Under the pieces are notes generated by a model. It had not been told where the DNA came from, did no database searches, and was given only the letters and a program-made list of their open reading frames with translations. The translations under genes and the position numbers were made by a program. A stretch of 64,000 nucleotides of DNA from Antedon mediterranea. Its lineage: Eukaryota; Animalia; Echinodermata. Every line of letters begins with the position of its first letter. Within the stretch, counting starts at the first letter, position 1. Of the stretch, positions 1 through 64,000 are shown piece by piece. The stretch lies in contig NC_092680.1 of assembly GCF_964355755.1 (NCBI RefSeq), forward strand, positions 7,378,001-7,442,000, written 5' to 3'.

Positions 1-69
1 ACTGTTGGTTTGTGTAATATTTAGCATATTATATTTTATATTTATTTTATTAATTTATATTTCATGCAG

Positions 70-182
70 AACACATTCAGATTCTTCATTGCATATAACA
101 GCCATGGGTGGAGGAGATACTGGATCATATCCAGCGCCCCAGACAGCTCCGGTTCGATCTAGAGGTATGCCGATGTTTTCTG
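70..182 (+). CDS. CRTC1: CRTC exon with SIK/AMPK 14-3-3 site (RTHSDSSLH)
   Basis: AG at 68-69; donor GTAAGA at 183, alternative same-phase GTATGC at 165. Confidence 0.85.
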
Positions 183-3100
183 GTAAGATAATGTGATATT
201 CCCGTCCCTCTGTGGAGTATCAGAATTTGTGTTTATTTTTCTTTTTTTACTGTAAACTTTGTGATCGTTTGTGTTGTAAAATATTATACAGTTAAATTAA
301 CCTGAACCTCTTAGGAAGGGAGTTGTCATTATGTAATCACTGATACTTGTTCAGAAACAGCTAGGTCAAGATATTACTTCAGATATCATGAACCAAATTT
401 ATGAATAAGGTACATGTTGTCCCGTTTACTTTCAAGGGTCTGTCAGACTAAGTAACAAGAGGACAATTGGAAGACCCACTCCCTCAAATCCGCTTCTCCA
501 AAATAAACACAATACAGTTTTTTTACGACAACTTTTTAACAATTTTTCCCAACCTAACACAAAGTAAAGCACAGATGCTACTGTTTTGTACTGAAATATA
601 ATATTGTAAAATTATACAAAAAAAACTGCTAATAAGAATTAGTATGAAAGGCACATACGGATACATACATGGTTCATTGGTTATTCAACCATTTCTTATT
701 TTAAACCCATAACACCATTAACAATGAAACCATAAGCAAATCTAAAAATATATTCAAATGTTATGTCACTTTACTAAAGTATTTATCACTCCATTATTTT
801 AGAACATTTTATTTTACAACATTTTATTTAGAAAGTGTAATTACCTACTAAAACAAATATGAAAATATAATATTTCAAATAAATAGTAGAAAGAAGGACA
901 CTCCAGCAAGGATATTCCTGTAGAATCCCAAAATAATTGGTGATTCGTTTAATATTATTTGTATTTTTGTAAATTCAACAATGTTTACTTTGTTTCAAAT
1001 AGGAAATTTAATTTTGTTGTTTGAAAGTTTACATGGTGAATAAACCCTTCTAAAGCCATGTTACACTTTGTGTTTTTAAAAGAAATAAATTAAGTTGAGA
1101 TTTTCATGAGTAAAACCAAAATGTTGATACGCAAACCTGGCTAATTTATAATGTAAAGCTCTGTCTACACTATTAAATAAACTAGTTTGACATAAAATTG
1201 TTATGTGCCCAATATGGTAGTGATATGCCCAATTATGGTAGTGATATGTATGGTCACATTTGATATTGTAGACAGAGCTTTAAATGACCCAATCCTTTCA
1301 CAGTTTATTAATGCGACACCTAAAGTCTGAAACATTACCATTCATAATAACAATATTAATCTTCAGTTTACTTTTAAATGTCACCATGAGTATGAAATCA
1401 ATATTTTTACACTACTGGTGTTAACACTTAGATTTTCTTGCATAAGCTGAGGTTTCTTTTCAATTGTAAAGGTGTTTATTGTAGTTTTTTGTGGTTTTTT
1501 TTTTCCATATTTCTTTCCATTGTCAAACGTACAATATGTATTTATTTATCCAAAGTGTATTTTTTGTTTGTTCTACAATTTTGATAATAGGAATAATAAT
1601 TATTCTATTACATTTGTTTTTTCCAGATTTTGATCAGGGTATGATGGACGGAGATTGTAAATCTGGTCCTTGGGATGCAAAAAAGGTAGGTCCTTTTAGT
1701 TTTGTTATTTGAATTTCTATGAACATATCCTTTGAAAATCTATGAAAATGTTTTCTTGTAATACATAAAGCAGAGTAAGTGTAAGCCTCTCAATTTCAAT
1801 TGGAACACAACCATTTGAGATTGTGAGTAAACTATGGAATTGAGATTTATTAGTTACAGGAAAAGTATACCTTGCAGTCTAGTATACAGTAGTTGTATGA
1901 TTACATCCCACCTGTTATTTTTCAAATGTTGACTTACATAATACATTACACTGGGTACACCTCATTAAGTTTGACAAATATGATAACATTGATTCAACGT
2001 TAAATGCAATTTATATCTACATACATGTCGTCTTGCTTTGAACAAGTCTGCACAAATATTATATTTTACTAATTAAATAAACTAAATGTATTGCATAATA
2101 TACGAGGCATTGATATAGTTTTTGAAAAAAATAATGTATAACAGTCATCGGGGGAAATTGCTATGATCATTTGCACAATTATGTATGAGAGTGTTTTCTA
2201 TGTAATAAATTGTCATGAGAGATGCTTAACTTAAAAGGTTGACCTTATTTCTATGAAATTGCTAATTACCATGATTTGTTATTATCTATTTATTTTTGTT
2301 ATGTGGCCATTAAAATATATAGACCATTCAGAAGATTTCATTTCATGTGTGAATTACTATCTTCTAGTAATTACTACATGTTCCAGGAAATGTTACCAAT
2401 TTAAAACAGTTATTTTCAAATAGCTAAAATTTTTTTATCAAAACTATCATTATTTTATTGCCACTAACATTTAAAAAGTTAATTTATAAAAATTGTACTG
2501 AACATTATGAAAAATATATTTTATAATCTAAATATTATACAGTTATAATCTAAATGATATATGGTAAGCCTGCCTTGTTGACATCAATTCTCTGTCGCAA
2601 TAGTTCGCTCTCTGTCATTTATATAACTCATTGTTTTAAACATTCTTTTTGATTTCCACAGTTGCAGAATCGTCCCAAGTCATGTGAAGTGCCTGGTATA
2701 AAGTAAGTATAATTACTAATCATTATCACTTTTGGTGGAGTTTGGTGTACTGTAAAATGAAACGGGATTTCTCTATGTTTTTATATGTGGTAGATTTAAA
2801 GAAAGAATGAACATAGGAAAATTAGCCTCCAAGTTTATTATGATTTTATACCCAGCCCTAGTTTCTATAGTTACCAGAGTCATCATATAGTAAAATGGTA
2901 ACCATTATTAAATATAACGACGGAAATTTCTGTCTCAAATGCAATCTTTTGATTTAATGAGTGAGAGTTTGTGTAGCAATCATCGCCAAAATATCGACCA
3001 TTATATATTATTTTTTACAAACTTGGCTTTTAAACAGTTTCATCGATACATTTTTGCACATAATTTTTGATCGTTTTCATGATGTACAAATGCCTAATAT

Positions 3101-6100
3101 AAACAAACATGACCCAGTTTTTTTTTTGTGTGACATTGAGATTTTTTTCAACTGGCCTATTTCCTTTATATTTAATAATTTTCAAAATTGTGTTCACAAT
3201 ATTGTTTAAGTGCTAGAATGCCTATGGCTACAATCATAATGTATTGTATAATGAATTTTTCTACAATGTATTCGAGTTGGTTTTACACATAATTGGTGTG
3301 TCTCCTCAACTTTGTCTTAAGTCAATGATTCTATTGGGAATGAATATAGTTTCTTAAGTTCTTAAAAATTAAATCTATCTAAAACATATCTAAAGGTAAA
3401 AATATTTCAATTTGTTATGACAATGATAGTAAAAGGCCACTGATTATTATTTTCATAGAAATGTGTGCATTACTGTAGTGTTAAGGTTTTTTCAATGTTA
3501 GAAAAAAGATAAAATATGTATAGATGGTTTTTTAAATTTATCAAGATAATGTATTCATTCCCTCATAATATTAATTTACTGTTTTTAATTTATGAAAAAT
3601 GTAGATCTGATTTTAGAAATGTTTTGCATAAAATTAATGTGAAAGTTATAATTATTTTTTACTGATTGATTTTCAGTATTTATCCTTCTGAACAAGAAAC
3701 AGGAACAGTACCAATTCCCATTCAAAACACAGGATCACTACCAGATCTTACAAATATACACATCCCTACGCCATTAATGACGCCTTTAGACAATGACGAA
3801 CAGACCATGTACAATCATAGTAGCACTAACAATTTGCAAGCAACTACCGTACAGATTTTAGGAATGTCACAAAGTCCGCAATCACCGCAGTCACACAGCC
3901 CGCAACCACGCAGCCCTCAATTGAGTCCGGCAATAAGTCCACAGATACAACGTCGAAATAAAACAAATCCAGTCGCAATTTCTTTAGGTCATCATAACCA
4001 AGGGTGTTTACAAGTAAGTTCTCTTTTTTATGTCTTTTAAGCTCTAGTTTCAAGTTCAAGTTTATTTATATACAATATAATACAGAACATAAATTGAAAT
4101 TGTCTGAGGAGAATGCATTAATCCAAGGCTTTAAGTTTGGTCCTCTATCTACACTATCAAACTTTACGTGACAACAAATGTGATGTGCCCATATATGGAC
4201 ATGGTGATGTCATATCATTATCATATTTGGGTATATCCATATTTGGGCACATCACACTTTTTTTGTCAAACTATTTTGATAGTGCATATACCAATAGATA
4301 AAATCAATACTTTTTCAATTATTTAGATTTCATTCATTAATATTTTCATTCCATAAATGATTTGATAGAAAGCGAAGTCATTAATGTATGATAAATTACA
4401 AGGAACGTATCTATTTGACTTGGTACAGTATCATTCATCAGAATAATGATTCACTAGAATAATGTTAATGTTATCATAACATTTTCATGTGTGTATACTT
4501 GTTTATGTTCAAAAAGTAATCGATTTTTATACTAACTATTTGAGGTCAAACAATTCCAGATAAACAATTATATTTACATTGTAAATATTGAAAAAAATCA
4601 TAAAACTAATAATGTTATTTAATGTTGTTTCTGCTTTCAAGTATCATCAGGGTCTGTTAACCATTTATTTTAAAATGGATTAAAAATAACAAGACCGCTC
4701 AATTTGTGCTCCGGTTAAACAGAAATCTGTAGAATTACCCAAAATGCAATTGCTCTTGGCAGTTAATTCAAACGTTACAGCCGTGTAGTTGACTTGGGGT
4801 CAGCAGCTGTCAATCAAATAAGCGTTATTTTGTGTTGCAGCTAAAAGTTGCTCAGCGATAACCGGTTAAATGGTGTTCTAACACCGAATTGAATGGGTGT
4901 TTTTAACCAGTTATTTTGAGCTGCCTTTTAACCGGTTACCTGCTCCCAAGAAAATGAAGTTAATTTAGTCACACCGATTTTAATCGGTTACTTTTATGCA
5001 GCAGAAACAGGCCCATAGATAGCTGATAGTGAATGTTTCCAGTGGTGTTTGGATGATTATAATTGTGTTTTATTTATTGCGGATACAATAGTCGACTATT
5101 TTCTCTTTTTTTCACATAGTAGTACCAATGAACGACTTTTCTTGTTTTCTTTCAATGCAATTTTCATTTTAATCGGTTACTTTTATGCAGCAGAAACAGG
5201 CCCATAGATAGCTGATAGTGAATGTTTCCAGTGGTGTTTGGATGATTATAATTGTGTTTTATTTATTGCGGATACAATAGTCGACTATTTTCTCTTTTTT
5301 TCACATAGTAGTACCAATGAACGACTTTTCTTGTTTTCTTTCAATGCAATTTTCATTCTTTTGCAATTAGTCACAATGTTTGTTTTAATATTATCATATG
5401 TTATCAAGTTATCATTCTGTTTGTATAGTGTTTTCTTCCTTCCGTATGATTATTGATGTATACTCTAATGTACCATTAATTATTTATATCAATATATTAA
5501 TCTTTTGAATGTTTTTTGTTGTGTCAGATGCAAGATTCAGGAGGAATGGTTATGGATCAGAGTTTACCTAAGTACCAAGTTTTTCAAAATCAACCACCAC
5601 AATCACCTCAACACTCTAGTAACATTTTATCACTTGATAAGGTATGCTGCATTGTCATCTAAAATTGAATTTTTTAAATTCCCCCAAAAACCTGAAAAAT
5701 AAAAATTAAAATCAGACGTTGAATAGGCCATTTTGCGGTTAAATAATAAAGTTATTCAGTTCTGTACTAAAACAAATTTCACTTGTATTAATTTTAACCA
5801 AAAACCATTGTCTGACAGACAATTGAGGTATATTTTGCTTAAAATTACATTTTTTATTCAGGGAAAATGTTTATCCAGTTTTTGGTCAACTTAAAGTGAA
5901 TAACTATTATGTGACATTAAAAAAATGGCATATTCAACAACAATGAAATTTAAAAAAATATTTTTTTAAGGGCGACAATATATCTTTAAAACCAAAGAAT
6001 AAAAATAAAGTAGAAATCCTATTCAGGAGACATAGCTGTTCAGAGAACACTCTTTACATTTTTATAGATGTTATTCCTGTGAAATTAACCAGGAGCAGTA

Positions 6101-7671
6101 TTTATATTATTTAGAGGACTTTGTTTGTCCCAAACGAGTTCAAAAAAATGTAAAAAAAAAAAGTAAATAAAATCCACTATTCTTTGTATTTTCTATTTCA
6201 TTATATAAATAAATAAACTAATAACGTTTTCATTTATTTGCAGTCTGGTATGCAACAGTACAGAGAGACTTCATCTGTTGGGCCTACAACCTCATGTTCA
6301 TCTCCAACGTCACCTGTTTCTAATCCTAATTTTTCACCTGCAGCCTCCCCTGGACCCCCTGGGTCAGTTGGCTGTCCCTCACCCGCATTATCAGATGCAT
6401 ACTCACAACGAATACTACAACAACAGTTTGAAGACTTTACAATGGTTGGGGATCACAGTCCAACTCATCAGCCATCTCAGTATCAGGTTTGTTATAAGAT
6501 TAGAGATGTGTGGATTAGCAGGATTAGGGAAAGGATTAAGTATTTAAATAATTTGTATTTTTAGACAAATTAAAAGTTGGTTTAATTCCCATATAAAAAA
6601 AAAAAAACCAATGCATTTCCACATGGTTTAATGTACTTACTGCGAAGTGCAATTTGTTCGTAACATCTGCATAATTCATTATATATTCTGGAAATGTGCC
6701 TTGCATGCATTAAGGATTTGTGAAGATGATCTTAAACCTAGGTATTGCACAAATGCAAATTACTAAATGAAAGTAACTATTTTGGTGGAATATGCTTAAC
6801 ATTGTGTGACAGCTGTATAAATATCTTATCTTTTTTTTTTGTAGTTTCCTGGAATGTTTGAACAAAACTATTTTGGAAATCCGCAATCGTACCACCACAA
6901 GGTGCCGCCACCGGCTTACCATCAGCCGTTCCCTCAATATCCTCAAGTTAATAATATCCCATCTATAATTTTATCTGGTATGTACACATTTTTTTTCCTA
7001 TTTTGGAATTTCATTTATACTACTACTGCCACCAATCTTTGATTTATACCACATACATGCATTGTTGTTAGAATTCAGTTGAAATTATAATTTGGAATGA
7101 GCTGACATAAAAAAAACCTTAAATTGCTGATATAAAAGATATAAAGAAATAAATGATGTTGTATATGAAATTTCAAAAAAATATTATTATTTATTATCAC
7201 AAATTTCCCCCCAAATATATGAATATTAAAATGAATAAAATACAAATAAGTTTGAAGTTTCAATAAACTTTTCAATTTAACCAAAAACCTGTTTCCCGAT
7301 GGACAATGTGCATCTAGTTAATTATTTTTAAAATGCAAGTTGTTTCAGGTAAATAATCGGTATTTTTCTTCCAATTTCTTTGGCATCAATGTGACATATT
7401 AACAAACAATTATTTTTTCAGAGGCACGAAATATCTGTAATAATTTTGTTTGTATTTATCAGGTGTAACAGACTCACAAGATATGGCAAAAGATATTCAT
7501 TCTGCAATGGTTGGCTATGACCATGAGTCTCTATTTAGTGCAGAGGACAGTCTCAAGTTAGACCCCCTAGAATGTGAAGATTTCCAGATGTTACTCGAGA
7601 ATGACCCCGTTACTGATCAAACCACCGAAGACTCCTTTCGAGCTGACAGAATGGGAGGGTTATACAAGTAA
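70..7671 (+). CDS. CRTC1: CREB-regulated transcription coactivator (CRTC/TORC), 3' part of a spliced gene; N-terminal exons lie upstream of the window
   Basis: GT-AG exons with chained phases: 70-182 (or 164), 1627-1685, 2662-2702, 3677-4013, 5528-5641, 6244-6486 (or 6444), 6845-6977, 7463-7671. Family motifs RTHSDSSLH, RPKSCEVPGINIYPS, TGSLPDLTNIH-x-PTPL, LQQQFEDFTM, NIPSIILS and C-terminal DPVTDQTTEDSFRADRM. The symbol denotes the CRTC family; paralog number is nominal in an invertebrate. Confidence 0.93.
1154..1282. mobile_element. Foldback MITE family A (TIR AAGCTCTGTCTACACTATCAAAC, TA-flanked), copy 1
   Basis: TAAAGCTCTGTCTACA...TGTAGACAGAGCTTTA inverted ends; same sequence recurs 8 times in the window. 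Confidence 0.8.
1627..1685 (+). CDS. CRTC1: CRTC exon (DFDQGMMDGDCKSGPWDAKK)
   Basis: ttccAG acceptor, GTAGGT donor, phase 1-0 fits neighbours. Confidence 0.85.
2662..2702 (+). CDS. CRTC1: CRTC exon (LQNRPKSCEVPGI)
   Basis: cacAG acceptor, GTAAGT donor; conserved RPKSCEVPGIN motif; too short for the ORF track. Confidence 0.9.
3677..4013 (+). CDS. CRTC1: CRTC exon (IYPSEQE...TGSLPDLTNIH...CLQ)
   Basis: ttcAG acceptor, GTAAGT donor; SLPDL phospho-motif. Confidence 0.92.
4143..4284. mobile_element. MITE family A, copy 2 (ends eroded)
   Basis: TCTACACTATCAAACTTT...GTGCCCATATATGGAC...GTCAAACTATTTTGATAGTG. Confidence 0.75.
4978..5357. repeat. Direct tandem duplication, 189-bp period, 2 copies
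   Basis: AATCGGTTACTTTTATGCAGCAG at 4982 and 5171; copies look identical by eye. Confidence 0.9.
5528..5641 (+). CDS. CRTC1: CRTC exon (MQDSGG...SLDK)
   Basis: 114 nt open, phase 0-0, tcAG / GTATGC boundaries. Confidence 0.75.
6244..6486 (+). CDS. CRTC1: CRTC exon (S/P-rich, LQQQFEDFTM)
   Basis: tgcAG acceptor; donor at 6487 (GTTTGT) or 6445 (GTTGGG), both phase 0. Confidence 0.85.
6845..6977 (+). CDS. CRTC1: CRTC exon (FPGMFEQ...NIPSIILS)
   Basis: poly-T + tAG acceptor, GTATGT donor. Confidence 0.88.
7463..7671 (+). CDS. CRTC1: CRTC terminal coding exon (transactivation domain)
   Basis: tcAG acceptor; acidic LKLDPL...EDSFRADRM C-terminus; TAA at 7669-7671. Confidence 0.92.
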
Positions 7672-8769
7672 CATCTTCAAAACTCACATTGTATTTTTTA
7701 TTATGCTTTGATTGTTGTAAGAAACGACGCTTGCTCTTAGCAGGCTTGGAGTTGCGTCACTACATGTTCCCCCCTCGGGTTCAAACGCTGTATGGTTTAT
7801 AGCGATGACAGGACCCAGATTGTAGTAAGAAGTTGGTGGTATGCAAGTACAATTCAGAAGTTGGTGTGGATAGCGTTTCCACTGTTTTAACTTTTTGTGC
7901 GGTGTAGAACAAGTGTTTTCCATCAGTTTTCGATTCGGTGATCCATGACAAAAAGTTTGTTGCGAATGTCGTCATCAAATCTCGTACCAATGAAGTTGTA
8001 GCTATTGTTGAGCGTTCGTAGGATAAGGATACTTTGAGACAAGAATGGAATGTGACAGGTAACATCTAAATCAACCATTTATATAAACTATACTAGTTTA
8101 TTTTGCAAGTGAGATTTTCACTGACCGTAAAACAACGGAGCAACATGAGTTTCTACAGACCCCGTATTTTTTTCACAAGATGCCCCTGGACAACAGCAGA
8201 TTGGGAAGCACTATGTACAGGATAAACATTAAGTATTTGCGATTGCACTGCTTAGGAACATTGGAGATGTTTAACTTCATCATCATCAATTCGAAGTTCC
8301 ATAAGTAAAAATGTGTAAACATTTTACCCAGTTCGATCAAAGATTTTTTTTAAATGTTTTTTAATATTGGCTATGTTTTATACGTATTATTGAGACCTAC
8401 TGTTTAAAAGTGCCCATGTCCACTAGAGTTCTATCAGTACTTTTGTTTTCATCAACATACCCTAATCGCCATACTTTACAATTAAAAAAAAAAACATAAT
8501 TTACTTCTGAAATTTGCATTGATATTGTCATTCTGTAAATAGACATATTTTGAATTTGCCTGTTAATGTAACACAGTATTATTATTACTATTTCATTTGT
8601 CGAACATTCAAAATGGCTTCACTTTCACTGATTTAATGATTGTGCCCTAGAATACAATGCAAAAAACACAATTTTGATTTATGTAAATGAATATTTTAAT
8701 TTGAAACCTTGATGACGTATTTACTGTTTATATTGGAAATAAGGTTAAGAAGAATAGTACTGTAGTATA

Positions 8770-9449
8770 AACCAATCTGACAACATCACCAGCCAATCTA
8801 ACGGCATCACCAACCAATCTAACATCATTACCAACCAATCTGACATCATTACCAACCAATCTAACAACATCACCAACCAATCTAACAGCATTACCAACCA
8901 ATCTGACATCATTACCAACCAATCTGACATCATTACCAACCAATCTAACAACATCATCAACCAATCTAACAACATTACCTACCAACCAATCTAACAACAA
9001 CACCAACCAATCTAACAGCAACACTAACCAATCTAACATTACCAACCAATCTAACATTACCAACCAACCTAACAACATCCTAAACCAATCTAACAGCACC
9101 AGCCAATCTAACAACATCACCAGCCAATCTAACAGCATCCTCAACCAATCTAACAACATCACCAACCAATCTAACAACATCACCATCCAATCTAACATCA
9201 CCAGTTAACCAATCTAACAACATCACCATCCAATCTAACATCACCAGCCAACCTAACATCACCAGCCAACCTAACAACATCGTCAACCAATCTAACAACA
9301 TCACCATCCAATCTAACAACTTCATCATCAGCCAATCTAACATCATCACCAACCAATCTAACATCACCAGCCAACCTAACATCACCAGCCAATCTAACAA
9401 CATCCTCAACCAATCTAACAACATCGCCAACCAATCTGACAGCATCACC
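8770..9449. repeat. Minisatellite, 21/18-bp unit CAACCAATCTAACAACATCAC, about 33 copies, downstream of the CRTC stop
   Basis: Repeat directly visible; source of the spurious LLDWLVM ORFs. Confidence 0.95.
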
Positions 9450-11570
9450 TGCTTGTTTTCAAAATCCATCTTCTAATCATAGATTTCTATTTTAAACTAA
9501 ATTTCTAAGTGACGATTAACAGCCAAAAACTATGGTGTTTCATACCTACACTTAAGCTGAACAAAAATCAGAACTCTTACAAGTCTGTAGTCTTGGTTAA
9601 ATCTGCATGTGTGTGTGTGGTCTTTACTGGTTAAAAACTTTGTTTAAAAAAACCTGGAAATAAAAAAAAAAATTGTAGTAGACTTTTGGTCTTTTTCATT
9701 CATAGCTTGTTTCTACATGTGATTGTGAGGTCATTATTGGGTCATTCTATGCTTATTTGTTATGGTCATTATGTGTGACCATTTATAACTGTTGCATGAT
9801 TATGTTTATGGTCATTACACAATTTTGATTTTTAAAACTTGTATCATCATTAAGAATGTAATACAATTTCATGAAATTAAAATGTGGACATTTTTTCAAG
9901 AAAGTTTAATTGAAAATAGAAAGTGACTACCATCAGTGAATGCTAGTTATATAACTATGCAATCTTGCATGATGCTTGTAAAATCTGAAATACTTATTTA
10001 ACAACAACTATTAATAATTAAAACATTGTGTAATTACCATGAATTTTGTGGTCACAATAGTACATTAGTTTATTCAAATAGTCTTAAATAACATCTAAGT
10101 ATACAAATGTGTAATAAATGTATGACATAGGGGTACTATATGAAAAAAAAATATAACAAGTGACTTAATATTTTAAATGAATCAAAGATTGTAAATAGTT
10201 CATTCTTGTATCGTTGATTCTACTGCAGTAACTGCAGTAATACAATGTAGCAGTAACTATATTGTTTGGTCTATTAATTCAGTTTCAGCAAAGGGTTAGT
10301 AATTATATAATTCAATGTAGTGACAATGCAGTAATTGCATTAATAGATTACTGCAGCAAACGAACATACTTCTGCAGTAACTGTAGCAGAATGTTTGATA
10401 CTGGTTCTTATTTTGGTTTAGCAACAGTTCTGAATATTTACAATTCAAAAATATTTAAATCCTTTATTTCATTGGTATTCCATGTGGAATAATGTTATTG
10501 CATGGTGCTGCTATGGTTAAAATAGACAGTTCAATAAATATGATCCATTTGTGGATGTGTTGTATTTTACGTTTTTTTTTAAACATGAAAATAAAAGATT
10601 ATTATAAATATATATATATATATATGTTTTGTATATACATTTCTTGCATATATGTAGGAAAGAAAATATATTATTTGTGTCCCTGAGGTGAATTCCTTAG
10701 TTAAAGGTTGCTATTTTAGCTTTATGCTACCTTGCATTTTATTTTGTATTTTTTCAAACCGTGAAATAGTAAGTAAATTATTTTGGATAATATAGAAATG
10801 GTGTTTTTGTATTTAATTTTAATTCAGAATTGTGGGAAAATAGTTTTTGATTATCGTCTATTTTTTGTGGCATATTTTCAATTTAATGAAACTAAAATGT
10901 TACTAGGCTAACCTTGAATTGTTTTATGAACTTGGTATTTATTAATAAGTATTTTAGGCTGTGTATAATGTGATTGTGTATAAGCAAGCAAACGAGGTTG
11001 GCCTAGGTAAACAATTTAAAACAAGAGTTTCAACAGGGAGCCATCTCTGTTAGTACTACTATGTCTGAAACATTAGCTTTAAGGACACCTACTGATCTTG
11101 CTTTATATCTTTGAATATTATTTTTGATACTTTGTGTTTTAACGAAACAGCTATCTGTCTAAAAAATGTTTTCTTAATGTGTGTTTTACAAGGCACGAAA
11201 TCATTCATTTTTACAGGTGGTGAAACGCACCTGTTCGTATGGAAATTTTATGTCTAATCATGAATTTGAATAATTAAATGTGTCTTTTAAAAGAGGGTGG
11301 GATAAATTTATAAATATATATGATTAAGAATTTGAAATAATTTAATTGCCACAAAATTTGTAAGATAATAGAGTATGAATTGAAATAAATTAGCTTATTG
11401 GTGATAAGACCTCATTCAATAATAGATTATAAGCAGACATGTTCTGCCATGTGTATGTGTGTGTATATTTTGTAAACAGTTTTAAAAGATTATTGTTTAT
11501 TTTATTGAAATGTTTCATGAGAAAATTTTTTTTGTGTAAAGATTAAAGCACGATGATTTATTTCGACCAT

Positions 11571-11717
11571 GGGGCTTAAGTCCTGAGGGGTTCCCATGGT
11601 ACCAGGGATAGCCCTCTAAAACACTAAAACAGGGGCTTAAGTCCTGAGGGGTTCCCATGGTACCAGGGATAGCCCTCTAAAACACTAAAACAGGGGCTTA
11701 AGTCCTGAGGGGTTCCC
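11571..11717. repeat. 61-bp tandem repeat, about 2.4 copies
   Basis: GGGGCTTAAGTCCTGAGGGG at 11571, 11632, 11693; related inverted copy near 56418-56474. Confidence 0.9.
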
Positions 11718-13079
11718 AACAAATATTGCAGGTTTTACAAACACCTATATAATTTTTTTTTTTTCCGAAAAATCATGAAAGTCAAAGCAGTTCCAGACAG
11801 TTTGTATTGATTATTATCTGGGTTCCTTATATAATATTATTTATATAGTTATATGTATATGTATGAGAATGTTGGATCTGTTTACAAAACAAAGCATTAC
11901 CTTTTCTACTTAGCTAAGTTATTATTATGATTTGTTCACTTGTTCTTTAGAATTACAATGAGCACAAATTGACCGTATGAATATTTTGATCATTTTCTGT
12001 CTTTAACAACTTTAATTATTTCCATTTTGTTAATGTGCCAATGAAATATAGTGCCTCTCTTTCAGTTATTTATATCAATATGATAGATCAGGTATTTTTA
12101 AAGTGCTTTAAGTAAATTCATATTAAAATTTAGACAAATAAAAAATTGTGTTTGATAAAAATGTGTAATTTATGGAGATTAGTTTCAGAGTAATGTTGGC
12201 TAATGTAATAAAAGTAATTGCTTGAAACTGTGGTTTTCAATATTCAACTAAAAATGATAAATATTTATATTAAAATATTTGAGAACTTTAAATGAACACT
12301 AAAACAACTTAAAATGGTTAAAGATAATATTGTCCCCCAGAACAAATAAAAACATTGTTAAAATAGTTAAAAGTAAAACTATAATTTAAAGAAAAAATAG
12401 ACAGGAAGTCCATCATCTGGAAGTCAATGGGTTTTGCTTAAATTTAACTCATTAATTTGTTTGTTGTTATTATTTTTTTGTTTTCTTTTTTTTTTGTTTG
12501 CAGAAGTAAATGAATTATTAATTTTAAAACTACAAAATACCCCATTGAAGGTTTGTTTTTGGGGGACAATATATATTTAATTATTAATTTTTTACTGGAT
12601 AGTTTTTTGTATGGACAGTTATGAAAACCAGCCCAGTGTGAGGTTATTATACCGACTCATCTAATTTGTAACTGTTTTTAATGAATTTAACAATTGTACA
12701 GTGACTTTATTATTTGCAAGAGTTACATTGTGTCTATGATATAGGATATTTGAATACATAAATGTATTGTACAGATTATAATATTTTTTTTAATAATTGG
12801 ATATGCTAATAAGCAGGCCACCTGTATAATCTACTTTGCATATTGTATGCGCAATCATTTTTATGTAACCTGCTTTATTTCTGTATGATATGTCGGTTGT
12901 TTAGAAAGTTGGTCTGATTTTTTGTGTTGTATGCTTCTATTTTCTGTTTGGATTATTCCAGAGAAAATAAATTATTACATGAGATTATTGTTGTTTTAAT
13001 ACAGATTTATAATTACATGAAAATGTATTGAGTTTGATATAACTTGACACAATGTTCCATGAAGATCCCATAGCATTCA

Positions 13080-16000
13080 GAAATCAAAAAATTTCGCTAT
13101 TTTTTGGAAAATTATACTATTATGGTACACAGATTTTTTCAAAGAAGGCTGAAGTCGAGTTGAGTTACTGACCGACAGTGTGAGCTATAGAGTCGCGTTT
13201 GGACGCGACTAAAAATGGCCAAATTTCAACCTTCCTATTTTTCGAAATAACTGGTTACTATATCATAATTGACATGTGCAGAACACATTATTTCATTCTC
13301 TGCATGTACATTATGATATAGTAACCAGTTAGGTCAAGAAAAGAGTCAAAATTTTGCTCTTTTCCGAAAATTTCCCTGTACAAGGACTTTTTTTTCTTAT
13401 TCTTATTCTTTTATTGCCAAATATAAAATACATGAAGAACACGATATACAAAAAAAACAATAGAACCAACTGAGTGAGCTGGCAGGGGACACAAAAGCGA
13501 ACCTAATCACTGTGACTTAAAACCTGTGTTCCCCACTCACCCAATGGCCAATTTTCAACCTTTCTATTTTTCGACATAACTAGTTTCCATATCATAATTG
13601 ACATACGCAGAACACATTATTTGATTCTGCGCATGTCAATTATGATATAGTAACCAGTTATGTCCAAAAATTAAAGGGGTCAAAATTTTGCTATTTTTGG
13701 AAAATTTTCTTGTACATGGATTTTTTCAAAACCAAATTTCAACCTTTTTATTTTTCGACATAACTAGTTTCCATATCATAATTGACATGCGCAGAACACA
13801 TTATTTGATTCTGCGCATGTCAATTATGATATAGTAACCAGTTATGTCCAAAAATTATAGGGGTCAAAATGTCGTTATTTTTTAAAAATTTCCCTGTACT
13901 ATAGTACATGGATTTTTTCAAAACCAAATTTCAACCTATTTATTTTTCGACATAACTAGTTTCCATATCATAATTGACATGCGCAGAACACATTATTTGA
14001 TTCTGCGCATGTCAATTATGATATAGTAACCAATTATGATATAGTAACCAGTTATGTCCAAAAATTATAGGGGTCAAAATTTCGTTATTTTTTGAAAATT
14101 TCCCTGTACTATAGTACATGGATTTTTTCAAAACCAAATTTCAACCTTTTTATTTTTGGACATAACTAGTTTCCATATCTTAATTGACATGCGCAGAACA
14201 CATTATTTGATTCTGCGCATGTCAATTATTATATAGTAACCAGTTATGTCCAAAAATTATAGAGGGGTCAAAATTTCGCTATTTTTGGAAAATTTCTCTG
14301 TACAATAGTATAGTAGACTACATGGATTTTTTCAAAACCAAATTTCAACCTTTTTATTTTTCCACATAACTAGTTTCCATATCATAATTGACATGCGCAG
14401 AACACATTATTTGATCTGCGCATGTCAATTATGATATAGTAACCAGTTATGTCAAAAAATTATAGGGGTCAAAATTTCGCAATTTTTTTGAAAATTTTCC
14501 TGTAGGCCTACTATAGTACATGGATTTTTTCAAAATCAAATTTCAACCTTTTTATTTTTCGACATAACTAGTTTCCATATCATAATTGACATGCGCAGAA
14601 CACATTATTTGATTCTGCGCATGTCAATTATGATATAGTAACCAGTTATGTCCAAAAATTAAAGGGGTCAAGATTTCGCTATTTTTTAAAAATTTCCCTG
14701 TACTATAGTACATGGATTTTTTCAAAACCAAATTTCAACCTTTTTATTTTTCGACATAACTAGTTTCCATATCATAATTGACATGCGCAGAACACATTAT
14801 TTGATTCTGCGCATGTCAATTATGATATAGTAACCAGTTATGTCCAAAAATTATAGGGGTCAAAATTTCGCTATTTTTTGAAAATTTCCTTGTACTATAT
14901 ATAGTACATGGATTTTTTCAAAAGCAAATTTCAACCTTTTTATTTTTCGACATAACTAGTTTCCATATCATAATTGACATGCGCAGAACACATTATTTGA
15001 TTCTGCGCATGTCAATTATGATATAGTAACCAGTTATGTCCAAAAATTATTGGGGACAAAATTTTGGCTATTTTTTTTAAATTTCCTTGATAGTACATGG
15101 ATTTTTTCAAAACCAAATTTCAACCTTTTTATTTTTTGACATAACTAGTTTCCATATCTTAATTGACATGCGCAAGACACATTATTTGATTCTGCGCATG
15201 TCAATTATTATATAGTAACCAGTTATGTCCAAAAATTATAGTGGTTAAAATTTCGCTATTTTTGAAAATTTCCCTGTACTATAGTAGGCCTACATGGATT
15301 TTTTCAAAACCAACTTTCAACCTTTTTATTTTTCGACATAACTAGTTTCCATATCATAATTGACATGCGCAGAACACATTATTTGATTCTGCGCATGTCA
15401 ATTATGATATAGTAACCAGTTATGTCCAAAAATTATAGGGGTCAAAATTTCGCTATTTTTTTGAAAATTTTCCTGTAGGCCTACTATAGTACATGGATTT
15501 TTTCAAAATCAAATTTCAACCTTTTTATTTTTCGACATAACTAGTTTCCATATCATAATTGACATGCGCAGAACACATTATTTGATTCTGCGCATGTCAA
15601 TTATGGTATAGTATAACCAGTTATGTCCAAAAATTATAGGGGTCAAAATTTCACTATTTTTTGAAAATTTCCCTGTACTATAGTACATGGATTTTTTCAA
15701 AACAAAATTTCAACCTTTTTGTTTTTCGACATAACTAGTTTCCATATCATAATTGACATGCGCAGAACACATTATTTGATTCTGCGCATGTCAATTATGA
15801 TATAGTAACCAGTTATGTCCAAAAATTAAAGGGGTCAAAATTTCGCTATTTTTTGAAAATTTCCCTGTACTATAGTACATGGATTTTTTCAAAACCAAAT
15901 TTCAACCTTTTTATTTTTCGACATAACTAGTTTCCATATCATAATTGACATGCGAGAAAACATTATTTGATTTTGCGCATGTCAATTATGATATAGTAAC

Positions 16001-19000
16001 TAGTTATGTCCAAAAATTATAGGGGTCAAAATTTCGCTATTTTTTGAAAATTTCCCTGTACTATAGTACATGGATTTTTTCAAAACCAAATTTCAACCTT
16101 TTTATTTTTCGACATAACTAGTTTCCATATCATAATTGACATGCGCAGAACACATTATTTGATTCTGCGCATGTCAATTATGATATAGTAACTAGTTATG
16201 TCCAAAAATTATAGGGGTCAAAATTTCGCTATTTTTTGAAAATTTTCCTCTAGGCCTACTATAGTACATGGATTTTTTCAAAATCAAATTTCAACCTTTT
16301 TATTTTTCGACATAACTAGTTTCTATATCATAATTCACATGCGCAGAACACATTATTTGATTCTGAGCATGTAAATTATGATATAGTAACCGTTATGTCC
16401 AAAAATTATAGTGGTCAAAATTTCGTTATTTTTTGAAAATTTCCCTGTACTATAGTACATGGATTTGTTCAAAACCAAATTTCAACCTTTTTATTTTTCG
16501 ACATAACTAGTTTCCATATCATAATTGACATGCGCAGAACACATTTTTTTTCTGCGCATGTCAATTATGATATAGTAACCAGTTATGTCCAAAAATTATA
16601 GGGGTCAAAATTTCGCTATTTTTTGAAAATTTCCCTTAACCATAGTACATGGATTTTTTCAAAACCAAATTTCAACCTTTTTATTTTTCGACATAACTAG
16701 TTTCCATATCATAATTGACATGCGCAGAACACATTATTTGATTCTGCGCATGTCAATTATGATATAGTAACCAGTTATGTCCAAAAATTATAGGGGTCAA
16801 AATTTCGCTATTTTTTGAGAATTTCCTTGTACTATAGTACATGGATTTTTTCAAAACCAAATTTCAACCTTTTTATTTTTCGACATAACTAGTTTCCATA
16901 TCATAATTGACATGCGCATAACACATTATTTGATTCTGCGCATGTCAATTATGATATAGTAACCAGTTATGTCCAAAAATTATAGGGGACAAAATTTCGC
17001 TATTTTTTGAAAATTTCCCTGATAGTACATGGATTTTTTCAAAACCAAATTTCAACCTTTTTACCCTGTACTATAGTACATGGGTTTTTTCAAAACCAAA
17101 TTTCAACCTTTTTATTTTTCGACATAACTAGTTTCCATATCATAATTGACATGCGCAGAACACATTATTTGATTCTGCGCATGTCAATTATGATATAGTA
17201 ACTAGTTATGTCCAAAAATTATAGGGGTCAAAATTTCGCTATTTTTTGAAAATTTCCCTGTACTATAGTAGGCCTACATGGATTTTTTCAAAGCCAAATT
17301 TCAACCTTTTTATTTTTCGACATAACTAGTTTCCATATCTTAATTGACATGCGCAAGACACATTATTTGATTCTGCGCATGTCAATTATGATATAGTAAC
17401 CAGTTATGTCCAAAAATTATAGGGGTCAAAATTTCATTATTTTTTAAAAATTTCCCCGTAGGCCTACATGGATTTTTTCAAAACCAAATTTCAACCTTTT
17501 AATTGTTCGACATAACTAGTTTCCATATCATAATTGACATGCGTAGAACACATTATTTGATTCTGCGCTTGTCAATTATTATATAGTAACCAGTTATGTC
17601 CAAAAATTATAGTCGTTAAAATTTCGCTATTTTTGAAAATTTCCCTGTACTATAGTACATGGATTTTTTCAAAACCAAATTTCAACCTTTTTATTTTTCG
17701 ACATAACTAGTTTCCATATCATAATTGACATGCGCAGAACACATTATTTGATTCTGCGCATGTCAATTATGATATAGTAACCAGTTATGTCCAAAAATTA
17801 TAGGGGTCAAAATTTCGCTATTTTTTGAAAATTTCCCTGTACTTTAGTACATAGATTTTTTCAAAACCAAATTTCAACCTTTTTATTTTTCGACATAACT
17901 AGTTTCTATATCATAATTGACATGCGCAGAACACATTATTTGATTCTGAGCATGTAAATTATGATATAGTAACCGTTATGTCCAAAAATTATAGTGGTCA
18001 AAATTTCGTTATTTTTTGAAAATTTCCCTGTACTATAGTACATGGATTTTTTCAAAACCAAATTTCAACCTTTTTATTTTTCGACATAACTAGTTTCCAT
18101 ATCATAATTGACATGCGCAGAACACATTTTTTTTCTGCGTATGTCAATTATGATATAGTAACCAGTTATGTCCAAAAATTATAGGGGTCAAAATTTTGCT
18201 ATTTTTTGAAAATTTCCCTTAACCATAGTACATGGATTTTTTCAAAACCAAATTTCAACCTTTTTATTTTTCGACATAACTAGTTTCCATATCATAATTG
18301 ACATGCGCAGAACACATTATTTGATTCTGCGCATGTCAATTATGATATAGTAACCAGTTATGTCCAAAAATTATAGGGGTCAAAATTTCGCTATTTTTTG
18401 AGAATTTCCTTGTACTATAGTACATGGATTTTTTCAAAACCAAATTTCAACCTTTTTATTTTTCGACATAACTAGTTTCCATATCATAATTGACATGCGC
18501 ATAACACATTATTTGATTCTGCGCATGTCAATTATGATATAGTAACCAGTTATGTCCAAAAATTATAGGGGACAAAATTTCGCTATTTTTTGAAAATTTC
18601 CCTGATAGTACATGGATTTTTTCAAAACCAAATTTCAACCTTTTTACCCTGTACTATAGTACATGGGTTTTTTCAAAACCAAATTTCAACCTTTTTATTT
18701 TTCGACATAACTAGTTTCCATATCATAATTGACATGCGCAGAACACATTATTTGATTCTGCGCATGTCAATTATGATATAGTAACTAATTATGTCCAAAA
18801 ATTATAGGGGTCAAAATTTCGCTATTTTTTTAAAATTTCCCTGTACTATAGTAGGCCTACATGGATTTTTTCAAAGCCAAATTTCAACCTTTTTATTTTT
18901 CGACATAACTAGTTTCCATATCTTAATTGACATGCGCAAGACACATTATTTGATTCTGCGCATGTCAATTATGATATAGTAACCAGTTATGTCCAAAAAT

Positions 19001-22000
19001 TATAGGGGTCAAAATTTCGTTATTTTTTAAAAATTTCCCTGTAGGCCTACATGGATTTTTTCAAAACCAAATTTCAACCTTTTAATTGTTCGACATAACT
19101 AGTTTCCATATCATAATTGACATGCGTAGAACACATTATTTGATTCTGCGCTTGTCAATTATGATATAGTAACCAGTTATGTCCAAAAATTATAGGGGTC
19201 AAAATTTCGCTATTTTTTGAAAATTTCCCTGTACTTTAGTACATAGATTTTTTCAAAACCAAATTTCAACCTTTTTATTTTTCGACATAACTAGTTTCCA
19301 TATCTTAATTGACATGCCCAGAACACATTATTTGATTCTGCACATGTCAATTATGATATAGTAACCAGTTATGTCCAAAAATTATAGGGGTCAAAATTTC
19401 GCTATTTTTTGAAAATTTCCCTGTACTATAGTACATGGATTCTTTCAAAACCAAATTTCAACCTTTTTATTTTTCGACATAACTAGTTTCCATATCATAA
19501 TTGACATGCGCAGAACACATTATTTGATTCTGCGCATGTCAATTATGATATAGTAACTAGTTATGTCCAAAAATTATAGGGGTCAAAATTTCGCTATTTT
19601 TTGAAAATTTCCCTGTACTATAGTAGGCCTACATGGATTTTTTCAAAACCAAATTTCAACCTTTTTATTTTTCGACATAACTAGTTTCCATATCTTAATT
19701 GACATGCGCAAGACACATTATTTGATTCTGCGCATGTCAATTATGATATAGTAACCAGTTATGTCCAAAAATTATAGGGGTCAAAATTTCGTTATTTTTA
19801 AAAAATTTCCCTGTAGGCCTACATGGATTTTTTCAAAACCAAATTTCAACCTTTTAATTGTTCGACATAACTAGTTTCCATATCATAATTGACATGCGTA
19901 GAACACATTATTTGATTCTGCGCTCGTCAATTATTATATAGTAACCAGTTATGTCCAAAAATTATAGGGGTTAAAATTTCGCTATTTTTAAAAATTTCCC
20001 TGTACTATAGTACATGGATTTTTTCAAAACCAAATTTCAACCTTTTTATTTTTCGACATAACTAGTTTCCATATCATAATTGACATGCGCAGAACACATT
20101 ATTTGATTCTGCGCATGTCAATTATGATATAGTAACCAGTTATGTCCAAAAATTATAGGGGTCAAAATTTCGCTATTTTTTGAAAATTTCTCTGTACTTT
20201 AGTACATAGATTTTTTCAAAACTAAATTTCAACCTTTTTATTTTTTGATATAACTAGTTTCCATATCTTAATTGACATGCGCAGAACACATTATTTGATT
20301 CTGCACATGTCAATTATGATATAGTAACCAGTTATGTCAAAAAATTATAGGGGTCAAAATTTCGCTATTTTTTCAAAATTTCCCTGTACTATAGTACATG
20401 GATTCTTTCAAAACCAAATTTCAACCTTTTTATTTTTCGACATAACTAGTTTCCATATCATAATTGACATACGCAGAACACATTATTTGATTCTGCGCAT
20501 GTCAATTATGATATAGTAACTAGTTATGTCCAAAAATTATAGGGGTCAAAATTTCGCTATTTTTTAAAAATTTCCCTGTACTATAGTACATGGATTCTTT
20601 CAAAACCAAATTTCAACCTTTTTATTTTTCGACATAACTAGTTTCCATATCATAATTGACATACGCAGAACACATTATTTGATTCTGCGCATGTCAATTA
20701 TGATATAGTAACTAGTTATGTCCAAAAATTATAGGGGACAAAATTTCGCTATTTTTTGAAAATTTCCCTGATAGTAGGCCTACATGGATTTTTTCAAAAC
20801 CAAATTTCAACCTTTTTACCCTGTACTATAGTACATGGGTTTTTTCAAAACCAAATTTCAACCTTTTTATTTTTCGACATAACTAGTTTCCATATCATAA
20901 TTGACATGCGCAGAACACATTATTTGATTCTGCGCATGTCAATTATGATATAGTAACTAATTATGTCCAAAAATTATAGGGGTCAAAATTTCGCTATTTT
21001 TTTAAAATTTCCCTGTACTATAGTAGGCCTACATGGATTTTTTCAAAGCCAAATTTCAACCTTTTTATTTTTCGACATAACTAGTTTCCATATCTTAATT
21101 GACATGCGCAAGACACATTATTTGATTCTGCGCATGTCAATTATGATATAGTAACCAGTTATGTCCAAAAATTATAGGGGTCAAAATTTCGTTATTTTTT
21201 AAAAATTTCCCTGTAGGCCTACATGGATTTTTTCAAAACCAAATTTCAACCTTTTAATTGTTCGACATAACTAGTTTCCATATCATAATTGACATGCGTA
21301 GAACACATTATTTGATTCTGCGCTTGTCAATTATGATATAGTAACCAGTTATGTCCAAAAATTATAGGGGTCAAAATTTCGCTATTTTTTGAAAATTTCC
21401 CTGTACTTTAGTACATAGATTTTTTCAAAACCAAATTTCAACCTTTTTATTTTTCGACATAACTAGTTTCCATATCTTAATTGACATGCCCAGAACACAT
21501 TATTTGATTCTGCACATGTCAATTATGATATAGTAACCAGTTATGTCCAAAAATTATAGGGGTCAAAATTTCGCTATTTTTTGAAAATTTCCCTGTACTA
21601 TAGTACATGGATTCTTTCAAAACCAAATTTCAACCTTTTTATTTTTCGACATAACTAGTTTCCATATCATAATTGACATGCGCAGAACACATTATTTGAT
21701 TCTGCGCATGTCAATTATGATATAGTAACTAGTTATGTCCAAAAATTATAGGGGTCAAAATTTCGCTATTTTTTGAAAATTTCCCTGTACTATAGTAGGC
21801 CTACATGGATTTTTTCAAAACCAAATTTCAACCTTTTTATTTTTCGACATAACTAGTTTCCATATCTTAATTGACATGCGCAAGACACATTATTTGATTC
21901 TGCGCATGTCAATTATGATATAGTAACCAGTTATGTCCAAAAATTATAGGGGTCAAAATTTCGTTATTTAAAAAAAATTTCCCTGTAGGCCTACATGGAT

Positions 22001-25000
22001 TTTTTCAAAACCAAATTTCAACCTTTTAATTGTTCGACATAACTAGTTTCCATATCATAATTGACATGCGCATAACACATTATTTGATTCTGCGCATGTC
22101 AATTATGATATAGTAACCAGTTATGTCCAAAAATTATAGGGGACAAAATTTCGCTATTTTTTGAAAATTTCCCTGATAGTACATGGATTTTTTCAAAACC
22201 AAATTTCAACCTTTTTACCCTGTACTATAGTACATGGGTTTTTTCAAAACCAAATTTCAACCTTTTTATTTTTCGACATAACTAGTTTCCATATCATAAT
22301 TGACATGCGCAGAACACATTATTTGATTCTGCGCATGTCAATTATGATATAGTAACTAGTTATGTCCAAAAATTATAGGGGTCAAAATTTCGCTATTTTT
22401 TGAAAATTTCCCTGTACTATAGTAGGCCTACATGGATTTTTTCAAAGCCAAATTTCAACCTTTTTATTTTTCGACATAACTAGTTTCCATATCTTAATTG
22501 ACATGCGCAAGACACATTATTTGATTCTGCGCATGTCAATTATGATATAGTAACCAGTTATGTCCAAAAATTATAGGGGTCAAAATTTCATTATTTTTTA
22601 AAAATTTCCCCGTAGGCCTACATGGATTTTTTCAAAACCAAATTTCAACCTTTTAATTGTTCGACATAACTAGTTTCCATATCATAATTGACATGCGTAG
22701 AACACATTATTTGATTCTGCGCTTGTCAATTATTATATAGTAACCAGTTATGTCCAAAAATTATAGTCGTTAAAATTTCGCTATTTTTGAAAATTTCCCT
22801 GTACTATAGTACATGGATTTTTTCAAAACCAAATTTCAACCTTTTTATTTTTCGACATAACTAGTTTCCATATCATAATTGACATGCGCAGAACACATTA
22901 TTTGATTCTGCGCATGTCAATTATGATATAGTAACCAGTTATGTCCAAAAATTATAGGGGTCAAAATTTCGCTATTTTTTGAAAATTTCCCTGTACTTTA
23001 GTACATAGATTTTTTCAAAACCAAATTTCAACCTTTTTATTTTTCGACATAACTAGTTTCTATATCATAATTGACATGCGCAGAACACATTATTTGATTC
23101 TGAGCATGTAAATTATGATATAGTAACCGTTATGTCCAAAAATTATAGTGGTCAAAATTTCGTTATTTTTTGAAAATTTCCCTGTACTATAGTACATGGA
23201 TTTTTTCAAAACCAAATTTCAACCTTTTTATTTTTCGACATAACTAGTTTCCATATCATAATTGACATGCGCAGAACACATTTTTTTTCTGCGTATGTCA
23301 ATTATGATATAGTAACCAGTTATGTCCAAAAATTATAGGGGTCAAAATTTTGCTATTTTTTGAAAATTTCCCTTAACCATAGTACATGGATTTTTTCAAA
23401 ACCAAATTTCAACCTTTTTATTTTTCGACATAACTAGTTTCCATATCATAATTGACATGCGCAGAACACATTATTTGATTCTGCGCATGTCAATTATGAT
23501 ATAGTAACCAGTTATGTCCAAAAATTATAGGGGTCAAAATTTCGCTATTTTTTGAGAATTTCCTTGTACTATAGTACATGGATTTTTTCAAAACCAAATT
23601 TCAACCTTTTTATTTTTCGACATAACTAGTTTCCATATCATAATTGACATGCGCATAACACATTATTTGATTCTGCGCATGTCAATTATGATATAGTAAC
23701 CAGTTATGTCCAAAAATTATAGGGGACAAAATTTCGCTATTTTTTGAAAATTTCCCTGATAGTACATGGATTTTTTCAAAACCAAATTTCAACCTTTTTA
23801 CCCTGTACTATAGTACATGGGTTTTTTCAAAACCAAATTTCAACCTTTTTATTTTTCGACATAACTAGTTTCCATATCATAATTGACATGCGCAGAACAC
23901 ATTATTTGATTCTGCGCATGTCAATTATGATATAGTAACTAATTATGTCCAAAAATTATAGGGGTCAAAATTTCGCTATTTTTTTAAAATTTCCCTGTAC
24001 TATAGTAGGCCTACATGGATTTTTTCAAAGCCAAATTTCAACCTTTTTATTTTTCGACATAACTAGTTTCCATATCTTAATTGACATGCGCAAGACACAT
24101 TATTTGATTCTGCGCATGTCAATTATGATATAGTAACCAGTTATGTCCAAAAATTATAGGGGTCAAAATTTCGTTATTTTTTAAAAATTTCCCTGTAGGC
24201 CTACATGGATTTTTTCAAAACCAAATTTCAACCTTTTAATTGTTCGACATAACTAGTTTCCATATCATAATTGACATGCGTAGAACACATTATTTGATTC
24301 TGCGCTTGTCAATTATGATATAGTAACCAGTTATGTCCAAAAATTATAGGGGTCAAAATTTCGCTATTTTTTGAAAATTTCCCTGTACTTTAGTACATAG
24401 ATTTTTTCAAAACCAAATTTCAACCTTTTTATTTTTCGACATAACTAGTTTCCATATCTTAATTGACATGCCCAGAACACATTATTTGATTCTGCACATG
24501 TCAATTATGATATAGTAACCAGTTATGTCCAAAAATTATAGGGGTCAAAATTTCGCTATTTTTTGAAAATTTCCCTGTACTATAGTACATGGATTCTTTC
24601 AAAACCAAATTTCAACCTTTTTATTTTTCGACATAACTAGTTTCCATATCATAATTGACATGCGCAGAACACATTATTTGATTCTGCGCATGTCAATTAT
24701 GATATAGTAACTAGTTATGTCCAAAAATTATAGGGGTCAAAATTTCGCTATTTTTTGAAAATTTCCCTGTACTATAGTAGGCCTACATGGATTTTTTCAA
24801 AACCAAATTTCAACCTTTTTATTTTTCGACATAACTAGTTTCCATATCTTAATTGACATGCGCAAGACACATTATTTGATTCTGCGCATGTCAATTATGA
24901 TATAGTAACCAGTTATGTCCAAAAATTATAGGGGTCAAAATTTCGTTATTTTTAAAAAATTTCCCTGTAGGCCTACATGGATTTTTTCAAAACCAAATTT

Positions 25001-25939
25001 CAACCTTTTAATTGTTCGACATAACTAGTTTCCATATCATAATTGACATGCGTAGAACACATTATTTGATTCTGCGCTCGTCAATTATTATATAGTAACC
25101 AGTTATGTCCAAAAATTATAGGGGTTAAAATTTCGCTATTTTTAAAAATTTCCCTGTACTATAGTACATGGATTTTTTCAAAACCAAATTTCAACCTTTT
25201 TATTTTTCGACATAACTAGTTTCCATATCATAATTGACATGCGCAGAACACATTATTTGATTCTGCGCATGTCAATTATGATATAGTAACCAGTTATGTC
25301 CAAAAATTATAGGGGTCAAAATTTCGCTATTTTTTGAAAATTTCTCTGTACTTTAGTACATAGATTTTTTCAAAACTAAATTTCAACCTTTTTATTTTTT
25401 GATATAACTAGTTTCCATATCTTAATTGACATGCGCAGAACACATTATTTGATTCTGCACATGTCAATTATGATATAGTAACCAGTTATGTCAAAAAATT
25501 ATAGGGGTCAAAATTTCGCTATTTTTTCAAAATTTCCCTGTACTATAGTACATGGATTCTTTCAAAACCAAATTTCAACCTTTTTATTTTTCGACATAAC
25601 TAGTTTCCATATCATAATTGACATACGCAGAACACATTATTTGATTCTGCGCATGTCAATTATGATATAGTAACTAGTTATGTCCAAAAATTATAGGGGT
25701 CAAAATTTCGCTATTTTTTAAAAATTTCCCTGTACTATAGTACATGGATTCTTTCAAAACCAAATTTCAACCTTTTTATTTTTCGACATAACTAGTTTCC
25801 ATATCATAATTGACATACGCAGAACACATTATTTGATTCTGCGCATGTCAATTATGATATAGTAACTAGTTATGTCCAAAAATTATAGGGGTCAAAATTT
25901 CGCTATTTTTTAAAAATTTCCCTGTACTATAGTACATGG
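13080..25939. repeat. Satellite array, ~191-bp palindromic monomer, about 65 copies, with higher-order duplications
   Basis: Monomer period 191-192 (e.g. TTCAACC at 15901 and 16092); internal stem ATATCATAATTGACATGCGCAGAA / TTCTGCGCATGTCAATTATGATAT; ORF-track offsets of 1583 and 5154 bp. Confidence 0.97.
13147..13215 (-). mobile_element. Possible Helentron-associated (HINE/DINE-like) element terminus
   Basis: Minus strand reads TTTTTAGTCGCGTCCAAACGCGACTCTATAG...TGTCGGTCAGT: T-run, hairpin (13191-13210), GTCN-type microsatellite start. Confidence 0.45.
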
Positions 25940-27378
25940 TCCTACAACATCATATGTTAGCATATTTTAAATAAAGTACAGATACCAATATGTTTCATGA
26001 TTTTTTTTTACCATAAAAAATTATGGGCAGGCAAACAGAAGCATTTCACAGTACATTAAGAAATCAATAGAAGAATGCAATATGTATAATAAAATTAGAA
26101 ACTACAGATAAAAGAAAAGAAAATGCAAATATATAATTACCTCTTTCTATATAAATAATATGTCATCTAAAATTTGTTAATTAAATTACGGTTCAGAAAT
26201 GTCAAAGAAATAAAACTTGGCACCAAAACAATCAATGATCAAATGTGTACAGACAGTGTAAACATAATTTAAAGTGAAACTAAATCTAACGATGGAAGAC
26301 CTTATATCTGCATAGATTTTTGGACAATGAACAATGTGTAATACAATATGATCAAATCAAATTAATAAATATTTTAGATATATTGGGAATTTTAATTACA
26401 ATAAAAACTAATCTATGCCAAATAGAGAACATATTCTAATAAGTTTTTGATGATGATCTTCCACAAAATAAGAATTAACAAATGATGGGTTACATAAAAA
26501 TAATTGGGCTTTTAGTTAGCACTCAACAAACAAGCTTGTTCAGTTAAAGTTAATTAACATTTACTACAGTATTTTAATGAAAGAAGTATCCCAACAGATT
26601 TTCTGTTTAGCACAAAGTTTCCAAATTGATAAATATCACATTTGTCGCAATTTATAACAATTGGGGCAGTCGAGATGAGTCGCATCTTACCACAGTGATC
26701 TTACTCAGAAACATTGACCTGTAAAAACTTATTTAATATAATTACCACTATGGTAAAATAAACCATCTTTTTGCTCTATCAAAAAAATAAATATACTTTA
26801 TTTTATGATAATAAAAGTAGTAATTTCATTTGTATATAAACTGAAAACTATAAATTATTTATCTATGTAAAATGTCAAATCTGACTAGCTATTATAATAA
26901 AGCAAAAGTTTCTCATCAAAAACTATTTCACTATCTCACTATATACAATAATAACTAAATCATAAAGAATTATACGAATACAATTTTATTAGTCAATGAA
27001 TGTATATAAATTACACTATAGCAAATAAACATAATTGTAAATCATTGGATGAAATCCTGCATTCTTTCACGACATTCAAACAAGACAGAGTCTCCTTAAT
27101 TTACATATTACAAATAACGTAACGTTCACAATGTATAAATACATATCAAAAGCCATATATTATTCTGCAATAAAACCAGCCTACTTCACCAGAAACATCA
27201 ATCCTTTTTTTCTCTTAAAAAGTATTAAAAAACCACCGCTTGAGAACAGTATATGCTTTGAGCAATGTAATAATATATGTTCTCTTTCTTACAAATATCA
27301 CAATTTATACATAAATATTACATAATGATGTTCACTGGTGACAATATAAAAAGACAAACTTGTCTACTCTAGCGCCCT

Positions 27379-27492
27379 CTATTTGCCATAAAACTTCTTG
27401 TTGAGGAGGAAAATGAGCAAATTAACATTGACCTTTGCCCTACTGAACATTTTCATAACTGCAACTCCATCATATTGTAACTGTAACAAATC
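27379..27492 (-). CDS. IQGAP1: IQGAP terminal exon (DLLQLQYDGV...NKKFYGK*)
   Basis: Canonical IQGAP C-terminus; TAG stop at 27381-27379. Confidence 0.96.
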   Translation of the reverse strand, partial: DLLQLQYDGVAVMKMFSRAKVNVNLLIFLLNKKFYGK

Positions 27493-30400
27493 CTGTTAAA
27501 AAACAAAAAAATAGATAAAAAGATAGAAACCATATTTTATCCGTTATTAAATTAAATTTAATCAAAATATGATTAATACTTACAGAGAATACAATTTGTA
27601 CAGTGTCCATCTTCACCCCAAGAAAGTGGGCGGTCACTTCAAATGTACCGGCTAATGCCACTGGTGAGATTTCAAATAGAACATTCTTGAATCTAAATAC
27701 AAACAAAAAACAAATCAATTTAAATTAAAACAGTATTATGATGAATAAACAACAATGATAGATAAATAATAAAGAAAGATAAGAAAATAACTTAGTGCTC
27801 ACAACAACAACAACAAATTTATTTTTTAATACCCGTCAATATCCATGGGACAGGAAGAATTGATTGAAATCAAAAATACAAAGGAAGGAAAAAATTTTTA
27901 AAAAAGCTGAGATTTTAGCTTTCAACATTTCAGTTTTGTTTTTAGAAATGTAGAATTTAAAATTATATGTGCAGAAACATTAACTACTACTAATGATTGT
28001 GATATGAACACATATTTAAACAAATGTATTGAGGGTGATCCATGACAGTAAATGCTGTAGGGTTTCAATAAATCAATATAAAAAGAGGAAACTAAAGAAA
28101 AATTCATGCAAACTTACTGATTTTCTGATAAACCTTCGATTTCTAAGATGATCCCCTTCTCATGAAGTCTAGCACCTGTGTACTTAATTGCCTCATTTTT
28201 CTTTTTGGACTCTTTAGACTTCCTTTAAAATAAAACAATTTGAAATTAATCAATTATATGTATTTAGATTAGATAATACATAATATAATTATCAACTGAA
28301 CATAGAATCACTATAGTACATCAACTTTCAGTAGAGAAAGCATTGTCAGTAGGGCTTACACAGGTGAACTCTGTTATGTGACCTCTCTCATGTGACCTGG
28401 GCTGGCCTTTGTATTTTGTTTTATATTGGATAATTATTTTTTGTGGTACAGTATATTCCTCCTTAAGTTGTTACCATTTGTGAGGCAATGTTGGCAAGTT
28501 AATTTATAAGACTGTTAGGACTGTACTGAATATTCATAGAGACAATCAGGACTGTACTGAATATTCATAAAGACTGTTAGGACTGTACTGAATATTCATA
28601 AAGACAATCAGGACTGTACTGAATATTCATAAAGACTGTTAGGACTGTACTGAATATTCATAAAGACTGTCAGGACTGTACTGAATATTCATAAAGACAA
28701 TCAGGACTGTACTGAATATTCATAAAGACTGTTAGGACTGTACTGAATATTCATAAAGACTGTTAGGACTGTACTGAATATTCATAAAGACTGTCAGGAC
28801 TGTACTGAATATTCATAAAGACTGTTAGGACTGTACTGAATATTCATAAAGACTGTTAGGACTGTACTGAATATTCATAAAGACTGTCAGGACTGTACTG
28901 AATATTCATAAAGACTGTTAGGACTGTACTGAATATTCATAAAGACTGTTAGGACTGTACTGAATATTCATAAAGACTGTCAGGACTGTACTGAATATTC
29001 ATAAAGACTGTTAGGACTGTACTGAATATTCATAAAGACTGTTAGGACTGTACTGAATATTCATAAAGACTGTTAGGACTGTACTGAATATTCATAAAGA
29101 CTGTTAGGACTGTACTGAATATTCATAAAGACTGTTAGGACTGTACTGAATATTCATAAAGACTGTTAGGACTGTACTGAATATTCATAAAGACTGTCAG
29201 GACTGTACTGAATATTCATAGAGACTGTCAAGACTGTACTGAATATTCATAGAGACTGTCAGGACTGTACTGAATATTCATAGAGACTGTCAGGACTGTA
29301 CTGAATATTCATAAAGACTGTCAGGACTGTACTGAATATTCATAGAGACTGTTAGGACTGTACTGAATATTCATAAAGACTGTCAGGACTGTACTGAATA
29401 TTCATAAAGACTGTTAGGACTGTACTGAATATTCATAAAGACTGTTAGGACTGTACTGAATATTCATAAAGACTGTTAGGACTGTACTGAATATTCATAA
29501 AGACTGTCAGGACTGTACTGAATATTCATAAAGACTGTTAGGACTGTACTGAATATTCATAAAGACTGTTAGGACTGTACTGAATATTCATAAAGACTGT
29601 TAGGACTGTACTGAATATTCATAAAGACTGTCAGGACTGTACTGAATATTCATAGAGACTGTCAGGACTGTACTGAATATTCATAAAGACTGTCAGGACT
29701 GTACTGAATATTCATAGAGACTGTTAGGACTGTACTGAATATTCATAAAGACTGTCAGGACTGTACTGAATATTCATAAAGACTGTCAGGACTGTACTGA
29801 ATATTCATAGAGACTGTTAGGACTGTACTGAATATTCATAGAGACTGTCAGGACTGTACTGAATATTCATAAAGACTGTCAGGACTGTACTGAATATTCA
29901 TAGAGACTGTTAGGACTGTACTGAATATTCATAAAGACTGTCAGGACTGTACTGAATATTCATAAAGACTGTCAGGACTGTACTGAATATTCATAGAGAC
30001 TGTTAGGACTGTACTGAATATTCATAAAGACTGTCAGGACTGTACTGAATATTCATAGAGACTGTCAGGACTGTACTGAATATTCATAAAGACTGTCAGG
30101 ACTGTACTGAATATTCATAGAGACTGTCAGGACTGTACTGAATATTCATAAAGACTGTCAGGACTGTACTGAATATTCATAAAGACTGTCAGGACTGTAC
30201 TGAATATTCATAGAGACTGTTAGGACTGTACTGAATATTCATAAAGACTGTCAGGACTGTACTGAATATTCATAAAGACTGTCAGGACTGTACTGAATAT
30301 TCATAGAGACTGTTAGGACTGTACTGAATATTCATAGAGACTGTTAGGACTGTACTGAATATTCATAAAGACTGTTAGGACTGTACTGAATATTCATAAA

Positions 30401-33400
30401 GACTGTTAGGACTGTACTGAATATTCATAAAGACTGTCAGGACTGTACTGAATATTCATAAAGACTGTCAGGACTGTACTGAATATTCATAGAGACTGTT
30501 AGGACTGTACTGAATATTCATAAAGACTGTCAGTACTGTACTGAATATTCATAAAGACTGTCAGGACTGTACTGAATATTCATAAAGACTGTTAGGACTG
30601 TACTGAATATTCATAAAGACTGTCAGGACTGTACTGAATATTCATAAAGACTGTCAGGACTGTACTGAATATTCATAAAGACTGTCAGTACTGTACTGAA
30701 TATTCATAAAGACTGTCAGGACTGTACTGAATATTCATAAAGACTGTCAGGACTGTACTGAATATTCATAAAGACTGTCAGGACTGTACTGAATATTCAT
30801 AAAGACTGTCAGGACTGTACTGAATATTCATAAAGACTGTCAGGACTGTACTGAATATTCATAGAGACTGTAGGGACTGTACTGAATATTCATAGAGACT
30901 GTCAGTACTGTACTGAATATTCATAAAGACTATCAGGACTGTACTGAATATTCATAAAGACTGTTAGTACTGTACTGAATATTCATAAAGACTGTCAGGA
31001 CTGTACTGAATATTCATAGAGACTGTTAGGACTGTACTGAATATTCATAAAGACTGTCAGGACTGTACTGAATATTCATAAAGACTGTTAGGACTGTACT
31101 GAATATTCATAGAGACTGTTAGGACTGTACTGAATATTCATAAAGACTGTCAGTACTGTACTGAATATTCATAAAGACTGTTAGGACTGTACTGAATATT
31201 CATAAAGACTGTTAGGACTGTACTGAATATTCATAGAGACTGTCAGGACTGTACTGAATATTCATAGAGACTGTCAGGACTGTACTGAATATTCATAAAG
31301 ACTGTTAGGACTGTACTGAATATTCATAAAGACTGTTAGGACTGTACTGAATATTCATAAAGACTGTTAGGACTGTACTGAATATTCATAAAGACTGTTA
31401 GGACTGTACTGAATATTCATAAAGACTGTTAGGACTGTACTGAATATTCATAAAGACTGTTAGGACTGTACTGAATATTCATAAAGACTGTCAGGACTGT
31501 ACTGAATATTCATAGAGACTGTTAGGACTGTACTGAATATTCATAAAGACTGTCAGTACTGTACTGAATATTCATAAAGACTGTCAGGACTGTACTGAAT
31601 ATTTATAGAGACTGTTAGGACTGTACTGAATATTCATAAAGACTGTCAGTACTGTACTGAATATTCATAAAGACTATCAGGACTGTACTGAATATTCATA
31701 AAGACTGTTAGGACTGTACTGAATATTCATAAAGACTGTTAGGACTGTACTGAATATTCATAGAGACTGTTAGGACTGTACTGAATATTCATAAAGACTG
31801 TTAGGACTGTACTGAATATTCATAGAGACTGTTAGGACTGTACTGAATATTCATAAAGACTGTTAGGACTGTACTGAATATTCATAAAGACTGTTAGGAC
31901 TGTACTGAATATTCATAGAGACTGTCAGGACTGTACTGAATATTCATAAAGACTGTCAGGACTGAACTGAATATTCATAAAGACTGTTAGGACTGTACTG
32001 AATATTCATAAAGACTGTTAGGACTGTACTGAATATTCATAAAGACTGTCAGGACTGTACTGAATATTCATAAAGACTGTCAGGACTGTACTGAATATTC
32101 ATAAAGACTGTTAGGACTGTACTGAATATTCATAAAGACTGTTAGGACTGTACTGAATATTCATAAAGACTGTCAGGACTGTACTGAATATTCATAAAGA
32201 CTGTTAGGACTGTACTGAATATTCATAAAGACTGTTAGGACTGTACTGAATATTCATAAAGACTGTCAGGACTGTACTGAATATTCATAAAGACTGTCAG
32301 GACTGTACTGAATATTCATAAAGACTGTTAGGACTGTACTGAATATTCATAAAGACTGTCAGTACTGTACTGAATATTCATAGAGACTGTCAGGACTGTA
32401 CTGAATATTCATAGAGACTGTCAGGACTGTACTGAATATTCATAAAGACTGTTAGGACTGTACTGAATATTCATAAAGACTGTTATGACTGTACTGAATA
32501 TTCATAAAGACTGTCAGGACTGTACTGAATATTCATAAAGACTGTTAGGACTGTACTGAATATTCATAAAGACTGTCAGTACTGTACTGAATATTCATAG
32601 AGACTGTCAGTACTGTACTGAATATTCATAGAGACTGTCAGGACTGTACTGAATATTCATAAAGACTGTTAGGACTGTACTGAATATTCATAAAGACTGT
32701 TAGGACTGTACTGAATATTCATAAAGACTGTCAGGACTGTACTGAATATTCATAAAGACTGTTAGGACTGTACTGAATATTCATAAAGACTGTCAGTACT
32801 GTACTGAATATTCATAGAGACTGTTAGGACTGTACTGAATATTCATAAAGACTGTTAGGACTGAACTGAATATTCATAGAGACTGTTAGGACTGTACTGA
32901 ATATTCATAGAGACATTCAGGACTGTACTGAATATTCATAGAGACTGTTAGGACTGTACTGAATATTCATAAAGACTGTTAGGACTGTACTGAATATTCA
33001 TAAAGACTGTTAGGACTGTACTGAATATTCATAGAGACTGTCAGGACTGTACTGAATATTCATAGAGACTGTCAGGACTGTACTGAATATTCATAGAGAC
33101 TGTCAGGACTGTACTGAATATTCATAAAGACTGTCAGGACTGTACTGAATATTCATAGAGACTGTAGGGACTGTACTGAATATTCATAGAGACTGTCAGT
33201 ACTGTACTGAATATTCATAAAGACTATCAGGACTGTACTGAATATTCATAAAGACTGTTAGTACTGTACTGAATATTCATAAAGACTGTCAGGACTGTAC
33301 TGAATATTCATAGAGACTGTTAGGACTGTACTGAATATTCATAAAGACTGTCAGGACTGTACTGAATATTCATAAAGACTGTTAGGACTGTACTGAATAT

Positions 33401-36400
33401 TCATAGAGACTGTTAGGACTGTACTGAATATTCATAAAGACTGTTAGGACTGTACTGAATATTCATAAAGACTGTTAGGACTGTACTGAATATTCATAAA
33501 GACTGTTAGGACTGTACTGAATATTCATAGAGACTGTCAGTACTGTACTGAATATTCATAAAGACTGTTAGGACTGTACTGAATATTCATAAAGACTGTT
33601 AGGACTGTACTGAATATTCATAAAGACTGTTAGGACTGTACTGAATATTCATAGAGACTGTCAGGACTGTACTGAATATTCATAGAGACTGTCAGGACTG
33701 TACTGAATATTCATAAAGACTGTTAGGACTGTACTGAATATTCATAAAGACTGTTAGGACTGTACTGAATATTCATAAAGACTGTTAGGACTGTACTGAA
33801 TATTCATAAAGACTGTCAGGACTGTACTGAATATTCATAGAGACTGTCAGGACTGTACTGAATATTCATAGAGACAATCAGGACTGTACTGAATATTCAT
33901 AAAGACTGTCAGGACTGTACTGAATATTCATAAAGACTGTCAGTACTTTACTGAATATTCATAGAGACTGTAGGGACTGTACTGAATATTCATGAGGACT
34001 GTACTGAATATTCATAAAGACTGTCAGAATATTCATAAAGACTGTCAGGATTGCAGTACTGAATATTCATAAAGACTATCAGGACTGTACTGAATATTCA
34101 TAAGACTGTCAGGATTGCAGTACTCAGGACTGTACTTGATATTCATAAAGACTGACGGGACTGTACTGAATATTTATAAGACTGTCGGGACTGTACTGAA
34201 TATTTATGAATACTGTCGTGACTGTACTGAATATTTATGAATACTGTCGTGACTGTACTGAATATTTATGAATACTGTCGGGACTGTACTGAATATTCAT
34301 AAAGACTTTCGGGACTGTAAATATTACTCACTTTGTTTTTGTTTGTAGATTCAGCATGCACGTTTCAATGTATTTGTTATAAAAGTCTATCTGTTCTTGA
34401 TAGAATCCTGACTTTGATTCAAGACCATTCATAGTTGCACGCAGTTTCAACAACTCTTGTTTTCGTTGATTGCGGTATCTTCTTTGGTTACGGATATCCT
34501 GAAATTAAGCATGAAAAAGAAAACGCTAGAATAATGAATGAAATGATACCTGTATCTGCCAGTATTGGCCAGTCAAAATATTCTTATATACTGTTTAGCA
34601 AGCAATATATAGCTATTAGGAATTAAAAGGTAGCAAGACAAGATAGTTAATTCATTTCAAACCAACAGTGTCCAAATTAAAACAAAATTATATTATCATC
34701 TTCCACACTGTTCATAACTGAATCATAATCACTTGCCACATTTTTGTTATATAAATATAAATATATATATGTATACATCTTTACATAAAACAATACAATG
34801 AAATTGACAGACACCACTAGATATCAAGTGACTCACATGAGCGATTGAAGTCACCATGGCTTGGTAGTTATCACTTGATGAAACATGTTTAGCCTCCTCT
34901 AGAGTTGCCAGGTTCTTTTCAATTTTCCTCTTAATTGATTCTAACGGTAATCTGTGAATAACAAAGAGTAAATATGAATATAATAGACAGAATCACAGCA
35001 TTTCAGTTAAGGCTATGATATCAAATCAACGAAATAATCCTGTCTTTCTTTCAGAAAACATTAGAATAAACTCTCCCAAAGGCAGGCACCATTGGGCTGT
35101 ACCAAATGTATGGGAAAGTATTTGGGAGAATATTGATTATTCAGGGAGTCTTGTTTCTGTGTACAGGAGTTCTATCCAAACCTATGGAAAGACAAGTTCT
35201 ATCCAAACCAATGGTAAGACAAGTTCTATCCAAACCAATAGAAAGACAAGTTCTATTCAAACCAATGGTAAGACAAGCTCTATCCAAACCAATGGAAAGA
35301 CAAGTTCTATCCAAACCAAATGGAAAGACAAGTTCTATCCAAAGCAATGGAAAGACAAGTTCTATCCAAACCAATGGAAAGACAAGTTCTACCAAAACCA
35401 ATGGTAAGACAAGCTCTATCCAAACCAATGGAAAGACAAGTTCTATCCAAACCAATGAAAAGACAAGTTCTATCCAAACCAATGGTAAGACAAGTTCTAT
35501 CCAAACCACTGGAAAGATAAGTTCTATCCAAACCAATGAAAAGACAAGTTCTATCCAAACCAATGAAAAGACAAGTTCTATCCAAACCAATAGAAAGACA
35601 AGTTCTATCCAAACCAATAGAAAGACAAGTTTTATCCAAACTAATGGAAAGACAAGTTCTATCCAAAGCAAAGGAAAGACAAGTTCTATCCAAACCAATG
35701 GAAAGACAAGTTCTATCCAAACCAATTGAAAGAAAGTTCTATCTTAACCAAAGGAAAGACGAGTTCTATCCAAACCAATGGAAAGACAAGTTCTATCCAA
35801 AGCAAAGGAAAGACAAGTTCTATCCAAACCAATTGAAAGACAAGTTCTATCCAAACCAATGGAAAGACAAGTTTTATATCCAAACCAATGGAAAGACAAG
35901 TTCTATCCAAACCAATGGAAAGACAAGTTCTATCCAAACCAATGGAATGACAAGTTCTATCCAGACCAATGGAAAGACAAGTTCTATCCAGACCAATGGA
36001 AAGACAAGTTCTATCCAAACCAATGGAAAGACAAGTTCTATCCAAACCAATGGAATGACAAGTTCTATCCAAACCAATGGAATGACAAGTTCTATCCAAA
36101 CCAATGGAAAGACAAGTTCTATTCAAACCAATGGAAAGACAAGTTTTATTCAAAGCAATGGAAAGACAAGCTCTATCCAAACCAATGGAAAGACAAGTTC
36201 TATCCAAAGCAATGGAAAGACAAGTTCTATCCAAACCAATGGAAAGACAAGTTCTATCCAAACCAAATGGAATGACAAGTTCTATCCATACCAATGGAAA
36301 GACAAATTCTATTCAAACCAATGGAAAGACAAGTTCTATCCAAACCAAATGGAAAGACAAGTTCTATCCAAAGCAATGGAAAGACAAGTTCTATCCAAAG

Positions 36401-39400
36401 CAATGGTGAGACAAGTTCTATCCAAACCAATGGTGAGACAAGTTCTATCCAAAGCAAAGGAAAGACAAGTTCTATCCAAACCAATGGTGAGACAAGTTCT
36501 ATCCAAAGCAATGGTGAGACAAGTTCTATCCAAACCAATGGTGAGACAAGTTCTATCCAAAGCAAAGGAAAGACAAGTTCTATCCAAACCAATGGAAAGA
36601 CAAGTTCTATCCAAACCAAATGGAATGACAAGTTCTATCCAAACCAATGGAAAGACAAGTTCTATCCAAACCAATGGAAAGACAAGTTCTATCCAAAGCA
36701 ATGGAAAGACAAGTTCTATCCAAAGCAATGGTGAGACAAGTTCTATCCAAACCAATGGTGAGACAAGTTCTATCCAAAGCAAAGGAAAGACAAGTTCTAT
36801 CCAAACCAATGGAAAGACAAGTTCTATCCAAACCAATGGAAAGACAAGTTCTATCCAAAGCAATGGTGAGACAAGTTCTATCCAAACCAATTGAAAGACA
36901 AGTTCTATCCAAACCAATGGAAAGACAAGTTCTATCCAAAGCAAAGGAAAGACAAGTTCTATCCAAAGCAATGGAAAGACAAGTTCTATCCAAACCAATT
37001 GAAAGACAAGTTCTATCCAAACCAATGGAAAGACAAGTTCTATCCAAACCAATGGAAAGACAAGTTCTATCCAAACCAATGGAAAGACAAGTTCTATCCA
37101 AACCAATGGAAAGACAAGTTCTATCCAAACCAATGGAAAGACAAGTTCTATCCAAACCAATGGAAAGACAAGTTCTATCCAAACCAATGGAAAGACAAGT
37201 TAAGTGTATATAAAAAAAACTCACTTGCTATCGTGGAGTACAGACATTGTACGTTGTAATTTATCGTCATCTTTTGTTGCTTTTTCATCTTGTTTTACTC
37301 GTTTGCTTACTAGTGCAATATGTTCATCTTCCTGTGAAACAATTCATTGAATGTTGAGAATTTTTTCCTTGGTTTATAAATATATAAACAAATTTAAAAT
37401 GATTTAGGTTGATTAAACCAGACTCTAAATCCAAATGTGAAAATCTAACCTGCTCTTCAGTTGCAGGTGTCTTAAGCACCTGTGGAACAGTTTCTCCTGG
37501 TTGAACTCGAATAACATCCACTAAGAGCCTTTTGGTCCTGCCAAAGAAAAAAAACCTTAAATAATGCTCACGATGGTTTATATGTGGCAGTATTCCTAAG
37601 TCACAGGCTCATGCAAACATTCAGCAATGTTTGTTGTCCAAATTTTCCTATCGAATTGTATACCACTTTAAAGAAATTTAATAATACTAAAGCTCAGTCT
37701 ACCTATCAAACTTTATGTTAAAATGTGCCCATATATAGACATGATGATGGGCATATCACCACCATACGTTGCAGGGACAAGCCAGATCAGTCGCCTGTCG
37801 CAAAATTTAATTTTGAGATAATATTATCTTATTATGCAGCTAATTATCTGTTTTATAATGGTAAAAAAATTATTGTAATTCGAACGTTAGATTTAATCGA
37901 TAAAATATGAAAAAAAAAATGTTTTTGTCAACATGATTTTGACTATTCTAGGCTGTATCTCAGTTCAAGGATTACCGACAAGTGACTGGTTTGGCTTGTC
38001 CGCGCCACATATTTGGGCAAATCACACTTTTTTTTGGTCAAATTAGTTTGATAGTGTACACAGAGCTTTAGTATTTAGAACAATAACTAGAACATTAAAA
38101 GTACAATTTTATCAACTTTACCTGATAAATAATTGTACCATATCTGTATCGTCATCGCCAGCAATTTCAAATTTGTTGGTTAATGTTAATGAGATTTCCG
38201 ACTTGGCAAGGTTGGTAAGAAGAGCTTCTGCTTGCTGTTCATTGGTGTCCACTGGTGCATGCCCTAAACCCATACATAATGACATTGAAAATAACTACAA
38301 AATATTTAAAATAAAAATTCACAAACAAATATTATAAATCTATCACATACAGTACTAAAGTGGGTACCACTATATCAGATAAGCGTATTATAAATACAGG
38401 TGTACCACAGGGCTGTGTACTGTCGCCCTTTCTTTTTACTTTATTTACTTATGACTGTGTTACCTACTACAGTAACTGTCACATCGCTAAATTTGCGGAT
38501 GATACTACCATTGTAGGTCTAATCAATGATGAGTCTAATTATCGCAACCAAGTTAAACGAGTTGTAGACTGGTGTAACGAAAACAATCTGTTCTTGAATG
38601 TATCTAAGACTAAAGAAATGGTTGTTGATTTCCGTAAATCACTTAATGTCAAATATCCAATATTTATTAATGGTATATCAGTTGAGTTTGTAGAAGAATT
38701 TAAATTCTTGGGTATTTATATTTCAAATGATCTGAAGTGGCATATTAACACACGTAACATTATTAGAAAGGCCCAAAGAAGAATCTACTTCCTACGTAGA
38801 CTTAAATCATTTGGTATAAACTCTGTAATAATGTCGTCCTTCTATAGGTCAGTTATAGAGAGTGTAATAACGTATTCTTTAACGGTATGGTTCGGTAGCG
38901 CTACCGAAAATGAAAAGCGTGACCTAAATAGAATAGTCAAGACCGCATCGCGTATAATTGGATCTACACAACTGCCTTTGGAGAACATATTTTCGGATCG
39001 TCTTCTGAAAAAGGCAGTGGCTATCAAAGATGATCATTTTCATCCGGCCTCTAGTATGTTCCAGTTGATGCGCAGCGGTCGGCGATTTCGTTCTATTAAG
39101 GCCAATAAGGCACGATTTACAAATAGTTTCTTTCCAGGATCTATTAGAGCCTTAAATATGATGTAGACTTTTTTTTGTAATGTTCTTGTTTTTTGAGTTC
39201 GTGTTGTGTACGTTGGATATTGTGCTCCGCCAACAGAGCAAACAGAATTTCTATGTTTTTCCTAAAACAAATGATAATAAATGATACTTGACTTGACTTG
39301 ACTTGACTATGCCAGCTTTTCTCAAATACAGTTTTCCACAATAATGTTTAAAGCTGTGTCTACACTATCAAACTTTATGTGACAAAAAAATGTGATGTGC

Positions 39401-42400
39401 CCATATATGGACATGATGATGTCATATCACTACCATATTTGGGCGTATCACTACCATACTTGGGCACATCACAATTTTCACACTAGTTTGATAGTGTAGT
39501 CAGAGCTTTATACAGAATATCAAACTACTGAAATCACCTACTAAACTTGGGTTAAGGGCACTTTCAATTTGCAACAACCAACAAGCTAGAAAGTTTGTTA
39601 TGTCATGTTAATTCATTGTGTACATGCAGAGAAGTTGGGACATGCTTCGTCAGCCTATTCCTTGAAACAGTATTGGTGGGCAGACGATGACCGATGCTTT
39701 GGTCGTTGCAAATTCAAAAAGTCAAAAACCACTGCTGAAAATTACATTATATCTACTAGCCTAGGTATTTTTAAGTCAAACTAATTAAATAAAAACTAGC
39801 TTGAGGTATGCTTTTAAAATATACAAACTTTTAATTAAGAAACTATTGTAATTTAAATTGTAAGCTTAAACCGAATAAACAAATCCATTATTATTATTAG
39901 TAATGTTATAAAACACATTAAAAACTGCAGTTTTCTTTATATATTTTACAGGAAGATTTTGTATCATGGAACATTTGTTATACATGAAATCACATTGAAT
40001 GAATATTCCTATATTTCAAAGACCACTAATCTAAATTACATTTACAATAATAAACATTGGATACCAGTCATTTAGGAATACCATTTCAATAATACAAAAC
40101 CTCAAACTCATTAATCAAAACAAATTCAAAGCAAAAAAAAAAAAATTAAATTAAATTAAAACCAACATGCCAACTCCTAAATGTTAAAAACAAATACAAC
40201 CATCAGTAATAAGGATAACAAATAAATGATTTTAAGGTTACAACATTCCTCATCCATTTATTTAAACAAAATTAAAATAAAAGAAACACAATTCTCTCAT
40301 CAGATAGCTAAATCATGCCCAAAAGAACAACAACATTCTATTAAAAATAAATTTCTTAAAAGCTCAACATAAAAAAAAACAACAAACTGAGGAGGATGCA
40401 TGCATGATGCAATTCCAATGCATTGTACCACTTACATAAACTAAGAACAACTGAAATTCAAAATAATGATATATGGTTACTAAAGATGTTGAATACTAAT
40501 AGTCTGCTGTACATGGATCAGTACGTCATAGTTCATAACAAACATAAACAAACCAATCCACATTGTAATAGCATCCACTACCAGGCCAGAATCAGAAATT
40601 GATGTTAACTACAAGAGCTCTCACAAATTTGAGCAGATTTTAAGAATGCCCATACTGTGTTTGTAATGCTTGATCATTTTATAAACTTTATTACTGGAAA
40701 ATGTAATTGTATTTATAGATGAGTAGTAGTAATTAGTCTTGTTTATTTTATTTCATTTATATGTAATTTTTTACTTTCTATGGACCAGAGTTTCCAAAAT
40801 AAAAGATTGAATGAATGAATATTATTATTATTATCATAATATGAGAGAAGGAAGTAAATTGGAGAGATGCAATGACAACAAAAATATAGAATGTGAAAAT
40901 AATGATGATGTTTGTAACATAATTATACAAACAATTTTCATTATAAAGAGGTCTTTAGACCAGGCAAGACTATGTACTGTTTTTATTGTTTATTCGTAAA
41001 TAAGTAACTCACCAATCAGGTCTTGAATACTTGGTGGATCACCAAGATCACTGAGTAGTTCATGAAGCCGATCATCAGTCTCAGGGGCTACAATCTCCTC
41101 ATGTTCCATTAATAACTGTACAAAATACAAGTAATAATCACTTAAAAATACTATTGAATATCAATCACTCCAAATCTCTTTATTTATCAATCTTTTCCCT
41201 AGTTCATTCATATTCAAATTCTTTATTGCAAAGTAAGCATTGTTGAATTTACAAAAAAAGCTGGTTGCTCAACAAGATCACTTACTGCATGCGTATCTAG
41301 GATCTCCTGTACGGACATGTACACAACTGGTTTGGTAGGATTTACAAAATCTGAATACTCGTTAATGTTGAATCTATCATCCAGTTCAGGCACATCACAA
41401 ACTTTAATACAAAATGCTCTGAAATCATAAAATATAACACATTTGAAGAAGCCATGTTGTAGCATGCATGAAAAAAAAAGTGGTATTGTATCGTTAGAAA
41501 GTAAAATAGAACATTTCCTGTGATTATAGGAAGACATAAGTTTACAAGTTAACAATATGTTTGCTTGCTATAAATAATATAAATATTGCACACATATTTT
41601 AAGTAAGTAATATTTATTATTTTCCAAGAACAGTAAAATTTATAAAACAGCATAATATTCAATTTATGAAATTAAACATGGAAAGCAGTGGATAACCCTT
41701 TAAGCCCAAAGGGGTCCCCAAGTAATTATTAATAATAACTTACTTGAACCTTTCATGTGCATTTAAAACAAACTTGTTGAGACCTGACAGATGATCACTA
41801 TCACCTCCAAACTAGAGATAAAAAGAAAAAAAGATAAAACAACATTCAACTATCAGCCATAAATCTCTTCTTTTTTACCATATTTAATGAGGGTGATCCA
41901 TCCAGCAATTGCTGATCATTAGGGACCCTCAGAGGTTCACAAGACAAACATATACACAAGATGCTCTACATAAACAAAGTCTTATTAGAAGTCTTGGGAG
42001 TGGAGTTTAAATTTTGTCCTAAGAAAAAATCCTGACATGTCACGGGACCCTTGGAGATGGTAGCCAAGCATCATATCCACCAAGCCACAACTCCACTCTT
42101 AGACTTCTTATTCATAGAAATTGTTTATAATTGATTTTACAGTAACACTAGATTGTATATTTCAGCACCAACTTTCAGATACTTACTGTTTTTCCAGATG
42201 CAACACTTTGTAATACTTTTGCTATTGAACCAAGATTACGTCTCTGTTCTGTCGTCATACCCTTCTGAGCGCCAACATCTACAATATCAAATGCATCAGG
42301 TGCCACAATAGCAGGGTTCATGAAACGATAGTATATCAAGTTTCCAACAATCTAAATTGAGAATAACAGATTTTTTATGATGAAATTGTTAGTGCAGCTG

Positions 42401-45400
42401 TAGCTTAGTGGTTAACGCCTTCTAAATCCAAGTTCAGAGTTCAATTCTGACCTAGTGCCAGGCTCCCTACTCTGTCTACTCCACTCCCTGAGACTCAAAT
42501 TAATATTGGTTTATAAGCATGATTAAGTTTATCAATTCTGTAATTGAGGAGTTACTTGCTGTTAAATGTGTATTAAACAAAAAACAATTAAAAATAAAAC
42601 ACCAAAAAACAATACAAAGTGCAAGCCAAGCATCTCGCTTAAAAAAGAACTGCTTCAAAGAAAGAGAAGATGTGAACAGATGGTAGCCAATCATCAGTAT
42701 TGACAGCGGCCGAACTTGACCTATCTTAGTTCATTAGCACATTTTATGGGGTTCTTATTTACAGAAGCAGATTTAATATAGTATTTAAATATTTTTTATA
42801 TTTCTTTACCACAAGCCAGCAAAATCTGAGTCACTTAAAGTAGCATAAAATATGTATGTAAAACTATATTCTATATAGTGAGGACAAATACCTTCAGAAT
42901 ATCATCAGATGCAGCATCTGGAAACTTCTCTGTAAGTGAATTCCTTAGAGTCTTGGCAATGTACCTCATTCCATATCTTTGAAATAGAGAATAATTATTG
43001 TTATTATACGATTTTTCACCAAATATACATGATAAAAAATGAAACAGTAAAATTAGTGTCTCAAATTTAGACCAATAGAGTGATTACTTCCGTTTGCCAA
43101 CTATACTACTGTACCATTAAACATACAGTACAAAATACTGTATATAAGGTATACTAATACTTATTGTATTAGAGGACCCACTTTTATTATTCTAATTCCA
43201 TGACAAGCAAAAAAATCTTACGGAATATCATCGATAGCTGCGATGATACTGGATAAAAACTTGTCTGATAGTGAGCTGAGCTTTGTGATTGATTCTTGAA
43301 CCCGATTGGTTACTTCATTATGCCCCATTGCTGCTGCGGCTGTTGATACTTCATAAGGCAAATCTCTACAGAGTTAATCAGAAACAACAATTTACAACAG
43401 TACTGTTAGTGTTATACTGTTTAAATGATATACGCTATTGTTTGTGATATATTTACCAGATTTAAGCTTAAGGTAAATCCGTATTAAGCTCTGTTTATAT
43501 ATACAAACAAAAGTGTGATGTGCCTAAATATGGTAGTGATATGCCCAAATATGGTAATGATATGACATCACCATATCCATATATGGGCACATCACATTTG
43601 TTGGAAAGTTGGATAGTCAGAGCTTTACTATCAGTTGTGTAGTAAAATACCCCTCCGCAAAAATGGTTCAGTCCACCAAGTGACCCGAGGTCATGTGTGT
43701 CGTCCTGAAGAGATCAGCGGGCTTTTGAAGGAATAACATACGCACGAATAGTGGACACCGCTTATCGGAATAGGCACTGTGTGTTTATCGTGGTTTGTTC
43801 AAGTTATTAAAAGATTGTAGTATTGGCCATTGCTGGGCAATGAATACCAAAGAGGCCAGCCCAGTACGACAGGTAAGCTACACTAATTTCTGCTAGTTGG
43901 TTGGCGAGCAAAAACGTAAGTCCATTATTACCCTGGTATTAGTTCTGCACGTGCCCAGAAATTAAGACCACCTGAACTACGTTCCGAGGTTGGGGAAGGA
44001 TCCCTCTCTACGATGGCAATGGTTTAAACATCTAACCCGTTTTTGTGTAGCCCAGTGGGGGGGTTGTGTCATCCAATACGCCCGGTCAATACTCCTATGT
44101 AGATTCTTGGCGGGCACCGGCATATCGTGACACCCCTCCTACCCTGTCATTTCACGGTACACGGGTAACATCTACTGTTAGTTCAGGCCCAGGGGACTCC
44201 TCAGGCTGAACAGTCTAATATGGTTACTGCTAGCACAACATCAGCGTATACCCGGCCGCACACTCCCGTCTCTCACAGGCCTCAATACTATAACAGAGTG
44301 GGTAACCCACCAGCAAGGCGGACATCTAGAGAGATACCTCAGAGACTGGTCTTATGATAACAATGATCGTACATATTAAGACAGCAGCGAGAGTGACGGG
44401 GAATATACACAACCTTCATTTCACACTGAACACGATGAGTTCTTAGCGTCCTTTAGGGAGTTCTCATGAACCACCGAGCGCAGGGCTCCTAGACGATTTA
44501 ACATTTAACATTTTAGGTCAAAAGACATCCCTAAAAATCTGTCGTTTGTTTAGCAGGAAGGACAATTGGATTCTATTTTAACAGCGCTTCCTAAATTATG
44601 CTAAAGAATATAGCTTCAGCGATAGGGGAATGCGCGATGCTTTTCAATGGTGCGTTACAGGCATTGCTGCAGATTGCTTTATTAACATAACTCATATGAA
44701 CCAAGATTTATCTTTCAGGCATATTATAGGAGCTTTCGAGGCTGAGGAATTACCTGAAGTCTTGCAAGTGAAGTTGGAGGCAGCCAGTCAACAGGAAGGT
44801 GAATCAAGACTGAAAACTGGAGCGACCAAGTACTCATCCTAACGAGGAAGGCTTTCCGCGAACTTCCAAAAGACTGGATTCATCGGAGGGCAGTCGTGAA
44901 ATTCTGCATGGGCTGTCTCGATGCCGGTCAGTACATCCTACACCAGAACCATACTACTTTGGTGGGAGCACTGGCAGCCTACGAAAAGTATATTGAGGGA
45001 ACTTTTGTATTCGGCGAAGGAAGGGGGCGACCTAGAGAGCAGGTGAGGCCGCACGCAAGATTCGCAGGCGTACCTGACCAAAGATGTCACAGGTCGCCAC
45101 CCTCGTATACAATATAATCTTCTGAGATTGAGGAAGAGGTAGAGGTCTGACAGGTTGGCAAGTTTGGAAAGGGTTGGACTCGCCCCGCGAAACCTGTCGT
45201 CCCTGGAACTGTGGATAAGAAGGATCAACACGATTGCAAGGATTCTCCACGGCCAACCCCACCCCACAACCAGGATGGAAGCGGTCGAACATCAAGTGGA
45301 TTTCTGGACGATATCGTCGTGCTGGGAAAAACCTTTGAAGACCACCTGAATAACTTAACCACTATCCTGGGAAGATTTAGGAATGCCAACCTTAAACTAA

Positions 45401-48400
45401 AACCCAAAAAGTGTATTTATTTTTCAGAGAAAGGTAGAATAACTTGGACGTGTCGTTGGCGACAATTCTCTAACAGTTTCCGACACAGATGTAGAAGCCG
45501 TCCAGAACTGGCCAACGCCAACCAACCTGCGAGAGGTACAACAGTTTCTTGGTCTGGCTAACTACCACCGAGAATTCATCAACTCCTTCGCCAACCTGGC
45601 TGTCCAGTTGTACCGTCTGACTGAGAAGGGAATTTGTGCGGGGAGAGGACCGGCAGATTGCTTCCCACTCTCTCAAGAACGCGTTGGTTCAACCTCCTGT
45701 CTTGACGTTACCAAACATCCGGGATGAATTCATACTAGATGTGGACGCTACTGGTGGTAAACTGCTGCAGATGCAAGAGGGTAATGAACAAGTAATCGCC
45801 TACGCTAGCATCTGGCTCACTGCTGAACAAGGTTATAACCGAATAGGTTATTGCACAACCCGTTGAGCATCGGCAGGGTAAGTTGCACACCAATGCTGAC
45901 GCACTTTCCCGTCTTGGGGGATGTGAGCGCGGCGCCATCACTCCGGACAACCTGCCCAGTGGGGGTTGCACCTACTGCTAGAGGACGCACGCAAAATGGG
46001 CACGGTTCCGGGAAGATGTTGATGACATTGTACCCATCCCAAATTCGAGTAGGCGAGTAGAGAAGTGGGTAGTGAGGGGGTTGTGTGGGACCCGGGTGGT
46101 CGAGCGACCTTGGAAGTAACCCGGGCCCCCAATGGAATAACTAACATTTGTATTTTACAGGATGGAGATCGATTCAGCCGGAGACACCGACCGCCCGATG
46201 TTGGGGGTACTCTGTCAGTGAACTCCAAAAGGACCAACAACACAAGAATGCTGATCTCCAGCCTATCCTACGACCCTTCAACTAATGAGCTGTTCCTTTT
46301 CAGCCCGAGCACGAAGTTCTTTTGGTTGAATCGAGACCGTCGATGGCATTCTGTTCCTGAAACACAAAACTTCTGGCGAGCGCCTCTTGATACTGCCACG
46401 CGAACTACAGTTAGTCGCCCTGCGGCTACACCACGACCTCCCTTCGGCCGGACACCAAGGCATTGCCCGAACCTGTTTTCGTCTTAAGGAAAAGTTCTTT
46501 TGGTATGGCATGTCCAGGGTTATCGAAAGGTATGTAGCCAACTGTGAAGTGTGTAACCGCAATAAGAAAACCGGCCATAAAGCACGGTACCTTTTAACAA
46601 ACTTTCATGCAGGTACACCCATGGAACGGGTACATATCGATTTCCCTGGGCCCTTACCTAAAACCAACATGGGCAATGTATACATTCTCATGATAGTGGA
46701 CCAATTCACTTAATGGGTTGAAGCCAGCCCACTCCCTTGACAGCGGAGGTAACGGGCCGAGCCGTGGTAGGGAATTTCTTCTCCCAGTTCGGTTTTTCTT
46801 TTGTAACTCCACTCTGATCAGGGGATTAATTTTGAAAGTGAATTATTTAGTTCTTTATGTAAAGTTTTACAGATCCACAAGACCCGGACCACCAGCTACC
46901 AACCAGCTCCAGGTGGAACGATACAACCGGACACTGATGGATGCTGTGAGATGTTTTGTAGGCCGGCAACAGAAGGACTGGGATGTGTTTCTAACGCAGT
47001 TTGGTACCATGGCGCCTGCATGAATGTCTCGCCTTTAGACGCCCTGAAGCGATTGTATGGTACGCTGTTTAACTATTTTTTTGTGTTCTTGTATCTCCAT
47101 AGGTTGATTTCGGCACAACCGATATCCGGTGGCGTCCCCTGTCGGTAAAGGAGCAGGAAGAAACCCGGCGACAACTACTTGAATCTGTACGTACCCCAGC
47201 ATCAACGGCAGAGGTCAGTGGAGACGTGACCGGTGTGGAGACTTCCCTCTAATCAACGCCAGAACCACTACCATCAAGCGCGGCGACCTAGGATCTACGC
47301 CCATGTCGGAAAAACCTGGGAGTGTTCCCAGGATGCGTATTCGCACTACATGTTTTAAGCTACCATCCACTCCGAAGAAGACACAAACCAAACTCTGCCT
47401 GCTGCGGAAGTACGCCATCGAGATACTGGGTAGACCAGAGTGCACTTTGGACAACCTGGTCACCCAACTGAATAACGAAAAGGCTGTCGGTCGCATGTAG
47501 GCGGCATTGACCAGAGAACCCTTGACATGATGTTTGAGCTGCAAGCGGCAATCGGAGGTGAGCCGCCGGAGGGATTTACCTTTGGGCCACTCAACCACCC
47601 GGCGGCACTAATCCACTGGCGCTCCATGGTTGCAATGGCACAGCGGATGGATATCATCAGGATGAGCCAGCTAGCCGCTGAAGCTGAGGGCGAGAATCCC
47701 CTCGCCCAGCCTCACGCCGCTGAAGCTGAGGACGAGAATTCTCTTGGCCAGCCACCCGCCCTAAGAATACCAAACACAGTTTGACCACCAAAAGGAGGCC
47801 CAGGTCACCGACCCCCTCCAGGTGGGAGAAGAAGACCGTATGCACCACGATAGGAGCGTTCGACGCCCACTTCCACTGGGACCGCTTGCACTCCTTCCTG
47901 AGGCTGCCTCCTCAAGCAACGCTGATGGAGACCTTGATGCTGAACCAGCTGGAGCTCAGACAAAGCCGGTAAGACCTGTCGGGGGTGTTGCCATCTTTTG
48001 CGACCCTCCCTCCTACCCTTTAACAGAGTTTCATCGCCTTCGGCAAGAGGAGTATGAGGTGAGGGTTGGGGTTCACCCCAAGAAGGATGTCTCTCCAGGT
48101 TAACTCTCCCAACTGAAGGCCTTGGTGCGCTCCGGCGTTACCTGGGTGCTCGGGAAAATTGGCTTGGACCACTTCGTTCCGGTCGCCGATTGGTTTAGAC
48201 AGGAGGAGATGTTGCGTTGCCTTCTGGCACAGGGTTTCTCACCGCGACACCATCTAGCGATCTGCCTGCATCTGAGAGACAGACAACAAATTCCAAGAAG
48301 TGTATGCATTCTGCTTCATAATTTCTCCTCGACTATGTTAATGGTCGATAGGTTTAGGAGTGTTTTTCCCCTAACCTATTTCAGCTTTACACGGTCGGTG

Positions 48401-51400
48401 GAGAATTTCAACGCAGAGCAGAAGTTTTAAGTTGTTGTTATGTTATTTTAGTAAGGTGCTACTCCTAGAAGATGCACTGGGTTCAGTTATCATTAGCGTT
48501 AACCAGAAGTTATTGTTTTGTTTTACAGCATGACCACCCGAGCACCGGCCCTGGCCTTATAAGTGGGAAGTGTAGTGAAATACCCCTTCTGCAAAATGGT
48601 TCAGTCCACCAAGTGACCCGAGGTCATGTGTGTCGTCCTGAAGAAATCAGCGGGCGGGTTTTTTAGGAATAATATCGGAATTGTGTGTTTATCGTGGTTT
48701 GTTATTAAAAGAGAAAAAAAAATAGTAGTACAAGTAGTATTGGCCATTGCTGCGCAATGAACTCCAAAGAGACCAGCCCAGTACAACAGGTAAGCTACAC
48801 TACTTTCTGCTAGTTGGTTTATACTCTCGGCCGTTTTACAACAGTTGGTTTGACAAAATAAAGTCAAAGTACTTGCTAATTCAAAACAAGTACTGTAGTA
48901 TCAGGATATTAAATGGATTATTATGATGGACTATTATTCAACATATTTTGTATACTTTTACTGTTTACTTTTAACCGTTTATATTTGGAATAAAAATTAG
49001 TCTGTATTAACTTACGTAGCTTCCCCAGTCTCTGTCTCTTGTTGGTTAATCCACGTCTTGTAAACATCAATTGGATTTGTGTTGATGTTAATGTTTTTGT
49101 CATCCATTATTTCCTTAACCAATGGTTGGAGAATGCTTCTCAATGAACTCTGACCTTTAGCACCTCTGAAAAATTACCCAATATAAAGATTATAACAATT
49201 AAAACATTTTGTCAGATGGAGATGCAGCAGGTTCAAATTCTTTTGGGAGTAATTTATCACATGCTTCAATTTATGTGACTATAACCCTTGTGAGCTATGC
49301 TATGTGGAACCAGTTCTGTACAATATTTGTACTAGCTTATATTACAAACTCATATAATTTACCTGTTGAATGTAACCACCATTTTAATGACCATTGGGTT
49401 CCCTGTAATAATCTCCATCATCTTATCAACCTTTGACCTGAAACAAACCATCCAATCCAGTTTTCAGTATTTCAATTACAACTGCATTAAGTCTAGAATA
49501 ATGCATTATTTATAAATATAATATAAATCAAAAAATAAAACTACATGGATGAATGAATTACATAAGAAAAGAGGCGAAATACTTTGAAATATAATACAAA
49601 TTTGTTTAAAAATTATGACAATTAAAGTTGTTATGTAGTTTTACTGTTTATGAAATACTGTAATTAAAACAGAGAGCACAATGTGAATACAAATTGACAA
49701 AAGAGGTACTGTATAACATAAAAAAGATATTTAGACGTTTAACTCTTTAGGATGCTTACAGTATTTGGTATTTAACAATCCAACACTTATCCAACAGGAT
49801 GGATGGACAGTCATTTAATAGCTCAATGCTGGGAGTCTTATTTGAACAAACATGAATTTTAATGAACGCTCGCTTAAATGAATAGGGTGGTTTTCCTTCA
49901 CCTACACAACCATTGGATAATTAATTCTATTTTTAGACTCTATAATTAATGGTTTTAGAAGGGAGGCCTGCGTAAACATGTCATGCTACAACACACTGCA
50001 TGCTGCGAGAGTAAACTTTAACATTTGCAACAATAGTATAACAAATGTGCATTTAAAAAAAAGAAGAAAATATTAAAACTTTTGCATATAATTTCATAAT
50101 TGAATACAAATTGACAAGCTATATTAATGATTGCTATGGTAACATGATTTACTACAACTATTTTATAATAATGAGTGCAAGCAAAATGAAATGTATTTAA
50201 TTTGCGTTTAAAGAATCAAGGCAAAATTATTTTACTTAACTGCAGTGGCTTATATATTTTATTTACTTTTTTTGGGTAATCATACACAATGTTATTGCAA
50301 TGATACCTCATCAACCTCTACTAATCATGTATGTTACTGCAGTAAAAATGTATTACTGCAGAAAGTGCAGTAGAATAATTTTGACATGATTGCTATATAT
50401 AACAAAGCAAATGAAATAAATCAAAATGGATAAATATTAACAATGGTGAAACACTTTATATAGTGGTCAAATGTTATGAATTACCCACAATCCTTAATCA
50501 AATAAAATGAAAGTATATCAAGTTATAATTTACAGAAAAGACATAGAAACAGAGTGGGAACTCTAAAGATGAACCACCAAGTAAAGGAGTTTCTGACAGT
50601 GTAGGTACTGTGGTCCTTTAATAAGTTGTACCTCAAAAAAATGTTGTATACATGGCCGATCTTCTGTAGTAAACGACAATGTCGATTAGTCTTACATTCA
50701 TCTGAATGATGACTAAGCCAGGACTGTTTAAAGCACCTTTGGCTGATCCCAACATTGACCAAGGTCTTATCTCGTCCAGTGCCCACCTTAACCAGAGGAG
50801 AGGCAAAACCCAATACGTCTGAGGCAGATACTAGATGCAGGGGCTGCCATAAGAGTCAGCAGTGCTGATTTCAAATGCCTTATGTGTCCCCAGCTCCATA
50901 TACAGCACCCATTATTCCCAGATGGTGCTTAACTTCAGTGATCTTACGAGAACCGGTGTTTCAATGTGGTAGGGCCGTAGAAAAAATGTAGTACTTTAAT
51001 AAAAATAATGGTTCCTCAAAAGAGGTGGTACAATTTAGAGTTTCCACTGATCATGCTATCACTTAACCCTCAACCTAGTAGAGTTTAGTAGAATCACCAC
51101 CTCACAATTTAAACTTATGTTTAATTTATAATATTATTGTACAGTATTGTACAGTATATTTAAAACAGGTTTTTAACTTTCACTAGAACAATTTCTACTT
51201 CACAACATAAAATAATAAATAAAGCTGATGAACTTTTAAATGTAGTTTATGTACTATTTGTCAGTTTCATTCACTAAATCTATAATTGGTATGTATTTTT
51301 ACGTTTAAAAATATAGATAATATATTCCAATAAATTGTATAATGCAAAAAGAAAGAAAAAGTACAGAATAGTGCATACCAAAATGTTGAGTTCACACTCA

Positions 51401-54400
51401 AATAGATTTGTATTACACTCTAGTATATTCTCCAGGTCAAGGGTCAAAGTGTGAGATAATCAACAAACATACACATCTTGTTTCAAGTCCACTTATTCAA
51501 ATAATTTAGGGCAAAATTAAAAAGGATCGAAACAGAGTCATACATATTTGCTTAAACAATTTCATTCCAGAACGAACCACAAAAACACATGTTTCATTAA
51601 AAACATACCTTTCTAGGAAAAACTCAAAAAGAGAAAAATTTTCCCTGCAAATTCATTGATAATTTGGTTAAATATCATGTACATATATACAATTTGTAAT
51701 ACTGATTCAGAAAAATGAAATGACAATTTATATTAATATGGATTGGAGGGATGTTAATTTATTGATATAGGTTGATATTGATATGGATTGATTTATGTTA
51801 ATTTATTGACATGAATTGATTTATTTTAATTTACTGATATAGATTGACTTATGTTAAGTTATTGATATGCATTGATTTGTGTTAATTTATTGATATGGAT
51901 AGATTTATGTTAAATTATTGATATAGGTTGATTTATGTTAATTTATTGATACGGATTGATTTATGTTAATTTATTGATATGGATTGATTTATGTTAATTT
52001 ATTGATACGGATTGATTTATGTTAATTTATTGATATGGATTGATTTATATATTTTTATATTTATATATATTAATATTTCACTGAAAGCAAATGTCAGAAC
52101 ACTACTTCAGTAACAATACATGTAGAAAACATTTACAAACAAATTTAATTGATAAACTAGATAAAAATCATGCAAAATCTCTTTCTCTAGTTAAATCATC
52201 TTGGGATAAAAATTTAATTCTAGACTAATAATAAATTCTGAAATGTTGCATTCCTTAAATTGTGTGAATGAGAAACACAAGCAACTGTTTCAGTATTAAA
52301 TAATTGTATTGAAATTATTGAATAAATTGCACACAGCTACAACCCTAAGTGACACACACCGACATTTAGACATACCCCTTTTCGGCTCCAATTCTGATTT
52401 TATAGTAAATAGATTTGAAAGAGAAGAACATAAAATGTTAATAGTATTCTATTGACATTGACACAAAACAATAGGTTTACACAAAGGAATAAGATCGTGG
52501 GATTTCACAATTGACCATGACAAGGTATACATCAAAAAGAGAGTTGGTTTACACAAAACACTAAGGTTTGACATGGGCATGTGTACATTAGAGTAAAGCC
52601 TTGTCTACACTATCGAACTTTATGCGACAAAAAAATGTGATGTGCCCATATATGGACATGATGATGTCATATCACCACCATATTTAAGCATATCACTACC
52701 ATATTTAGGCACATCACACTTTTTTGGTCAAACTAGTTTGATAGTGTAGACAGAGCTTTAGATCTGTACTGATTTAAGAATCTTTCAAATTGTCTAGTTG
52801 GCCAATTAAAAACACAAATGCCATAAATAGTTAGTAATTGAGACTTATCTACTATATTTTGTGATGTTACTGTAGAGCTAACTGTCAAAATGGTGAATTT
52901 CAGACCACTTATTTACATTTTCAACAATGACAAGTTATTGCATTTGCAGAAATAGTCAAAAAATGAGATCCTGTAGCAATACAGTCAACATTTGAGACGA
53001 TTTTTAACTTTTTGCATTTTTAATAATTTATCCTAATATTGAGCTTTGTTTTTAACTACAAACAATATCTTTATGTATAAGAGTAAATTTAAAAAGTGAG
53101 TATTCACTAATTTGTGAATAACTTGTATTAGCAGTGCAACATTTTTTATATAATATAGTTTCGTAAAGCTTTTGCAGTGAGTAAAGCAGTAATATTTTAG
53201 GCCTTTAGGCCTTCCCCTTTAAGAGAATGGAATAGTCTTAAAATTGTCATTTTAATATGTACTATGTTTTATGGTTGATAGGAATGGGTGAATTGAAGTC
53301 TAATAGAAAAAAATATTTCACATCACACGGATGAATAGCTTTTGGAAAATACATGTTATGTTCACAGATTGTTGATTAGGAAGACAAATACTACAACAAA
53401 CATGTTTACAACAGGACGGAAACGGGAGAACAGTAAATACTTACAGCAGATGGCTTCACGTGGAAACAAACGACGAAAACAGCCAATGAGAAACGAGTGA
53501 ATTTATAAATTAAAAAGAGGGAAAATAAGAGAAATGGAAAGTTTAAGCTGGTTATAAGGAAGAAAAAAGGGTTAACAGTTAAAATAGTAAAACAAATAAA
53601 AATTAATAAATTCAAAATAATGTGAAAACATACTGTATTATTAATAAAAAAATTTTTCATTAAGAAGATAGATCAAGAAAATTATTTGAATTAAAATTCA
53701 TTGTGGTCCAAACTTTGCCATTTGAACCACTTGAATTAAACAAAACAAATGATTTAATGTTTAAAAAATGATATTTTCCCGTTAAGTAATATGTTATTTG
53801 ATAAAAAAATTACAGCATAATTATGAAATGATAGATAAAAATTTATGAAAATATCCCATATTAATCACGTAGCAAATTGTAATTATGATCTTTCAAAATA
53901 AACATTTTATGACAATTTTGCAATATTTGTATACAAACGATGAATAGAAAATGCAGACTAACACTTTTATTTTGCAACTAATATTTTATATGCATATTAA
54001 AATAGTTTACTATACAAATCAATTCTTACATATTTCTAAATTTGCTTGCAATGAAAGTATCTTCTGTAATAAGCCTTACAAAATGTTTTAATTTTTCTCT
54101 TTTTAAACTCACTTGATTTCTTCTTCAAGGGCTGTTTTAAACAGTTTCAGCAGCAAGTACTCTTCCCTCTGATTGGCTGCGTAGTTGTACAAAGACAAAA
54201 TGACAGACTCAAGGAATTTGGTTGTTTTTACTTGCGGCATAGCGAAGATGAGTTTAGCCAAGTAGTTTGGGTTGGTTTGTAGTTGGTAAAACAAGTGTTG
54301 GTACGATTCTAACATGTGTCTTTTCTCTTTGCTTAGCGATTTGATCCCGCTGGCTGGTCTGCCCATGTCTGCCGTCTTTAATTTCTTACTATGTGTTACA

Positions 54401-57400
54401 ACATCCTAAAAGATAATGTTATTTGTAGTACAGTGTCTTTATTATTGCATCAGCAAGGAAACATGTCATTTTTAGTCTGAAAGTTTTGTTTTGTTTGTAT
54501 ATTTAGGCCAATTGCCAAGGATAACCAATAGTGAATTCTTCTCAAAGGTGGCAATTCTGTTCACAAGACAAACATATACTAAAGTATGAGCTACAAATTT
54601 ATAAGACTGTACATCATAAAATATTTGTAGTCTGACTGTCAGAAATGCGTTTTCTTTTTAATATCTGAAGAGGGACACAGACATGGACTGATACCTGTAA
54701 CGTGATTCGGTTTTTAACCAACAGTCCAATTTTGATGTCCATAGCACTAAGATCATTTTCCAACTGTACATTTGATCTGATTTGTTTCACAACCTTAGCC
54801 TTCAAACCATGTAATTCTGTGAAATAAAAGAAAAAAATTTACTCTCAAATACAGTGTGACTATTAGAGTAGGTTAGCATTAAGATCCTAGGTTACAATTA
54901 CAATAACAATTTGAGATTACTAGTACTGCAGTGGCTGCTGTACTGTTGCTAATATCAAATTAAGATAATGTCCATCCATTTATTGAGATGGTCCAAGACA
55001 ATTAAGCAGTGTTAATTAACTTGATGTTAATTAGTAATATATAAAAACAAATATCAAACAACTAACTAAATTTAATGACTTACCCAGTTCCTCTGACAGA
55101 TCCATTTCATTTCGGTCAAGTAGGTGCATATATTTGCGAACCACTTTTAATGGTGGATTATTTGAAGAGACTAAAAAAAAATAAAATAAATCCAGTAATA
55201 AATGACATTCATATCGAGAACTCATCAGCGGAAAACAGATGGAGAAAAAGAGTAATGTACCAATTGATGGCAAAAGGAACAGGGGAAGACAAAGTACATA
55301 ACAGATGAAGGGATGAAATTGATAAATAGAGAGGGAACGTGTGTAGCACTACAGAAGAACTATTCCATTTTTCTTTCGAGTTGTGTCCATATTGGGAATA
55401 ATGGCATATGTAGAGTCTATACAGGGATCTCACGAAATAGACTATTTAAAGTTAACATGCAGAGGTTTTCAAAAGCATAATAAAACTATATAAGGATATA
55501 CAGCAAGTATCATATTCTTTATATTCTTTATAATATATAATTTTATCTATAGTGCTACAGTAGGTATCATGGTATAAGGTTATTTAGGACATTCCTTACA
55601 TATTATATTTTTTATTAGTCTTCTTTTTGATAGTGAAGCCCAGATCAGTGATATTACTGCTTTCCGCTGGGGTCCTCTAGAATACATATCATTAATCCGG
55701 CCATTTTTTGATCAAACACGTATGGAAACATACTCCCATAATGCAGCTAGTAATCAGCGCAAAGATGTGTCTTGACCTAACCAGGTACCCATTTGTACAC
55801 CTGGGTGGAGAGAGTAAGCATACAGGACTAAGGATACAGGCAATGCCACAAGTGGTGGATTTGAACCCACGATCTCACAATCAGTAGCTCTCATAAAAAT
55901 AAAACATACTTAGAATGTGATAATCATTTCTTGCTTGATTTGAGCGGAAGAATGCTTGTATTTGTACAACTTCTTTCACCTAAAATCAAACATAAAGTAA
56001 TATAATAATTGTTTAGGTTTGTTTAAGGCTCAGCCACTCTATTCACTACTACCCTTTCTTCTTACTTTTTAACAGTATCTGCAGTTATTACTAAAATACT
56101 TTAAATTTAATTGCTCATAATAAAATGTTATGATTCAGAAAAAGCAATCCAGTCAACATCATATGCAATGTTGTACTTGGATTAACGGTAACTTTGAACT
56201 TTTATAATAAAGATTCATAATCCATAAAATATTAGAACAAAGTAAACAGAAAAAGCTTAATGAAAAAGGGAACAACTATACATAGAAACAACTTTGTCCC
56301 CTATTTATTAAAATAAAAAGCAGAATATGCAGGCATTTTAAAACGTGAGAGCAAATTCTAAGTGAATTATATTATAAATGATCTCCAATCCAATCAGTGC
56401 AATAGGAGACCTACTGGGGACCCCTCAGGATGTAAATTCCATTTGGGGATTTAGAGGGCTATCCCTGGCACCATACAAAAATGCATTTTTTTTTTGCTTT
56501 TTTATCTGTTTTTGTTCATGTATGGTATCGAAATAAATCAAATATTAGATAGTTCATAGGTTTGCTTTTTAGGAATCTGGTTGTGTGTGTTGTTTTTTCT
56601 TGTTCTTTTTCCATGCATGTTTTGTAATGTATTTGTATGTAATGCTTGGAGACAAAATAAATGAATAATACTTACATGATCTCTGAAATATTGCTGCCTC
56701 TTTTTGTACTTGTTTCTGGCAGCCATCATCCTAGCTAGTGATTGTACCTGTTAATTTAATCAATGTGGTTCTTAATATGTTATAAATGACCATAGCTCAA
56801 TGGTATGACAGGGTTTTTTTTAAAATTCCATTTATTTCAATCATTTTTTGTTGATGAATAAACAATGACAAATGTTTCCACAAGTTGAAATGTATTTTAT
56901 AATAATACATTTTTATAATACATATACACTTTCCCCCAACATGGCACTGACAGCAGTTTATAATTCATGGATTATTAGCGAGTTATAGTATTCAAATTTA
57001 GGTTAATTCGGTGCATTGAAATTAATGTAAATTAAAGTAATGTGTGGGCTAATTTAATTTTTTTAGTCTGATACTTCTCAAAATACATTGATTTATTTTT
57101 GTTTATATACAGTGTGTTCTATTTCTATGGATAATTATCTGAAATTAAAGAATGAATGAATTGTAGGAAACAATACAGTATGTAACTAATTGGTTATCTG
57201 CACTTGGCGGATTCAAAAATTCGTGAAAATTATGCCTTTCTTTAAAAAGTCATAGATTCTAAACTCCGTGGTGAACATTTTTAAAATTTCAGATTCTGGA
57301 AGTAAATGAGTTGTAGATATCAAATCATGCATCGATATGGCTAACCGGACATTTTGACGTCATCGTATGGCCACTCGAATATAAAATATAGGATTTTTGT

Positions 57401-60400
57401 CACTTTCGCATAGCTCATCACATTTAATAGAGTGCATCTCCACTTATCCGTATTCCATTTCCCCCCATTTTGTTATATTGTCTAGGCCAATCAATTATCT
57501 TTCGCATAATCTACCATTTTTTAAATTGTGATGACGTCATTATGTCCAAAAGTGTCAATAACTTGGGTCCCTTATTTTCACCTATTCTGCACTGTATGTA
57601 GTACGTATACAGAATATCGTGTATACCGTATATACTTTGGCGTGACACAAAATAGAGAGCGCACTAACATTTTTTCAATGGCATAATCGTTTTTCTGCGC
57701 GCAATATTCTAACGTATGACGTGCACGTGGCATTTGCGCTGCGGATAACCTAACTCGTCCGTAGTGACGAGTTCAAATCTAGTATTACTAATTAGATTTC
57801 CTCTTATGAGACCAATATTCACTTCTGGCCAATTAATATTAACTAGAAATATATATAAAGGACTAACATAATGGTGAATGTATACTATAAGAGATCTAGA
57901 CATACCTTGATAGTAGCCTCTTCTTGTGTGTTTAAATATTCCAATCTGTCCTTGTAAATCCTTCTCTGCGTAACACCTTTCAACCAACTCTGTCAATGAA
58001 AAGCAACCATTAAAATCATACAACAAACAAAATTAATATTAATAATACAACAAATATACATAAAGAAAATAACTGATTCAAATAAAGGTATTTGCATTTA
58101 AAATTTTGAAAAAAACAAAAAAAAAGATTAGGAAATAATAGAACGGATGAAAATGTAATATTTTTACCAAAAACGCATCCATTGTCTTGCCAAATAAAGA
58201 CACAGCTTTTTAAACCAAAATCCTACACTAGATTAGCTAGCTGAAAACAATCCTAATGAAAACGTCTATAGGTTCAAGCAAAATAGCAAGATGTATATGG
58301 TTACTTAATTTACAATCTTAATATTGTAAAATAGTACCAGCACTTATAGCATTCACATGACTCCTCTGTCATATGTATTTTATTAAGTTTTATTTCAAGA
58401 TTTGATTCATATAAAATATTATCTATATTAGAATTTCAATTTCTTTTTGAATAAACTGAAAAAATGTCTAACCAAACCTAATTTTAAATCCACTTTTCTA
58501 ATAATAATAATAAACTTTAAAATAAACTTGCATCATGTTAAAGAATGAAAATTATATAATTTATTATTTTATGTACAGTATTAAAAAAAATGTTAGATAT
58601 AAAAAATATAATACTTGATATGCAAAATTAAAATCCAACAAACCCAAGCATTATGCCCAAGAAATATGTTTCTGTTATTTGGTGATTTAAATATATGAAA
58701 TGTAAAATATCAAAATAAGTTATATGAATTTAATTTTCTTTTATCACTTAAAAGAAATTGCAGCAATATATATCGATGCAACCACTTTAGACAGAAAAGT
58801 AAAATCGGAACGAAGACAAATCATGCAGACAACGTACAAAATACAATAATAATATAATGAACAAAAAAAGGGGGGAAACAAACGAATATGAAATATGTAA
58901 TAAATATATGTAAAACAATAATAATATATGTAGAAATGGAAAGTAAAAATGATACAAAACAAATAGGAAAATAAAAGAGAAAAAAAAAAAAAACGAGAAA
59001 ATAAACAAAGAAAGACGCTTTTGAACCTGAAGTTTGATGATGGCCGGAAGCTGTCGTCGGATAAAATCCATGCGTTCGTGAAACGATTTTCGGGCAATCA
59101 TTCCACGTGTATGGGCTTGTAAGGTAATGATTTTATCCTCGTTTGACTTGAAGAGTAACTGCCTGTCATGTGCTGATGTTACCCTGGTAAGAATAGCCTG
59201 TATAACAAGAAGCCAAGATCACATACATGCAGTTATACAAACTACACATCAAACAATTAGTTAACATTAACAGCTTCATAGATTAAATCACAACATATAT
59301 ATACTATATATAGGTCAAATAATTAATTATAATACATATATGACCAAGTATAATCCCATCCTCGAGTATAATCCTATGCTTGAGTATAATCCCATGCTCA
59401 AGTATAATCCTATGCTTGAGTATAATACCATGCTCAAGTATAATCTCATGGTTGAGTATAATCCTATGCTTGAGTATAATACCATGCTCAAGTATAATCT
59501 CATGGTTGAGTATAATCCTATGCTCGAGTATAATCCCATGCTCAAGTATAATCCTATGCTTGAGTATAATCCCATGCTCAAGTATAATCTCATGGTTGAG
59601 TATAATCCAATGCTCAAGTATAATCTCATGGTTGAGTATAATCCAATGCTCAAGTATAATCTCATGGTTGAGTATAATCCCATGCTCAAGTATAATCTCA
59701 TGGTTGAGTATAATCCTATGCTCAAGTATAATCCTATGTTCGAGTATAATCCCATGCTCGAGTATAGTCCCATGTTCAAGTATAATCCCATGCTCGAGTA
59801 TTTTCTGATACTCGAGTATAAGCCCATGCTCGAGTATAATCCCATGCTCGAGTATTTTCTGATACTCGAGTATAAGCCCATGCTCGAGTATGCCTACCCA
59901 TTAATTTTACAATTTGTACTATACTTGGTCATATACGTTACATACAATATTCCATCATTTAGTAACAGTTTTAAATAGAGTTTTCTTCCAACAGTAACTA
60001 CAGGATGAACATACTATGCTTTTTAATCAACAAATATGAAATATAATTTTAAGTTATAAATTTCATTTTGGTTTTAGCGCTTTTACCACCCAAATATCAA
60101 TAGTATTCCGACAATAAAAGCATAATGATTGTAATACTGGTTTATGGAATCATCTCTGTTATATTTACCACAACCTTTTAATAATAATGTTTATAAGTAC
60201 GTTATTCAATTATGGATATATATTTAATTAATATAGTACTAGTATATATTATAGTTTATATTCAGTCAGTTTATATCATTCAATATGGAACAAGTTTTTT
60301 TTGTGTCCAAATTTCTTCATAAATTTAAAAATCATTGAGTTCAAGTTTAAGAAACAAAAATCTACCACGATTGAACATTTGGAAAAACAAATTAAGGGAG

Positions 60401-63400
60401 GTAATTGTGGCATTAAGTTCTTTAATATGGAGTGCATGAGATTTTAATGTTTGTTTATTGGCTTGAGAAAATGAATTTCTCTATTTTTTTTCTTATTACT
60501 AAGCCTGATAATAAAATATTCTTAGTCATCACAAACAGTGAAATTTAGAGCTTATAAGTAATAATTTCTATTTAAAGTCATTTTTAGTACAAAAATGGTT
60601 TATTATATAAATTCATCTGGTTCCAAATATAATAAACTGGACAATTATTACCTTTTGTTGAACCAAATAAATGAAGTTTATAATATATAGTTTATCATTT
60701 ATTCATAAATATTAAAAGAAATTTGAACACTTGATAGTAGCAGAACCCCAAAGTGACATTAGTAGTAGAAATAATAACAAAGCATGCTAAATGACGACAT
60801 AACCAAACCTGTATCTCCTCTTTTGTTAACTGATGACAGTTGAGTGCAGCGCCCTCTGGCAGCACCCAGGCCGATTCATTTGTTTTGATGTTGTAGTAGT
60901 AATTATGGCCATCTTTAGTTGTATGGCAAACCCAGTCACCATCTTCATCGCCTAAAAAAGGGACAAATTAACATATTGTATGCAATTATTATAAAATCAT
61001 TCATAATAACTATAATACTCAACATACACGCAATCCATTTGTAATCACCATTATTTAAGTCACAGACTTAGCTGACAAGGACTGATTGGATCAAAGTTTT
61101 TTATAGCAAGTCTGCCCTAGTTTATCATCAACCCATTAGCCTAGGGAATGAGGTTAATGTGGGTTTCTAATCTTAATGCAGGTTGTTCATTCGATTCATA
61201 TTAAATCATATAATTAATGTCTTACTTTATAGAACAAAATTGGGTTACTATGTACAATTTACTGTTATTACCCCACCTTTTTGTACTTCATACAAATCCA
61301 ATACCAATAAATTGCCAATTACAAGATGGATAAAACATACCTTATACAACTAAGACTCATTTGAGGCTTAGGGAGTGAAGTAGGAATGAGTTGTGAATAT
61401 TACAACTATGGCACTAGGTCAGGACCAAACCCTGCACATTGGGATTGGAAGGCAAGAGACAAGATGGATAAATTTTATATTTTTACCAGCACATATAAAC
61501 TTTCATTCGAAGATATATAAAGTATACCATTTACAACTAAGACTCATTTGAGGCTTAGGGAGTAGATTAGAAAGCGTATAAACATGGCACTAGGTCACTT
61601 GAACCCTGGGATTGGAAGGCTACAGCTCTACACAAAAGCAGTGATGTCAGAAAGTATAACCCTATTACTAAACAATAATTGACATATTATTTGAATCAAT
61701 TTGTTGTGGCAGACCACAAACAATTTGTCCAACCTTCAAGATCTTTGGCTTTCTTTGCTGCTGTGAGTTCTTTCAAGTACTCAGCTCCGCACTCTGCCGT
61801 GATGGAGTGCAGTCCAACACCAGAGTCAGTGATCACTTTCATAACAGATTCTGGAGTCGCATCAGGTGATGACAAAACAGTATTAATCAATGCCACTCCA
61901 TATGCCACTGTGCACAAAAAAGGGAATCTGATGTTTATACAATAATTCATTACAAACAGGACTTGTTTCATGTTTTCTTTAAGCTCTCTCTACACTATCA
62001 AACTAGTTTGACAAAAAAAAGTGTGATGTGCCCAAATATGGTAGTAATATGTCCAAATATGGTAGTGATATGACATCATCATGCCCATATATGGGCACAT
62101 CACATTTTTTTTTTCACATACAATTTGATAGTGTAGTGTACAATTAGTCTTGAACTGAGTAACTTGTGTATTACTATATTCAAATAATTTTAATTGCCGT
62201 TTACACAATGTGAACACCATTAAGACACCACATAATATGCCAACCATTCATTTTGGCATGATATATTTTAAACTGCATCCATATTTTTATATATCTATGT
62301 ATAATTAATTAACTTTTTGTCTGTCTTGATGTATATGTAAAGCGCCTTTGAGCATGTTTTTTTCATGAAAAGGGCGCTATATAAAGGTGGTATAATATTA
62401 TTATATAAAAATTAATGTGAATAGCTAAATGATAATGGGGGGTTTTTTTTTTGGCACAACAAATAATATTGGGATGATCATTGATCTATTACATGAACAT
62501 TAACTTTAACTGATCTAACAAGATAAATTTTCTACTAGGTAAAAATTTGAAACCGAAAGTAGAAGAGGTGTTTATGGTATGGTTACATACTGTACAAAGA
62601 CTATTAAAGTGTTACTATATAAGAGGTGTTTATGGTATGGTTACATACTGTACAAAGACTATTAAAGTGTTACTATATAAGAGGTGTTTATGGTATGGTT
62701 ACATACTGTACAAAGACTATTAAAGTGTCTTACATTTGTTGAAGTCTGCTGCTGTTTTGTTGCAACTATTTACAGTACTTTGTATTTCATCTAGCCACAA
62801 CATTGGATCTGACTCGTCTTCAGAATTCTATAAAATCAACAAAACAATCAAATATGACTTGTTAGTTGTCTTGTTAACCGTCCTCATTAGGCAGAGTACA
62901 CGGTGAGTGAATGGCCGAGCAATTAGACATTGGAACCGTAATCCAATCATAACATCGGCAAGGGTTGGAGGCTCACCCGCTCCATGGTTCTGGTGGTAGA
63001 ACAAGTCTTCTCGGATAAAGACTATAAACCATAGGTCCAGTGTACACACACTGCTCGTGTGCACTTTAAAGAACCTAGTACATTCGAGACGAGTAAAGGG
63101 TTACCCCGGTGTACCGCCTTAATGTGACATGACATGGCCCTTAGGGGGGAAAACATGTAGTTGAAAAGTGTAACATCTGAGTCCACAGTGCCATGAGCAA
63201 TGAAAGATACGTTGGTATTCGGCGCTAAATACAAGAACTCAAATTTTATTACATTAGACTGTCTGATTTCATTTGGTATATGTATTGCCTTTATGTACTA
63301 CATATATTTTTACCTTTTTTTGGTTTTATGCTACCACTCAATATTTTGTATTATTAATTTTTGTTAATGATAAAGGATGTTTACTCACTGCAGCTTTCTT

Positions 63401-63552
63401 CTCTTTCTCAGCATGTAGTTGTTTCTGATACAACACTGCTTCATGAGGTTCTACATCATTAAGTTTAGCATATTGCATCTGGAGTGCACTAAGGGTCATG
63501 TCAGCATCCCCTTCATCAATAGCTTCATTAATAGCAGTGATGGCTAGTATCC
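27379..63552 (-). CDS. IQGAP1: Ras GTPase-activating-like protein IQGAP, 3' 27 coding exons (IQGAP repeats, WW, 4 IQ, GRD, RasGAP_C); gene continues beyond the window end
   Basis: 27 GT-AG exons totalling 3344 nt chain in frame; motifs LWLDEIQ, WW domain, IQ motifs, MDIKIGLLVKNRITLQ, EEYLLLKLF, YYRFMNPAIVAPDAFD, DIRNQRRYR, C-terminal VNVNLLIFLLNKKFYGK*. The symbol denotes the IQGAP family. Confidence 0.97.
27584..27692 (-). CDS. IQGAP1: IQGAP exon (FKNVLFEISP...QIVFS)
   Basis: GT-AG boundaries, phase 2-0. Confidence 0.93.
28118..28222 (-). CDS. IQGAP1: IQGAP exon (KYTGARLHEKGIILEIE)
   Basis: Conserved motif, phase 2-2. Confidence 0.92.
28501..34325. repeat. Intronic minisatellite, 31-bp unit GACTGTACTGAATATTCATA(A/G)AGACTGT(T/C)AG, about 188 copies
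   Basis: Head-to-tail repeats without spacers; core palindrome TGAATATTCA. Confidence 0.98.
34332..34498 (-). CDS. IQGAP1: IQGAP exon (DIRNQRRYR...CMLNLQTKT), RasGAP_C
   Basis: Conserved motif, GTGAGT donor, phase 0-2. Confidence 0.95.
34837..34951 (-). CDS. IQGAP1: IQGAP exon (LPLESIKRKIEKNL...SIAH)
   Basis: GT-AG, phase 2-0. Confidence 0.92.
35165..37200. repeat. Intronic minisatellite, 27-bp unit AAGTTCTATCCAAACCAATGGAAAGAC, about 75 copies
   Basis: Directly visible; a unit length divisible by 3 yields the many repetitive ORFs. Confidence 0.97.
37225..37331 (-). CDS. IQGAP1: IQGAP exon (EDEHIALV...QRTMSVLHDS)
   Basis: GT-AG, phase 0-2. Confidence 0.9.
37450..37537 (-). CDS. IQGAP1: IQGAP exon (TKRLLVDVIRVQPGET...EEQ)
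   Basis: Conserved motif, phase 2-0. Confidence 0.93.
37688..38070. mobile_element. MITE family A copy interrupted by a nested second MITE (37767-38009)
   Basis: Outer TIRs of family A; inner TIR GGACAAGCCAGATCAGTCGCCTGTCG / CGACAAGTGACTGGTTTGGCTTGTCC with duplicated TA. Confidence 0.75.
38122..38263 (-). CDS. IQGAP1: IQGAP exon (LAKSEISLTLTNKFEI)
   Basis: Conserved motif, phase 1-2. Confidence 0.93.
38356..39308 (+). mobile_element. 5'-truncated non-LTR retrotransposon, Rex1/Babar-like (CR1 group), antisense in an IQGAP intron
   Basis: Open frame 38360-39166 with RT motifs GVPQGCVLSP, KFADD, LNVSKTKEMVVDFR, FKFLG, KAQRRIYFLRRL; short 3' UTR ending in a (GACTT)n tail at about 39285-39308. 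Confidence 0.9.
39349..39510. mobile_element. MITE family A copy
   Basis: TAAAGCTGTGTCTACACTATCAAAC...GTTTGATAGTGTAGTCAGAGCTTTA. Confidence 0.82.
41013..41115 (-). CDS. IQGAP1: IQGAP exon (LLMEHEEIVAP...LGDPPSIQDLI)
   Basis: GT-AG, phase 0-1. Confidence 0.93.
41286..41418 (-). CDS. IQGAP1: IQGAP exon (CDVPELDDRFNINEYSD...DTHA)
   Basis: Conserved motif, phase 2-0. Confidence 0.95.
41744..41811 (-). CDS. IQGAP1: IQGAP exon (FGGDSDHLSGLNKFV...RF)
   Basis: GT-AG, phase 0-2. Confidence 0.92.
42187..42351 (-). CDS. IQGAP1: IQGAP exon, GRD core (IVGNLIYYRFMNPAIVAPDAFD...RRNLGSIAKVLQ)
   Basis: IQGAP-type YYR signature, phase 0-0. Confidence 0.97.
42395..42500 (+). mobile_element. Degenerate tRNA-derived SINE fragment; related inverted copies at about 61338-61455 and 61525-61628
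   Basis: A-box-like TAGCTTAGTGG, B-box-like GTTCAA, shared TGACCTAGTGCCA and CTCCCT..CTCAAAT blocks. Confidence 0.5.
42892..42976 (-). CDS. IQGAP1: IQGAP exon (YGMRYIAKTL...KFPDA...LK)
   Basis: Conserved motif, phase 2-0. Confidence 0.94.
43222..43365 (-). CDS. IQGAP1: IQGAP exon (DLPYEVS...IDDIP)
   Basis: Conserved motif, phase 2-2. Confidence 0.93.
43485..43627. mobile_element. MITE family A copy (degenerate), about 10 bp from the LTR element
   Basis: TAAGCTCTGT...TGTGATGTGCC...CAGAGCTTTA. Confidence 0.7.
43638..43901 (+). repeat. 5' LTR (3' end lacks about 24 nt present in the 3' LTR)
   Basis: Aligns with 48571-48819 (AAATGGTTCAGTCCACCAAGTGACCCGAGGTCATGTGTGTCGTCCTGAAG shared). Confidence 0.88.
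44500..45290 (+). pseudogene. Degenerate gag-like region
   Basis: Position between PBS and RT; fragments such as DNWILF, LEAASQQEGES, VVKFCMGCLD resemble Gypsy gag; many stops and frameshifts. Confidence 0.55.
45295..47020 (+). pseudogene. Degenerate pol: C-terminal RT, RNase H, integrase
   Basis: FLDDIVVLGKTFEDHL..LKLKPKKC, FLGLANY, FILDVDA..VIAYAS, HTNADALSR, HHDLPSAGHQG..CEVC zinc finger, ERVHID, DQFT, HSDQG, VERYNRTL. Confidence 0.92.
47103..48430 (+). pseudogene. Degenerate accessory ORF with a C-terminal TatD-like metallo-nuclease domain (about 47850-48430)
   Basis: Ordered motifs FDAHFH (47859-47876), GVHP (48068-48079), GKIGLDH (48152-48172), LHLRD, LHNF, YFSF; one frameshift and one in-frame stop at 48101. 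Confidence 0.75.
48571..48843 (+). repeat. 3' LTR
   Basis: TGT...ACA termini, preceded by a purine tract, followed by the GTTG TSD. Confidence 0.9.
49016..49165 (-). CDS. IQGAP1: IQGAP exon (GAKGQSSLRSIL...NTNPIDVYKTWINQQETETGEA)
   Basis: Conserved GRD motif, phase 2-2. Confidence 0.96.
49363..49437 (-). CDS. IQGAP1: IQGAP exon (SKVDKMMEIITGNPMVIKMVVTFN)
   Basis: TGNP motif with Thr at the arginine-finger position, as in IQGAPs; phase 2-2. Confidence 0.95.
50901..50980 (-). pseudogene. 5S rRNA-derived sequence with an internal deletion, likely the head of a SINE3-type element extending to about 50540
   Basis: Minus strand CTACGGCCCTACCACATTGAAACACCGGTTCTCGTAAGATCACTGAAGTTAAGCACCATC-TGGGAATAATGGGTGCTGTA matches the 5' and 3' parts of metazoan 5S; box C segment missing. 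Confidence 0.8.
51740..52050. repeat. AT-rich minisatellite, 28-bp unit GATTGATTTATGTTAATTTATTGATATG, about 11 copies
   Basis: Period 28 visible at 51963 and 51991. Confidence 0.9.
52594..52760. mobile_element. MITE family A copy
   Basis: TAAAGCCTTGTCTACACTATCGAAC...GTTTGATAGTGTAGACAGAGCTTTA. Confidence 0.82.
54113..54405 (-). CDS. IQGAP1: IQGAP exon (DVVTHSKKL...YQHLFYQLQTNPNYLAKLIF...EEYLLLKLFKTALEEEI)
   Basis: Highly conserved block, phase 0-2. Confidence 0.97.
54695..54816 (-). CDS. IQGAP1: IQGAP exon (IRSNVQLENDLSAMDIKIGLLVKNRITLQ)
   Basis: Conserved motif, phase 1-0. Confidence 0.96.
55084..55170 (-). CDS. IQGAP1: IQGAP exon (NPPLKVVRKYMHLLD...EEL)
   Basis: Conserved motif, phase 1-1. 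Confidence 0.94.
55625..55885 (-). mobile_element. tRNA-derived SINE with a CORE-like domain (partial)
   Basis: Minus strand GGGTTCAAATCC B-box followed by CTCTCTCCACCCAGGTGTACAAATGGGTACC. Confidence 0.6.
55910..55979 (-). CDS. IQGAP1: IQGAP exon, IQ4 (IQAFFRSNQAR)
   Basis: IQ motif, phase 0-1. Confidence 0.93.
56676..56747 (-). CDS. IQGAP1: IQGAP exon, IQ3 (VQSLARMMAAR)
   Basis: IQ motif, phase 0-0. Confidence 0.93.
57596..57782 (+). mobile_element. Helitron-like 3' end
   Basis: Hairpin AACTCGTC-CGTAGT-GACGAGTT (57752-57773), then CTAG at 57779-57782 followed by T; CpG-rich against the background; 5' end not defined. Confidence 0.5.
57906..57989 (-). CDS. IQGAP1: IQGAP exon, IQ2 second half (SWLKGVTQRRIYKDRLEYL...IK)
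   Basis: 84 nt, phase 0-0, expected position between IQ exons. Confidence 0.92.
59027..59197 (-). CDS. IQGAP1: IQGAP exon, IQ1 (LQAHTRGMIARK...PAIIKLQ)
   Basis: IQ motif, phase 0-0. Confidence 0.94.
59346..59890. repeat. Intronic minisatellite, 18-bp unit GAGTATAATCCCATGCTC, about 30 copies
   Basis: Directly visible; explains the YNPMLE-repeat ORFs. Confidence 0.95.
60809..60951 (-). CDS. IQGAP1: IQGAP exon, WW domain (WVCHTTKDGHNYYYNIKTNESAWVLP)
   Basis: W...YYY N...W.P pattern, phase 1-0. Confidence 0.95.
61734..61907 (-). CDS. IQGAP1: IQGAP exon (IQGAP repeat; GLHSITAECGAEYLKEL)
   Basis: GT-AG, phase 1-1. Confidence 0.92.
61980..62136. mobile_element. MITE family A copy
   Basis: TAAGCTCTCTCTACACTATCAAACTAG...TTTGATAGTGTAG. 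Confidence 0.8.
62563..62728. repeat. 58-bp tandem repeat, about 2.9 copies, abutting an IQGAP splice donor
   Basis: AAGAGGTGTTTATGGTATGG at 62563, 62621, 62679. Confidence 0.92.
62734..62827 (-). CDS. IQGAP1: IQGAP exon (DPMLWLDEIQSTVN)
   Basis: LWLDEIQ motif, phase 0-1. Confidence 0.93.
62903..63250 (+). mobile_element. tRNA-derived SINE with a Deu/Nin-like central domain
   Basis: A-box-like TGGCCGAGC; TCGGATAAAGACTATAAACC..GGTCC..TTAAAGAACC..GAGTAAAGGGTTACCCCGGTGT resembles the Deu/Nin domain; L2-like GGCGCTAAATA tail. Confidence 0.6.
63389..63552 (-). CDS. IQGAP1: IQGAP exon (ILAITAINEAIDEGDADMTLSAL...)
   Basis: IQGAP repeat motif INEA, phase 1-0. Confidence 0.93.
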
Positions 63553-63668
63553 CTGCATTAAAAAATATTAATAGTTAGCTTTGTAAATGACATTATTGAC
63601 TCTCCTATAGCAGTGATTGCTAGTATCCCTGCAGTAAACAAATTATTATTAGTTAGCTTTGTATGCTT

Positions 63669-63752
63669 TGTGATGTTCCCAAATATGGTGCTAATATGAC
63701 GTCATTATGTCCATTTTGTCACATAAAGTTTGATAGTGTAGACAGAGCTTTA
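63669..63752. mobile_element. MITE family A, partial copy (one end)
   Basis: TTTGTCACATAAAGTTTGATAGTGTAGACAGAGCTTTA. Confidence 0.72.
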
Positions 63753-64000
63753 TTAACTGTAATAGCTTTCCCAATTATCTATATTTCAAACATATTTAAA
63801 GGAGGTTATTCCAGGTGAAAAAAAAATTGTGGAAACCACACTTTGGTAAATCCATTGTTGAAGCATTTAAGTATACTCCCACTCAAAAATGTCATACCCA
63901 ACTACCTAGTATGTCATAGTTATATTAGCCTGTTTAATAACTATAAGGACAATCAAATTAAACTGAATTAATCAAAATAATATGATTAGTGTTTTATTCC

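What the first reader, a model, noticed from the sequence alone, without database searches (positions are those of the whole stretch)
47781..48430. Gypsy LTR retrotransposon carries a TatD-family nuclease ORF in the env position
Seen: between integrase and the purine tract/3' LTR, three ORF fragments joined across one frameshift and one stop give, in order, FDAHFH, GVHP, GKIGLDH, Q-E-E-M-L, LHLRD, LHNF and YFSF. Established: TatD TIM-barrel DNases have DxHxH, GxHP, GExGLD, HxR, HxF, YxSF and ETD in this order, and show 3'-5' exonuclease/AP-endonuclease activity. The K for E is one G-to-A change, and the ETD segment is missing. Inference: the ancestral element captured a TatD nuclease as a stable cargo gene, possibly for cDNA end processing or proofreading, removal of damaged or uracilated cDNA, or evasion of host nucleic-acid sensing. 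TatD is not a standard Gypsy domain and I do not know a characterised example, though I cannot exclude a database record.
Basis: partly seen in the sequence, partly recalled or inferred. Interest (0 to 1): 0.88.

Follow-up and report, generated by a model that had tools for sequence, protein, structure and literature searches.

The report
Jumping gene carries captured TATDN2 nuclease
This is a dead copy of a Gypsy-type jumping gene whose third gene is a nuclease related to the host enzyme TATDN2; the same gene sits intact in a widespread group of such elements in marine invertebrates and likely helps them by trimming RNA that is paired with DNA.

Summary
Confirmed and extended. A decayed Gypsy element (LTRs about 43638-43902 and 48571-48819) has a broken ORF3 ending in a TatD domain (Pfam 29.1 bits, cut-off 27). 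It is lineage cargo, not a one-off capture. It has 264 relatives, and the named ones are from echinoderms, molluscs and a brachiopod, the closest from a crinoid. In one assembly, 14 of 21 contigs with this gene carry the end of a Gypsy pol directly upstream. The window's integrase groups with ten such elements (100/99). Relatives keep all six metal ligands (88 of 92), show dN/dS about 0.13 (two pairs) and have a splice acceptor before the ORF3 start (13 of 14; background 12%). The domain is sister to animal TATDN2 (100/99; shared FCDP motif), not to bacterial TatD. Human TATDN2 degrades R-loop RNA and barely cuts DNA, so RNA trimming on hybrids is likelier than cDNA proofreading; this is untested. 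This copy is dead: frameshift, stop, lost glutamate, internal deletion and no ETD end. Nearest published case: rotifer elements with a DEDDy exonuclease ORF3. Nine literature searches found no TatD case. The scan noted this layout earlier in sea-urchin and flatworm DNA.

The parts
43638..43902 (+). 5' LTR (3' end approximate; no canonical CA end or target-site duplication could be fixed)
43840..43878 (+). ATG plus 11 codons followed by a donor-like CAG|GTAAG inside the LTR (also kept in the 3' LTR from 48757); in phase with ORF3 if spliced to 47103; candidate only
   Evidence: splicing not shown
43902..43909 (+). Primer-binding-site-like TGGCGAGC (tRNA-Arg assignment recalled, not tested); second donor-like GTAAGT at 43916
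44582..45117 (+). Broken gag remnant; resembles the gag of relative L092 by eye; no gag-family Pfam hit
45286..46038 (+). pol remnant: end of RT, connection and RNase H; no match to the protease or most of RT of relative L131
46275..47005 (+). Integrase (H2C2 and core), broken; its C-terminus and the PHD finger of relatives are largely missing (one E 0.18 trace at 47002-47046)
47079..47102 (+). Splice-acceptor-like pyrimidine tract ending in TAG directly before ORF3
   Evidence: equivalent site in 13 of 14 relatives
47103..47700 (+). ORF3 N-terminal part, broken: TDIR motif, C2H2-like remnant and a helical domain with N-x-P-A-A-L-x-H-W-R
47847..48430 (+). ORF3 C-terminal TatD (TATDN2-type, HxH class) domain, broken: frameshift near 47940, stop at 48101, lysine at the glutamate ligand, 19-residue gap, C-terminal quarter with ETD missing
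48561..48570 (+). Polypurine tract
   Evidence: sequence
48571..48819 (+). 3' LTR

Best explanation
This is a dead copy of a Gypsy LTR retrotransposon lineage whose third gene encodes a zinc-finger-like/helical domain plus a TatD nuclease that is sister to host TATDN2, was likely captured from it long ago, and in intact relatives likely acts as a two-metal 3'-5' nuclease trimming the RNA strand of RNA:DNA (R-loop-like) structures for the element's benefit. Shown: the layout LTR-gag-pol(PHD)-ORF3-LTR in relatives, conserved ligands, purifying selection and the kinship with TATDN2. Inferred: a spliced, env-style subgenomic mRNA for ORF3 (acceptor conserved, splice not observed); catalytic activity; RNA preference (by analogy with human TATDN2); and where it acts. 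Candidate sites are three-stranded intermediates of strand transfer or displacement during reverse transcription, or R-loops at the transcribed element or its target site in germ cells. My odds: lineage-wide cargo 0.97; TATDN2 origin 0.9; active enzyme in intact copies 0.85; RNA-on-hybrid substrate about 0.45.
For: Relatives: 264 at E<=1e-3. Named ones are from Anneissia, Patiria, Diadema, Strongylocentrotus, Pecten, Argopecten, Mizuhopecten, Pinctada, Saccostrea, Mya, Dreissena, Mercenaria, Mactra, Ruditapes, Haliotis and Lingula. L092 is gag-pol(PR-RT-RH-IN-PHD)-ORF3 TatD between 99% identical terminal repeats, with one in-frame stop inside its ORF3 upstream of the TatD part. In G001, 14 of 21 contigs with the gene have integrase and/or the pol-terminal PHD directly upstream on the same strand. 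The window integrase lies in a 100/99 clade with 10 TatD-bearing elements and none of the 15 others in the tree. All six metal ligands are present in 88 of 92 relatives that cover them. dN/dS is 0.018/0.13 and 0.030/0.23 in the two unsaturated pairs. A model of relative P0026 is a TatD barrel, pLDDT 97, best TM 0.77 to YcfH. Element TatDs and TATDN2 are sisters, 100/99 in two trees with 18 and 29 other TatDs plus an outgroup. The F/Y-C/S-D-P motif is the rule in relatives (88-98% per column) and present in 21 of 21 TATDN2, and in 0 of 92 metagenome, viral-contig and MAG TatD frames. An acceptor precedes the ORF3 ATG in 13 of 14 relatives vs 259 of 2169 other ATGs. TATDN2 biochemistry is from PMC10711561 (abstract and one results section); its germ-cell role is from the PMC12709183 abstract.
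Against: No activity, expression or splice junction was observed. Human TATDN2 had minimal activity on plain RNA:DNA duplexes and needs its own N-terminus for R-loop binding. The element replaced that N-terminus: the element's N-domain profile hits 0 of 21 TATDN2, so its substrate may differ. Other HxH-class members (YcfH, TATDN3) are DNA 3'-exonucleases and AP endonucleases (PMC10085689 passages). The closest full-length relative, P0002, lacks two ligands, and earlier scan notes report disarmed TatDs in flatworm elements, so catalysis is not universal. The acceptor rule was written after viewing the sequences, and related elements are not independent. The 7 of 21 contigs without pol are short (2.4-4.0 kb) and prove nothing either way. 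Linkage to pol was seen only in this window, G001 and one G005 locus, not for the named RefSeq proteins. Only one invertebrate TATDN2 was in the trees, and no named TATDN1 or TATDN3.
Confidence: 0.5

Rival explanations
1. Same cargo gene, but a DNA enzyme: a 3'-5' exonuclease or AP endonuclease that trims or repairs cDNA ends or integration intermediates.
For: HxH-class TatDs YcfH and TATDN3 have ssDNA 3'-exonuclease and dsDNA AP-endonuclease activity (PMC10085689 passages). Ligands are intact in 88 of 92 relatives. Removing TATDN2's N-terminus raised its nicking of catenated DNA, and the element has a different N-terminus.
Against: The nearest host relative had little DNase and only very weak AP activity. 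4 of the 15 non-TatD elements in the tree (C857, C90, C596, C511) are repeat-bounded units without any TatD, so Gypsy replication does not generally need it.
Confidence: 0.22
2. An anti-silencing factor: ORF3 degrades or displaces host silencing RNAs (piRNA-guided nascent-RNA hybrids), and its zinc-finger/helical domain targets chromatin or a host protein.
For: It is likely expressed from its own message (acceptor) and not as part of the polyprotein. Its long N-terminus and a novel conserved domain are present in 56 of 58 long relatives. Relatives also carry a PHD chromatin reader on integrase. A silencing-related role was entertained for rotifer DEDDy ORF3s (PMC5408684 discussion).
Against: No data on small RNAs, localisation or partners were obtained here.
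Confidence: 0.17
3. The TatD barrel serves mainly as a nucleic-acid-binding module, and catalysis is dispensable in some sublineages, this crinoid-type one included.
For: P0002 has N for H and P for E, and the window has K at the glutamate. Earlier scan notes describe disarmed TatDs in flatworm elements (not checked here).
Against: P0003, the other close crinoid relative, keeps E, H, H and D. The window copy is decayed throughout, so its lysine may be decay. 145 of 149 relatives keep the glutamate.
Confidence: 0.09
4. A one-off capture of a host TatD fragment, or a chance motif string in a decayed element.
For: This copy is badly broken, and the PDB sequence search gave only E 0.58.
Against: Pfam cut-off passed; 264 relatives; linkage and trees; diverged family contigs cover the TatD region in two organisms.
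Confidence: 0.02

Closest known systems
Juno and Vesta LTR retrotransposons of bdelloid rotifers with a DEDDy-type 3'-5' exonuclease ORF3 (PMC5408684; abstract and sections 3.3 and 4 read)
   Same: Gypsy-like elements with an enzymatic, non-envelope ORF3 that is a 3'-5' exonuclease with intact catalytic residues and untested function
   Different: Different fold (TIM-barrel TatD vs RNase D-like DEDDy). There it is a recent, family-specific gain evolving near neutrality; here it is an old clade across several phyla, under purifying selection, with a conserved acceptor and its own N-terminal domain.
Animal TATDN2 (TatD class II, HxH; PMC10085689 passages and one section; PMC10711561 abstract and one section; PMC12709183 abstract)
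   Same: Sister group in both trees; FCDP motif; six metal ligands; long N-terminal extension; C-terminal TatD domain
   Different: Encoded inside an LTR element, about 30% identical, with a C2H2-like plus helical domain that TATDN2 lacks (0 of 21 hits); substrate untested
env gene of errantiviruses and retroviruses (spliced subgenomic ORF3; the splicing is recalled knowledge, PMC13524379 passages read for distribution only)
   Same: Position after integrase; acceptor directly before the start codon
   Different: Not a fusion glycoprotein: TatD fold, and only 3 of 42 long relatives have a hydrophobic 19-mer (KD >= 1.8), none near the N-terminus

Membership tests
Ty3/Gypsy LTR retrotransposon | Paired LTRs flanking the coding region | tested here: met
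   window; relatives
Ty3/Gypsy LTR retrotransposon | pol order RT-RNase H-integrase | tested here: met
   full PR-RT-RH-IN in L092
Ty3/Gypsy LTR retrotransposon | Canonical TG...CA ends and target-site duplication | tested here: inconclusive
   TG start in both LTRs; no CA end or clear duplication
Named mollusc Gypsy clade (C-clade, MolGy; PMC6238403) | RT tree placement with reference elements | not tested
   No reference sequences at hand; passages read only
TatD_DNase PF01026 | Pfam gathering score | tested here: met
   29.1 vs 27 for the broken copy; 69-142 bits for six relatives
TatD_DNase PF01026 | TIM-barrel fold of TatD | tested here: met
   Models of relatives P0026 and P0006: Foldseek E 3.9e-16, VIA Z 28.7, rmsd 2.9 over 252 residues; the window copy itself was not folded
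TatD class II (HxH) | Six ligands H, H, E, H, H, D in the lineage | tested here: met
   88 of 92 relatives
TatD class II (HxH) | Six ligands in this copy | tested here: not met
   K at the glutamate; ETD segment absent
TATDN2 clade | Tree placement | tested here: met
   Sister to TATDN2, 100/99; a sister group, not nested; thin invertebrate sampling
TATDN2 clade | R-loop RNase activity | not testable with these tools
   Needs biochemistry
env-carrying Gypsy (errantivirus-like) | ORF3 is a membrane fusion glycoprotein | tested here: not met
   TatD fold; hydrophobic stretch in 3 of 42

The most novel reading that the evidence does not exclude
An ancient clade of Gypsy elements spread across echinoderms, molluscs and brachiopods took the host's germ-line R-loop RNase TATDN2, fused it to a new zinc-finger/helical targeting domain, and expresses it from an env-style spliced message as an accessory enzyme that strips RNA from RNA:DNA hybrids, either its own intermediates or the host's silencing hybrids. 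This would be a transposon-encoded R-loop resolver.
Probability: 0.4. Interest if true: 0.85.

Novelty: new variant of a known kind. Interest (0 to 1): 0.62.

Why it matters
It names a new accessory enzyme class for LTR retrotransposons and traces it to a host gene tied to R-loop control in germ cells, where these elements must replicate. It makes a direct test possible of whether transposons manage RNA:DNA hybrids with a captured enzyme, and intact natural copies supply hundreds of diverged TATDN2-like enzymes; no TATDN2 structure turned up in the PDB searches here. It also suggests that many 'TatD', 'YcfH-like' or 'TATDN2' gene models in bivalve and echinoderm annotations, and some 'TatD hydrolases' in symbiont MAGs, are retrotransposon ORF3s.

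Tried and rejected
No genome is held for the window. A word-indexed search with the fragment found nothing, and neither did a metagenome scan with it. Alignment scans of metagenome and viral contigs returned weaker TatDs only (best 139 bits, none with the FCDP motif; the 24 best grouped with bacterial TatDs). The PDB sequence search with the fragment was not significant. The Atlas gave no feature hit for P0002 and only TatD clusters by structure; the N-domain look-up did not complete. The N-terminal domain's fold is untested, because the TatD domain filled the fold-search lists. No RNA holder was listed, and no splice joint appears in the shown rows (contigs, tables cut), so expression is open. 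Whether the lysine at the glutamate is private to this copy could not be read: that site is not among the 40 rows shown of 279. A 43-base mini-intron (ATG|GTACG at 47060 to the acceptor) is an alternative source of the start codon; I did not decide between it, the LTR exon and decay. Donor sites in relatives' 5' ends gave no consistent pattern. A bacterial origin was rejected by trees and motif, although YcfH is the best PDB hit; no TATDN2 chain appeared there. Literature: nine full-text searches listed no paper placing TatD in a retrotransposon. Term look-ups in PMC6238403, PMC12440569 and PMC13524379 found no nuclease ORF3, and the TatD hits in PMC6962438 are a gene label in a figure legend. 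Repbase records, subscription journals and supplements were not searched and may hold the annotation.
Full report
1. Observation. The window is AT-rich animal-type DNA with a GC-richer island at about 44-48.5 kb. That island is bounded by two LTRs, about 43638-43902 and 48571-48819, identical at 218 of 236 aligned columns with large indels. A purine tract precedes the second LTR. Inside lie remnants of RT, RNase H and an H2C2 integrase in Gypsy order. Against the pol of relative L131, no match is found for the protease, most of RT or the integrase C-terminus. Read with X at the stop, 47966-48427 passes the Pfam TatD cut-off (29.1 bits vs 27) and hits TIGR00010 weakly (E 9e-4, far below its cut-off).

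2. Relatives. A full HMMER search gave 264 proteins at E<=1e-3 and 40 at E<=1e-10; the best 150 were retrieved. The two best are gene models of the crinoid Anneissia japonica, and the window groups with them at 100/100. The host is therefore probably a crinoid or another echinoderm (inference). Other named relatives come from a sea star, sea urchins, scallops, oysters, clams, an abalone and Lingula. The long ones share a variable N-terminus, a C-x4-C...H-x4-H motif, a helical domain ending in N-x-P-A-x-L-x-H-W-R, a linker and a C-terminal TatD. This N-domain is found in 56 of 58 relatives of 450 residues or more and in 0 of 21 TATDN2. The window keeps remnants of it at 47378-47670, so ORF3 starts near 47103, well upstream of the finding's coordinates.

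3. Is it cargo of elements? One relative lies on an 11.7-kb contig of a symbiont MAG (L092); I take such contigs to be host DNA binned with the bacterium (inference). L092 reads gag, pol (protease, RT, RNase H, integrase, PHD) and ORF3 with TatD between 99% identical terminal repeats; its ORF3 has one in-frame stop upstream of the TatD part. The same assembly, G001, gave 31 matches on 23 contigs. I set aside two (C144, C1192) as the bacterium's own TatDs; C144 groups with bacteria, and C1192 was not in the tree. Of the other 21, 14 carry integrase and/or the pol-terminal PHD directly upstream on the same strand, and 7 are 2.4-4.0 kb long and show no pol. Among 5 genomes of that genus, one more (G005) had 2 matches, one with a PHD upstream. 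A tree of the unbroken 127-residue integrase piece held the window, 11 TatD-bearing elements and 15 others. The 15 came from 20 high-scoring pol contigs that I picked; 5 of the 20 lacked this piece. The window falls in a 100/99 clade with 10 TatD-bearing elements and none of the others. The eleventh, C1247, has a divergent TatD and lies outside, next to two contigs too short to judge, so one capture with losses or two captures are both possible. Nine of the 15 others have too little downstream sequence to call TatD-less.

4. The family in this organism. Contigs from three samples of two coded organisms cover the whole element, TatD region included, many at 80-95% identity. X1 and X4 are one sample that may be the window's source. 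At the stop site 4, 3 and 3 contigs of X1, X5 and X6 read otherwise, and at the frameshift 2, 1 and 2 differ in length. One X6 contig has extra sequence at the internal gap, and several contigs run on with other sequence where this copy's TatD ends. These breaks are therefore features of this copy. No listed contig spans pol to TatD.

5. Selection and active site. All six ligands (HxH, E, H, H, D) are kept in 88 of the 92 retrieved relatives that cover them, and the glutamate in 145 of 149. The two unsaturated pairs among 22 domains give dN/dS 0.018/0.13 and 0.030/0.23; two more pairs give about 0.21/1.4. Models of relatives P0026 and P0006 (pLDDT 97 and 90) match TatD structures best (Foldseek E 3.9e-16; VIA Z 28.7, rmsd 2.9 over 252 residues). 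This copy has lysine at the glutamate and lacks the ETD end, so it cannot be active. One close crinoid relative (P0002) also lacks two ligands; the other (P0003) keeps those it covers.

6. Origin. The best PDB hit is E. coli YcfH (E 2.8e-38), but no TATDN2 chain appeared among those hits. TATDN2 sequences score 152-184 bits on the element profile against 104-137 for 58 bacterial-type hits and at most 139 for 92 frames from metagenome, viral-contig and MAG loci. The F/Y-C/S-D-P motif is shared by the elements and 21 of 21 TATDN2 and is absent from those 92. In two trees (63 and 51 rows, LG+G4, oomycete TatD as outgroup) element TatDs form one side of a branch (100/98, 100/96) and are sister to TATDN2 (100/99). 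TATDN2 occurs in most eukaryotes (PMC10085689 passage), so host-to-element is the likely direction. Limits: six TATDN2 rows with one invertebrate, no named TATDN1 or TATDN3, and long branches.

7. Expression. In 13 of 14 relatives a pyrimidine tract plus YAG lies 0-16 bases before the ORF3 ATG, against 259 of 2169 other ATGs in the same loci. The fourteenth has a similar site that fails my no-AG rule; the rule was set after seeing the sequences. The window has such an acceptor at 47102 but no ATG after it. An 11-codon ATG exon ending in CAG|GTAAG in both LTRs is in phase with it, as is ATG|GT at 47060. Neither splice is shown. This agrees with an earlier, unchecked scan note on a sea-urchin element.

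8. How it probably works. Shown: a separately started, conserved ORF3 with an intact TATDN2-type active site in a Gypsy clade that also has a PHD finger on integrase. Inferred: a spliced message and an active two-metal 3'-5' nuclease. Human TATDN2 degrades the RNA of R-loops from the 3' end, has little DNase and very weak AP activity, and is nearly inactive on plain hybrids (PMC10711561). In medaka it protects primordial germ cells from R-loop damage (PMC12709183 abstract). I therefore favour trimming of RNA in three-stranded hybrids that RNase H handles poorly (inference), either during reverse transcription or at the transcribed element or target site (about 0.45). DNA-end processing (0.22), anti-silencing (0.17) and a binding-only role (0.09) remain open.

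9. Novelty. Enzymatic non-env ORF3s are known from bdelloid rotifers (PMC5408684), so the kind is known. A TatD/TATDN2 ORF3 was not found in nine searches of the held library; Repbase, subscription journals and supplements were not seen. The scan had noted the same layout in sea-urchin and flatworm DNA; those notes are leads, not support. The TATDN2 ancestry is not stated in the excerpts I saw. Verdict: a real new variant of a known kind, seen here in a dead copy; interest 0.62.

Noticed in passing
G001 (L092-L158): A 9-Mb assembly titled as a Sedimenticola MAG holds 234 matches to a Gypsy pol and 21 contigs with the element TatD: apparent heavy carry-over of animal retrotransposon contigs; several are annotated as bacterial 'TatD family hydrolase'.
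   Followed up: partly
L092:8033-8212 and 12 other G001 contigs: Integrases of the main TatD-bearing clade end in a PHD finger (Pfam PF00628, E 3.6e-9), found in none of the 20 contigs fetched without TatD (several of them truncated).
   Followed up: partly
P0006:24-166 and relatives: Conserved C2H2-like plus helical domain, confidently modelled (pLDDT 80-98), with no Pfam match; fold not searched on its own.
   Followed up: partly
tree: Crinoid-type TatDs group with scallop and sea-star ones (100/96), and sea-urchin ones with two G001 elements, against host phylogeny: horizontal transfer or old paralogy.
   Followed up: no
window 38315-39166: Open 283-residue C-terminal piece of a non-LTR retrotransposon RT (RVT_1 plus ALKBH8_N).
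   Followed up: no
window 13548-25939: About 12 kb of a 192-bp satellite whose unit contains a long inverted repeat.
   Followed up: no
window 28508-34114 and 35168-37201: Minisatellite arrays of 31 bp x 181 and 27 bp x 75.
   Followed up: no
window 43500-43600: A very high-copy short repeat directly left of the 5' LTR (depth thousands of times the element's), with a 23-base inverted repeat; possibly a MITE into or next to which the element inserted.
   Followed up: no
L092:1650-3962: The gag N-terminus has a weak helix-hairpin-helix match (E 0.005).
   Followed up: no
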